64,000 bases of DNA. Source: Trichoplax sp. H2 (taxonomy: Eukaryota). Location: NCBI GenBank assembly GCA_003344405.1, contig NOWV01000177.1, forward strand, positions 1 to 64,000, given 5' to 3'. This document shows, in pieces, positions 1 through 64,000 of the stretch. Both the position numbers and the translations under genes were made by a program. The notes below the pieces were generated by a model. The model saw nothing but the letters and a program-made list of their open reading frames with translations, did not search any database and was not told where the DNA came from. How positions within the stretch are numbered: position 1 is the stretch's first letter; each line of letters begins with the position of its first letter.

Positions 1-3000
1 ATTAAATTTGAATAAAGATTTCGATTCAATTTTTTCAGGGTTTTGATCTCCAGTTGTTTTAATAGAATTTGAGATACTATCTTTATTAACGGTTTTTATA
101 GAATTATGACTGATAGTTGTATTTTCCGGTAAAAAGAAAGTTTTCGGTAATTTTAAGTGTGTTGCTAAATTTACTTGCTTAGTATCTGGTAATATTTCTT
201 TGGTTACGATTAACGCTTTGTCTGTCCCAAGTTTAATGTTAATGTTAGTAGATGATGGTTCCGCTATTTTTTCTGGACTTTCTGTAATTGCTTTAGCGTC
301 GTTAGTTGTTAAATCGTCCTCAGATTTGTTATTTTTTTGATCGCTGTCTGAATTATCTATAGTAATTTCTGTATTGGGTATTTCTGTATCAAGTGTTTCG
401 ACACACTCTTCAAATACGGATTTGAAAGTATTCGCTATCTCTGGTGTTTTAAAGCGTGCACATAACTGTTCCGGATTTCCAGTACCTTCAGAATAATCTG
501 CGTGTGTATACCATACCCAACTCTTATTCGAGCCTAAACTTGGTTCTAAGCGCATATCTTTACTAATATAATGATTAGCGCAAACTTTATGAATCTGATC
601 GCGACGCATTATAATTCTAAATCGATTTTCTTCTACGGTATGCTTAAGAATCTTTATTTCGCCGACGCCCCTTTCTTTCCATTGCTTCGCTGTTTTATCG
701 AATCGAAATAGTTTACATCGTTCTTTATATGTAATTTCTTCGTTTTCTTCTCCTGTAACTATAGTTACATCCTTCGACAAAGTAATAACCGGTTTAAAAT
801 CAACATCTGGTGTAAATTCTTCCGGATTCTCATTACCATCTTCGTTATCGTTATTTGATAGTGCTTTTGCAAAGAGAGGTTTACTAGCATTTGGAAATAT
901 AAAATTCGATGGCTTATTCTCCAAAGCAGATTCATCACTCGTAGTTTGAGCAGCCAGTGATGCAAATGATGTTTTATGACTAGCGTCTTGATTGAATTTA
1001 AATACGTAATTTGTATCAGTTTTGTCGCTAGATTCTTGTTCGGTAACATTTTCGTGAGTACCGGACGACAAATTCATTAACGATGCAGAGGAGGCTGTAA
1101 TAGTTTCTTCTTTATTTGAAATAAATGCAAATGGCATTTTAAGTTCTTTCTTAGCTTCATCAACAACTTTATGAGAATTTGAGCCATCAACTGTATCGGT
1201 GGTACATCCTTCAACATATTCTAAGTTACATTCTGCTAAAAAGAAGTTTCGTGGTAGCTTCAGACGAGTAGCCATTTGGATTTTATTTTTATCAGGTACT
1301 AATTCCTTAATAAAGATCAGTTGTGAATCGAATTTTTCTTCGATTTTTGGTGACTGAATAGGAATATTTCTTCCAGTTTCTGTAGAATTTACATCCTTAA
1401 AGCTAGGTAGATCTGCAACATCCGTCGCATTGCTGGCTATCTTATTATCAGCTTTCTCGAATTTAAATACGCCTAAAGACGCGTCCACTTTGTTGGCGTT
1501 AGCAACACCAATAGCATCAAAACTAAAGTTGTTTACAGATTTCGCGGCCGCATCTCGAAGGTTTGAATTTTGAATTTCAGAATTACTACATAAATTTGTA
1601 TTACCGCCACTCTCAGAAGCGATCGCATCATTAGTATCTCTACTTTTCAACTTTACATCATTGCTGCTATCAGTACTTTTGGTACCAACGTCGGCAGAGT
1701 CAGATGAATATGAATTACCTTTCGCCATATTTTCGCTTTTACTATCCGGTTCTTGAATATCACAACCAATACTTTCCAGACAATTTTCGAATGCTGATTT
1801 GAATGTATTCGCTATCTCTGGTGTTTTAAAGCGTGCACATAACTGTTCCGGATTTCCAGTACCTTCAGAATAATCTGCGTGTGTATACCATACCCAACTC
1901 TTATTCGAGCCTAAACTTGGTCCTAAACGCATATCTTTACTAATATAATGATTAGCGCAAACTTTATGAATCTGATCGCGACGCATTATAATTCTAAATC
2001 GATTTTCTTCTACGGTATGCTTAAGAATCTTTATTTCGCCGACGCCCCTTTCTTTCCATTGCTTCGCTGTTTTATCGAATCGAAATAGTTTACATCGTTC
2101 TTTATATGTAATTTCTTCGTTTTCTTCTCCTGTAACTATAGTTACATCCTTCGACAAAGTAATAATCGGTTTAAAATCAACATCTGGTGTAAATTCTTCC
2201 GGATTCTCATTACCATCTTCGTTATCGTTATTTGATAGCGCTTTTGCAAAGAGAGGTTTACTAGCATTTGGAAATATAATACTCGATGGCTTATTCTCTG
2301 AAGTAGATATATCACTTGTAGTTTGAGCAGCTAATGACGCAAATGATGTTTTATGACTAGCATCTTGATTGAATTTAAACATATAATTTGTTTCAGGTAC
2401 TTCTGATTTATCGTTATTCGCATTCTTTTCGACGCTGTCGGATGATTGAGATGATAATGATGGGATCGATGTTACGTTATTATCGATTTTTTGATTAAAT
2501 TTGAATAAAGATTTCGATTCAATTTTTTCAGGGTTTTGATCTCCAGTTGTTTTAATAGAATTTGAGATACTATCTTTATTAACGGTTTTTATAGAATTAT
2601 GACTGATAGTTGTATTTTCCGGTAAAAAGAAAGTTTTCGGTAATTTTAAGTGTGTTGCTAAATTTACTTGCTTAGTATCTGGTAATATTTCTTTGGTTAC
2701 GATTAACGCTTTGTCTGTCCCAAGTTTAATGTTAATGTTAGTAGATGATGGTTCCGCTATTTTTTCTGGACTTTCTGTAATTGCTTTAGCGTCGTTAGTC
2801 GTTAAATCGTCCTCAGATTTGTTATTTTTTTGATCGCTGTCTGAATTATCTATAGTAATTTCTGTATTGGATATTTCTGTATCAAGTGTTTCGACACACT
2901 CTTCAAATACGGATTTGAAAGTATTCGCTATCTCTGGTGTTTTAAAGCGTGCACATAACTGTTCCGGATTTCCAGTACCTTCAGAATAATCTGCGTGTGT

Positions 3001-6000
3001 ATACCATACCCAATTCTTATTCGAGCCTAAACTTGGTCCTAAACGCATATCTTTACTAATATAATGATTAGCGCAAACTTTATGAATCTGATCGCGACGC
3101 ATTATAATTCTAAATCGATTTTCTTCTACGGTATGCTTAAGAATCTTTATTTCGCCGACGCCCCTTTCTTTCCATTGCTTCGCTGTTTTATCGAATCGAA
3201 ATAATTTACATCTATCATCATAAATCGCCTCTTCATCTTCTTCACCAGTAATAATATTAGCTACTTCCGGTAAAGTTACTACTGGTTTAAAATTAGTATC
3301 TGGCGTAAAGTCTTCAGGACTTTGCTCGTTACCTTCATCTTTATCAGTGGCAGATGAACTACGATCTTTATCTTTGCTGCCTCCCATTCTATCATGATCG
3401 CTCATAAATTTAAAGGAAAATTGTTGGGGCTGACTTTCAGGAACATTAGGTTTTAAAGGCATGGTAAAAGAAAATAACTGGCCAAAGCTATCTTTCTTTT
3501 CATTACTTTCATCTGTTGTTGACTCAAAAGTCATCGGTCTACTTTGTAAGCCGCTACTAAAGGTTGGGAAAGCTTCAATAGGCTGCTGCCTAAGCGAATT
3601 ATTTTGGGGTGAAAGGTTGACTTGCGATGATACAAAGCTTTGCGGATTAGTAGAATCATTGGCTTTTGACCAAGGCTGAAATAAATTATAGTTTTCTTTC
3701 CATGTCCCTCTAATGTCATCAGCGTTACCATCCGAGGATGCTTCTGTACGTCCTGTGAATTGTGTAGGCGTTGATGTTTCTGTACGTCCAGTAAATTGTG
3801 TAGCCATTGATGTTTCTGTATGTCCTGTAAACTGTGTAGCCGTGGATATTTCTGTATGTCCTGTGAACTGTGTAGCGATATTCGGCCCAGTTGCAGCATC
3901 GTTTTCACTGCCTACTATGGTAGGGTCCCACGATAGTGGTGGTAAATTCTGGTTGGCAACATCAATGGTAGAATCCGATCTTTCGTTTCTATTGTAAACT
4001 CTTGCACTTACGATATCGCTGATACTAGACAGGTGGTCATTACCACTAGTTTTTGCAGCAACGCTAGAAGCAAAAGTTGGCAGTTTAGGAACGTCTATCG
4101 AATTACCGCTTTGTAATTCCTTAGAATCTCCAAAGTTTGATATCACGACGTTAGGATTCGAAGTATATGACATACGGAGTGGTGGAATATTTCGATCTTG
4201 TAAATATTCAGAATCTACCTTTGTTGCAATATCTGATGGCGATGAAGTAGAATTTACATTAGTTGGCAAATCCGAGCTCCATTTATTATTGTCTGAATCG
4301 AATTGCAATCCCGAAGTAGTATTAACCAAAGACGAATAATCGTGAGTTTGCCCTCTTGTAGTAACTGGCTTATTACTACGAATATCATCGACTACTTGGC
4401 CTTTGGGAAAAGTATCTGGTAAAAATCCGAACTTTGATTTCTGAGACAAATTTAGATCAGCAAGGACGTTTTGGGCGTTAAAGGAGCCAACAGTACGATG
4501 ATCTTGCCCCTTACCAAATGGAACTCCATTAGAGTCCATAATATTTTTCATATATTCCAGTTCAGACTATAAAAAGTATTACAATTACAAGCAATTATTT
4601 TAAGCCTCTATCGGAGTACTTGATAAATTAAATTCAGCTCTAACTGTTGCAGCAGTAATTTTCCAAATACATATTAAAATTTAAAATTTATACCTCTAGC
4701 TTAGAAACTTTATCTTTATATTGCTCAATTTTTTGATCACGATGAAGGATCTCTTTCATAAGTTCCACTTTAAAATCTTTCGCAGTTTCGCTTTCCGAAT
4801 CGTATGCAGATGTGAAGGAGAACTAAAATATTTATTTTAAATACCATTTCTTAAAGCAGGAAACTTGATAATGAAAATATATCATTACAGTTTTACATTA
4901 TATACTATATTCTAAGCACAAAATACTAACTTCTTCATGGAAACTTAGTCCTCTAGGGTCATTTTCAGCCTCTATAATTTTACCTACATCGCGAAGAGCA
5001 AATTCACTGCTTTCATAATTTAACTCTCAACATACATGATGGCAAAATATTACCTTCATCATAACTTTTGTAAAGACTTAACATGTTATTGAGCTCTTTC
5101 TCCACCATCGTAAGATCTTCATTCGTCGACTCCTAGCAAATTACGCGTCACGTTAGAGGATAGTATCGTAGATGATACACAGATATTATAATTAATATAA
5201 TCAATATGTACTCAGTATCTATTCCTACCTCTGTTACCTTCGATTTTTCTAGATAATTGTCTAGACATTGCTTTGCTTTTTCAAGAAGTGACAACTTGCT
5301 ATCCCCATTATTTGAAGTTTGATTGAAGAACATATAGATGTACATCTAAATAAGGCATGAATGGAGCAAAATATTAATTATTTAATTTAACGATGAGAAA
5401 ATCCACGATTTTTGTTAATAAATTGAAAAGCAACATAAATATTACTTGAAACTGATTCCATAAAGCTTCTGGTACGTCAAGCGACTCGTAATGGTTTAAA
5501 GCTTCTTCTACATGGCCACGCTGCACATTCAGCTCGGCTATTATCATTCTGCATTCGTAAATGGAAATATCTAGGGTAGAATCCTATCAAAATATAAACA
5601 ATATATTAAATACACATGTAAGATTACTATTACAGTATCACATAAGCTGCATGTAATAACGTATAGATATAGATAAGAAGACCTATTTATCAAGCAAATT
5701 GATCTAGAGTGACTCATACCGATAATATCTGGAATAGGTTATCTTCAAGAATTGATGGCTTACTATATAATGATATATATAATTTAATTCCTAAAATAAA
5801 TACGGGCAAAGTACGATACCATATTAGGTCAATGCACTTACTTGTATTGCTGATCGCAAGTGAGTTCTTTTAAGATAATTTCCCAATAAGTACAGCATCT
5901 TGAATGATAATTCTGTAAGAAAACAGAATAGGCCTAATCTAAATTGGACTCTCCATTATATTAGTATCACGATAAGTAATTATCTAATTACATTAAAATC

Positions 6001-9000
6001 TTGATTTATACTTGACAACGTTGGATGACTGCTTTTCATATCGTTAATCCAATCTTTTAACTAGCGAGTACAGTATGAAAGTTTAGTCATGGTGATATAG
6101 GAGCTCCCATTTATACGTAAAAATTTCGTTTTACAAACCCGTCTCCACGAAGCTCTAGCAAGTGGAACAATTAGCTCTAAATGAGGCGAGGAACCATTTT
6201 GAAGCCTAATTATTCTCAATCCCTCTTCGACAGCTTTCCAGTTAATATTGCGCCTTTTAAGCAATAAGTAGAACATTATAACAGGTCTGGTAGAGAATAA
6301 TATCCAAGCAAAAACTATTACTTCAGTAATTCTCACAGAGACAATTTCCTATTTTAGGGAAATGCTATCTGTATATACCTATCTTTTCCGTCATATAGTA
6401 ACAATATTTCATTCCACCAAATGTTTTGAGTAGAAGAAATAGTTACGATGCGAGATGAAGTTTCTTCCAATGATAACTTTGAATAACTTTTACTATATGC
6501 TAATAGGAACAGGAAAATCTAAACAATTGAGAAAATGGTACTGATTATGCATCATTTTCAGTTAACAATATAAAATAGTAGAAAGCAAACTTCGAAACAC
6601 AAGCAACTTACCTGGATATCTTCTTGACTGATAATCCTCAGTTTGTGATACTGCGCTGGATGGATAGTAACCGCCAGTCTGCTAAATAAGGTGCAAGTAA
6701 AGACGGATACTGAAAGGCAAATAAATTAAAATAATTAAACCATCTTCATTTATCTTCATCACAATTGACAGATCTTACTGCTTTCTGAAGCTATATACCT
6801 GCATTCAGTAAATCTAATTCTGAGCAATGTGACAAAACCCAAGCGATTTTTTCTAAAGATCGCTCATTATACAAAGAATCTTAAAAAATAACGTAAATAT
6901 TAAAGGATTACAAAGCTTTTTGAGATTAATGCAATGACCACAATCATTAACAATATCAATGCAGATGTATACTATGAACAGCTAAATACCGGAATAATTA
7001 TCTATGCCGACGGCAAACAGTGAAATTTTGGTGTCAATTTTGGAAAAATCAGCATCTTTTAGAAAGAAGGACTAAATTGGTAGGAGAGTGTCATTAATAG
7101 ATCTTAATAATTCGTAAATTCAAGAATAATTGCACAGTACTAACCGCCTTTCGGTTTACACGTGAACCAAATAATGTTTTCACAATGAAATATACTCCCT
7201 TGTAAAATATAGAGGACATATCTATTAATCAAAATAAGCCTATAATAATCGAAATATTGTTACTGTATTTACCTCATTTGTTGCAAAATCACGATAGTAA
7301 TAGTCTAGTTCTTCCTTTGTTTGAAGTTGATTAAAAGCACTTAAAATAAGGCCTTATCAAGGAGTAGCAATGCAATAAATTTAAATATTAGTCATCACAT
7401 ATAAAATGGTATCAATCTTGCTAATAAGATTTCTACATACGTAGATTACAGATGCGATGGCGTTCAATGTTCGCCCAAGGAATATCAGTTGTAGAGGGAC
7501 ATCTTATAGTTGCTGTTTGTAAGAAACTTGTCAAAAAACAGGTATAGGCCGCCTTTTCAGCTTGTGGAAGCGCAAGTCCTCCCTAATGCCAAAATGTAAA
7601 ATTCGTATGACCCAAAATGAAGACAAAAGTTAACTTGAAGGTGATGTAAAAAGACGTACCGAAGTAGCTTTATATATGAGGAGTTCCGCGCATCGCCAGT
7701 AGTATTGTCCACGAAGTTCATTAAAACCAAGATTCCAAGTATTGGCATAACTACCATTAGTTCTTGACTTGTACCAATCCGCTTCAAACAATAAGGAATC
7801 GAATCTGAAATGAAAATGATCATTGAAGTGATGAGAGCAATATTACGTATAGCTAAGTATAGTATATGCACACTGTCAATATAAAGTACATATGATATTT
7901 AATCAAAATAGGAACAATTCTATTCATTCTAATACCCTTCTACTTCTAATTCTCTAACCTTAGCAATACAGAAGCAACCTCTTTCCAATTTGATTTATGC
8001 CTTATCATAGATTGTAATAAATTATTTATAGATAACATCATCCAGAATAAAGCATCCATGTAAGATTTTGAATCTTCTCCCTCAGCTAGCAAATGAAAAT
8101 TGAATTAAGAAAATAGGCTCATCATCTCATAAGCTTATAAATTGGACAAAAAGTATCTAGAATAGTAACACTATCACTGAATTATCGCGAACCATCTCTG
8201 CTGTGAAAATTTATTTACCTGGTTTGCCTAAGCTTTCCAGGTAATCCTACAATAGAAATTATGAGTTACTGAAGGTCAATGCAAAGTATTTCTATAAAAC
8301 AATTATTATCAAGCATGCAAATTATAATAAATTATACGGTCAAGAACGAATGTTGCATCTTATACCTTTAACACACTAGTAACCACCCATTGCCACTCTA
8401 ACATTTTCGTTACAGTCCAAGACACTTTTGTAGGATTAGTCACATAATCATAAGCTTCCCGAAGGCGGCCTATCAACATAGAAAAAGCACACATGTTGAA
8501 GAATGAATGAGCCAGGGGAACAAGTTAAAAATTACTTGAATTTCAAGAATTGTATCAGTTCTAAATACCTGTAACAACATAGTGTCGCATTAACTTAATG
8601 TGAAAACCGGCTTCATCGTCTGATGTGCTCTATTGAAATGTCAAAATGGAACATTTCCGTTATCAATCCATATCGTTATTAGAATTTATTTAAAGTTAAT
8701 ACCAATGGCTAACATAAAATCATTTATATCCATAATTAATCTGATTTCATTACCGCTGCTGTAATCAAAAATTTTTCTATATTTTCGGGATGTGTTTCCT
8801 TTATAGTCAATAATCTTTCCTAAAAGTAAAAATATGATCACACTTTATTTTAGTTTTTAATCTATAACCTATGGCGGCGTCATCCTTCCCATTGGCTGAC
8901 CTTTAATTTTAGAACCAACGGATGGTTTCGGCACCCCGAGGAGATTTTGTCAATCCAGTACTGGAGTAATTTTACTCAAAGTTAAAATCATTATCGGAAT

Positions 9001-11642
9001 GTCAATCGTATATTATAATTTTACCTCTAAGTCATCCGCATCTGCCTTGTTAATTAATAACAATTGTCCAACTACAATATTAATAGACAATTAATTACGC
9101 ATCATCAAAATTTCTTTCTTTACATGGAGGAGATATAATTTATTTTGAAATAGTATCAGTACCATAACACTTTAAAGAGAAATTAATCACTTACTGCTTA
9201 AGAGAGTCTCCTTATCTTTCGGATTTATCCGATGAGCTCTACAATTATAAAATATGTTAAAAGTATGCATATGAGTCATTGCCTTTGATCACATTATAAC
9301 ACGTTTAAAGTTCGGAATGCCTATGATTGAGGACGACTATCTATATACTTGGTAGCTTCACATTGCAAACATACTGACTTGCTTTCAGCTTCGGAAACAA
9401 TAATCAGAATAACGGAATCGCAATGACAGTATCACTCACCTAACATAACTATTCCACGCTTTATCTTTCATATCACGATGTTCTTGCAGTTTGCCCATAA
9501 ATCGATGAGCGCTGTAAGCAGATATACATTGTTTTACAATCCATTTTCAGTCGATAAAAATTTATAGTATTACGTTGGTTTTAATACTACTCATACGTCA
9601 ATTTTGCAGACAATGCTAGGCGAACGCGCTCAATTAAGTAAGTTGATGACCCTTATTGACTAATAGCTACTCTGCTTTTATGGTCCATCTTGAAATAGTT
9701 GTACAAAATACATGGTTGAGCACTTTACTAATTTATCAACCGGAACCATCAACAAATTACAAGAGTTCCAAAAAGTGGACATAAAGTGTATTTCCAATAT
9801 ACATGACGTACCGATAGTCTTCTTCATTTGACAGTATATAGCTTGATAAGTGTCTAAAAGATGGAAAAGCAAAACACAATTATTGATTTAGAATTCTTGA
9901 GCAAAAGTGACCTAACCGCAAGTATTGATTACAATCTCGATATCCAAAGAACATTAAAAGACAATCGTAAGTATTTACTAGTCAATTTATCTTTGTTTCT
10001 TAACAATCTCTACAAAGGGCCAAGCAAAGATTAAAGCAAACTACTGTAGTTGTAACATTTATAACTATCTTGAAAGGGCATCAGTATTAGTTCTTTATAA
10101 GGGCATGTTGATTTTTAGATTGTCGATGTAGCAATCCTGTATCATTGCATTTAGTGTTGCACTAAGGATCCGATTCTTTTAAGTTATGATGGTTGTTCTA
10201 CTGTACTGTCAACATTACATAACACTTAACTATTGCTATCTAAAGAATATCAGCAGTTATATGAGGTAGCATTTTATTACAACAGTGATTAAAATCTTCA
10301 TGGATGGTTGTTTATCTTAAGACTTTAGTGATAGTAGCTTCGTAAAGAATACCTTGTACAGATACATTGTAAAACGTTGTGTCCTGATATTCAATACCCA
10401 CTTATAGTAAACACTTATAATATTATAACCATTGGTGGTATTTGACTTGCAGTTTTAAGGTGCAGTCGTTTAATTGAAATTATACGCATCCTTGTCTCGT
10501 ATTTTATCAATACGCTACTGCTGTGGTAAGTCTTATATTATCGATGTCTGAAATGATCGTTTTGAGATTGCCTGCTACGCTATTGTGATGTAGAACCCTT
10601 CAAGCATCTACAACTAGACATGTACTCTTTCTAACAAAGTTGGTATACTGTTCGAAAATGGTCGCCTATTCAACATACTTTATTGCTCGAGAAGTATCGC
10701 CAACTTGATGACAGAGACGAGCAGCTGCAAGTCCATTCCGAGGCCTCTGTAATACAGACAATAACGGCATAATTCAATTATCATCATGACTTCAGAGAAT
10801 CATCGAGTAGAAAGGATTAGTAATCAATAGTGATGTATTTGGAAAGGAGATTGTCATCGTCTTTATGGTGATTTATAGCATGTTGTATCAAGATGAAGAA
10901 TATCAACCACTCGCAGTACACTTGTACAGTATACGAAATAGTAATGTAACGTCGTGCAATCGATGGGCAATGGGTGGGGTGATAGCATAAGATAGAGTAA
11001 GATCGTGGCATGTCGATCTGTAAAGCAATTTTTTTATTCATTCCTAACGTATTCATCCATTAGCAAAGATATTGGTGATCGAGTCTGTCTTCCACTCATC
11101 GCTATATACTCGTATCGAGTCTATATATGCTATCGTCCAAGTACAATATGATCGTAGTGAAGATGCAGCCAGCCAAAGTAAAGGAAAGGATTGACTACGA
11201 GCTCAACACGGTACAGTAGTCGATGAATGAGGCTGAACGACTTGAATTGGACATACAAAAGTGGCATTGAACTCATGTTGAGTGTCTACGTTGCAATGGG
11301 GTAACAATAATACGTCAATCATCATCATGCCAAGCTACGATAACTATCAAGTTGACTAGACGAAAAGGAAAGCTTGCGTCGACATTGGATGGATGGTGGC
11401 GAGTCATAGGATCCATTTTTAGGCAGCTGCAAAGTGACTGCCATTCTCCGTGACTATCTGTTAAGATGAAGAAATTTTGTATCGCCATTTTTCACCGATG
11501 CACTCCCTGGTTCCAATTCCTTCAATCCGAATAGCATGATGGTATACTGTAAACGATTTGAACTTACATTTTGGCCAGGAGGATTATTCATGGCGTTGAG
11601 AATGCCGTTGAAATTGCCTCTATTCCATTGAGCGCTTTTCAT
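1..11642 (-). CDS. RANBP2: RanBP2/Nup358-like nucleoporin and SUMO E3 ligase, multi-exon, 3' end beyond the left edge of the window
   Basis: Manual splicing with GT-AG and consistent phases: exon 1 11642-11568 (MKSAQWNRGNFNGILNAMNNPPGQN), exon 2 10746-10679 (RPRNGLAAARLCHQVGDTSRAIK), 9853-9812 (HLSSYILSNEEDYR), 9511-9439 (AHRFMGKLQEHRDMKDKAWNSYVR). This resembles the N-terminal TPR region of RanBP2. Many short exons follow, then a giant exon 4566-1 that reads open where translated and encodes three RanBP1-type domains (FKPVVTLP..TGEEDE..RCKLFRFDKTAKQWKERGVGEIKILKH..RIIMRRDQIHKVCANH). It is absent from the ORF track, consistent with no stop inside the window. Internal exon boundaries at 4.6-9.3 kb were not all resolved. 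Confidence 0.9.
400..823 (-). other. Ran-binding domain copy 3
   Basis: Aligns to copy 2 at offset 1377 (421 = 1798) and to copy 1 at offset 2493 (1 = 2494), with only scattered substitutions. Confidence 0.92.
1775..2200 (-). other. Ran-binding domain copy 2
   Basis: EFTPDVDFKPIITLSKDVTIVTGEENEEITYKERCKLFRFDKTAKQWKERGVG...; core nucleotide sequence nearly identical to copies 1 and 3. Confidence 0.92.
2895..3310 (-). other. Ran-binding domain copy 1 (in RanBP2 giant exon)
   Basis: Translation DFTPDTNFKPVVTLPEVANIITGEEDEEAIYDDRCKLFRFDKTAKQWKERGVG...WVWYTHADYSEGTGNPEQLCARFKTPEIANTFKSVFEEC. Confidence 0.92.
3735..3880 (-). repeat. 36-bp coding minisatellite, about 4 copies (TQFTG[H/R]TE.S.. 12-aa repeat) in RanBP2
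   Basis: Repeated plus-strand unit like tctgtatgtcctgtgaactgtgtagc; in the RanBP2 frame it reads ATQFTGHTEIST ATQFTGHTETSM ATQFTGRTETST PTQFTGRTEASS. Confidence 0.85.
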
Positions 11643-12901
11643 TGCTGAAGGAGGGAAAGAATGTCAATACAGTCGACTGTACCGTGTTAATAAGTAGACT
11701 CTTTTCAAGATGGCGTTCTATAAGCAACCAGGGGCTTTCATTGAAACGGTGGTCATGATACAATACTGTACACTTGTAGACTGTACACTGTACAGTACAG
11801 TATTTCAAAAATTTTGCCCTTTCAAAAATATACAGTACAGTACAGTACAGTACCGGACGCTTATGAAATTCATGGGTGAATACTGTACTGTACAGTACAG
11901 TACAGTACTCTACACGTCTACAGTACTCTACTGTACACTGTACACTGTACACTGTATACACGTCATAGGGTGAAAGGTCCATGCAGAATTGGGCCCGGCA
12001 CGGCCCGGACCAGATCGGAGCACGAAGGCATACTGAATCTATTAATGATAGTCACTGTACTGGATCCCAGCTTCGGATACTGTAGAGATCCATCATTGCT
12101 CAGTTAAGCCATGCGGATTCGCAAATGGCACTGTCGAATAGTTGAAGGCTGACAATTGATATTCTTGTTCAATGATAGTAATATCAGTTGTCAGCCTTTA
12201 TAATAACATTGATTGAACAGTGTCGTCGTTGTACTGTTCTGTATGTAGTCGACAAGAACTTTCACTCCAAAGTGGCGAAACACTGTATCCAAATAATTTT
12301 GAGTAGTGTACTGTACAGTGTACAGTACAGTGTACTGTACAGTGAGTGTACAGTGTACACTAGACACACTCGACCGTCACGCTTCTTTGGACGGACAGAT
12401 ATTTGGCCGAATGTCCTAATTTCATCTACAAATGGTGTCATTATGACAGTACTTTAGTATGCAGACAGTCGATTCTGAACGGACTGATTTTTTTCGAAAT
12501 CCAAGTCCTATTTCAATGTAATCCATTGCCTGTTGCTAAGCTCTGCTTGAAAACAGTCACTTAAGATCATCAATGTTATTCAAATCAATACGAGTGATTC
12601 ACAAAACAGACACCAAAGATCCATACTGAGTAAGTATGGTTCCACATTTTCCTCATCCATAATCCGTCCATCTGTATATTCGGAGTATACAGTGCACAGT
12701 ACACCATGTGACAGTGTATCACTGTAAAATTCAGTACTGTTCACTGTTCACTGAGTACAGTCTTTTTCTCTTTTTACTGTAGCCGTCGCTACGCTGTACC
12801 GAGTTGTGAGTGAATGTACGGCGTGCTTCAATCACAGTCTCAGAGCCTATTAACTGTCCGTCGTTGGCATTTTTCTCCGCAAAGACTCGTTCCCAGTAAC
12901 A
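11643..12901. promoter_or_regulatory. Putative bidirectional promoter between RanBP2 and SSR4, rich in GTACA/TGTAC motif clusters
   Basis: 1.26 kb between divergent ATGs (11642 minus, 12902 plus); dense (TACAG)n/(CTGTACA)n runs at about 11763-11960, 12305-12362 and 12685-12760. Confidence 0.7.
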
Positions 12902-15812
12902 ATGGCTTCCTGTTGGCATTTTGGCCTTTTCGCCTTCTTATTCCTCATTTCACCATGCTTTGGTAAGATAGCCATCCATCGATTGCTATTATAGATACTT
13001 TTACCCTAGCGCCATGTGTTGAATACGTTCGAACCACTGTCATACTTTCGTCGATGGCCATTTTTGCTCGCAAGCCATGACAATTGACTACTCGAACAGT
13101 TGATTGTAATGGCGAGCGTCACAAAGACTTTGCTAATAACGCTCCATCAACTTTGATGGATAGCAGGATAGCGATAGGGATGATGGCTAGTGTTGTGAAT
13201 GTATGAGTTGATTTCTAGCCCTACAATAATTATAACTTGGTAGTGCATACTATTTTCATCTGGTAGACTACAGTCGTTGTCTAAAGATGTAATGATAAAC
13301 GTCATTAAAATCGTACGGAATCAATGCGTTTGGTAGAGACACACGAGGAGAACCGACTAAAACATGGTTGGATACCATTACTTGATGAAATATGGCTCGA
13401 CTGTATCGATCGGATAATTAAGAATGATCCCAGTTCTCAGCCTTTATGAACCTATTGGGGACTGCTTTCCAGGAGAGAAACTTCAACTCCACTGTACAGT
13501 GTACACGATGGGATACTGTTTACTTTTGTGCAATCGATTGCCATTGAAATGGCTTTTCTTGACTTCCTCGATTGCCCTCAATTCTGCTAGACTTGTTAGT
13601 TATTGATCAAAATCGAGAATGTTGCCATTGTTGTAACATTGTCCGAAAGGGAAACAAATCCGATACTCTACTGACTGCATCGATGGTATTCAATCGGCAT
13701 CATCAATGCCTGCGTGCTTGTACACCGCGTTAATCATCATTGCTTCAGTGGCAAACCTTATAAGTTACCAGCCACTCAACGACTCAACTGGAGAAAAAAC
13801 CCTTCAAAATCCTTCCAATACTGTCGATTTCAATAGTGTAACCCTTCGCAGTCTGACCAATCGTACTGGATTGGCAAACATTGCCTAGTTTAAAACTCTT
13901 TTCTAACGAAATAACATCGTAGTGAAGCCGCTATGCTGATTCCATTTCTGTAATGCCCTATTGCGCCCTTGTAGGAGAACAAGCTCTATAGTATCCACTT
14001 AACCTTGAGCCGTGTTTCAGTAATTTTATACAAGGTTCAAGTTTGCTAAGGGTACTGTCAATGGCGCACGTTCATCATTCACAATTGTACCAAATTGGAC
14101 AACATGGAGTAGGATATATATCTATATAGAGAGAGAGAGACTCCATGAAGTGAACCATCGATGCCCTCTTAATAAAGTAAATCATAGAATAGGATGATCA
14201 AGTCAACAACATTAAGCTTAATGCTGATGCTGCTTTCATGAATTGTGTCCGCTTGATGAGATTATTAATGACTAACCCATATGTGCCTCAATGCGGACAC
14301 AATGCTAAGAATTGGAAGCCAATATTAGTTGTTGAAGTCTTTCGTCGAGTACTGGACCATCAATCGATTCAACTATAAATTACAACTTCAATAATTCATG
14401 AGTTAATACACTCGTCGTGTATTCTAGGGAGAGATTATTCTATTGTTACTGGATAAAGTGAAATATTGAGGAGATGATGGTACTACTGTATTTTAAGACC
14501 CTTCTACTGTAGTTTTAAAGTAGCAGCTGCAAACGAAATAGAATGTTGTTCATTCAGTAGTAGTTTCGTGGGAAATGTTGACAAATTGAACTAATAGCTC
14601 CATTGCATTCTGACGTGCCATAAGGTTGTAACATTTTTTGCCTAAAATGAATTGCCTTTGTGTCCTTTTTCCCTATTAGGACTTCAGTGTTCACCGAAAT
14701 CGGTGTCGCGGTACTCCACGTCCAACGCAATTCTAGAATCAGAAAGCACCTTTCTAGCAGCTTTTCAGCTCGATTGTAACGGTGAAGACAAGGTAAGGTT
14801 GCAATACATTTCAACTTTTCAAATGCGATCAAATTTGCTTATTGATCTAGGGGATCATGTTTCCAAAATGCAACGTCATGAAAGCACTAACCTTCACCCA
14901 TTATTCTCTATATTGATATACGAAACTTGTAGCCGGATCAGTTACACGCTATAATCGATGACAAACCTTTGCCGCTTGCTCGCGACGCAGATGGAAATAC
15001 GTTTGAGGTGATTTTATCTCTCACATTATACAACACCAGTTTAGCTTGGTGGTCATAACTGCACTTCAATCAGACGTTATTCTGTTGCGCGATGCAATGG
15101 AAGATATACTACGATCTACACATGCAACCTTTTTAATTACAATTGTACATTACAATATTGTTATTGAAATCATGATAGGGTGTAATAGTAATATTAACTT
15201 CGTACAAAACGCAAATAGGTAGTCTTCAAAGACAACATTATTCTAATAATGATATATCGATGATTTACTCCACATTGCACAATCTATCACGGCGTAGGTG
15301 AGTTGGGTTGAAGATCATAAAGCCGCAACCACTGGTGTCTATAAGGTCGCTATCTACGACGATGCTTCCTTTGCTGCTTACAGAAAGGTAAGTTACTCTG
15401 TTACTGACCACCAAGAGTGAAAATGAAGTGAATCATCATCGGTATTGAATACGAATGAATGATTTTATTTTATCGCCCTGTCCTTAGGCCAAACGAAGTG
15501 GCAATACATTTAATGGGAGCCCACTTTTCACGATTGACATGGATCATAAGGTGAGAAAACATGCTTTTAAAATTTTCATAGGTTTAGCCAATGCTTTACT
15601 TCTGATAGTATTCGTTGCGGCGAAAATTTCACTTCAATAAACTGTTATAGAAATTATTGTAGTCATTTTATTTACATCACTGTACATTCTTGCAATCACA
15701 GGTTGCTACCAAGCAAGGCTTATGGCTTCAAACGGAATTTATTGCAGTCGTTGGTATCATTTTGATTTGGTGGTACGCTAGCAACATCAAATCAAAGTTA
15801 CATGAATTGTAA
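12902..15812 (+). CDS. SSR4: Translocon-associated protein delta subunit (TRAP-delta)
   Basis: Six phase-consistent GT-AG exons: 12902-12962, 14680-14792, 14933-15007, 15298-15387, 15488-15550, 15702-15812. Product: MASCWHFGLFAFLFLISPCFG (signal peptide) LQCSPKSVSRYSTSNAILESESTFLAAFQLDCNGEDKPDQLHAIIDDKPLPLARDADGNTFEVSWVEDHKAATTGVYKVAIYDDASFAAYRKAKRSGNTFNGSPLFTIDMDHKVATKQGLWLQTEFIAVVGIILIWWYASNIKSKLHEL*. Carries TRAP-delta hallmarks (Y.TS.A, VSW..DHK.A..G.Y.V..YD..S, PLFT...DH, W..TE plus a TM helix). Confidence 0.9.
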
Positions 15813-17412
15813 CATGGACATTTTGGAATCTAGTTCAAGCTAGTCAATTTTAAACGACAGTATCAAAGTTGCTGTGAATGAATTCGCAGTTGTATTTTTT
15901 ATGAATCAAATAAAGAATATCATTATAATCGAGCTATTGTTCACCAACATTATTTCTTTCTCGCGATAGATGCATGCTAAAATATACTGTCTTTCAACTA
16001 AGACCGCACCATAAAATTAGGCCTTGCCTTACGACATTGATTCTTTTGAGCTACTGCATCACATTTACATCTACTCGCTATCATAGCATCAATCTGCATG
16101 TGCGTGGGTATTGTGCACTTGAATATAGTGAATAAAGCTTGGCCAAGTTCACAAATTAGTATAATTAATAAGCGCACTTTTTAAAATTGTTGCATGCACA
16201 TTTTTACCGTAATACCCTTTACGTTGTTATGAGCACAATATAGAGATAACACTTTCAATACAGTAACTGAGTCTATCGTTATATTTATAGGAAAACATTT
16301 TTAAATTAATTCCATGAATAATACAATCAGAATCAGTAGTACAAATGTTGAGCTAAAATCATGACTGATATACTGTACGAATATACGTAAGCGATATACT
16401 TATCGATTTATAGCAATTACGATACATGCTCTGATTGATATCTTGTAAACTAAAAGTATTTAATACATAAGAAAAGAGATAGTTGTAGCAAATGCCGAAT
16501 ACTTTATCGATTATTCGATTGTATTAGCAGAAAGTAACATTTGTTGAGGCTTAAAGGATTCTTCTATCTCTATGTACTGTACTGTGCTATACCAAATTCT
16601 GCTTTATACTTCGCATGGAACATGCTCGAAAAATTTCTTCCGTTACTAAATGCTTACCCATCGAACCTATGTAACAAAACTGAAATCCAAAGTTCTCTAT
16701 GATCCATCATCATAAAATGACAAGCTTTCTGTTTAGGGAAAATATCTATTTAAATTGATATCCTAGTAAACATAGGAATAGTGTTCACTTGATGCTCGAA
16801 TACTAGAACAGTCTTGTGCATTTTTTTATTTATTTTTTGGAGAGTAGAAGAATTCCCATACTAGAATCTAATCTCATTATTAGCATCACCTTCAAAACAA
16901 ATTCAGATATCTTGCAAATAAATATGCTCTAGATTAATTGTTTAGAGATTATTATCAAAACAAATGCATGAATTGAGTTTTCATAGCATAGGGGGCCACA
17001 TCCAGTGATGAATATTGATATTCTGGCAGCGAATTACACAATGTTAAGAAGCTAGATGGACTTTGCTTGCTACAAAAATACTGAAAGACGAATGGCTAAT
17101 GGACCTCGAACGATAATATCTCATTTTTTCTATTTAACTCCGTCAAAAAGTATTTGCTTCATATAGACTTATATAAAATCGCGGTAGATACTTAGCATAA
17201 TCGACCGGCACACTGCTATTATAAAACGCGATTTAAATAAATTCAGAGAAATTCATTTACAGCTTTATAATTCTTTTAATAGTTTTCGGTAGATGGTTAT
17301 AAGTAGACTTATGAAAATAATAGGATTTACTATTTGCTAGTATTTATTATATCTTTCTTTCTCTTATTAAAACTAGGTTAAATTCTATCATTTTTAAAAG
17401 CCTAATATAATT

Positions 17413-18122
17413 ATAATTGTACTCTCACAACGATAGGAATGTCAGCAATCCTATAAATTATGTGTTCATTCCTACATTAACAAACTAAAAATGCGTTGAA
17501 ACCATCTACTGTACGCTGTACAATCAGCTCGTAGTTGGAAAATTCCTAGAATTGTTAAGTAAGCAGTCCATCTAATGATTGCTAGGGTGTAGTATTATCA
17601 TAGAGTAAANNNNNNNNNNNNNNNNNNNNCTTACACTGTACAATATACATATCCTAGTATAGCAACTAGAGCCTCAAGGCTCTGCAAAGTAATTGATCTT
17701 ACACTTAAGGTGTTATTAATTAACGTTTACAGACTAAGCGTGTTAGCTCCGAGATGTCAACAATATTGAACAAGTACTTATTAATAAACATTAATATCTA
17801 ATAAGCTACTGGAGCAAACAATAATTTAAATGAGATATTTTAATTAACTTAGCAATTAATATTTCGGAGCATGGCTCCGTAACACTAGTGTTAAGTCCAA
17901 TTTAAAAGCTTTTGAAACAGTGACATAATTGTACTCTCACAACGATAGGAATGTCAGTAATCCTATAAATTATGTGTTCATTCCTACATTAACAAACTAA
18001 AAATGCGTTGGAACTCATCTACTGTACGCTGTACAATCAGCTCGTAGTTGGAAAATTCCTAGAATTGTTAAGTAAGCAGTCCATCTACTGATTGCTAGGG
18101 TGTAGTATTATCATAGAGTAAA
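17413..18122. repeat. About 200-bp direct duplication (17413-17609 and 17925-18122) beside a 20-N assembly gap (17610-17629)
   Basis: Near-identical sequence ataattgtactctcacaacgatagg...tagagtaaa on both sides; the first copy ends exactly at the gap. Confidence 0.85.
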
Positions 18123-20024
18123 CACTTTAAATTTTAATAATATAGTCTACACTAATATTCTTTCAATAATAAAAATTTCTAATATACTTGTACTACGGGA
18201 GCATCTCAAATCCGATCAGAGGATCTATGGTACATCTAAAGTTATCCTCATTCTTCCCTAGCAAATGCTGCCTCTAAGATAAACTTGTTATAAGTCTGTT
18301 GTTCTGTTTATTTTGAATCCTACAGTAATTGACATTGCAGCATCAGTACAATTAAATTAGTTAAAAATTTCGGCTGTGCCCATTTAGAAATTAAATTGAA
18401 AACTGAGATATTGATCTTGTCACATTTAATCGGTAGCTCATCCATTATCCTCATCCCATGTGTTATGTATTTGCTTTACTTACTGTGAAAGGCTTAGTAA
18501 GAACTGCAAGGCGTAAGTGGAATTGAAAAAGTGATGTTTTCAAATTACAGATACTTATATACCTAGTACTGATTTCTATTACCCGTCAGTAAGCGCAAGT
18601 TAATTACAAGCATACAGACAAGATCTCGAGCCTAGTGGGTATTATACTCCGTTACATATGTACGAATATCTTTAATCTACTGCTCCATATAGCAAATTAA
18701 AAAATCCTTCATTAGCACAGTATAATGTGGATAAAATATTACAACATATACTGTAAAAAATTGGAGTAGAAGGGCACTTTCTGGCAGCTTACAGTAATAC
18801 CAGCCTAAGCAATATGAATCGCATCCTGAACCTTAATCAAAAGTCTATTAAAGTAGTTGATTATTTTCAGTAAATACTATCTGTAAATATTTGATCTTAT
18901 ATAAACTGCTTTATGAAGTTAACATGTCCTGTGCAATAGGGACGAAACGGTTTACCATCTAAACATGCTTTAAATTTAGCTAACAGCCTGCACTTAACTC
19001 ATCATAAAGCCACATCAACGCCTGAATCATCGAATAAGAGCACCTATAGAGCAATTGTATGTAGACTAAAGGCGGTTATTCCTTCTACATGCAGAAAATG
19101 AATTGGTAAATGTTTATCATAAATGAAAATTCATTGATAAATGTAGACTAGGTCAAATCAACCACGATTTACGAAGTCTTCAGTATAGTCTAAGCTATGC
19201 TGAATACGTATCAACGTGTTGCTGATTAAAATTAAAGCCATTATTCTAACATAGAGCACGATATAAGGAAACCTTGTAGGTTAATCAACGGTGGCGTTTT
19301 CAATAGTATTTCATGAATTTTGCTAATGCCTTAGCAATGTATGTTATGATAACTACAAAAAGATACTTCCACGGTGTCAATTGGCTAAATTCGTTTGTCA
19401 GAACATACACCAATTGTAGTATAAAAATAAATAAATATATCAATTTGTCAGTTATGAACATCGCTTACGAATACAGGAAAACTCACCATCAGAATTAGAA
19501 GTTAATGTTAGGGTATTTATTCAAGGTGATTGTGGAGCAGAATTGATAGGAAGCCGATTTGATAATAATAATAATTATAAATATCGGCCACATTATTAGC
19601 GATATACAGAGAAATCTAATATTAGGAGACATTAGAAGCTTGCAATCACATGGTCAATTTGATCAGTACCACAAAGCCATAAAACAGATTTTGTATTACA
19701 GCTACAATATGAAAATCATTCAGCATCTAATACAGCATTCCTTACAAGCAGTAACATTTAAACGATTGTAAGCATAGATCTTATCTACTACTTGCTAATT
19801 AGCTAAAGGAGGATTCTTTTAGATCACGAGTCGTATCTATGAAAACGTTTACAGTGTAAAATATCAATGTCAAAAAAAAGGCACCTGAAATCAGCAAAAT
19901 CCGGCATATTAGGAACTATTTTAGTAAATTATTTTACTAAAGTCCCAAGAAGGCGAATAATGGAACTACACCATGCAATTATACGACATAGAGCTCTATT
20001 AAATAACGCTAATCAATAAACAAT

Positions 20025-23000
20025 CTATAATTCATCTTTTTCTTTGGTATCCTCTTCATTATCATCGACCTCCTAGATAGTGACATTGATATACAAATGA
20101 TTAGAAGGACAGTTGAACAGTTAAAGCAAAACGAAAGTGCATAATATTGTCTGTCTTAAGATATTATCTATCTCATCATTGCAAGTGTTGATGAAATGTT
20201 ACTAAGTAATTAACTTACTTCCTCCTTAGGAGCTTCGGCCGGTTGTTCTTCTTCATCAAGATCATCTTCGTGTTCGACCTATTGTTTACAAACATTATTA
20301 TCAATGCTAACCAAACATTAAATACAATCTTCCTTGTACAGCAAACATCAATAAAACCTAACAACTAACCTTAGCCTCAGGATCGATGTTAGCGCTTAGA
20401 CGTAACATCCTTTCAATGCGACTGGCGAAATCCGATGTTTGCTAAAAAAAAAATAATAATGTAGCGCTCAGTGACAGTCCAATAATAAATTTGAATCAAC
20501 TTAGCCTACATACATCTAATGCAAATCCAGAACGCAACATGGCAGTATCAAACATAACACGTGCGATGTCCTTAGCAGTGTGATCATCTGGGCTATTCTA
20601 AAGATGTTACGATAAAATAGCGTTAATATCAACTTAATTTTATGCCACAGCAAAGGTTAATGTATCAACTGTATTTGTGTTAACTTATGCTAAAGCCTTT
20701 AATACGTACTTCAACACGATTTAACAATTCCTTTATTAAAGGATGGTAGGGATTAATTTCAAGGTGTTTCTTTTGCTTTGTGAAGAACCTGGTTTTAAAA
20801 ATACAGTAAAAAAATAGTATTACATATACTTCATTAGAATACATCTACTTAGAGTTTACAGTATTTCATTTACTATTCGTATAATCATTCAAGTATAACA
20901 TTCTCCTCGGAATGATTACAATTATTTTACAGTGACTTACTTGGTATTGGCGTCGTCCTGTTTAGCATACGCTTGAGCTTTCATAATTCTTTCCATATTA
21001 CCTGACCTATATAAGTGTATTTCAATCAAATATCAAGAAGAATGTTAGATATAGGTGTGTAGGTAATTACCATTATCAACCATATCACGTACCATGCAAA
21101 ACTACTTGCAACAAGTGCACAAGGTGATTCAGAAAGACGTTGCGATATTGCCACTTTTTCAATGAGATCTTTAAGACCTTTGTCTTTCAACCAATCAGTC
21201 AATGGTTTGAATTTGGTTTCCAAAGATTTTTGCCTGTCCTTCTTTTTATCGGTATCTTCACCAATTTTTAATCCTTCTTTTGCAACGTTTTGGAATTTTT
21301 TGCCCTCAAATTCTGGTAACGACTAAATTTATAGAAGTATAATTGATAGCATAAGTACTTTAAGATTCCAAAGTTAATTTACTAGATATTAAACCTAAAA
21401 GTTATACCTGAAGTGCATATTCATCAACAGCTTCAGTAAGATATAATACTTCATAATTCTTTTGACGTAAACGCTCAACAAATGGAGACGCTTCAGCTTC
21501 TTGACGGCTTTGAGCACCAATAAAGTAGATATGTTCTTGTTTATCTTTCATACGTTCAATATATTCACTAAGAGTGGTAGTTTCATCATCTCGTGTATAC
21601 GAAGAAAAGAATCTGCAAATTGAGTAATAAATTTATGAACGTTTGGATACTTCAAAACAGAAACTGTTGACATGATATCAATTTTTTTTATCTACAGTTA
21701 TTGATAGTACTAGTGTCTAATGATGTATCGAAGCAGTTCATTCATTTTTTACCTTAACAATTTGGCTATTCTAGTTCTATTTGAAGAATCTTCCATTATA
21801 CCCAATTTTAAACTAGTGCCAAATTCTTTCCAGAATTTATCAAAATCAACGGGGTTCATTTTTTTAATCATATCTAAGGCCTATTACAACGGTAATAAAG
21901 TTAATTTATTCTTAGTATATCAGAAGCGTAAGAATAATTAAATAGGTATCAATTCAAGAAAGGTAATAACTGACCTTACGAACCAACTTCTTTTTGATTA
22001 CTTTGAGAAGCTTATGTTGTTGAAGCGTCTCTCTAGAAACGTTCAAGGGTAAATCATCTGAATCAACTACACCACGAATAAAGGACAGGTAGCGAGGCAT
22101 CATATCCTGAAAGTCATCGGTGATAAAAACTCGGCGTACATATAACTTAATGTTGTCAAGATGTTTGCCGAATTCTTGATAAAAGTTATAGGGAGCTTTC
22201 TGGGGAACGAATAGGATTGAACGGAAAGTAACTTCTCCCTCAGCAACAAAGTGAGTTTTGGTTAATGGTGATTCAGTGTCTTTCGAGAATTGTTTATAAA
22301 ATTCATCATAATCGGTTTCTTCTACATCTTTAGGACTTCTCGTCCAAATCGGTTTATTTCCGTTCATCAATTCCCAGTCCCAAACCGTTTTGTCTACTTT
22401 TCTAGTTTTAGGTTTTTTTTCTTCTTTTTCTTCTTCAACTTCTACCTCTTCATCTTTCTTTTCTTCCTTTGCTTCTTCATCTTTTTTTTCATCTTTCTTT
22501 GTATCTTCATCTTCGATTGGTTCTTCTACAGTTTCAACCTTGTTAAATCAATTTTAATTTGACAATTACTGAATTTGCATACATTGCAACATTTATTGCA
22601 CGATGTTAGTAACATATTTATAATTATCGAGTGTACGAGTGGAAAATAATTATCTTACCTTACTTGCCCATAAGTAAATGTTGAAGTTAATAAACTGACT
22701 GTATTTTTTAATAATAGTTTTTAAAGTTTCTTGTTCTAAGTATTCTTGAGCTTCTTCCTTAAGATACAGACTGACAGTAGTACCACGTCCAAGAGTATTG
22801 CCACGTGGATCTTCGGCAACAGAGAATTGGATGGAATCTGATTGCCATATATGCTGTATGTCGTCGTTATGCTTACTTGTAACAACAACTCTATCAGCGA
22901 CTGCAAATAACAGTTACAAAATTACATTTTTAGTCGATTATTATTTCTTACTGACGACGCGATCTAAGGATTATGTGCAGAATGATTGTTGCGCCGATAA

Positions 23001-26000
23001 GTAGATAGTAAAGTATTTTTACAAACCAAGGAAAGCAGAATAAAAACCAACACCAAATTGTCCGATGAGATCGCTAGCCTGTTTGCTTTCTTCACCAGAT
23101 TCCTGTAAAGATTGGCAATAGACAAAGTATTAAGTAAAGATGGATCTCTACAATATTGTAATAGCAATATCCTCTTCATTAATAACAGCTAAGTTACTAT
23201 ATGTAAAATGCCAAATAATGAATAAGTGAGGATAGAAGGCATTAAACAGTCTCTAGTTCTAGACTGTTAAGATTTAAATTAATAAAGTTACCTGCATCTT
23301 TTTGAAAAATTCATTTGTTCCAGATTTAGCAATAGTACCAAGATTTTTAATCAAATCTTGTTTTGTCATTCCAATACCAGTATCGGTGATATGTAGAACA
23401 CGATTTTCTTTATCGACCTGATATTGACAAAATTATTTTTTTCCAGTTAACAACTTCAGGTTTCAAAGTAGTAAGCAAAAGCTCTAATCAACCATGTAAC
23501 TTGCAAATGGAATATGGTACATCTATTTACCTTAATTTTGATTTCGAGTTCCGGGTTATTGCCTAATACTTCCTTATCAGTAAGTGACATAAAACGAATC
23601 TTGTCTAAGGCATCAGAGGAATTGGAAATGAGTTCGCGAAGGAAAATCTACACGAGATTAAGAAATTGGTTAATTCTCATTTTTTTTAATGTAAATTGAT
23701 ATTACTACAATAATTACAACCATATGTAAATTCACTATTACAAGCCGAAATTTTTAGGACATACCTCTTTATTCCTGTACAAGGAATTAATAATCAGCTT
23801 CATCATCCTGCTAACTTCTGCTTGAAATTCACTCTTTTCACCCTTTTCTCTCAATTCTTTCATTTGTGCAACGTTCAAACCATCAATCTGCGAGTAAAAA
23901 AATATGCTACTTAGAACAGTGTAGACAATAGCATCATTATTTTATATTTTTTACAGAATTGACAGAATTATAATAATGTTATATATACAGTATATCATCT
24001 AATCGTCGTTGCAAAATATTGGCACCTATACACTAGTGTACGCGTACAATGAATGCTGTAATACGAATAGTAAAGCAGCTAATCTACCTTAATGGCTTCC
24101 TCTTCCCTGTACCATTAACAAGTAGATACCGTACCAGAATTGTTATATGCAAAAGAATACATAAGTCGATATTTAAGTATAGTAGACAACTTGTAATCAC
24201 TATTTGAATCACTTAAGCCAGACAAGTATAAAACAGCAATGATTCGCATCGCTATTATTCATAATACCGTGCAACAGCTTCGTCATCGGTCTTTGATGCA
24301 TCACGAGATTTACCAATGTCCTCTTCTACAGTTGCAGCTGGTTTTTCGTCGTCCTCAGCTCTGCAGGTTGCTATAAATAATGTAAAACTTACTATTAGGG
24401 GGCATTGCTTAGACTAGCTAAGTAGAAGAAGTGGAAACTATACGCATTTATTACAGTACTACAGTGTGCCTCTAAAATTGAATCATGTTGATATATATTT
24501 TCTAGTAGAGGTATTGTAAATTGGAATTAAGTCGGAAATAGTTGTTACTTTGAACACATTCTTATGTTATACAAGGTAAAGAAAATGCAACTTGCGCAAC
24601 AAAAGACAATCACTTCATAATGTCATTACTATCCATATTAGCACTGTATTAATATCTGCATTACGTATACCGTTGGAGTAGAATACTGAATATTTGGTGG
24701 ACTTACTAACATTATTTACTAAATGATTATTGAAAAGTTCCATTTTTTTTAAGCCGTACATGTCTATCTTAATGAATTAATTAAATATAACGCGATGCAG
24801 TAGAATAAGAGAACAACATGAAAATTGTGTAATAGATACGAGAACATCAATATTATTTGAATAACAGTGTTTGTCTCGTATAATTAAATAGTCTAAAAAT
24901 TATAAATACGCTTAGCTGCCAATAATAGCCACAGGAAAATATTTATCCAAAAAATTGTACTCTTTTGGGTGAAATACACAGGTCGACTAAAGCAACATCT
25001 AAGTGATAATCAGATAAATACGAACTCATTTAAATTGTTGCATCGTGATATTACCAATGATGACCGATCGTTCTAGGGATCAATTAGTCTACCGATGGTT
25101 TTACAGAGAGAGCATCATTCATCATAAAAGTTGTATTTTTAACGTATTGCTCTAACTGTACAGTACTGTAGACTATAGTAGATAAGGATAACACTTTATT
25201 TATAATCTTGTTATCGATCTGGACGATAACAATAATTTCATCCAAGTTGTTGTATCATCATTTTATGAATAACCATGTTGTCGATTCGCCTAGGATAACT
25301 CAGTCTACCTCTAGTGTCTCAGAGAAGAAGAGTCTATAATAAAGAAATTGTTATATTTTTTTTCACATGAGCAATAGACTATTTATCTATTGTTATCGTT
25401 TAGCATGATTACCACCAGATCAAGATTAAGGTATTGAAAGCGTGATATTAATAATTTTGTGGTAGCATCGATCGGTCTAGGGCTATTAGCGCAATCTGCA
25501 ACAACCAGTGAAAGTTAGCCACGTTGACTATTATTGTTTTAAATTTGTCGTGAATACATCAACAATTCATTTCTTATCTATTTTAAAGGAGTCATAACCG
25601 GTGAGTGAGGCATTGATGGTATGGGAGAAAAAAACAACATCATGTAATTACTTTGTACACATGATCATAATACGTTGAAGGATATGAAAATAACCGTCTT
25701 AAATTGATACATTGTAAACAAAAGCATGGATGATTGCCCGGGTGTTATTTCTCTCAAGCGTTGCATATTCACTTGTTTCTTTCAAATCTACTACCGTGTG
25801 ATAGTGCTAAATTCAAGAAGCTCGTAACTGCACTGAAGTGATTGTCATCTTGGTCGATGATATGATGGCTTTAAAAGCAGTAAAGAGCATACTATTACCG
25901 AATCAATCGAATTCAGTTGTCTAGAATGGATAATGGAAGTAGCTTGTTTGCAAAAGACTACTTTTGTTCCGCTACAGTAATAACATGATTTATAGTTTAA

Positions 26001-27072
26001 GCACTCTATTTCACTGCAAGTACAGTACAAGCCATTTCTGTACATACATGAAATCCGAGACTATGAACATAGTCACGCATGTACTGTATTGAATAAGTTA
26101 TAGGGTGTTCAACCATATATAAATATTTAAATTCGATTTCTTACTAAACCTAGTGCATATAAACGGGTTGTTTAACAAGAGCAAGTTTGTCAACATCGAC
26201 ACTATCTACTAAGCGTGATTAACAACAAATCGGATGCTTCGGTATCCATGCAAGCATTTTCAACGATTTCTACTTTAAGAAGCTCCCTTGGAATCGATGA
26301 CGTGAGTGGCTTCTGATCCAAATCCATCTACTAGATATGGACAGGATTGGGGGAGTCTTACTTAACATTGATAGCTATTCCCAAAATGACTAGCAAATGC
26401 TTGCATCCTGCGCATTCATTGAAGATCGGCCAAGGTGAAATAGTGAAGAAGGTATATCGATGCAAGCCAGCATGCATCCATATCGTCTTGTACTATAATA
26501 TGAAATTAGCATTGAGTGAAGAAGTTATGCACCGCTAGAGCACGCTCATTTTCGGAAAACTCAATCCAATAGATGATCGATAGACATGTATTGGACAGAG
26601 GACAAGACTGCTTTTCTAAGTATTCTTTCTACTCTTGTTCTATGAACATTTGAAGGTTGCTCCAAACAGAAGCAATGCGATTTTGCACCAACGTGTTGGG
26701 CACGCTTGATTGCATGGTACTCTTGTACAATGAACCACGCTGTTGACTTCTTTCTACACGCTCAGTCACCATTTTGACATAAACTATGGCACCCTTTATG
26801 TGTCTATCTTACTACTAATGCCATTGTAAATGATCTCTAGCTATTTTAAACTTTTCATCATGTCATCAATGACCATCATGTCGACATGATGATCCAATGA
26901 GCCAGTAGTAACATGAGCGAAAATGAAGAAGAAATCATTTTCAATTGGATGGAATTTCCAATCGCTCAACATGTGTGGCGCAAAGGCAAAAAATATTCCG
27001 CAAAAATACTGGTAACTTACGCGTTAAAGCCAGACAGAGTAGAGCAATTAAGAGATAGTATTTCCAGGTCAT
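20025..27072 (-). CDS. HSP90B1: Endoplasmin / GRP94 (ER HSP90)
   Basis: Exon 1 27072-27021 [17 protein letters not shown] (signal peptide); 24370-24268 ([19 protein letters not shown]); 19-nt exon 24106-24088 (EEEAIK); 23887 onward [41 protein letters not shown]; then [88 protein letters not shown]; last exon ends EKDEL-TAG at 20025. Confidence 0.97.
26296..26305 (+). promoter_or_regulatory. UPRE/XBP1-like element GATGACGTGA in HSP90B1 intron 1
   Basis: Matches the TGACGTG(G/A) consensus; short motif, supported only by context. Confidence 0.35.
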
Positions 27073-27444
27073 GATGGATAAAATAGCAAGGAGAAATGGA
27101 TGACCACCTCTGAAGAAATGGTGATGAGAATCAACCGGTCTTGAATGGAATGTACAAGAGGGAGCAAGAGTCCACCAATTAAAAGAGTCAAGCCCAGGAA
27201 GGTGAGGCTACCAGGATACTATGTACTGTAGTAGACTTGACTTTTTGGACGGGACCCAAGCGTACAGTAGTCCCTACGGACACTCTGGTGTGCATACTGT
27301 AGCAAGCCATAGCACGCCATCATCTATTGCAGTCTGTCCCTTGCCTACAGTATACTGTAGAGTATTGTACTGTACACTGTAGACAACACACACAAGTGGT
27401 GGTGAACGATGGTGACTGAATTGTTGCAGCGTGCACTGGCGTAG

Positions 27445-27463
27445 CGTGGCTAATGATGATTGG
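27445..27463 (-). promoter_or_regulatory. ER stress response element (ERSE) CCAAT-N9-CCACG
   Basis: Minus strand reads CCAAT catcattag CCACG, an exact consensus in the orientation of HSP90B1, about 370 bp upstream of its ATG; two more CCAAT boxes at 27500-27509. Confidence 0.8.
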
Positions 27464-27542
27464 CTGGCAGCATAATAACGTGACGCGCGTCTCAATCTGA
27501 TTGGATTGGCTTTGAATGTAAAGCGACACCGTTTCTTTCTTT

Positions 27543-28791
27543 ATCGATGGTCACGGACTGACAGTCACCTACCTACCTACAGGTGTACAGTGTACACTGT
27601 ACAGTGTACAGTACTGTACTGTACTGTACTGGTCGATAGTCCAGTACAGTCGACGCCTTGGTAGTATCGATCGATAGTGGATCACTGACTGACTGTCACA
27701 GAGTGTCACCTACCTACTGTCGACGCCTTGGTAGGATCGATCGATAGTGTATCACTGACTGACTGTCACAGAGTGTCACCTACCTACTGGTGTACAGTGT
27801 ATAGTACTGTACCCAACTGTACTGTCGACGCCTAGGCAGTATCGATCGATAGTGGATCACTGACTGACTGTCACAGAGTGTCACCTACCTACAGGTGTAC
27901 TGTACTGTACTGTCGACGCCTTGGTAGTATCGATCGATAGTGGATCACTGACTGACTGTCACAGAGTGTCACCTACCTACTAGTGTACAGTGTATAGTAC
28001 TGTACCGTACTGTACTGTACTGTCGACGCCTTGGTAGTATCGATCGATAGTGGATCACTGACTGACTGTCACAGAGTGTCACCTACCTACTGTCGACGCC
28101 TTGGTAGGATCGATCGATAGTGTATCACTGACTGACTGTCACAGAGTGTCACCTACCTACTGGTGTACAGTGTATAGTACTGTACCCAACTGTACAGTGT
28201 ACAGTACTGTCGACGCCTTGGCAGTATCGATCGATAGTGGATCACTGACTGACTGTCACAGAGTGTCACCTACCTACTGTACTGGTGTACAGTACAGTGT
28301 ACAGTACTGTACCGTACTGTACTGTCGACGCCTTGGTAGTATCGATCGACAGTGGATCACTGACTGACTGTCACAGAGTGTCACCTACCTACAGGTGTAC
28401 TGTACTGTACTGTCGACGCCTTGGTAGTATCGATCGATAGTGGATCACTGACTGACTGTCACAGAGTGTCACCTACCTACTGGTGTACAGTACAGTGTAC
28501 AGTACTGTACCGTACTGTACACTGTACTGTCGACGCCTTGGTAGGATCGATCGATAGTGTATCACTGACTGACTGTCACAGAGTGTCACCTACCTACTGG
28601 TGTACAGTATATAGTACTGTACCCAACTGTACTGTCGACGCCTTGGTAGCATCGATCGATAGTGGATCACTGACTGACTGTCACAGAGTGTCACCTACCT
28701 ACAAGTGTACATACAGTGTACAGTACTGTACTGGTCGATAGTCCAGTACAGTTCTGCAAACTGGACTGTCTACGCCTTGGCAGCATCGATC
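27543..28791. repeat. Tandem array of 11 complete 69-bp conserved units separated by variable-length GTACA-rich spacers, with degenerate terminal copies
   Basis: Unit GTCGACGCCTTGGTAGTATCGATCGATAGTGGATCACTGACTGACTGTCACAGAGTGTCACCTACCTAC starting near 27649, 27719, 27824, 27912, 28022, 28092, 28208, 28324, 28412, 28529, 28634; spacers from 1 to about 48 nt. Confidence 0.95.
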
Positions 28792-29555
28792 TAAAGTGTA
28801 TCGGTCATTCTATAGTATTCCATTGCAGGTACTGTATCGGTATTATGAAAAGCGATATCAGACCGTGGTCCCATGGCGTCACCCTGTTGACTCTCAAGGA
28901 GAGAGTGACGTGAAGAAAAACGTGCTGTCAGTCCATACCGTGTGGAAAGCCAGAGACACTGAAGTAAGAAAGAGATGGACAGAAAACGCTACACTGTACT
29001 ACTCCAAACGACACGGCTGAATTATTTTGACTGCGTATCGACCTCCATTTTAGTCATTGATGATAAAAGAAAGAGGGGGGATAGGAAATGGATCGATCGC
29101 TCAGCACAGTATACTAATCCTTTAACATCGCACTATGTTGATGACCATTTCAACTAAATCATCCATCACGACAAAACTGTCAGTGTGTGACTGTCTACGA
29201 TTGTCCTCCGATGACCTACTACACTACTTTGTTTGCTTTCTGTAGTAACATATAGTAGAATGAGCAGTTCAAAACTTCAAATGATCTCCACTGAATGTTC
29301 ACTTCTCGTCTTTCTGTCTATACTATCTGTTTCCATAGCTAAACCAAGTTCTTACCTCACCATCGTCCTTTCTACTGGCAGTAAATATTACTATTGCAAT
29401 AATTCATATGAATAAAGGACCTAACATAAGAAAAATTGATTTAAAACGTGTACCGTTATATGTTGTAAAATCCCCATTTTACAGTATTTTGTATCAGAAA
29501 CTACAGTGAAATTGAGTCTTCTGTACACTGATAAGACTGATGCAAACGGTAACAC

Positions 29556-29565
29556 ATGACGTCAT
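29556..29565. promoter_or_regulatory. Perfect CRE palindrome ATGACGTCAT
   Basis: Exact 10-bp CREB/ATF palindrome about 2.5 kb upstream of HSP90B1; function unproven. Confidence 0.3.
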
Positions 29566-30685
29566 CCATTACGGCTAAAGGAAGCCAAAACATGGTGGAA
29601 AAAATAAAGAATCACTCACAGGGTGATGCTTGTAAATCGCCCAGCTTTTTTAAGCAAAGTATGATAGGTGGTACTGTGCAGAGAAACGGGATCTCCTTCA
29701 TTATGACAATTAATAGAACCGTATACTATAACTAAGTTTAAATCACGCAATACTTTCAATTTTGCCTTACGCTATTGAATAGCTGAAATGGTATTCCAAT
29801 CTTATAAATTCATTCTATCCATTTGCATGGTTGTATGCAATGAAATAAGGCGAATTGAAGGATAGAATTTTAATTGGTAAAAGTAGCTGCGCTAAAATAA
29901 TATTCAAGACGTTCACTATCTTGTCTAGTCCAATCCTCTATTGATCTCACTATGTCATTTGACTGACAAGAAATGTGTTGATCTTGCTACCAATAATTTT
30001 TAATTTTTATTGTCGTACAGCGTAGGAGCGATTTATGAATTTTATTCCTATTGGCATAATTTTAAATCTTAATTTGAAGCACTATAATATCGATCTCAGC
30101 GATGAAAGTCATATCCTTACAAGCCACATTTTCCACCGTGTAGGATGATATAAAATCAGGGTAATCATTTGGTCAGACTTGAGTCTTATTTGAGGCAATA
30201 TCCGTAACTTGAGCAAGACTATCAAGTTCTAACCAATTTCTGTATAATATCCATCATTGACTGTTGGTGAGCATGTTTGTAATTACTAGTATTAGCAATA
30301 TTGATATCAACAGGAGTCAATTATAGCGGCTAGTGTAGCCAATGCTACTCACTCAGTCATCGTGCTTTCACTTTTCTCTCAACTTAAAGTAGGTACTCTG
30401 GTAGGCAGTATCTACCGTAAAACTGTAGCTATGACTGTTTGCTCGTAGCGAAAGAAATAGAAGCTTGGACTATTCTCTCCCCTTCGTCAGTACTGTAAAT
30501 AGCGCCAAATTGTAACTGTGAATGCTATATTGGTAGCAAGAAGAGGCAGGAATTTGTCGACGATCGTCATCGCATACCGTCAAAGCTGGCGTAAACCTGC
30601 AAGACTCTAGTATGTAGTGTCGTTGCTCTATTTTGACTTTCTCTCCTCTTCGACAGTAGAATCACCCAGTAGTCCAGATATTCAC

Positions 30686-31085
30686 CAGTGGAATTACTTC
30701 AATATTAGTGTTTAGTGTTGTGGCCTTTAAAAGTGGAATTAGTCCAGTATTCGCGTTTAGTGTAGCGGCCTATGAAAGTGGAATTAGTACTTAAAGTTGC
30801 GGCCTATGAAAGTGGAATTAGCCCAATGTTAGCGTTTAGTGTTGTGGCCCATGAAAATAGAATTGGTCCAATATTCATCCTTAGTGTTGTGGCCTATGAA
30901 AGTGCAATTAATCTAGAATTAATGTTTAATGTTATGTCCTATGAAAGTGGAATTAGTCTAGTATTAGTGTTTGGTGTTGCGGCCTATGAAAGTGGAATTA
31001 GTCCAGTCCAATATTAGTGTTTAGTGTTATGGCCGATGAAAGTGGAATTAGTCCAGTATTAGTGTTTTAGTGTTGCAGCCTATGA
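30686..31085. repeat. About 45-bp minisatellite, 8-9 diverged copies
   Basis: Unit like ttagtgttgcggcctatgaaagtggaattagtccagtattagtgt; produces the 15-aa periodic ORF 30772-31017. Confidence 0.9.
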
Positions 31086-31151
31086 TAAAACATCTTTTTT
31101 ACCGCAACAGCCCAAACTATTTGACTCTTAAGCTAGCGGATAGGCTGCGAC

Positions 31152-31305
31152 TAGATCTGAGAAAGGTTCGCTTCGGCTCAAAACCGTTATGATCTATATA
31201 AGAACCTGAATCTGAACCGCTTTGAAATCAATCAAACCTGAACCGAACCTATTTTACCATTTTCGAACTGGTTCAATCGGTTCAGTTCAATTTACAGCTA
31301 CACTA
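31152..31305. mobile_element. Possible degenerate hAT-type MITE remnant
   Basis: Clustered GAACC/GGTTC motifs in both orientations (ggttcgcttcgg, ctgaaccgaacc, ggttcaatcggttcagttc) ending in tttacagctacactag; terminal inverted repeats imperfect and no target-site duplication found. Confidence 0.3.
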
Positions 31306-34300
31306 GTACAAACTCACTTCGCTTTGCTGACGGTTTACGATAATGTACCCATTTATTAATAATTAACAGATAGTATTATCATTCGACATTATATATATCC
31401 TGGTAATAGCCAGGTACTTCTATATTCACAGCTATGCTTGTAGAATATTACTTTTCATTAATGCATTCACGGATGAAATGCTATGAAATGCTATATTAAG
31501 ATTAGTTAATGGTCCAAAACGCATTATGATAACTATTGCACGGTGATGGACATACCAAGTTAAGATTAGCAGGTACTGGAAGATATCGACAGTGCGGTAC
31601 AATGTCCTTAATATTGTGGTCAATTCTAGACCAATCATGATAATGTGTCTAAGGATCGCTTGCGCATGCAAAGTTTTAAATATTTATTCTACATTACCTT
31701 TTTTCTTAATGCTAATTTATCTAAATTTTATGTACCAGCAATATTGATTGTCATTGCTGCCAATAAAAGAGCTTCAGATAGGACTTATAATTATTTATAC
31801 TATAGAATTATGCTTATTGCCTATTGATTATCCACATCGACGCTTGCTTAAGGTGCAGCCAAGCAAGTATAATGTTAAATTGAAAACAGTTTACAGATCA
31901 AAGTACATTCAATCTATCGATATCGGCACTTTAGATCGCCTGTAGATCAACCATATTAAAGGGAATGGCAAATCAAATCACAAATAATCAAAGCAAATAA
32001 AGCAGTCCCATTTAAACATTACTCAGATGCAATAGAATACAATTTAAAAACGATCGATGTCAAGAATTCAACAATAGTTCTGTTGTGCTATAGCCAACAG
32101 AACTTGCTTCCTTCATTTCACTCCATAAATCTTGCATCTTTTAGCTTAAGGCTATCATGGTTTTATGGCCATCAGCTTAATATAATAAGATAAATAAGCA
32201 TAAACTTATATCAGAACCTTGTTTAAACCACTCTACTCATTGTCATTACCAAGTACCTTTTATGCTGTTTATTGAACATGGAGCCAATGTATAATAATGC
32301 CCACGCCTACATTGACCGAGTTATTTACTCATGTATTGAATTTATCGCAATAACTGTAACAGAGAGTCGATGAAGAATAGATTCAACCTTTACAAATTAG
32401 TATAATATCCCTAATATAACTAGCAAAGTGATTGATAGTTATATTGAAGCAGATTGAATAGCATCTTCAAGAGAACAATACTTGGCCCAATAGTATTTAT
32501 TAGCTTAACACTGCTGCAGGCTGTGCTTAGCAATCTGCCTTTAGGAGTTAATTAATAAGTTGTAATTATAATTAATTTTTTCCACTACTTTATCCTTGAT
32601 TTGGCCTTTAGGATCTTATCCTAGGTTGCAACGTGTATTTGCTAGCCAGGAATTGGGGAAGAGATCCAAGCAGTAACCTAGCCAAAATATTTTCTTGTAA
32701 AAGACAAGGCCATTACGACAGGCAGTGGCGAAATCATCGCCATACTTGAAAAAAAATCAACTGAACAGGTAAGTTTTTACTAGGTAAAAAAGTTTCAAAT
32801 AAGTGCTATATTAAAAAAATTTTTAAAGGATGGGCAGATTTCAATGCTGATTACTGCTTAACTTTACGTATTGGATAATATTCAATTAAGAGCGGCATCA
32901 ATTCAAATTCATCCAACATCAAATAGTGTTTGTTTCTTAACAATTATCGTCTAATTAAATGTTGTAGTCAAGAATTGAAGAAAATGAAATCTGAAAGCTA
33001 TACCGTAGCTCAATACAATCAAGAGATTTCAACCGAAGGAAGAGGTAAGGGTAATTCGATCTTTTCATTCTTGGTTTTTTTTGGACTTTGGGGATGGCTA
33101 TGATAACGCTACGTTTATTGTCAGGAATAACTTTTTTTGCTTTCATTATTCATCCAATTGCGTTAAATTATCATTTCGATCTTTCTCTAAGGATAATAGT
33201 ATCCTAATCATTTTAAAATAGAGATTAACTACGATTATTGTTTCAGTGATATTGAGGCCAACTCGTTGACCATGATATCAACAGAAAATGATCATTTATC
33301 TTGACCTTAAATTAGCAATCAATTCGTCTGAAAGAAATTCTATTTACCTTCCGTTTGATCGTATCAAATTGAAATCGTTTAAATAATCATTATCACTAAC
33401 TGCACGATACTATTGCAATTTACTTCCCACTATTTTCATGCCACTAATGAAGTGTATGATCACGAAATTTCAAGACTTAGAAAATGATTGATTGATTTTT
33501 CTCCATAGTAATTTGCAGATGGGGTAGATCAGGGTTCTATTTAGCCTAGATTTGAACATATAACATTGATATATATTGCAATATCGTCAGATGAAATTAC
33601 ATTAATATTGTGATATTATATTTATGTGGCTCAAAAGGTATAACGCCAAGTGTTTACGTAGTATGAAGCAAGTATTCGATTACAATATCGAAAATAATTT
33701 TACTGTTATATAGATTTTAAATAACGCTCGATAGTTATTAGTACCAAATTCAGTCGTAAGAGTATAATGATATCGTGCTGAATGAAGAATAATATCATCA
33801 GTTGATCATCCCAATAGTTAGCACTGCATGATTACAGCTTCATTGTTTCCTCCTGTTTATACGGCGTCGAACAAGTTTAAAGTGAGAAATTATTTATTCG
33901 ACAACGTAGTTGAATGTGTCAATCAGATTGATATTAACATATTTCCATAAAATTTAAGTAAATAAATTTTTTCTCGTAAAAGGCTTATAATGCTGAAAGT
34001 GTCTTGTAAAAGGAAAGTTTCATTGAGCTAATAGTATAAAATAATTTATTGCTTACCTTATTACGTTAAATGTAGCATCATTTGACGAAAAGTGTATCCT
34101 AGTCATTTCTTTAGTATACCAGTATATAAAATTGAATATTTTTTTCATTTCCATTTAAAATTTCAATTGTTAAACATCTACAATGTCTCAACAAATCTTT
34201 TAATTACGTATAAAATATAATTTGCCTTTGAAAACCCAGAATAAATTTGTCGATATCCAAGGAAGGATGGCTTTTATTGACCGATTTAAACTGCGGTACG

Positions 34301-35411
34301 TAGTTGCACCTTAGTTTTAGTTACATTTTTCCTAGTTAAAGTATCTAAATGGAAATTGAAGATGCTGTAAGTCTTATCAAGCATCAAGATTGAACACCTC
34401 AAATTTTACATTCCTTAAATAGCTCCCAACTGGCCATATAATTTGTTTTTTACTACTTAAGAATTGCCCTGTAATAGTTCACTAGCCAAGTAATTTCTTA
34501 GTAGTAATCAACTTTAAGCAGACACGATATCTTTATTTTCTAGCATTCTGTACCGGTCTACTACTGTATATTTTAGCAGTGCAGTTAGCATGAAAATCTT
34601 TATCATGTTTGATGTCTAACAACTTATGCTAAGACACGTATATGATCGTACTATTAAACTCTTAAATATCTAATATCATCGAGAAAAACGTCTTGAAGGC
34701 AGAATAGAAACACGATATAAATGACAAGTGTGGTTAAATTACATTTTGCTTTAGAAAATTGCTCTACACAGAGCAGAAAATATGAATTACTCTGCTCTAT
34801 AGAGGACTAAACGCTGCAATCATAGTCCCTACGGACTAGATTATATTGAATATTTAACTATGGTATCTTCTTAATAAATCTGATTATCTATTAGGGAATA
34901 TCTATTAATTTTCGAATAATCATAGCGTAAATTAGCTTTACATCATCTCTTCTTTGTCACTATAAAATCAGTGACGAATACCCTTATTAATAAGGCAAAA
35001 CATGAGATTGATGCCAATATTTTTGTCGGATTATATTATATTAATGTTCATTGATTTATTCGTAAGTTTTTATATTTTTCACTGATCTAGAAATGTTTCA
35101 ACTGATATTCCATTAGTCGTGCAGCAACATAGTGTAATACATTTGACCATTTTGTTGATTAATCACATTAATCACAGATGTTTCATGAAATTTCGCATAG
35201 TAACAGTCAGCTTGGGATGCACTTGATATTCAATAGATGTTATTAATTCATTAATCATCTGTTGAGCAAAAATCAACATTCCCCTCTCTATTCCATATTA
35301 AGCTTAGAGTGATGCTGACGTTGATAAAATCTAGCTTTTATAAATGATCTTATGAAGAAAATAAGAAATGAAATGTAATTCTTTTCTTCTTCTTATAACA
35401 ATACTTGACAG

Positions 35412-38400
35412 CTGACGTTGAAAATGGCAAGAAAGAGCCAAGACAAGTTAGCGAAAAAGAAAAAAAAATATTAGACGAGGAAGATAAAGATGAAAGTATA
35501 GAGGAAGAGGAAGAAATTGACCAAGAAATGAAAGACGATCAAAATGAAATTTATTGGGGCAACTGGATGGAATTCCTTCTGTCTTGCATTGGTTACGCTG
35601 TCGGCTATAGTAATGTCTTGAGGTTTCCGTACATCTGCTATAAGCATGGTGGAGGTTAGTTGAGGTTGATTGCTTGATTACTTATTTCTTCTCGCTGAAA
35701 TTTATACCAATTTAGATATTTCCTGGTTTCAATTCAATCAGTAATACTCGTATAATAACAAACAAGGCACTTACAAATACTCGTATTTACAGATTATTAG
35801 AATTAGTGGACAATTTTACGATTTTCTACGATATTATACAATTTATAGCGAGCAAACGTCTAAGCAGATTCTTACCGGCTAAATTTTAGTGTAGAAAGGT
35901 TAAAAGATCTGACATACAAATGGAAGATAGGCGATTAAAATATAAAAGACCGAATGAATTAATGCGCCAATATTACTGTTTTGAATATTTAAATGATGGT
36001 TTGAAAATATTATAAATCGTATAGCTTTTATACCTTCACTTACAACATCTTAATTTGATTGTAATTGGACCTTTTAGGCGCTTTTCTCATTCCTTATTTT
36101 GTTTCTGTATTGTTGGTTGGAGTACCGACGTTACATATGGAGTTAGCTCTTGGCCAATATATGAGAATGGGTCCTGGCACACTATGGAAACATGTCTGTC
36201 CTGTTCTTAAAGGTACGATAAATATTCATTTCTTACATAGTAATGTTAGCGGTTAAAAAATACAAAAAAAATTTCGATTGGATTTCTTACTATAAGCAAT
36301 CTAAGTAAAGTGTTGAAACTAAGATCTTGCTGCTAAATTATTAAAATGGCAGATGCTATTCTTGAGCAATAGGCTTACACTACCAGATATTAACTATAGT
36401 TATTCAATTAAGCGCAGAGGCCTATTTGCTTTCACTTATAATATTGCGGATATATCTGATTTGATATTAATGCCTGTCCACATACTTAAAATAATATTTA
36501 GGCTTGGGTATTGCCATGATAGTTTCTTGCATTTTAAATGTGGTTTACTTTCATATCGTCTTGGCATGGTCACTCTTTTACTTTTACGCCAGTTTCTTTC
36601 CTCAATTGCCCTGGGCATCGTGTAATAATACCTGGAATACTCACGAATGCTATGTTACTGGGGATGTATTTGGAAACGTTAGCGGAAAAGCGGCTTCCGT
36701 TGAGTTCTTAGAGTAAGTTAATCGTCACAAATTACTGAATATTTAATTTCGTTGCACCGGGAGTAAGGAAATTTTCTCTAGCTATGATTTTTCGTAAACT
36801 TCCTTCCAAATAACATCGAAAATCTACCGACTATTAGCATTCCAATCTAAGATACCGCAAATAACATTTCATTGCCGTAATAAGCTGTAGATAATACTTT
36901 GATTTATAAACCTTTATAAATTCATAATTGCTTAATTTTTGATCGTCATTTATTCTAAGTCTTTTATACGCGTGTGCTTATATATTGACAGATTAATCGA
37001 TTTTCCTCAGAGTATCAATGTCACTGATGTTATAATGTCTTCTAAAATCAATAAATAATTATATGTTAGTCGCACAAGTTTCCTTTTCGCATTGCCGTAA
37101 TTACCCTAATTGCTCACCACAAATTCTGTCCTAATTGTCTCTGTGATAGTACATAGCGGCTTTTCATATAATACAAGTAGATTTATATTATTTACCAATT
37201 ATAGGAGATCCATGCTTAATGTCTCTAATTTTAATTTCATATCTTGTTAGCCTGGTTATACTATATTAAATATTTTTTACAATATCCTTTACTGATTTTT
37301 AATCTATCATAATATACACTATGTGCAATCATCTTATGTCAACGTGGAGTCGATACGATTTATTTTGTATCTTTCAACTATAAATCAAATGACATATTTT
37401 AAATTTTAGTCTAGAAACTCTAAGGATCGACGAAGGTGGAGCTTTGTATTATGATTTAGTGCCACACTTGGTAATCACACTTTTGATCGCCTGGACAATT
37501 ACCTACTGTGCAATGTGCATGGGTATCGAATCTTCCGGAAAGGTTGAATATTCTAATCAAGGATATAGTTTGTGTAGAAATAAACTAAAAGAAGAGATTA
37601 TACAGTAATTGGACCTTGTTCTCATTCAATTTACGTATCCCTTTCTTCATTCTAGGTGGTTTACTTCACCGCCACAGCTCCTTATGTTATGTTATTCTCC
37701 TTATTAATAAGAGCGGTTACACTACCGGGTGCTACTCAAGGCATTATTCAATTTCTAGTGCCGGATTTTAGTAAGCTGGGAACGCTAGATGTAAGTTCAT
37801 GTTATAGCAAACCAAAAAAATGTCTTATTTATTTGCACATAAAAATATGATAGAATGCAAACGGAAATACTGTAAGATGAAAGTGAATAAATTGAATTGA
37901 AACGTTGTTTGCATTAGCCTTGGGCTGATGCTTTAGGGCAGGTACTTTCAGCAATCGGAATTGGATTTGGTGCAATTATAACATTAGGAAGTTATAACCG
38001 CCGTGATAACAAATGTGGCAGGTAATTTCTTTTATTTCGTTTACAGTATTCATGAGCCCTTAGGTCATAATAGGAAATCGGTTTGACAAAATTATTGGAT
38101 TTGAATACAACCTACTGTTTGATTTTATAGAGATAGTGCTTACATTTGCACCATTACAAGTTTTACAAGTATAACCGCTGGTCTTGTGTGCTTTGCTGTT
38201 CTCGGCTATTTGTCTCGTATTACTGGTAAACCTATTGATGATTTGATTAGCGAAGGTATGAAAACGTTATAAAATCCTCAAATCCATTCAATTAATAAGT
38301 TGATGAATGATTAGGATTTTCTGTTACGGAACGACCAAGGATTTCAATCAGGGATAATATCGTATTAAAATAAACATGTTTAGCCATACTAAGTTATCAC

Positions 38401-40988
38401 CAGTAAAAGGATTTTTACCTACGATAAAGAATCCTGTACTTTACTCTGTAGTAATTTAGATATCTTACCCGTTACATCACAAGTATTTCCTTCTACCTTT
38501 CATTGTTATAGCTTGTGCTTTTTGTCTGTTCTATGGCTACATTAATACTCATTACAGCTAGAAAAATTGTAGAGCTGCTGATCATTACGATTGAAATTTG
38601 CTTAGAGATCTTACCGATTTCTGATTAATTGAATTTCACTTCCTGTTGGCACAGAGATCGTAATTGCCTTTATTGCCTATCCAGAAGCTATTGCAAAATT
38701 ACCAAGTCCACACTTTTGGGCCATAGCCTTTTTCTTTATGTTACTTCTATTAGGAATGGACAGCATCGTATGTGGAAAATTCTTATTCTTATAACTTAAA
38801 TCACAACCTTGATAATTAGATGATGGAGAGAGTTATGTAGGAATTGACTTAAATCTATTTTATTCTCCTATTATCAATACTAGTATGGTATGGTAGAGAC
38901 ATTAATTACCACAGCAGTTCGATTTTCGAAAGGGAGGTGGGAGAATAGAAAGCCCATGGTGACATTTTTTATTTGTGCAGGTCTTTTTACAATAGGTTTA
39001 ATATTTACTACTAGGGTAAGTTAACATGAATAGATAATGGTCTACATTGTCTACGTTTCTGTTCGTATATTTCTTTAACTAAAATTAGCATAATGCACAT
39101 GTAAAACACTACGGGGTAAAGTTATCATTTAAAACTAGCCCTATTTGGTAAACTAAAATAAGCCGTAGCTTAGCTGTTTCAAAAGCATTATAAAGCCGCT
39201 AGATTTGAGAGGTTTATAAACCACCACATATGTAATTTGAGACTGATTCTATAAGTGTGATCATAGTCAAAGTGGATATGATTATAATCATATAATTTTA
39301 GATCCTTCATTTTTATTTCTAGTCTGGTCTCTTTTGGCTTATCGTTGTAGATACCAATAATGCTGGTCCAATTGTACTTGGTTTGACCTTATTTGAGGTC
39401 TTGGCAGTTTCATTTGTATACGGTAAGAGTGGACTAAATCCTGACCAAATAGAAAATGCTAAAACATAAAGTACAGACTTATTGCATATGGAATCGCATT
39501 TTGAAAAGCGTACTAAATCTGAAGGAAATAGCAAATGCTACATATAAAGTAAAGGCTTTATTGCACATGTAATCGTATTTTAAAAAGTACACCAAATCCG
39601 AAACAAATAGAAAATGCTGAATATAAAGCAAAGGCTTTTCTGCATATTTAATGCTATTTTAAAAAGTACGCTAAATCACCTTTCAATTGAAAATGCTAAA
39701 TATAAAGTAAAGAATTTGCTGCATATGTAATCTTACTTTAAAATTTGCGCTAATCCTCACCCAATTGAAAATGGCAAATATAAAGTAAAGGCTGGATTGC
39801 ACATCAAATCCTATTTTAAAATCTGTTTACCGATATATCCCATATAAGAAATATTAAATCGAAGCTACTGCTGCTGATAAAATATTGAAAATTTTGAAAT
39901 GGATATTATGCATATAAGTTTATTGTCCACTTTACTACAGTGCATGATATATCGTCCTTGTTATGCTAAAATAAGTTTAACAATTCTATTAGCGATAGTT
40001 AGCATAACTTTATGACATTAGCAAAGAAAAAAAATGGCATCCATTACTAATAAATTTATAGAAATCATTTTACTAATATCCTTAATATATAAAGTATTAA
40101 GTTGCTGTTGCTGATTTACAGTAAATATAGAGAGCCTAAAGAAGATAAAATCATGTATATTTTTGCCTCAAAATTAGCATTTCATTTATGTAGTCTAGGA
40201 ACAGATATTTATAGCTTATTGAATGTTGTATCCATTTCAGGCGCTGATCGATTAGGTCAAAACGTCAAAGACATGACCGGATCTCGACCAAATAGCTATT
40301 GGATCTTGACATGGAAATACGTCTGTCCAATCGGTGCAGGTGTAAGTATTATATTGTCGTATTGAATGCACCTTGGCCAAAATAGTTCAATAAGCCTAAG
40401 CACATCTACTGTGAAATAAGCTCATAACTCTTAAGACTTAGCTTAGCGATTTTGCATTTCGTATCTTTAAGCTATAAGCAGTTATGATTAATTTAAACCT
40501 GGATATGATCCGGGTTTCATTGCAAATCTAATTTGTAAATTCTTTAGTTTAATTTTGTGGTCAGTTTGGCTAAAACTGAACCAATGGAATATCTTGGGAA
40601 ACCTGTTGAACCTTGGGGAGTTGGAATTGGCATCCTCTTGACATTATTAGTTTTAATTTGGATTCCTCTAGGAGCCATTTATCAACTTTATACCGCTGAA
40701 GGCAGCCTTAAACAGGTTAAGCATTTAAGCAGCTATTCTGTAGTGGTTGTAAGATTTGAAGGCTTATAAATTTATTAAGGAATCAACTACAGCTTACATT
40801 GCTTTATTCTGTACTTTAGTTCAATTTATTTTTTTGACATTTTTTTATTTATCATATAGAAATTTGCAACTTCCTTTTCGCCTCGATCAACCCATAAAAC
40901 CAAACGTAAGCAAGTGGATAGCGTTATTTTAACAAAGATCCTAACGGAGCCTTCTAAAATGGAATGCAACTATGTTTCTACAATATAG
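35412..40988 (+). CDS. SLC6 (neurotransmitter:sodium symporter family) transporter, paralogue A; 5' start uncertain
   Basis: About 13 GT-AG exons encoding [180 protein letters not shown]; ends [12 protein letters not shown] at 40988. First coding exon not located (in-frame ATG at 35528; candidate upstream exon ending near 32768). Confidence 0.92.
39433..39822. repeat. About 80-bp intronic minisatellite, 5 diverged copies
   Basis: aaaatgctaaa.ataaagtaaaggc.ttattgcacatgtaatc..attttaaaaagtac recurring near 39452, 39532, 39611, 39691, 39771. Confidence 0.85.
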
Positions 40989-41599
40989 TGAGCGATGGAA
41001 AACTCTGTCGTAGTCAGTGCATTATACTTACAGTAGTCCAATAGGATCATAATTTAATGATACTATAGTCCAACAAGGATATTCTTAAATTTCTATACTT
41101 TCCTTACATAAAGGATATTTCCTATTTTCAGTCGCAATCTAGCCTACTTAATTAACACATTACAACAGTAATAGCAAAGTGATATTATAAATTGTACTCT
41201 TCATTTTATTTCTCTCTAAACTTTAAGAATTAATTTACAGTTTGAAATTTTATTCTAACGTGAGCGTCAAATCAATTTGCTTATTTGTATTACTCTGGTA
41301 TATAGGATATTACAATTTTTCATGAAAATTAATCTTGCAGTGCTATATTATGGAATAAAATATTCTATCAAGGCAATCAAATAACCTTTGACATCTGATT
41401 GTAATTGCTACTTCTTTCTACAGATATACTGAAAAAAGCTATAAATTTATATAGTAAACTGTAGATTCTAATAACTGTACAGAATAAGACGTAGGCATTG
41501 TACAACTTTAGGAATTAGAGTAGAGATGAAAAGCTACATTATTTCAATTCTGTTAAAAATTGCAATCCGATCTTAATAAGCTTGCTACTTCAAAGTGAC

Positions 41600-42220
41600 T
41601 TATAGATCTTGACTTCTACAAGTTATTGAAAATGAAAATTTATGTTCTTAGTATGATATCTGCAAAAGCCCAAATCGGATTTTACATCACCACTAATAAT
41701 TACGTAGCATAATTATTATTGTATAAACTAGATTTCTCATGCTTGCACAAACATATTTCATTCGCTTGATATCTGCTTAAAAATTATATGAACTCATTGC
41801 TAGAAAAACAAGTTGTATTTCTTGACTTTCTACTGGATATTAATAAAGAAATTTCTTTTCATGCTATAAGATCTGTAAGAGCACAAATTGGGTTTTTCAC
41901 TATATCGCATTTTTAGTTAAAGTAAATAATATTTGTTTGAAACCTAGATTTCACTCGCTTACTCAAATATATTTCATATGCTTAGTATCTGATTGGAATT
42001 GTATAAGCTCATCTATAGAAGAACGACTTGAAGATCTTGACTTTCTACTAGACATTATTGAAAAAAGGAATTTTTTTCCTCAGCATGATATCTGCAAGAG
42101 CACAGATCGGATTTTAAAGTATCTCCCATTTGCGTAGTATACCAGTAATTAATACTGTATAAGCCTATATTTCACGTGTTTACAAAAAATGCATTCCGTT
42201 TGCATAGTATTTAATTCGAA
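41600..42220. repeat. About 215-230-bp diverged tandem repeat, roughly 3 copies, downstream of SLC6-A
   Basis: Recurring blocks tcttgactttcta.., atgatatctgcaa.agc.ca.atcggatttta and ctagatttc..gctt..caaa.atatttcat. Confidence 0.65.
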
Positions 42221-44919
42221 TAATAAGGGAAAGGTGGAACTTTTATAAAAATATCTAACCCTTTTCAATCTCAAATTTAATTGTTCCTTGAAATAAAGCT
42301 TTGTCTATTTATTGGATAGGTGTCCTAAATCATATCGGTATAAATAAACTTTAACGAAAGGATTAGTGATTTTACCACCTGTGATGGCATTCCAGGAAAT
42401 CAATTATTTTAGCTTTTAAAGCTAATTCTAATTGCATAATATTCTGAAGTATATTTGTATAAACATAGCTTAGCTTTGCAATCTCCGTCCTTTTATTTCT
42501 AAGGATCGATTTTACATGAAATCAACTCTATTCTGCTTGTTCGATTAACGAATATCAATACAATGATAGCTTATATTTGCTTAAATAGTTCAAGTTGATT
42601 AATTTTTAATGCTATCCGTGATAGTTTGCCTGCAGATAACTTTATTTATCCACAGAATCTGACGTCGCGCATAATTCAAGATTGTTCTTTCTCAGCATGT
42701 TCATTTCAATTTAAATCAAGCCAAGAAGATTTAGAAGATACTTAGCAGTAGCAATCGAGCTAAAATTTGAGCCTCTCATCGACTTTATCCTGTCAAAAGA
42801 TGGCTTTTAATAACTGCAAGTGATTCATTTCACATATGAAATACAACTGTTGGATACTGCCTCATATTTTGCAACGATAGCTACAGCAATCATGATTGCA
42901 ATACATTTTGTATTTTCTTCACCGCAGCTTTATCGCTACGGGATTGCAAAAAACAATCACTGCTAGTTTGTTTTAAAAATTAATTTAATAAAATAAATAA
43001 TTCTAAGCAATTAGCTCTTCAATTCAATTGAATACATCAAATCGTATGATTTTATTCTTTTATGGGATGGATCAAAAGCCATATGCTAATTTACTATAAG
43101 GATTATGTAAATTCAAAGGATAAAATCAGCCATGCTTCAGTTTAGCTTGAAGAATATATTGATTTTTTATCGTCCAAGCTATTCCAGTTGAATAAGCCAT
43201 ATTAATCTATATAGGAATAAAACAACATTAGCAGTCTATCTTTAGGTTTAAGATGGTTAATAGTAAGAGAGGATAGAGCTTGCAGTGGCAATATTCGATA
43301 AGGCACATAAGATAGCCATAATCATCAATCATTATAGCAATTCTGAGCCTCAACTTTGGCATGTAGAATGCTAACAATATTGGTTTGCTAGTATACTAAA
43401 ACCTTTGCTTGGACGCTTTTCTTAGCCTTTTCATTTATTTCCCTTAAACAACTGTATCCATTTTGACTATCAAGATATAAGAGAATCTCCCAATTATTCC
43501 GATTTGCTCTGATCTCGAATACAAATTAGATCGACTATCTTAATCAAATCAAAAGATTTGTTAATGTGGTCTATTAAATTTAAGGGAGAGATAAAACTCC
43601 AAAATGCCATTGAGCTTACGTTTGCCATTGCAATGGATCGTAATGAGAAGAATGCTTCATAACTAGAAATTCAACTTTCAGTTGAAAATTATATTTTATG
43701 CATTCCTTAATATTCGTCCACTGTATAAAATTATTTTCAATAATTAATTTCCCTTAGTAAGAAAAGTATAATTTCATTCTTCCAGGCTTCAAGGCCAATC
43801 TAAATTAAGTAACTCATTTTTATTCTGTAATTTAAGTAGATAGCGTTATTTTAGGCTACTAAATTACTTTGTGGATCATCAAAAGAATGACCTTACTTGT
43901 TTTACATAATTTCAGCCAAGATTAAAAGCTGATAGGGCTGATTTTGTAGCATTATCTACGCGTCGATTACTCTAATGGATGATCCTATTTGTTGGCTGTG
44001 AAGGAGCATGTGTAGGGGAAAATTAAGAGAGACATATAATTACTGTTACGCTTCTGTAATTTTAGTATATTGTTATTATTTTGAGGCACGTAGAAGATTG
44101 GATGCTGAAATGAGCATGTAGTGTAGTAAAATGTTATTTTAATTCATTATGAGTTTCAATTTATTATCATCTATTGCTATATTTTTTAATTATATTTTAA
44201 TCAATATGAACCTGTGCCTCCTACCAAGTCATTTTATCTTATTTATTTTTTAAAATACGTTTTCATCTATCAATAAAGGAAAAAATCCAAATGTCTCAAG
44301 CTCATATTTGTATAGTAGATTTTCTATGGATGCATAAATTAAAGAAGTTTATAGTTGTTTCGCTGTTAGACGCCGCAATATCTTGTGGTTGCCATGAAAT
44401 TAACCGTTATATAACGATAACGCTGTTTGTGAACATAATGCCCTGTCAGACTACGAAATAATGACCTGCGCTTGTGCATGGAATACATTGAGAACTTATT
44501 ACTGATTTAAAATATTATACTTAATTAATGCGATGTGTATTATGAGAAATCCGTAAAGCTAGATGGAGTTGTTAGGCCAGTTCTAACTTGTAAGTATTCA
44601 ACTTTAAAGGCTACCACGCGAGAGTATGAACCAAAATATTGACGCGTTATACTTCCTTGCGAAAGTATAGTATAAATAGACCATCCAATAATTACAGTAA
44701 TCGACATTTCTAAAAAAACGTTTTCTTAAATTGGTACATAATCCTACAAATAAAGCTAATTATCATATCAGATATGAAATTATTAACTAAATCTAGATAA
44801 ACCTAGTGGAGTAAATAAGATATTTTGCTATTTCTTCCAGTAGCATCAAACTAGGTTAGGATTCAAGAATGAGCCATTATTTTAAAAAGTAATTGGTTCC
44901 TGAATCAAACTACGGCTCT

Positions 44920-46710
44920 AACTAATATCAACCAGTATTATCCTTATGTAATTTTTTACTCGTGAAATAAATTAAAATTGTCTAATCCTGTCAACAAGAT
45001 TGATTTCATATAGTACGCAAATAACTAATATTGACCAGTGTCACTCTTTAGCATTTCTTATTCATGGACTAAATCAAAACTGTCTAATCCCGTCAACAAG
45101 ATTGATATTACATAGTAAACTAAGGGACTAATATCAAACAGAGTCATTCCAAAGCATTTCTTATTCATGAATTAAATTAAGACTGTTCAATGCCGTCAAC
45201 AAGATTGATAATACAGGGCCCATCAAGGGATTAACATCTAACAGTATCCTAATTATTGTTTATTTATGAAGTATATTGAAATTGTCTAATCCCGTCAACT
45301 AGATTGATATCACATGGAAAGTTAGGAGACTAACATCAAACAAGGTCATTCCTAAGCAATTTTTTATTCATGAAATAAACTAATATTGTCTTATTCCGCT
45401 AGCAAGATTGAACCTATAGGGCAAGATATGGGACCAACATCAAAAAGTGTCGTTTGTAAACATTTTATGCATGAACGCCACCAATACGCATTTATATGTA
45501 TTCTTGTGACATAAATACACCAGAGATATTTTCGGGTCTTCTTCTATCTCGAACGACTTATCAAGTTTAATTTCCCGAGATAACTACGAACTTTTTCCTT
45601 AAGTTTCACGATACAAACGATATAGACCTTCTCATAGGGCGAAAGTGATAAAATAATAAACACTTTATAGTAAAAGTAACCTACTTTTATACCTTCTATC
45701 GATATTCTGGAGCAGTTGCTGATTCGATACTTTGAAATGAATACTAAAAAACGATATCGGCTATCATGTATTTTCAGATCTAAATTTGTATTACTTTATG
45801 CTCTATTTCATAATATGTTAGAGCACGCTTATAGCATGAGGCAGTCATGGTCTGAACACTATCTGACCTTTGAGCTCTCTTACAAATTAGATATGTAACT
45901 AATTGACTTGTTTTAACAAGAAATTGAATTAGTATTACATACTCGTAATCTAACGACAAGTTATTAACCATACCGTATGATAATCAATATAGTGTATTTA
46001 TTCTTATTTCTTAACGGTTGTCTTTCACACCGCGGCAGTAAAATAAATTAAAAATTGTCTTATCCCGTCAAACAAGATTGATGCTACATGGTAAGCCAAG
46101 GAACAAACATCAACAGTACCATTCCTAACCATTGATTATTCATGAAATAAATTAAGAATATCTAATCCAGCCAAATAAATCATCAAAATATTGCAGGGCG
46201 AGCTAGGAGACTATTATTAAGCAGTATTATTCCTAACCATTTTTTATTCATGAAACAAATTAAAATTGTCTAATCCCGTTAACAAGGTTGATAATGCATA
46301 GTAAACTAAGGGACTAATATCAAATAGCGTCATTCTTAAGCAATTTCTTATTCATGAAATAAATTAAAATTGTCTAATTCCGTCAACAAGACTGATATTG
46401 CATAGTAAGCAAAAGGGCTAATATTCAACAGTGTCATTCCTAAGCATTTCTTATTCATAAAATAAATCAAAATTGTCTAATTCCGTCAACCAGATTGATA
46501 GTGCAAGGTAAGCCAATAGACCAACATCAAACACTGTCATTCCTAAGCATTTCTTATTTATGAAATAAATTAAGATTATCTAATCCTGATAACTAGATTG
46601 ATATTCTATTGCTACCTAAGGAACTAATAACAAAGAGGGTCATTTCCAAGTATTTCATTTTCATTCTTGAAGTAAATTAAATTTGTCTAATCTCGTCAAC
46701 AAGATCGATT
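44920..46710. repeat. About 103-bp satellite, roughly 12 copies in two blocks (44920-45475 and 46035-46710)
   Basis: Unit like aattgtctaatcccgtcaacaagattgat...aagggactaatatcaaac.gtgtcattcctaagcatttcttattcatgaaataaattaa; cores near 44980, 45082, 45184, 45284, 45388 and 46057, 46160, 46268, 46372, 46475, 46578, 46685. Confidence 0.9.
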
Positions 46711-48478
46711 TTTTGTACGGTAGTAAAGTGGGGATCCGTCAATCCAGGACAGAAACGAAAGTCATCTATTTTTTTATCCAAATGAAAGTAGTATGGGAAA
46801 TGGAACGAATAACTACATGTAGAACGGCTGGGAAACCCTATATTGTCACTCCAACTTTACGATGGCTTTAGGCTAAGGAAGGAATGATTCGGATTCCTTA
46901 AATCTATGGTAAAGATTGTTAATTTAATCAGTCCGTAATAAGTTGTCCATTGCTTTCATGAGTTAATAGCCATTTGCCGCAACCAACTTTGACTAATTAC
47001 TACTAGTATTCTTACTATAAAATTAAATTAACACTGAATTATACTAATTAATTTGCATTTAATTTAGAGGTAGACACTTATGAAATCTTTTTGGATGTCT
47101 ATCAAGCATTAAGATTGAGATCATTCAATATTTTATTCAAAATAAGGGTATAAAACGTTAGATAACGTCGGATTAATACTGTTCGAAAATTTATGATCAT
47201 CACATTAACTTTATGATAGATTTAATCTACAACTGGAATTTTATCATCATTCTAGTGGTTACAACTATCTGAAATGTAGCTACGATATATAATAATTATA
47301 AGTGGTGATGCAACAAGTGGCTTATGTTATTTCAACGTTAGCATCGATTTCTTGGACTAATAAATAAAAGTATAGGCAAACTTTGTTGATCGATTGCAAG
47401 TTGTTACTGTATCTGCTAAAATTGACTTTATTGATGCATCTGACAAAATCAAGAATTAATCGACATACGCATTCATCCAAGCTACAGTAGGAAAATGAAT
47501 TCAATGACTTTGTTTGAGCAGTTAGCTAAAATATTATCTTTACTATAATTTTATGATGACATTAATGCCGGTACATAAAAGATTAATATAAAATCGATTA
47601 ATGAACCAACGGAACAATGGAGTACCTGCTATTGATTTTACCTCGAAAGATTTATTTGTGCGTGAATAATTAACTGTGAATTTGTCTGGCTATAGATTCA
47701 TGCTCTTTTGAATATTATATTAGGAGTAAGATAATAGGTTGCAAATAAAGATGGCCACTATTGAAAAAAACAAGGAAGATGCTAATTAGTCGATACTGTA
47801 ATATGCTAAAGGTAAGCCTTGACTAAGTAATTTGCTATTGAAGAGACTGCCTAACGCATTTGTAAAATTAATCTTTTATCATAATGATGCACTCTCTATT
47901 CTAGCAATTGAATATTAACTTCCTGCACTAAATGAAAACAATACCTTTCATAAAAAAATTAGAGCTTTACAAATTTGGGAGCTTAAGGGCAGGGCTATCT
48001 CACCCCCTATAGATAAAAATTAGTATGATTGTAGAAATAACGACTATATATCATTACGCTTCAAAAAATTTTTCTTAGAACTTGTTATCCGCTGGCAACC
48101 GGCGGAAAGTTTTCTAAAAATTTCTGAGTACTCTGTTAAGGTAAGAACCTAAAATTACTTCCCGTTATTATTATGCCGATTAATCTAGACTTTGAGTTCA
48201 GTTCAATGCTGAATTGATTTCAGAATTTTTAAATATCATTATAAATTGATTCATGGATTTGCTTAAGAATCTGCTATATTCAATTTTGATCCTGAAATAC
48301 CATCAATATCATTTTAAATTAGCAGTGGTCATTAGGAACTTTTCTGCGGTTTGTAACTCGAGTTTTACTGCATAAAGACATCGATATAAGCAATTCATCA
48401 TTTTCTTGACAACTGTTGAACATATAAAGTTCTTAAAATTCAAATTGGGTAAATAAAGCTGAGAGCGTAGCTAGCAAG

Positions 48479-51400
48479 ATGGAGATGCGACCAGTCGAAG
48501 GTCTTGTCCAAGGTAAGGCTAATTTTTATATTTATTAATCCTAGAAAAATTTTCAACATCATTTCTACTTTATACTGAGTATGATCGGATTGAAGAGTAA
48601 ATTGCTTTTCGATGCTTAATGTGCTTTCGTAATTTTTCTTGCTTCGATTTTTCCTGTATAATAACCTATCATGCCTTAGATCCGGAAAAACAACCTGAAA
48701 AATCTGAAAAGAAAGAGTTAGATGATGCTTTATCCAGTGAAATAGAAGATGTTAAAAATGATCAAAATCAAATTTATTGGGGCAACTGGTTTGAATTTAT
48801 TTTGTCATGTGTTGGATACGCTGTCGGCTACAGCAATGTACTTCGTTTTCCTTATATCTGCTACAAGCACGGAGGAGGTAAAATCATTTCTAAACGTTAC
48901 TACCTGCTTGATATCATATATGATTCTGTTGGCTAGTAAACTTTAGACACCTTATTAATAATCAAGGTGCTTTTATCGAACATTATACTATTTTCTAAAA
49001 TAATAAGCCAACTAAACGAAGTGCCAACAATATTGGTACACAGGCCTTGATTAAACTCTTAAACATCTTCCCCATAGCCAATTTTTTAACGGTTCCTTCC
49101 TTAATTTGAAGATACGAATTGATTTGCTAATATCAGTCTTTTTTATTTACTTAATTTATAAAATCATCCTATAGACAGCACTGCAGTACATCGGTAGCGA
49201 CTCTGCAATCCTCATTTTCTCCTTCGGTTTATGAATTTTTAATCTTTTTATTTCTATTTATTTGGCGAGAAAATGAAGAGAACATATGCCTTAGTTTCAC
49301 TTCTGAAGTCAGTAGCATAGGCATGCTTATTTCTAAGGATCTATCTGTTATTTCTTCTCGTAGCTATGATCGATTACGTTCTGTAACAACCAGCGGTTCG
49401 CCCTTACTAGGAGAAATAATCTATCGATACATAGTCCTGATAATTAATCAATCTTTATCTATTCCAAACGAACCAGATATATGTTGTATTCATATAGAGG
49501 CACCTATATCCGTAACTAGACAATTTCACAATAGTATATCCAGACTAGGCTTAGTTAAAAGGCGACGTAGGCAGCCTATTGAAAGAATTATTCTTCATTT
49601 GTACTTTATTAATTAGAGTTAATTACTAATGCATTAGTAGCGCATTGACTTTTTTTGACTGGGATCAATCGGGCATTATCACGCGTATTTTAATCAAAGC
49701 AATAAATCTAATATCTTTTAAAGGTAAAGATTTTCAACCATTAGATATCTATGAAATTTAGTGCGCCGGCGAGAACGTGTAGCTAGACTGTCCATTAATA
49801 TTTTAAGTTTTCCTGTTATAGTAATTTTAATTTAAGGAAACCTATACCTAAAATATGTCTATTACCACTACCTGATATTCGATTATATTCTAATCATTTC
49901 CCTAATTGAAACTTCTTTTCCTATTCTTGCTATATCGGATAATTTCTCTTACGTAGTCATATTTATTCTTGGATAAAAACAGCAATGAGATGGGACACCA
50001 ATAATGCTATCCTGTCTCACTCTTCTTAATCAAACAAAATAACATACTTAGAGACTTACATTACATCCAATAATAAAGTACTACATTTTTATCCTATTAA
50101 TTTAATTACCACTAGATCAAAGTTCACAATTTTTTCCATAATTTATTTTTATAAACAATTTAAGTTAGAAGTCTTGCTAAGATTAACAAAAGATGAAGAA
50201 CAATATAACTACTGACGACCGCATTATTAAGCATCAATTCGATAGTATAGTGCAGGTCTTAGAGGGGTGCCTGGATGGGTTACGCTATTTAAGTGCGAAA
50301 TCATTCTTCCGTGTTCTATGAAAGATTCAAATGTTAAAGTAAGGTTCAGTAATAGTGTGGATACTTTTTATCGCAGAATGATTTGAATAGATTGTTCCAT
50401 TGATGATCAATTGACGTTTATAGACGTATGTTCTGTTGACTGTCAATTTGATCTAGTCCTGATCGATTCGATTTTATGCAATGGATATTGATTGGAATAA
50501 ATAAGAAAACTGCCAAATCAAAAATTCGAGATCTTTCAGAACAGTAAAAGCTTAAATTAATCAGTGATCATTTAGATAGTATTATAAGAATACGCTTATA
50601 AATTAGATTAAGCTCAGTCCTGAAGCTGATTCTGGATTCCAAGGACCAAGATAGAAAAAATACAGCATAGTGAAGACAAGATAAAATGAAAGACTTACTT
50701 CTTATAATAAATTAAATCACTTGAATAGACTTCTTTGATTTTAGCAATATTAAAAAGTTCATATTAATAGAAGAATCAAACAATTTGCACCGTCATATTG
50801 CATGAATTGGATAGACAACAAGAACACTGCTAGTTATAAAGATAATTATAATAATCTTGATCAGGTTTATATACGCTAATGGTTCTAGAATGATTTCAAG
50901 AAATAGAAGCGAAATTGCTAGTTTATAGTTTAGACTAGTCGGGAGAGCAGTGGTACCTAGCACAGGGTTGCTATTCGATAAAATAACGTCGACCCATGCT
51001 GTTTCTTATGAAAGCAAGCAAGCGAACAAGAAACAAACAAGTTTTAAAAAATATAGTGGAAGAGTATTATTGTAATGATAATTCTTCATTGTAATTCTGC
51101 CTTCTATCAATAGTGAAATGCGATCGTTTATTATTGCCACTATCTTCACTGTTAGAAATTATTAAACATCCTCCTTCTTGTCTTATTCATGACATTTGCG
51201 CACAGAATTCTAAAAAGTTCATCATCGCAATAAGTTTAATCAAGTGCTGTAATAATCTAACCAATTAGTCAATGTAATCTGAAGGAATTTAGTTCCAACG
51301 AAATAAATTACAAAGTCAAGACGGATTTTATTAAAAATTAATATTATATCGTTAGAATGAATCACGATACTCTATCTGTATAGTAGTTTTAGAATGATTT

Positions 51401-54400
51401 TGGTTTTATTTGTCGGCAGTAACAAGGTTATATGCAATCATAATTCAATTCATAAATGAAAAAACTTGCCTCCAGTAGATATTTAATAAATTCTACCGTG
51501 GAAATCGATCTTCCTAAGATATAGATACTCTTACATTAATTAATAACCAACACCGTAAAATGTAGGAAATCTGTGCACTTACAATATATTAATTTACGTA
51601 GACTATGTACCATGTTGATATACTTGTAATTCTAACATCTACAGGGAAATATTTGATTGTAGTAGCCGCTAGATCAATAAAGTATTCATTCCTACGATAT
51701 GAATACAATTGCTGGATTATACCCTTCGGGTTTAATTTAAGAGTAAGGCATGACCCAGACTCTTTTAAATAGAAGTCTTGCTGTAATTGATTGTTATTAT
51801 CAATGGGAACTCTGATAAATTCTTTTGTTATACAATACTTCTTCGGAGAATTTACTGGTTGCAATATCAATTACTTAGGTAAAGTACAACATTATTTATT
51901 AGGTGCGGCATTAAAGCTAATCTAAGCAAATTGACCAAATAGATTGGTCAATTTAACTGTTATAGTTATAGTAGGGAGGTACGTATCAAATTAATGTGAT
52001 TAGTTTCTAAATATAGAGTAGCTCATCAACAATAATCTAAATAACATTAAACAATTTAAATTTTAGCCGTTTCTTAAGGAAAGTATTAAGAAATGATTTC
52101 CATACTCAGGGTATACCTCCTTACAGGATAAACCGTCAAAATTTATAAAAATATTGGATTTTCCGAATAAGATAAACATTAGTTATGGGTGATCTGAGGA
52201 AAATTTCTAGATTATTGAAAGAATTTTTTAACAACTTTTAAATGTTCATACATGCTAAAAATCTCTAGGGAGTCAACGAAATGAATCAATTATAATTTAG
52301 TTAGGGATATCATAGATTACCTTATATAATTTACATAATAATTGATGAGTTGATATCCATTTCAGAATGAATGCATTGAAAAAATTATTCAATTCGTGAA
52401 CATATGTTAGATATATCTCTTGGATATTTGTAAAATTAAAGTATGCATGTTTTGATGAATCAATTAGATTCACATAAAAGTATTTTACTCGAATTTAAGT
52501 GAATTAATAATAAATTTAAGATTGAAAGCATTAGATGGATGTTAAAATTCATGACAAGTTTTACGCCCGATTTTCATCAAATTGGCGTAACCCTAACATA
52601 AAGTTAATAACAATTTTAGAATGATAGCATTAGATGAACTTTAAGATATGGTGAATATTCAAATATGCGAAACTTGAAATTTATGACGACTTTACTCCTA
52701 ATCCTTATCAAATTGCAATATTTTCATTCGAAATGGAAATAAACTATTTTAAATAATTGTTTGCATAGTTATTCGTAAGATTACTTATATAGAGGATAGA
52801 TTTAAGGTGTTTCAACTTATAAATTGATCCTAAATCTAAACGATAGCATAAGATTTGAATCAGCTTGACTTTAAACTATTAATCAACGGTAATAATTATT
52901 AAATTTGAATACTGTTCACAACTGAATTAGAATTATTCGTTGCAACTCACGAGGAGGATCTTAGAGAAGTCTGTTAGCCATGATAGATAAAGTTACTAAC
53001 GTTTCAATAGATACAAAAATTGTTCTCTGTCATTGCTAGTGCAGATTAACTCAACCAGATTATTTGAAATGTTTTTTTCCTATGACTATCATAATTTAAA
53101 TATCCTTTCGATTTATTCTGTCTTTAGGCGCATTTATAATCCCATACTTTGTATCTGTCATACTTATTGGTATTCCAACACTTCATATGGAGCTTGCCTT
53201 AGGACAGTATTCAAGAATGGGTCCTGGTACACTATGGAAGAATATATGTCCTATGTTTAAAGGTATGATCAATTTCGTCCCTATTATCCATCTATTATAA
53301 AATTAGCAAACGATTTGTAAATTTCTAAGTAATAATTGATAATCCTGTAAAATTATAGGTAAAGATATTGCACTCTAAATCAGAAATGATAAACTCTGAA
53401 AGCATGAGCTCTTACATTAATCTACGATTCATATCCAAATCGGGAAGTTAAGATTATTGTACTGTGTACTTTAATCTAGTAAACTAGAATTATAAGCTCA
53501 AGTTAGACTGGATACATTTACATAATTAGATCATTTCATAATATATTATATGCATTTGACTCAAGAATGTTAAGGGTGGGTTTGTTAGTCACCTATCTAG
53601 TTTTTATTTATTATAAATGAAATTCTGTATTGCTACCCTGATTTGCAATAGAACTTCTTATGTAACTCGAACTATCACCAATGGAACAAAATTTTTAGTT
53701 CTACATTTATATCAAAATTGTATAACGTATTTCTCGATATTACAAAAAAATGTATGAAATGAATCCTCTGTAATTATTAATTTGCTCATTTTTACCGTAT
53801 GTTCACAGGTCTTGGTTTTGCAATGATTGCCTCTTGTATTGTTATTGTAATCTATTTCCATATCGTTATTGCCTGGTCGCTTTACTACTTTTATAGCAGC
53901 TTCTTTCCTATACTTCCATGGGCAGAATGCAATAACACTTGGAACACTGCTCTCTGCTATGTAGCAGGCACCAATAACACAATTGCTGGTGGCGTTCCAG
54001 CTTCTATCGAATTTTTAAAGTAACTAACTTATTTATTGATTAAGAAGATTTATCTACAGGCTTTTGATTTATGACCTACATTTCGTTATTCTCTTCAACC
54101 CTTTTACAATATGAAACTATAAGAATGATTCTAGTTTTTTATTTTACTTAATGTTGCCATTTTTGAAGTATTTCTACATTATATGACTAACCTTGTAAAA
54201 TTAATAATTCAAGATTTGGCAACGGAAAGTATAATCAACATCAGTTAGTTTTCATATAATACCAATAATAAGGTCGAACTCTTCAACCCAACAATAATTC
54301 AATTTGGTAACCTAGTTTGATCTTTTATTTGTATTTCTTAGCTATAGGGCATTCAATATTGACGTAAGCGGCTTACTTCATTACGATATTGTTCCACATC

Positions 54401-57400
54401 TGGCAATAACGCTGTTAATTGGCTGGGTTATCACTTACTTTGCTATGTGCATGGGAATTGAATCTTCAGGAAAGGTAGAGCTGATTATCATTTAACAATC
54501 CTCTTAGTATCATTATCAAAAATCGTGATTATGTAACACTTAGAGTAAAAATAACAGTTTTAAATACGGCACGAATTGTTTAGAAAGATTCACAAAATAG
54601 CTCTTTCATAACGCTAGTATATTATGTTTTAGCAACTTCATCAAGCAACCAAAAACGAGAAAAATACATTATAAACTTCATACTGAATACAACACTAGCA
54701 ATAGTTGCTTCATCACATATCTATAGAACCATCAAAATACAATAAATAAGGCATTCTTATCTAGCCAGAAAACAATAGATAAATAGTGGCACTCCGCTAA
54801 TAGGGTATGTTCGGAGATTATTAATTAAGCGGAATATGAAGTACTAGTTATCAGCGTCTGGCAGGAATAAGATATTTTCGAGGATGCATCGTTGTCATGA
54901 AAGTACATTAATTATTAGAATCGCTTTACATTAGACACGAAAAATCTATCATAACATGTGAAAACAGTAATTAAAATAGAAATGAATTTGAATGCAAAAT
55001 GAAACAGAAGTTATTATAGTTAAAACTCAACTATACTAATTTAATAAATCGTCATGATAACTTGTTTCGTGACAATCATAATAACACTCAGTAAATGGAA
55101 TAATGAAAATTGAACGGCATCATAGCTCACTTTTAGAATTGATTGAAGATGACAGAGATGAGCAGTATTATTCGGATCTGTAGATGATGAAGTAAATTGA
55201 TGGCTATAATGATATATTTCAGGTTGTCTACTTCAGTGCAACAGTGCCCTATGTTATGTTAATTGCATTGCTCGTTCGAGCCTTAACATTGCCAGGTGCC
55301 GATGTTGGTATAAAACAGTTATTCGTTCCCGAATGGAAGAAGTTAGGGACATTATTGGTCAGTATAAAATTATATAAGCCATTCTTTATATCAATAAACA
55401 CCGGTAGTAGTAACTTCTGTAAGAATTTAAAGGATAGCAGTAAAATAGCCCATTCCAATTATTAACCATTGGATTTTATTGCTTTTCTGAAATGGATGCT
55501 CAAATTAGCCATGGGTAGACGCATTAGGGCAGGTCTTATCTGCGATTGGTATAGGTTATGGTGCTATTATCACCTTAGGAAGTTACAATCGTCGTGATAA
55601 TAAAGTCCACAGGTATTGCCGATGATTTAAATATTATTTTAATGAATATCAAGCATCATATAATATTATGCGTAAACAATCAGTTAGTAGCAATTGTTAG
55701 TGGTCATTCTCGACAATTCCCAGAACTATTTTTTAAATTATGAATTAGAGCTTATTCAATAATGGGTAACAATACTGTAAAATTTCGAATCACATTATTG
55801 AGCCAAAAAAGAATCTCCTTTAAATTCTTTGATATTCGAGTATTAAAAATTTTTTCTACATTAGTTGACAGATAATACTTTACTAGAAGTAGTAAATACC
55901 TTAAGAACTAAATGATATTATTTTACACGAAATAGGCATCAGTTGACAAATAATTTAAAGCTTTGCTAGAAGCAACAAATACCTCCAAGATAAATTGTGC
56001 CATTTCAACCATGATATATGAATATCATTAAAACCTTGTTATTGACGTATATGATTGATTGAAATGATATTAAGGTAAATGTTTTAATTAAATTGGACTA
56101 ATTTCTTTAATGTTATCTTCTAGAGATGCCGTTTATATCTGCTGTATTACAAGTTGTACAAGTATATTATCAGGTATTATATGTTTCGCTGTACTTGGAT
56201 ATATGTCGAAAATTACAGGAACTCCAATTAAATCCCTGGTTCAAGAAGGTATGAAACTATACCATCCACTACCTGATCGATTCAATATAATATACACAGT
56301 TCTATATACATAAAAATTGAAATTTTCCTTCGTTCTATCGATATGGAGTATGAAAATTCTACTACAATTCCTATATTTAAAACTTTTAACATGATACAAA
56401 GTTCTTCTAAATTCATTAATGCTGAATATGAAAACCTCAAGTCATAACGATCTGTAACTTTTTTCTATAACAGAAATTGTCTTGGCATTTATTGCTTATC
56501 CAGAAGCTATTGCTCAATTGCCTAGCCCTCATTTTTGGGCTATTGCCTTCTTCTTCATGTTACTTTTGCTTGGCATGGATAGCATTGTAAGTCATCTTTG
56601 ATATAATTACCTCTACTGGAGATATTGATTAAAATGATCACAAATAACTGGTTTTTAATCTATCATTTGATTTATTAGTACGGTATGGTCGAAGTCATGA
56701 TCACATCCGTCGTACGATTATCCCGGGGTAAACTAGATAATAAGAAACCGTTCGTTATGGCAGGGATTGCAATCGTTCTTTATCTTGTTGGCCTTCTTTT
56801 TGCTACAAGAGTAAGTTAATTAATAATTTATTTATTTTATTTTAATCAAGAAGATAAAGTTTATATTAGTTTCTATTCTGATTCCGACATAGTCCTCATT
56901 TCACTCATTCGTTTTAATAAATTAGTTCGCCAAGATTTACTCTGTCGTTTCGATCTATTTTTATTTGAAGGCTGGCTTATTTTGGCTTATCGTCGTTGAT
57001 ACTAATAATTCTGGGCCGATAGTACTTGGGTTAACATTATTTGAAGTACTCGCTGTTTCGCTATGTTACGGTAACATTCAAAGACTTCTTTTAGTTTGTA
57101 TCGTGTTTAGTAATATCATAAAGTACTTTTATCTATTCTATTGCTGTAGTCATCTACAATTCTACAGTAGTCAAGCAATGTTAAGTTCATTGGATCGTGA
57201 CATAGAGTTAAAAAGATGAAAACTTCCTTGGGTTTTAAATATGCAGAGCTACAATTCATTCTTGACTATATTGCAGGTGCTGATCGATTAGCGGATAATG
57301 TAGAAGATATGACTGGAATTAGGCCTAATTACTACTGGATCATAACCTGGAAGTTTATTTGCCCACTCGGTTGTACTGTAAGTATTTTTATGGCTGTTTT

Positions 57401-58713
57401 AAGTTCTATGTGAGTATTTAAATTTAAATCAATCCTACCCTATCCGATAACTAGTTCTGTATCATCAGCGATATTCAGCGTGATTCGATATTCCAATAAC
57501 AGTTTCTAATAAAATTGACATCGAATATTGACTTGCTATCCTGAGAAACCTGATCATCATCAACTAATTTCCATTTAAATTTTGTTGATCCCATATGGTG
57601 ATATAATGTCAATGAACTGATGAGGACGATTAGTTCTAATAAAATTGATATAGAATATTAACTTGCTATCACACAAAATTGAATAATTATCATCAAATAC
57701 CATAATTCCCGTTTAATTTTTATTGATGCAATATGGTGAGCTGATGCCGATGAACTAATAGGAATGAACAGTTCCATTTTGAATTGAAAATATATTTAAA
57801 GAGATCGTATCCAAAATAATTGAATGCCGATATAAATTTGTGGTGCAGCAGATAAATTTGGATTATTGTAATTCGTGAACGCTCAAATCAAGCCTGATAT
57901 ATCATTATATTTATTAAGCCCAGTTGGATATTTATTTTTCAAACCTATTGTGAGGCAAATTTGATAATTGTTACCGTACACCATTGGCCATGTTAATAAT
58001 TAAAGTATATTCCATATTGGCCAGGCATATATCATTACCTGTCAAGATGACAATTCATGTTGCACTGCATCCCATAAAATCAGATAAATGATGTTAATAA
58101 TTAATTAAAGCCTAATTGGTTATTGACGAAAATAATTATAAGCTAAAATTAAATCTTTTCTTTGCAAGTATAGTATTCTGCTAATATAGTCAGCTAAATT
58201 TTGCTTTTCTTTCGTCTCAAGTTCTTATTTATAGCTAGCTTGGCAACGAGAGGTCAAATGCATTACCTATCTAAGGATGTTCCAGCATACGGAATTGGTA
58301 TCGGCGCTCTGATCTCCAGTCTCGTTTTAATATGGATTTTAGTCGGTGCGATCCATCAGATTGTAATCACACCGGGAACATTCAAACAGGTAACTAAGAA
58401 ATAATTAATTCAATTAAAGTTGGCGTTGTGAAATAAGGGAAAATAGGATAGCTCAATCATCTTTCCGCTAACGAATTCTGTATACAGCTGATTGCTGTAT
58501 AGTTTACACCTCCAAGGATATTACTAGCTGAGATTTATTGGTCGTCTATATCGATTGATTAGTTTATCTTTTCTTATTCCTTAGCGATTGGTGAAATCTT
58601 TCTCTCCTCGTCAAGGATTTTTGGACCTGCAATTCCAAAATAAGAAGAGCAGAGATCAATCAATGACCAAAGTAGAATTAAATGATCGTCCAACGTCCAC
58701 TTATATTTTTTAA
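48479..58713 (+). CDS. SLC6 transporter, paralogue B (tandem duplicate of A)
   Basis: Exon 1 48479-48512 [11 protein letters not shown], then 48680-48877 [39 protein letters not shown], 4.2-kb intron, and exons with the same boundaries as paralogue A ([102 protein letters not shown]); ends [11 protein letters not shown] at 58713. Confidence 0.93.
57500..57775. repeat. About 130-bp intronic tandem duplication, 2 diverged copies
   Basis: ttctaataaaattga.at.gaatatt.acttgctatc...atatggtga...atg.c.atgaact.at.gga occurs twice. Confidence 0.75.
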
Positions 58714-60614
58714 AGTGACTACGAATGACAATAGTCATGTCAACGTTTGAAATATTGCAATACTTTATCATTTGATTTATTTCATCTGCGCTAGAGGATT
58801 GACATTTTGATATTTTTTCTGCTTGATCATCAGTCTCATTTACTGCATTACTTTGCTTCCACGTAGTTACCCTGTAATATTATAAACGTTTTAGTTTACC
58901 AATCTGGTCAATTTAAATTTTACTATTTGTTTTCTAGGTATTGAATGATTGATAGTACGGACTTATAAGTAGCATATTCCTATTTTTTAATTACCCTTCT
59001 TGCTTAAATGGCATATTGATTATAATTTAATATTCGGAAATGGTGACCGCTTGCAGTCATAATGGCAATATTCAAGATTGCTGTTGAAGTCAGTTTCTGT
59101 TACGAAGTGTCAATGAGATAATACTAAATACGTGCTAAGTTTAGAACATCTCTCTTTATTATTATGCAATATCTATAGCCTCTAAAAAACTCATTACCTT
59201 CTTTAAATTGTTGCTACTATATATAAAATTTGGAAATAGGACCTATTTCTATCTTTGAAACTGTATGCTGTATAGGATACGGATAGCGATAAAGCTATAG
59301 AAGTGTAGATGCAGGAAACAGTATGCAGTCTATGATTACCTCGCTTGTGAAATAAAGTTATTAGATTTTAAAACACTGATATATTGTTAACCTATCGTTG
59401 TTACAAGAAAACGCTAATAGCAGTCCATATTGATATATTAGCTTAGAAATGAGAAAGTGCCCATGCTTTAGCCTATTATAATTGAGGTTAAATTAATATA
59501 AGGTCTTGCAATAAGTCCTACCTTTATCCTTAAGATATCTAGTTACCCAATGAAGTAAGTCCTCGATGAAGCGGTTAGAACTAGTCTATTACTTAGAATT
59601 TTACTGTTGAATATTACAGTAGTAGAACTTCCGATTACGCAACCACACACAGCTAGCTCAAAGCCTATCGACTCTTCTCCTTTCCAAAAGAGTAGGCCTT
59701 TTACACATTTTTAAAAGGCTTTTTAATAAACATCTTTATCAAATCCCTTTTCCTGTCAAGTCAAGTAAAATATAATAGTTAAACCGAATGGGATCTTGGA
59801 TCTCATTTCTGTTACACAAAATGCGGGTATGCTAGAATTTGATACTTTCTTCATTTTTGGCACCTGCTAATTTATTTGATACCTTGAATCCTTGGCAAAG
59901 CACGATTGCGCTGAAATTTGAATTAAGATCAATTGTATGCCAGCATAACAGTTGACACTACAATTAGTTTAATAATAATTAATTATTAACTATAGCGAAG
60001 GATTATAGTCTCTTTAGTGATTTATAGATCTACCTATAAAGTGGAATTAGATCTTGTTATTAAGACCAATTTACAGAGATGGCTGCAGACTCAAATTTTA
60101 CTCTTATTTCGTCTTTAGTTCTTATTTTTAGCCAGTATAGCAACTAGAGCTCAAATACTTTATCTTCAAAAACCTGCTCCATCTTATGGAATTGCTATCG
60201 GCGTTATTATCTCCATTCCCATTTCAGGGTCGATCCTAGTGGGTGCTATTCATCAGATAGTTATTACACCAGGAATACTAAAAGAGTTAAGTTGTAAAGG
60301 TTCCATTCGGTTGAAATTGATTTTGAAATATGGGAAAAACAGAATTACCGATATACTTTCTACTTCTTGTACAAGTTGCACTTTGCACTTGTACTCATAG
60401 AGTCTAGACAAATTTGTAAAAATACCATGTTAGTCCATGAAACCAACCGACCCTAGATCTAGTATTGCGAAGGCTATACTTTGATAGTTTTACTTACAGA
60501 TGTTGTTAGTGTCCAATTTACAATAACATAGGACTAGATGATGTTATTAATTGTTCTTGAGCTATTTTAAATCCTTAAACGACCGATACAAGATCTTATA
60601 ATTTTGACGGTAGC

Positions 60615-62957
60615 GATGTTTCTTACCTGCTTCTGTTATTATAAACATTCTTATTGTGATCCTATAACCTTATACTACACCTGTGGCTTATGGAAAGATT
60701 GCCAGCTCGCAGGTATATGGAGACGTTGTACTGGTATTACTTCCATAGTTGTGCACATACCAGTAAGATTTTGTAATGTATTACTTTGATAGTTGTGCAA
60801 TGTAAATATACTGTGCTATTGAAATTTTATAATATTTATAAGCTTACCATACAATTTTGTAGATTTGAAAAAAGTTATGATCTTGCACTGATTTTTTCAA
60901 CAGCTGTAAATTACGTCCCTCCCACAACTGAAGGGTAAGATAATGACTTCTTATCAGTTCCGTTTACACTTTTAATTGATGATTGATACGTAAAAATTGT
61001 AATATCTAAAATTTACCTTTGAGTTAAACTATATAAGATAAACGAGCTAGAAAAGCAAGGTATTATGAACGATACGTCATCCTATTAGGATATTTCGATT
61101 TAACTGTTTCTGAGCTTCATCAGCTGCAGCTTTAAAATTTATTAACAGACACTTTGCCCGTTATAGCGAGTATTTGTATAGTACTTATCTTATTCAGGTG
61201 AGAAAGATGGAAAAATGAAACATTACTACTGATTCCGAATATATTTACGTGCTGATAAAAGTACAATGCTATTTAGTTGGCCGTAATGGTAAGCAAAAAT
61301 AAATTCGTATTACCTTCAATAATATTGCCATAATCGAAGCAAGAAACAAATGTATTATCCTTTTTTATAAGCTACCAAATCGTGACATCTTAATAGGTAA
61401 GGAATGTATTAGTTATTTTTGCCCAAGACACATAATGCGATGAACACAAGCAATCTGGGTATTAATTCGACTTCTTCCTTTCTTTACTGAAAGGCGATCA
61501 TCATTCCTTATTGTAAATACAGGCTTTGTTACCGATTATCCTAGCCCGATTACCCGACCTCTAAAATAGTTGGACCTATACTTCCTAAGCCCGCAAAACT
61601 ATTGCCTGATGATTTACATAAATTCATAGTGAGCAATCCTATGTTATTTTCTCTTTCAGGAGTTCATGAAAGGAGAAGCTCAATTTCCAATCAACTATTT
61701 CTTAATATTTTTAATCATAATTTTATCATTCCGCTTTATGTAATCTATTCAATTCTGGTAGATATAAGTCTCACTTACTCTGAAATATCTAATTAACTGT
61801 GAAATTTTTAACAGTAGCTACTAAGGCTAGTAAAATATCATCAATTTTTAAATATTACAGTGAATTGATGATATTTCAACAAACTAGATGAATTGGGCTA
61901 CCCTGTAAATTCATTCAGTCCAATTACGCTGTTATGTAGTGCTATATAAAATACTCGAATTAAAGAAGTATAAACATTTTATGAACAGATGGACAGTTTA
62001 TAGTTATGGCTATTTAGTAGTCCATCTTTCTCGAGACAATTCTCCGGAGCAAAATACAATTTAATAGCTAATCCATCCTTTTATGGATGTAACGCTATCA
62101 CTAAAATCACTAAAATGAAGACGGTATGTTAATCATAAACAGGAGTAATACATGCAGTTAAAAAATTTAATGCAGCTATTTTCAAGGCCTGTAAACTAAT
62201 AGGATTAAATATTACTTCAAATAGTTATATGTGACCTTAGAGTTGGCTCCAAAGTGGATTATTTTTTATGTTACAACAGCGATGGAAAACCAAGCTGCAA
62301 GTATTACAAAATCTAAATTTATACCATCAAAATTTTATGACTTTAGGTTCATTTTACCATACTTAGCTGTAGTCATGGAATAGAAACCTGGTTTGTATCG
62401 CCAAGAAGCAAGTATTTACTAACAGGTATTATTCATTTATTGATAAAGGTAACGATGCAGTAATTTTTCTCTACCCCACTGTTCGCATGGTATTATTTAA
62501 TTACATTATTCATACTAGCATGGAAATAATGAAATGATATTTGCGTTGTATCCTATAATGTTCTATACCTACCCAAATTTAACATTACAGTAGTTATATC
62601 AAAGCTGTTTTAATGCGATTGGAATCAGGTTTCATCATATACAATTATATCCATAAAGATAGGGCAATTTAGTAGCTGGCTAAAAGTAAATTGCAAAGTA
62701 AATTTAAGAATTCTTTAAATCTATGTTAATTATCTACTGTAACAGAAAAGTTTAAATTAAGATCTTAAGAATTTTCTATCAAAGCAATTGACTTCTTATA
62801 TTTATTATCTATGACAGGCCTAATCATTGGAGGATTCTTAGATGCTATGGCTATCTTGGTACTACTTGTAATTGGAGTGATTCTGTATCGACGTTTCCGC
62901 CATCAGTCTGTTCTACGTTATTTACTTGATGATCAAGACGTTAATGAGCTTCTTTAA
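60615..62957 (+). CDS. Putative spliced single-pass membrane protein of unknown function (possibly a decaying gene)
   Basis: Phase-compatible candidate exons about 60615-60711, 60904-60935, 61149-61197, 62004-62123, 62347-62425, 62818-62957. The last exon encodes GLIIGGFLDAMAILVLLVIGVILYRRFRHQSVLRYLLDDQDVNELL* (TM helix, basic stop-transfer, acidic dileucine). Upstream exons are uncertain. Confidence 0.45.
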
Positions 62958-63266
62958 ATCGCATTAATTGCAACACAACATTAGCATTTACTGCTAATTT
63001 CGATCACATTTTCCATATAGACTCTGGATATAAATTGACCTATGGGAAAGAAGATCGACTTTAAAAATTATGAATTTAAACAGGGTCTTTTCAGAACATA
63101 ATAAATCAAAACTGTATTCATATGTACACTTTTTAGATTATACTTTTTAGTTTCGACGCGAATTAACGTCATTAAAAAGCCTATAGCACTATGTTTCTCT
63201 AATTGTAAATTGCTCAGAATCGTTAAAAAATGTTATTACTACCGTAATCTTTGAATTGTGTTGCAT

Positions 63267-63931
63267 TCTGCAGCAAAGTTATCCATAATTTTTATGGGGC
63301 GGAAACTATATAAAATATTGTTTGTACCCATATAGTGCGTTGAATAGTGCGTTGTAGTTTGCCTGTAGCTGCACTTATTCTAAATCTGATAGACTCAACT
63401 AGTGACTACGGCCCAGTAGTTGGCATAAAAAATGTTTGATAACAAACATAACAGGAACTTGATTCAACTAATAGTTATCGTGAGTATTTGCTTGTGCTAT
63501 CAAGGCAGTCATAGGGGTAGGGTTAGGATTTCTATTGCTGCACTTGTTAAACTGTATGTAATGTCGCTGAAAGTTTAATAGCATAGTTTGATATTCCTAA
63601 AACTATTGAAAATGCCAGATCAATCATGTGCAAACATGAAGTGTTTCCATAGCATATGCATTGACAACGACAACGTGAGTATTTGCTTGTGCTATCANNN
63701 NNNNNNNNNNNNNNNNNTCTGCAGCAAAGTTATCCATAATTTTTATGGGGCGGAAACTATATAAAATATTGTTTGTACCCATATAGTGCGTTGAATAGTG
63801 CGTTGTAGTTTGCCTGTAGCTGCACTTATTCTAAATCTGATAGACTCAACTAGTGACTACGGCCCAGTAATTGGCATAAAAAATGTTTGAATACAAACAT
63901 AAACAGGAACTCGATTCAACTAATAGTTATG
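63267..63931. repeat. About 213-bp duplication (63267-63479 and 63718-63931) beside a 20-N assembly gap (63698-63717)
   Basis: tctgcagcaaagttatccataat...caactaatagttat repeated immediately after the gap; gtgagtatttgcttgtgctatca also repeated (63480 and 63675). Confidence 0.85.
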
Positions 63932-64000
63932 AAAGCGTAAAATATTCGTAGAAAACTTGCGTTAATCAACGAAGACAACAAATTGTTAGCTAAGCAATCC

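What the first reader, a model, noticed from the sequence alone, without database searches (positions are those of the whole stretch)
27543..28791. CRISPR-looking repeat-spacer array with 4-unit higher-order structure abutting the GRP94 promoter
Seen: 11 highly conserved 69-bp units alternate with spacers of 1 to about 48 nt built from the same GTACA motif found at the RanBP2/SSR4 promoter. Diagnostic variants recur every fourth unit: copies 2, 6 and 10 carry GGATCGATCGATAGTGT and are each followed by a TGTACCCAAC spacer; copies 3 and 7 carry GGCAG; copies 1 and 5 have a 1-nt spacer. Most units hold palindromes (GTCGAC, TATCGATCGATA) and TGAC repeats. The array starts less than 100 bp from the ERSE/CCAAT cluster. 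Inference: an amplified promoter module with two mutational layers (slippage in spacers, unequal exchange of 4-mers) that could act as a copy-number tuning element for GRP94, or a template for repeated small RNAs. The ATCGATA core resembles the DRE housekeeping element.
Basis: partly seen in the sequence, partly recalled or inferred. Interest (0 to 1): 0.7.

Follow-up and report, generated by a model that had tools for sequence, protein, structure and literature searches.

The report
Trichoplax GRP94 upstream compound minisatellite
Just upstream of the stress-chaperone gene GRP94 in the tiny animal Trichoplax lies an ordinary, recently expanded tandem DNA repeat whose "spacers" are this animal's already-described ACAGT promoter microsatellite, so it is not CRISPR-like, and any regulatory role is untested.

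Summary
Eleven 69-bp units with 0-2 mismatches sit at 27649-28702, separated by tracts of 1-48 nt and flanked by two decayed partial copies. The array starts about 30 bp from a CCAAT pair and 80 bp from the window's only exact ERSE.

The window is from Trichoplax: a GRP94 exon is 99% identical to T. adhaerens TRIADDRAFT_64388. The "spacers" are GTAC cores spaced 5 or 7 bp apart. This is the (ACAGT)n microsatellite reported as the dominant one in Trichoplax and concentrated upstream of genes (Wang 2010, PMC2871265). That paper's table lists three ACAGT tracts upstream of this gene in the H1 reference.

The period-4 pattern is only partial. The closest monomer pairs lie at lags 4, 5 and 8.

Best reading: a young compound minisatellite made by local duplication of a GRP94-upstream block together with its ACAGT tract. 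The 69-mer occurs nowhere else in the window or in the collections I could scan, but no Trichoplax genome was available.

A copy-number tuning or chromatin-architecture role is possible and untested. A small-RNA role is unlikely. The exact DRE 8-mer is absent.

The parts
27445..27463 (-). ERSE-type element CCAAT-N9-CCACG of the GRP94 promoter
   Evidence: The only match to CCAAT.........CCACG on either strand of the window. Read directly. The ERSE consensus itself is recalled, not looked up.
27498..27512 (-). Pair of overlapping CCAAT boxes, about 30 bp from the array edge
   Evidence: Sequence read.
27021..27072 (-). Inferred GRP94 exon 1: ATG at 27072, hydrophobic signal-peptide-like start [23 protein letters not shown] donor at 27020-27015
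   Evidence: It joins in frame to an acceptor at 24372/24371 to give ...[18 protein letters not shown], which matches the H1 protein P0002 from residue 6 on. The signal peptide was judged by eye, not by a predictor.
27225..27381 (.). ACAGT-type tracts in the GRP94 5' region, between the ERSE and the ATG
   Evidence: Clusters of TACAGT/ACTGTA found.
27543..27583 (+). Left decayed partial copy (3' half of a unit). It has ACGGACTGA where the amplified units have ACTGACTGA
   Evidence: 16-mer matches with up to 2 mismatches to unit positions 33-68. Sequence read.
27584..27631 (.). ACAGT/ACTGT tract, including a perfect 21-bp (ACTGT)n run at 27611-27631
27623..27650 (.). 28-nt near-palindrome ACTGTACTGGTCGATAGTCCAGTACAGT, left copy
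   Evidence: Identical copy found at 28725-28752 (pair I10). Folds as a hairpin at -8.9 kcal/mol, z = -4.7, 0 of 200 shuffles as good.
27649..28702 (+). Eleven 69-bp units (GTCGACGCC...CCTACCTAC) with ten intervening ACAGT-type tracts
28703..28752 (.). Terminal ACAGT-type tract plus the right copy of the 28-nt near-palindrome (28725-28752)
28768..28804 (+). Right decayed partial copy (5' half of a unit: GTCTACGCCTTGGCAGCATCGATCTAAAGTGTATCGG)
   Evidence: Twelfth member of repeat family D4 at 84% identity. 16-mer matches.

Best explanation
This is a compound minisatellite (a tandem repeat whose copy number may vary between lineages) in the upstream region of the Trichoplax GRP94/endoplasmin gene.

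A stretch of roughly 100 bp was duplicated head to tail. It consisted of a 69-bp block plus the adjoining ACAGT-type promoter microsatellite. Duplication was probably by replication slippage or unequal sister-chromatid exchange.

Later exchanges copied blocks of two or more monomers. This gives the partial 4-, 5- and 8-unit recurrences and keeps the interior copies nearly identical, while the two edge copies decayed.

The embedded ACAGT tracts change length faster, by microsatellite slippage. Two of them were deleted outright, probably between TACT microhomologies, leaving the 1-nt 'spacers'.

Shown: the anatomy, the host, and the identity of the spacers with the known promoter microsatellite.

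Inferred: the duplication mechanism and the youth of the array. I judge the array most likely neutral or nearly so for GRP94 expression. As a side effect it multiplies a promoter-associated motif about ten-fold next to the promoter.
For: - Eleven units with 0-2 mismatches and 0.00 expected by chance. Only 5 of 69 positions vary, and the edges hold decayed half-copies in register. This is the usual picture of a homogenised tandem array.
- Monomer lengths are 70, 105, 88, 110, 70, 117, 115, 88, 117 and 105. They are mostly not multiples of 3, and 5 of 5 stop-to-stop ORFs overlapping the array had no Pfam match. The array is non-coding.
- Spacers consist of GTAC cores spaced 5 or 7 bp apart. They match only the ACAGT tracts of the RanBP2/SSR4 promoter and a few small tracts elsewhere in the window. 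The 69-bp core gave only two weak 15-nt matches (E = 2.1) to one site in GRP94 intron 1.
- The host is Trichoplax: 99% identity to TRIADDRAFT_64388.
- Wang et al. 2010 (Findings read in full) report four things. ACAGT is the dominant microsatellite motif. 54% of ACAGT tracts lie within 1 kb, and 85% within 5 kb, upstream of genes. There are 9208 minisatellites, making 2.4% of the genome. TE content is 0.13% with no active elements.
- Their additional file 5 lists three ACAGT tracts 3744, 3972 and 4092 bp upstream of gene 64388 (gp96) in the H1 reference. That zone corresponds to the array here, if the model's 5' end is the ATG at 24405.
- Mosaic relationships (1=5, 2~10, 3~8, 4~9) fit repeated unequal exchange rather than a designed period.
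Against: - No Trichoplax genome could be searched, so single-locus status is shown only for this 64-kb window.
- At 11-13 copies the array is larger than most Trichoplax minisatellites. 94% of repeat types average under 4 copies.
- It sits directly beside a stress-gene promoter and is GC-rich, 46-49% against 33% for the window. This leaves room for function.
- A CNN study of Micro-C maps reports repeating ACAGT among the motifs it found for T. adhaerens chromatin-contact patterns (PMC12817080, passages). Multiplying that motif may therefore not be neutral.
- Near-identity of the units could reflect selection as well as youth.
Confidence: 0.7

Rival explanations
1. The array is a selected, multimerised cis-regulatory or architectural module. 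Each monomer would supply an ACAGT tract plus a CGAT/TGAC box bound by placozoan factors. The array would then act as an enhancer, a promoter-hub anchor, or a boundary between housekeeping GRP94 and the gene-free 6.6 kb leading to the SLC6 transporter genes. Copy number would tune the output.
For: - The array abuts the ERSE/CCAAT promoter.
- ACAGT tracts are promoter-associated genome-wide, and the motif was picked up by a Micro-C-trained CNN in T. adhaerens.
- Placozoan housekeeping promoters form loop hubs marked by a sequence motif (PMC12221973, passages).
- The left ancestral half-copy carries ACGGACTGA. This 9-mer has 3 matches in the window against 0.14 expected (0 of 100 shuffles reach 3), and another copy lies in the RanBP2/SSR4 promoter region.
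- The layout of perfect tracts differs from the H1 table: 4 tracts at spacings of about 284, 110 and 390 bp here, against 3 tracts at 228 and 120 bp. This hints at variation between lineages.
Against: - No expression, accessibility or contact data could be consulted.
- The amplified units carry ACTGACTGA, a mutated form of the shared 9-mer.
- The published loop-anchor motif is given only in figures, so it could not be compared.
- The H1 difference may come from assembly collapse, different model ends or intron indels.
- Near-identity of copies is explained equally well by recent expansion.
Confidence: 0.15
2. The array is part of a dispersed repeat: a satellite family, or the internal or terminal repeats of a non-autonomous DNA transposon, for example the Mutator-type elements reported at placozoan housekeeping promoters.
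For: - The same 28-nt near-palindrome bounds the array on both sides (pair I10).
- Kim et al. 2025 report frequent Mutator insertions at GP1 housekeeping promoters.
Against: - There is no copy of the 69-mer outside the array in 64 kb.
- The scan's index returned no look-alike stretch in any window for this sequence; it holds notes on 33 windows of this genome.
- There was no match in metagenome, viral or prokaryote collections. These are uninformative for an animal genome.
- The flanks contain decayed copies of the unit itself, as expected for growth in place, not for an insertion.
- No target-site duplication was seen.
- Pfam found no transposase among the 118 stop-to-stop ORFs of 45 aa or more that I scanned, which include all those beside the array.
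- TE content of Trichoplax is reported as 0.13%.
Confidence: 0.08
3. The array is a template for repeated small or structured RNAs.
For: - Long spacers fold as hairpins. Four spacers gave z = -3.3, -2.1, -1.8 and -0.7.
- There is a weak let-7-like Rfam match at 28480-28539.
Against: - The Rfam match is far below threshold (26.9 bits against 53.5). It occurs on both strands, as any palindrome would.
- The 69-bp unit folds no better than shuffles (z = +0.8).
- The hairpins are simply ACAGT-to-ACTGT switches, as at ordinary promoters.
- Trichoplax is reported to lack Pasha and recognisable miRNAs.
- No tRNA was found.
Confidence: 0.03

Closest known systems
(ACAGT)n promoter-associated microsatellite of Trichoplax adhaerens (Wang, Zhang, Meyer, Bao 2010, Biol Direct 5:18, PMC2871265)
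   Same: The 'spacers' are ACAGT/ACTGT runs with GTAC cores every 5-7 bp. Four runs are perfect repeats of 17-21 bp. They lie within about 0.5-1.7 kb upstream of a gene start. That paper's own table lists ACAGT tracts upstream of this gene in H1.
   Different: Here the tracts are carried inside a longer repeating monomer together with a conserved 69-bp block, so one promoter side holds about ten tracts. In what I read of the paper, this compound arrangement is not described.
Trichoplax minisatellites catalogued with Tandem Repeats Finder (same paper)
   Same: Head-to-tail repeat with monomers of 70-117 bp, non-coding, and detected by TRF.
   Different: About 11-13 copies, whereas 94% of repeat types average under 4 copies. 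Monomer length is variable because of the embedded microsatellite.
Promoter tandem repeats / VNTRs that modulate expression (yeast promoter repeats, human INS and MAOA VNTRs; recalled, not looked up here)
   Same: A variable-length repeat next to a promoter. This is the class the 'copy-number tuning' idea belongs to.
   Different: No polymorphism or expression data for this locus were available. Only an indirect hint of a different layout in H1 exists.
CRISPR arrays
   Same: A conserved repeat alternates with intervening sequence.
   Different: The genome is an animal's. The repeat is 69 bp. The 'spacers' are 1-48 nt of one low-complexity motif and recur between monomers. No leader or cas genes are present.
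Higher-order repeats of satellite DNA (e.g. primate alpha satellite; recalled)
   Same: Variant monomers recur at multi-monomer distances.
   Different: There is no single period. The nearest relatives lie at lags 4, 5 and 8, and there are only 11 monomers.
Drosophila DRE (TATCGATA) / BEAF CGATA housekeeping promoter elements (recalled)
   Same: The unit contains TATCGAT and ATCGATA overlapping within TATCGATCGATA.
   Different: The contiguous 8-mer is absent from every unit. Whether placozoans have a DREF-type factor was not tested.

Membership tests
Minisatellite / VNTR | Head-to-tail copies of a unit of roughly 7-2000 bp | tested here: met
   Eleven full copies plus two partial copies with monomers of 70-117 bp. 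Found by TRF and the repeat finder.
Minisatellite / VNTR | Copy number varies between individuals or lineages | tested here: inconclusive
   The H1 table lists 3 perfect ACAGT tracts (spacings 228 and 120 bp), against 4 here (about 284, 110 and 390 bp). No H1 sequence was available, and assembly or model differences are not excluded.
Trichoplax (ACAGT)n promoter microsatellite | Perfect ACAGT/ACTGT repeat longer than 12 bp | tested here: met
   Four runs of 17-21 bp at 27611, 27896, 28007 and 28396. The other spacers are imperfect versions.
Trichoplax (ACAGT)n promoter microsatellite | Location within 1-5 kb upstream of a gene | tested here: met
   The array lies 471-1732 bp upstream of the inferred GRP94 ATG at 27072.
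CRISPR array | Prokaryotic or viral genome with unique spacers of near-constant length | tested here: not met
   The host is an animal. Spacers are 1-48 nt, repetitive and shared between monomers.
Higher-order repeat satellite | One constant multi-monomer period across the array | tested here: not met
   Closest monomer pairs lie at lags 4, 5 and 8. Mean distance at lag 4 is no lower than at lags 2 or 7.
DRE (DREF-binding element) | Contiguous TATCGATA | tested here: not met
   TATCGATA has 4 matches in the window and none in the array.
Transposable element / MITE | Terminal inverted repeats with target-site duplication | tested here: inconclusive
   The same 28-nt near-palindrome lies at both edges. 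No TSD was seen, and the flanks are decayed unit copies.
Transposable element / MITE | Multiple dispersed copies in the genome | not testable with these tools
   No genome is held for this window. There are no copies elsewhere in the 64-kb window.
ERSE (neighbouring element, not the array) | CCAAT-N9-CCACG in the gene's orientation | tested here: met
   One match in the window, on the minus strand at 27445-27463, upstream of the GRP94 ATG. The consensus is recalled.

The most novel reading that the evidence does not exclude
The array is a natural roughly ten-fold multimer of the placozoan promoter/architecture code: an ACAGT tract plus a CGAT-TGAC box descended from a shared TCGAT...ACGGACTGA promoter motif. 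Under this reading it is kept because it works as a strong promoter-hub anchor, enhancer or boundary for the unfolded-protein-response gene GRP94, and its copy number differs between placozoan lineages and sets GRP94 output.
Probability: 0.12. Interest if true: 0.55.

Novelty: new member of a known kind. Interest (0 to 1): 0.25.

Why it matters
Taken at face value this is one of the roughly nine thousand reported minisatellites of a placozoan genome, so it matters little. Its one useful property is that it stacks about ten copies of the ACAGT promoter microsatellite beside a well-understood stress promoter with an exact ERSE. The function of that microsatellite was left open in the 2010 report, and in the passages I read since it is only named among contact-map motifs. 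If the array differs between cultured placozoan lineages, it gives a ready-made natural test. One could ask whether the number of ACAGT tracts changes accessibility, chromatin contacts or GRP94 expression, using published ATAC, ChIP, Micro-C and RNA data.

Tried and rejected
- Own-genome search for the 69-mer: no genome is held for this window.
- Exact-match scans for a 31-38-nt core of the unit found nothing in metagenome contigs, viral contigs or prokaryote genomes.
- A scan for the GRP94 ERSE region in metagenome contigs, meant to find an orthologous locus, also found nothing. None of these collections is expected to hold placozoan DNA, so these blanks say little.
- The scan's own index gave no look-alike stretch and no note on this window.
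- Rfam gave only sub-threshold chance matches. ARAGORN found no tRNA.
- Pfam on 118 stop-to-stop ORFs (103 of the 121 that are 62 aa or longer across the window, leaving out 18 that overlap other listed frames, plus all 15 of 45-61 aa in 28.7-35.4 kb) found no gene right of the array and no transposase.
- I tried to compare with the loop-anchor/Mutator TIR motif of Kim et al. 2025. The motif is not given in the text. The supplements held as text have no occurrence of Mutator, TIR or MULE, and two supplement PDFs are pictures and could not be read.
- A 16-mer resemblance at 25459 in GRP94 intron 1 was inspected and dismissed as chance.
- Coding repeat was rejected because monomer lengths are not multiples of 3.
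- CRISPR was rejected for the reasons given in the membership test.

Full report
**What is there.** Reading 27200-29300 and running the repeat tools shows a real tandem array. A search with the 69-nt consensus, allowing up to 3 mismatches, gives 11 matches. All are on the + strand between 27649 and 28702, each with 0-2 mismatches, against 0.00 expected in 100 shuffles. The tracts between units are 1, 36, 19, 41, 1, 48, 46, 19, 48 and 36 nt long.

Only five of the 69 positions vary. Positions 33-69 are identical in all eleven copies, and four copies equal the consensus.

The flagged coordinates start and end in two decayed partial copies. The left one (27543-27583) is the 3' half of a unit. The right one (28768-28804) is the 5' half, and it is the twelfth member of family D4 at 84% identity. 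The same 28-nt near-palindrome, ACTGTACTGGTCGATAGTCCAGTACAGT, sits at both edges at 27623-27650 and 28725-28752. It folds as a hairpin with z = -4.7.

**Higher-order structure.** It is weaker than the title says. Treating each unit plus its following tract as a monomer, the closest pairs are:
- 1=5 (edit distance 0)
- 2~10 (1)
- 3~8 (3)
- 4~9 (9)
- 2~6 (12, one 12-nt insertion)

These are lags 4, 8, 5, 5 and 4. Mean distance at lag 4 (21.0) is no better than at lag 2 (21.2) or lag 7 (19.8). The repeat finder sees block spacings of 373, 500 and 320 bp, and TRF sees a 320-bp period. The array is therefore a mosaic of several block duplications, not a regular 4-mer.

**Whose genome, and the neighbourhood.** No genome is held for the window. 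Earlier notes of this scan named Trichoplax. I checked this: a 197-aa Hsp90-family exon (21957-22547, minus strand) is 99% identical to TRIADDRAFT_64388 of Trichoplax adhaerens, and the next hits are animal endoplasmins. One residue differs, so the window is not the H1 reference protein letter for letter.

Pfam on stop-to-stop ORFs gives this gene map:

| Gene | Strand | Position |
|---|---|---|
| RanBP2-like | - | 1 to ~11.7 kb |
| TRAP-delta/SSR4 | + | ~14.6 kb |
| GRP94 | - | see below |
| SLC6 transporter 1 | + | from 35.4 kb |
| SLC6 transporter 2 | + | from 48.6 kb |

Nothing was recognisable in 28.8-35.4 kb.

tblastn of the H1 protein places GRP94 exons from 24356 down to 20028. The H1 model starts without a signal peptide. 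An ATG at 27072 followed by [17 protein letters not shown] and a GTAAGT donor at 27020 joins in frame to an acceptor at 24372/24371. This gives ...[14 protein letters not shown]..., so I infer a first exon there and a 2.65-kb first intron. The signal peptide was judged by eye.

The window's only CCAAT-N9-CCACG lies on the minus strand at 27445-27463, and a CCAAT pair lies at 27498-27512. The array therefore begins about 30 bp beyond the CCAAT pair, 80 bp beyond the ERSE and 471 bp upstream of the ATG. GC content is 46-49% over 27.0-29.0 kb, against 33% for the whole window.

**What the 'spacers' are.** The tracts are GTAC (or GTAT) cores spaced 5 or 7 bp apart, with occasional gaps of 8 or 10 bp. 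Usually an ACAGT run switches to an ACTGT run, which makes them hairpin-prone. Four spacers folded with z = -3.3, -2.1, -1.8 and -0.7, while the 69-bp unit does not fold well (z = +0.8).

Clusters of TACAGT/ACTGTA (3 or more hits within 40 bp) occur in the window at only four kinds of place:
- the divergent RanBP2/SSR4 promoter region (11765-12781)
- a small site at 25155
- the GRP94 5' region (27225-27381)
- the array itself

The array is 2% of the window and holds 43 of the 165 hits.

I read its Findings in full and part 1 of the reviewers' comments. The paper reports:
- ACAGT accounts for 78% of pentanucleotide repeats, and pentanucleotides for 61.8% of all microsatellites.
- 54% of ACAGT tracts lie within 1 kb, and 85% within 5 kb, upstream of genes.
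- There are 9208 minisatellites, 2.4% of the genome. 94% of repeat types average under 4 copies.
- TEs make up 0.13% of the genome, and none appear active.

So the spacers are a known element, and the whole object is a minisatellite whose monomer includes that element.

**The same gene in the H1 reference.** Additional file 5 of that paper lists, for gene 64388 (gp96), three 17-bp ACAGT tracts at 3744, 3972 and 4092 bp from the model's 5' end. If that end is the model's ATG (24405 here), those offsets fall inside the span of the array.

In this window, perfect tracts of 13 bp or more lie at offsets of about 3216, 3500, 3610 and 4000, with lengths 21, 18, 17 and 18. Both the number and the spacing differ: 284/110/390 bp here against 228/120 bp in H1.

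This suggests a related array in H1 with a different layout. It is not proof. I did not see the H1 sequence, the model may carry a UTR, intron 1 may differ in length, and the 2008 assembly may have collapsed repeats.

**Is the unit found elsewhere?** Not in this window. 16-mers of the unit with up to 2 mismatches hit only the two flanking half-copies, one spot in GRP94 intron 1 that inspection showed to be chance, and a single weak 16-mer hit at 32353 that I did not inspect. A sensitive blastn of the unit against the masked window matched ACAGT tracts, plus two weak 15-nt matches (E = 2.1) at that same intron spot.

The scan's index returned no look-alike stretch in any window. Exact scans of metagenome, viral and prokaryote collections found nothing, which is uninformative for an animal. 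Whether the unit is dispersed in the Trichoplax genome therefore remains the main open point.

**Origin.** The left half-copy reads ...TTATCGATGGTCACGGACTGACAGTCACCTACC..., where the amplified units read ...TATCGATCGATAGTGGATCACTGACTGACTGTCAC...CACCTACC. The 9-mer ACGGACTGA has 3 matches in the window against 0.14 expected, and 0 of 100 shuffles reach 3:
- at 27553, in this half-copy
- at 12479, in the RanBP2/SSR4 promoter region, again a few bases after TCGAT
- at 46928 (minus strand), upstream of the second SLC6 gene

This suggests the unit descends from ordinary promoter-side sequence that was then amplified in a slightly mutated form. That is inference from three sites.

The two 1-nt spacers look like clean deletions of a whole tract between ...CTACT and ...GTACT ends. 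This too is inference from the sequence.

**Function.** Nothing here tests it.

For a role:
- The array sits beside a stress promoter.
- ACAGT is promoter-associated genome-wide.
- A CNN trained on Micro-C maps reported repeating ACGG and ACAGT motifs for T. adhaerens (PMC12817080, passages).
- Placozoan housekeeping promoters form loop hubs carrying a motif shared with Mutator TIRs (PMC12221973, passages). I could not see that motif. It is only in figures, and the readable supplements have no hit.

Against reading much into it:
- Minisatellites are common in this genome.
- Near-identity of the copies is what recent expansion gives.
- The amplified box is a mutated version of the shared 9-mer.

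The small-RNA idea rests only on hairpins that any ACAGT/ACTGT switch forms. The let-7 match is far below threshold and occurs on both strands. Trichoplax is reported to lack Pasha and recognisable miRNAs (PMC3563456, passages).

The DRE likeness is partial. TATCGATA as such is absent from the array.

**Verdict.** The object is a new example of known kinds, namely a Trichoplax minisatellite built around the published ACAGT promoter microsatellite. This scan has already met the ACAGT promoter arrays on other DNA of this genome. Interest is low to moderate, mainly as a natural multimer for testing what ACAGT tracts do.

Noticed in passing
window 27021-27072 (-) and 24371-24405 (-): The public H1 model of GRP94 (TRIADDRAFT_64388, 669 aa) starts at an internal ATG (24405) and has no signal peptide. 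An upstream exon (ATG at 27072, [23 protein letters not shown] donor) splices in frame across a 2.65-kb intron, so the model is probably truncated at its N-terminus.
   Followed up: partly
window 12479-12487 (+), 27553-27561 (+), 46928-46936 (-): The 9-mer ACGGACTGA occurs 3 times against 0.14 expected (0 of 100 shuffles reach 3). Two copies lie in promoter regions a few bases after TCGAT. It may relate to the 'ACGG' motif reported for T. adhaerens chromatin maps, but this could not be checked.
   Followed up: partly
window 27268-27281 and 34823-34836 (+): The 14-mer TAGTCCCTACGGAC is shared between the GRP94 5' region and a site about 570 bp upstream of the first recognisable SLC6 exon (blastn E = 0.088). 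It could be chance or a shared promoter motif.
   Followed up: no
window 28805-35398: About 6.6 kb without any Pfam-recognisable ORF between the array and the first SLC6 exon. This seems long for a genome described as compact. It holds a 45-bp tandem repeat (30687-31085, 9 copies). The SLC6 gene's 5' exons may lie here.
   Followed up: partly
window 35399-40362 and 48601-57410 (+): A tandem pair of SLC6 (sodium:neurotransmitter symporter) genes in the same orientation.
   Followed up: no
window 39446-39821, 44951-45411, 46041-46709: Further AT-rich tandem repeats: a 79-bp unit with 4.8 copies, and a 103-bp unit with 4.5 and 6.4 copies in two nearby arrays between the SLC6 genes.
   Followed up: no
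window 3737-3876 (inside ORF 1-4566, -): A 36-bp repeat (3.9 copies, a multiple of 3) lies inside the large RanBP2-like exon, which has three RanBP1-domain matches. It is probably a coding repeat.
   Followed up: no
window 11765-12360: The divergent RanBP2/SSR4 promoter region carries dense ACAGT/ACTGT tracts, with perfect runs of up to 23 bp. Additional file 5 of Wang 2010 lists no scaffold_30 tract about 12.5 kb from the gp96 model's 5' end, where these would lie. The reason is unknown; it could be gene-model, table-design or lineage differences.
   Followed up: no

Follow-up and report, generated by a model that had tools for sequence, protein, structure and literature searches.

The best-described relatives of the genes reported here are the named SLC6 transporters (GAT1, BGT1, GlyT2, NET, DAT and SERT) and TuriSERT, a functionally tested NSS protein of the bacterium Turicibacter sanguinis. 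In GAT1, Ser295 is a chloride ligand (PMC10352132), and in SERT, Asn368, the equivalent of GAT1 N327, is listed as a chloride ligand (PMC10707687). TuriSERT has been reported to run on Na2 alone, as Na1 substitutions including S230A (S295A in GAT1) did not alter transport and one at Na2 eliminated it, a precedent that comes from one study with a fluorescent surrogate substrate (PMC10707687). The C. elegans protein SNF-12, compared here by description only, is an SLC6 member described as a signalling protein of the outer epithelium (PMC7043892). SLC6 monoamine-transporter orthologues are reported to be bilaterian, bar one coral sequence (PMC10244343), and Trichoplax has trace-amine receptors (bioRxiv 2025.04.18.649542).

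Here, we analysed a window of 64,000 nucleotides from Trichoplax sp. H2 (positions 1 to 64,000 of contig NOWV01000177.1, assembly GCA_003344405.1), which holds two tandem SLC6 genes, A and B, of 14 exons each. With the named SLC6 proteins they share 36-41% identity, the 12-helix fold as predicted, the Na2 site, the outer Arg-Asp pair, the EL2 cysteines and three of the four GAT1 chloride ligands, whereas the Na1 side chains, the S1 tyrosine, the lid phenylalanine, the EL4 tip and the inner salt bridge differ. Like TuriSERT, both have Gly at the position (G63) where the monoamine transporters (SLC6A2/3/4, iDAT) carry the TM1 aspartate; unlike A and B, which are known from sequence, TuriSERT keeps the Na1 residues and both lid aromatics.

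Gene models, transcripts and fold

Comparison of the exon-model translations with database proteins identified gene A as the C-terminal 629 aa of P0009/RDD38439.1 and gene B as P0010/RDD38440.1. Gene A begins upstream of position 35528, where the earlier note had placed the start of the feature; its start at 32984 (Table 1) is putative, being our own choice without RNA backing. RNA contigs join at least four of the seven gene A introns within the compared stretch, among the joints listed, and 11 of the 13 gene B introns; a twelfth is backed by loose ends and the thirteenth lies outside the stretch compared. Joints for both genes were found in runs from four studies, and the splice junction that the EL4 motif codons span was seen in RNA contigs in both. 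In RNA run X18 (small word share), six of seven records matched at ≥99% and no divergent orthologue was gained. The segment at 60119 lacks a GT at the homologous donor and is probably a decayed copy of the gene B TM12 exon.

Membership in SLC6/NSS is indicated by a match to PF00209 (SNF) and by an E-value of 5e-118 between P0001, the T. adhaerens orthologue, and human GAT1. An AlphaFold2 model with alignment (pLDDT 92, pTM 0.91), which leans on canonical homologues, resembled dDAT, SERT, NET and GAT1 in Foldseek (TM 0.80-0.85 by query length), and A and B are thus predicted to fold as normal SLC6 proteins with the 12-helix LeuT fold. A single-sequence AlphaFold run on P0010 (pLDDT 41) was unusable and was replaced by the alignment-based model.

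Table 1 Positions of the two SLC6 genes, their altered sites and an exon copy in the window (residues in GAT1 numbering).
Feature	Position	Strand	Details
Gene A, SLC6	32984..40988	+	629 aa, introns all GT-AG, no internal stop
Gene A, exons 1-7	32984-33044, 35412-35654, 36078-36212, 36502-36712, 37410-37542, 37656-37790, 37918-38021	+	
Gene A, exons 8-14	38131-38255, 38655-38767, 38884-39015, 39323-39422, 40241-40341, 40548-40715, 40860-40988	+	
Gene A, N-terminal gate and TM1	35537..35620	+	Conserved Asp 35537, R44E 35546, L64Y 35606, G65S 35609, W68L 35618; N66, R69 kept
Gene A, TM3	36549..36554	+	Y140F, then His
Gene A, TM6-TM7	37948..38158	+	F294S 37948, S295A 37951, N327T 38156
Gene A, EL4-TM8	38255..38922	+	G360E (codon split 38255/38655), P361I, G362V; D395/S396 (Na2) kept 38759-38764, D410R 38920
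Gene B, SLC6	48479..58713	+	605 aa, open frame, GT-AG introns only
Gene B, exons 1-7	48479-48512, 48680-48877, 53128-53262, 53809-54019, 54342-54474, 55223-55357, 55509-55612	+	
Gene B, exons 8-14	56124-56248, 56474-56586, 56679-56810, 56971-57070, 57277-57377, 58222-58389, 58585-58713	+	
Gene B, N-terminal gate and TM1	48760..48843	+	Conserved Asp 48760, R44Q 48769, L64Y 48829, G65S 48832, W68L 48841
Gene B, TM3	53856..53861	+	Y140F, then His
Gene B, TM6-TM7	55539..56151	+	F294S 55539, S295A 55542, N327T 56149
Gene B, EL4-TM10	56248..57000	+	G360E (junction 56248/56474), D395/S396 (Na2) kept 56578-56583, D410R 56715, D451 (outer gate) kept 56998
Copy of gene B TM12 exon	60119..60290	+	72% nucleotide identity, open frame

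Altered and retained functional sites

Residues were assigned from a HMMER alignment of P0001 with human GAT1 (7y7v), with TM3 read ungapped. All motifs named in the earlier note (TM1, N-terminal gate, TM3, TM6, TM7, EL4 and post-TM8) were found in both genes at the positions given and on the + strand, and the alignment upheld their non-canonical residues; canonical residues were not recovered at the rewired sites. Common to A and B are L64Y, G65S, W68L, Y140F followed by His at 141, F294S, S295A, N327T, G360E/P361I/G362V and D410R, and position 44 is Glu in gene A and Gln in gene B. The P0001-GAT1 alignment also shows Q397I, F398Y and Y453N. The same changed residues are carried by three database fragments and the T. 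adhaerens records.

Parts of the substrate grip and cap have changed together: the Tyr140 hydroxyl, which belongs to the carboxylate-binding residue, the aromatic lid Phe294, two Na1 side chains, and L64/G65 beside the carboxylate subsite. At Na1 (site definition PMC10352132), N66 is kept and S295 and N327 are replaced. The inner gate salt bridge R44-D410 is absent, with Glu or Gln at 44 and Arg at 410; an exact charge swap occurs in gene A only, since gene B has Gln and the fragments P0003 and P0263 have Lys. Kept meanwhile are the Na2 ligands (G59, I/V62, L392, D395, S396), the R69-D451 salt bridge of the outer gate and, on the inner side, the W47/S308/Y309 cluster, together with G59-G63, N66, Y86, Q291, S331, E402 and the transport-cycle residues E101, S308 and E469. 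The earlier note was right that the Na2 region, the TM1 Asn and Arg, and Y86, Q291 and S331 of the chloride site are retained, but S295, the remaining GAT1 chloride ligand, is Ala in both genes and N327 is also changed.

Frequency of the changes among SLC6 proteins

Among 127 other SLC6 representatives (denominators count the rows with a residue at that column), W68L (0/126), F294S (0/126), D410R (0/122) and R44E (0/125) were never matched. Rare residues were G360E (1/125), L64Y (1/125), G65S (2/125) and N327T (3/125), and S295A (7/126) and Y140F (8/126) were found singly. W68L also occurs in the Trichoplax paralogue L017, whose other sites are canonical; the closest paralogue, L015, has Ala and LeuT has Leu at this position.

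Eleven of 18 key sites are changed jointly in A and B; of the 173 other rows in which at least 15 of these sites are covered, 143 have none or one changed and a single row more than eight. No other row among the 275 SLC6 rows aligned at all four positions combines two changed Na1 side chains with an intact Na2 site: the two rows with both Na1 side chains changed also lose the Na2 Asp, and 12 lose the Na2 Asp and keep Na1. Rare residues were enriched at functional columns (11/30 versus 10/116 other constrained columns; OR 6.1, p=4e-4), also without EL4 (9/26 versus 12/120, p=0.003) and marginally with a strict site list (6/20 versus 15/126, p=0.043); the functional site list was drawn up after the finding had been read. 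Relatives outside placozoans with the same set of changes were absent from the best 150 of 1.84 billion representatives, among which identity drops from 73% for the paralogue to ≤44%. Two full-length searches returned ordinary SLC6s and short fragments only, an ESM Atlas search added nothing, and NCBIfam matches were below cut-off.

Descent and selection

In a careful tree of 32 rows, A, B and L015 (G000:C874) form a placozoan clade of their own with L015 nearest (support 100/99), outside the monoamine (100/100) and GABA (GAT1/BGT1; 100/100) clades; A and B also lie outside the ine and glycine/ATB0 clades. The proposal of an atypical SLC6 subfamily is supported. In databases genes A and B are labelled "noradrenaline transporter" and "GABA transporter 1", which does not reflect orthology and is not to be taken as function. 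For the 32-row tree, 37 rows were dropped from a quick search of 69 rows with weak deep nodes, among them the long-branch representatives and 7 of the 17 Trichoplax loci; L018, which is incomplete, is in neither tree.

W68A and a changed EL4 tip are already present in L015, which is 46% identical to gene B over the aligned exons, but, unlike A and B, it keeps R44, G65, Y140, an aromatic residue at 294, S295, N327 and D410, and its sequence suggests an ordinary carrier of the amino-acid type. The changes have a single origin on a long stem (0.72, versus 0.42 for L015) after the split from this canonical sister gene, and the rewired residues were then held under purifying selection. Sharing alone, which had been offered as the argument for selection, proves nothing because the paralogues inherited the changes from one stem. 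That they were selected rather than decayed is nevertheless supported by other data. Over 523 codons, A and B differ with pS 0.756 (saturated) and pN 0.204, giving a pN/pS of 0.27 (0.23-0.31), not near 1; this ratio, used since the Jukes-Cantor dS is infinite, overestimates dN/dS. At all 15 shared rewired sites A and B have the same residue, encoded by different codons at 11, against an expected identity of 62% (229/368) at unconstrained columns (P about 0.0008). A and B agree at 136 of 145 constrained columns, and both have one-to-one orthologues in four placozoan species; those of Hoilungia are g04889 and g04890, and those of Cladtertia PlH23_008997 and PlH23_008998.

Expression in cell modules

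Gene A belongs to a peptidergic, GPCR-rich cell module and gene B to an upper-epithelium module, which in each Trichoplax species contains two other SLC6 genes. Both were absent from the lipophil, gland and ventral-epithelium modules of two Trichoplax species; the module table contained neither the Hoilungia gene ids nor the Cladtertia counterpart of gene A. A dopa-decarboxylase-like gene lies in the fibre module (two species) and thus shows no co-expression with either gene, which neither supports nor refutes amine uptake.

Possible functions

The earlier note had offered a new substrate, changed ion coupling or a non-transport role; sequence can rank these but cannot settle them. Our leading reading, held tentatively and at a little under even probability, is that A and B may be placozoan-specific one-sodium (Na2) carriers of a solute other than a plain alpha-amino acid. 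In amino-acid SLC6s the substrate carboxylate completes Na1, and we infer that a joint change of Na1 and Tyr140 is the expected trace of a switch to a substrate without carboxylate geometry. Na2 alone would then drive the cycle, and the residue pattern fits such a TuriSERT-like protein. L64Y and the bulkier EL4 tip could fill the space left by F294S and W68L and form a different lid, and the inner gate may have been rebuilt with reversed charge, with Arg on TM8 and acidic or polar residues on the N-terminus. The DAT equivalents of L64, W68, Y140 and F294 sit in one seven-residue network with EL4 (PMC3029329), so that four of its seven residues have changed together in A and B. L99Y in SERT (L64Y) keeps KM, with a Vmax in the 5-25% range reported for active mutants (PMC4894957). 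Candidate cargoes, unranked, would be tyramine, tryptamine, phenethylamine, choline, polyamines, betaine-like osmolytes or other dissolved organics; the site of action would be the upper epithelium for gene B and a single peptidergic cell type for gene A. Against Na2-driven carriage speak GAT1 mutants: R44Q is delivered to the surface yet does not function (PMC12685850), W68L has <10% transport and is trapped Na+-bound (PMC2233755), and non-aromatic substitutions of F294 hamper GABA affinity (PMC10352132). Moreover, Na1 may be weakened and not lost, given N66, A61, the S295 backbone carbonyl and the hydroxyl on Thr327, and a carboxylate could still fit at G63. The central site gained no acidic residue that might pair with an amine, E360 in EL4 being the sole gain near the pathway, and trace amines have been argued to cross membranes passively.

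These mutants, which match single changes in A and B, also favour a less probable alternative, namely a non-transporting or poorly coupled SLC6 protein that serves as a sensor, signalling scaffold or ion leak: Na+ would bind at Na2, the lid could not occlude and the inner bridge could not form, giving a shape change or leak without complete uptake. Both gates are altered together, the outer by F294S, Y140F and W68L and the inner at R44 and D410, DAT W84L is biased to the outward-facing state (PMC3197159), SNF-12 may offer a precedent, and the GPCR-rich module of gene A and the absence of both genes from the three modules named above point the same way. However, the retention of R69-D451, W47, S308, Y309, E101, E402, E469, Na2 and three of the four GAT1 chloride ligands in both genes argues against it, as does the loss of Na2 in the degenerate multi-domain SLC6s P0024, P0017 and P0018; the lid changes also seem to compensate one another in volume (by standard volumes, eight positions give a net +102 cubic angstroms). 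Rather unlikely in our view is a symporter of amino acids, small peptides or derivatives that has changed its specificity and retains a weakened Na1 site in working order. It would accord with the retained G63, N66, A61, Y60, Q291, S331, D395 and S396, the single occurrences of Y140F and S295A elsewhere, the other SLC6 genes in the upper-epithelium module and a sister gene that is canonical at S1, Na1 and the inner gate, but not with the joint alteration of the key sites or with F294S and D410R, which are unmatched. Relaxed or decaying duplicates that serve no selected function, or errors of alignment or assembly, are very improbable and largely refuted: the long stem, the nearby exon copy and other divergent SLC6 copies in Trichoplax (L006, L018) would suit decay, but the frames are open and spliced, the low pN/pS and constrained columns indicate selection, the residues recur in orthologues and fragments, and the GAT1 alignment is unambiguous.

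Within the Na2-driven carrier reading, it may be speculated, though we regard it as doubtful, that placozoans converted an amino-acid-type SLC6 into an amine-uptake carrier of their own, by a path that bypassed the TM1 aspartate and in which Na1 was dropped, TM1 took the place of TM6 in supplying the aromatic lid and the inner-gate charge was reversed. If true, an animal SLC6 would be powered by Na2 alone and would serve both the upper epithelium and a peptidergic cell type in an organism without neurons, which signals with trace amines yet has no SERT or DAT orthologues.

The residues changed in A and B are those that decades of mutagenesis in GAT1, DAT, SERT and LeuT have called essential. 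With about a dozen changes at once, this natural pair offers a ready test of whether Na1 and R44-D410 are dispensable and a test case for how gate mutations compensate one another, and A and B are two candidates for the clearing or sensing of small signals in an animal without neurons.

Gene models and expression

The window holds two SLC6 genes in head-to-tail order, gene A and gene B, for which exon models were built from the sequence. Each comprises 14 exons, all 13 introns of each are GT-AG, and internal stops are absent. A search with the TM1 exon retrieved TRIADDRAFT_33106 and TRIADDRAFT_33097 of Trichoplax adhaerens, whose clusters include the Trichoplax sp. H2 proteins RDD38439.1 (gene A) and RDD38440.1 (gene B), named 'noradrenaline transporter' and 'GABA transporter 1' in the database. 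Our gene B translation equals all of RDD38440.1, and that of gene A equals the C-terminal 629 residues of RDD38439.1, the first 78 residues of which come from an open reading frame in a tandem repeat and are probably an annotation over-extension.

Part of gene A was found in 18 of the 21 listed runs, and in many the fraction covered was close to the exonic fraction of the stretch. Four runs, each from a different study (one recorded as RNA, three presumed RNA), were compared with window positions 37900-57899, a range that excludes gene A's TM1 and TM3 exons. Within this stretch, RNA contigs span 11 of the 13 gene B introns and at least 4 of 7 gene A introns, and the spliced joints include both junctions that form the EL4 Glu (one per gene). 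The copy of the gene B TM12 exon, situated outside the compared stretch, is probably a decayed duplicate, the alternative being a rare alternative exon.

Features of the window and further SLC6 loci of the genome
Feature	Position	Strand	Description
Open frame	1-4566	-	At least 1522 aa; repeated domains with near-identical internal repeats, presumably Ran-binding (RanBP2/Nup358-like)
200-base duplications	17413-18122; 63267-63930		Near-identical, adjoining two runs of 20 N; probably scaffolding overlaps
Chaperone gene exons	21029-22547	-	Taken to be HSP90-family, GRP94-like
Degenerate tandem repeats	27551-28802; 39425-39825; 41597-42221; 44919-46712		One in a gene A intron, two between A and B
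Tandem repeat	30687-31088; 32704-32766		Unit ~45 bases; supplies reading frame (30772-31005) used by RDD38439.1 N-terminus
Gene A	32984-40988	+	629 aa
Short RNA-contig matches	near 45541-45828		Contigs continue into unrelated sequence
Gene B	48479-58713	+	605 aa
Copy of gene B TM12 exon	60119-60290	+	72% nucleotide identity over 248 bases including flanks; frame open, acceptor retained, no GT at homologous donor
L015	G000:C874:17000-25000		Nearest paralogue
L017	G000:C264:321000-328500		Paralogue with W68L
L006	G000:C394:19000-25500		Atypical SLC6
L018	G000:C841:78000-87000		Partial SLC6 model

Changed and kept residues

Residues are numbered as in human GAT1, with the register taken from alignments to this protein and to 127 other SLC6 representatives. 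Both bear out the motif changes described for the two paralogues in the earlier note. Genes A and B share L64Y, G65S, W68L, Y140F and His141 in TM1 and TM3, F294S, S295A and N327T in TM6 and TM7, and G360E, P361I, G362V, Q397I, F398Y, D410R and Y453N from EL4 onward; R44 is Glu in A and Gln in B. Kept are W47, G59-G63, N66, R69, Y86, E101, Q291, S308, Y309, S331, L392, D395, S396, E402, D451 and E469. The chloride site, previously described as kept, is so at Y86, Q291 and S331 but not at S295, likewise a chloride ligand in the available part of PMC10352132, which is Ala here. None of the 122-126 background rows has W68L, F294S, D410R or R44E; W68L is, however, present in the paralogue L017, whose sites are otherwise ordinary, a point overlooked in the earlier note.

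Both genes are changed at 11 of 18 listed key sites. Of 173 other rows covering 15 or more of these sites, 88 show no change and 55 a single one, the highest count (12) belonging to P0024, a degenerate multi-domain protein. Sixteen of 18 other SLC6 loci fetched from the genome have 0-2 changes at 17 sites, and the remaining two are L006 (6) and the partial L018 (4). Both paralogues have also gained His at gene B residues 75, 97 and 140 (in EL1, in TM2 two residues before E101, and in TM3 adjoining F140), where His occupies 1-2% of background rows; proton or metal sensitivity is a possible consequence.

L006, which matches P0154 and TRIADDRAFT_31455, is a second, independent atypical SLC6 (N66H, R69E, F294K, Y309H, D395S, D451A) with divergent non-functional columns; its T. 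adhaerens counterpart belongs to an 'epithelia unknown' module. The L018 model, for which the TM1 and TM7 exons were not recovered from the fetched stretch, has Y140H, F294V and an altered TM8 motif. A partial Haliotis rufescens protein (P0169) combines an aromatic at 64, Ser at 65, Leu at 68 and N327G with retained Y140, F294 and S295; its TM1 change is convergent.

Origin, fold and selection

Genes A and B are sisters in both trees and are then joined, on a long stem, by L015 (support 100/99 in the careful 32-row tree; SH-aLRT 99 in the quick 69-row tree). In L015, R44, Y140, S295, N327 and D410 are unchanged and position 294 is still aromatic, but W68A and an altered EL4 tip are present already. 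The rewiring thus happened once, perhaps starting at the outer lid. Each of the monoamine, GABA and ine clades has full support and excludes A and B, so that the database names are not orthology-based. The atypical subfamily proposed earlier forms, with L015, a placozoan clade of its own, whose position among SLC6 subfamilies is not firm in the trees. The best 150 matches in 1.84 billion representatives contained no further close relatives.

AlphaFold2 with a 144-row alignment gave a model (pLDDT 92, pTM 0.91) for which Foldseek returned dDAT, NET, SERT, GlyT2 and GAT1 at TM 0.80-0.85. The predicted SLC6 fold is intact; because canonical homologues drive the model, it is uninformative on conformational bias.

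With functional site lists compiled after the finding had been read, rare residues fell in 11 of 30 constrained functional columns versus 10 of 116 other constrained columns (odds ratio 6.1, p = 4e-4), also without EL4 (p = 0.003) and with a strict ion, substrate and gate list (p = 0.043). Divergence in L006 is, by comparison, general (7/30 and 24/110). Over 523 codons, A and B share 71% protein identity, with pN 0.204 against a saturated pS of 0.756. Identity is complete at the 15 shared rewired residues, 11 of which use different codons, compared with 62% at unconstrained columns. This targeting and constraint uphold the view that the changes were selected, and decay is highly improbable. 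Fragments P0003, P0263 and P0259 (61-83% identity to gene B) retain TM1 or TM3 changes. In the supplement tables of Najle et al. 2023 (PMC10580291), each gene forms a four-member orthogroup over that study's four placozoan species, the two Hoilungia-labelled species being represented by supplement rows alone, and the orthologue ids of A and B are adjacent in three of the four.

Those tables place gene A in the 'peptidergic kappa' module of both Trichoplax species (scores 0.54 and 0.70), and gene B in the 'dorsal epithelium' module of both (0.81 and 0.87) and a pan-epithelial module of the H23 species (0.80), membership reflecting co-expression and not localisation. The kappa module also contains GPCRs annotated as histamine-, 5-HT4-, beta3- and GABA-B-like, names that are best-hit labels.

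Proposed mechanism

In GAT1 (PMC10352132), the substrate carboxylate builds Na1 together with N66, S295, N327 and A61; the carboxylate is also held by Tyr140, and Phe294 forms the roof of the pocket. Genes A and B jointly alter two Na1 side chains, the Tyr140 hydroxyl and the roof Phe294, and leave Na2 unaltered. None of 275 other aligned rows combines the Na1 side-chain changes with an intact Na2; two have both side chains changed, each with the Na2 Asp lost, and the reverse pattern (Na2 Asp lost, Na1 kept) occurs in 12. The simplest reading would be that the substrate no longer completes Na1 and that Na2 alone moves the cargo. We tentatively favour a carrier that is driven by Na2 and moves a non-standard solute. 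Its closest precedent is TuriSERT, in which, according to passages of PMC10707687, Na1 substitutions including the S295A equivalent had no effect and a Na2 substitution abolished transport; A and B may behave similarly.

The lid changes affect four of the seven residues equivalent to a DAT network that connects EL4 with the central site (excerpt of PMC3029329), and the gain in side-chain volume at L64, G65 and the EL4 tip exceeds the loss on TM1b and TM6. Slow transport persists in SERT with the change equivalent to L64Y (PMC4894957, in part). Gene A carries an exact inner-gate charge swap (E44/R410), gene B has Gln and P0003 and P0263 have Lys; an Asp three residues upstream of position 44 in A, B and both Lys fragments could pair with R410.

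Against such a carrier, R44Q inactivates GAT1 and W68L traps it (sections of PMC12685850 and PMC2233755), and the central site has acquired no acidic residue that could hold an amine. A sensor, scaffold or leak is the less probable but serious alternative, and A and B may work like the signalling SLC6 SNF-12 (PMC7043892, in part). An odd amino-acid carrier appears rather unlikely; A and B depart from canonical two-sodium amino-acid carriers at the tested sites, and from monoamine and GABA transporters in both residues and clade. This ranking weighs site pattern and precedents against the single-mutant and missing-acid objections.

Novelty and implications

The six gene and protein identifiers searched for were absent from paper main texts, in a search in which subscription journals were mostly uncovered, and the genes appeared as named supplement rows only. 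The site changes are not described in the available parts of PMC6590891, PMC10244343 (whose SLC6 trees, in an external repository, could include both sequences) and PMC10133484, nor in those of the main texts of bioRxiv 2025.04.18.649542 and bioRxiv 2026.10.09.757917, whose supplements could include sequences. Atypical SLC6 proteins as a kind are already known, as P0024, P0116, P0161 and L006 from the same set are also atypical; what is new is the particular combination of an untouched Na2 with changes that are fixed in two paralogues. L015 and L017 would be useful experimental controls. Genes A and B are SLC6 members by homology and fold, and represent a real, conserved, placozoan-specific variant of this family with a coherent and testable rewiring.
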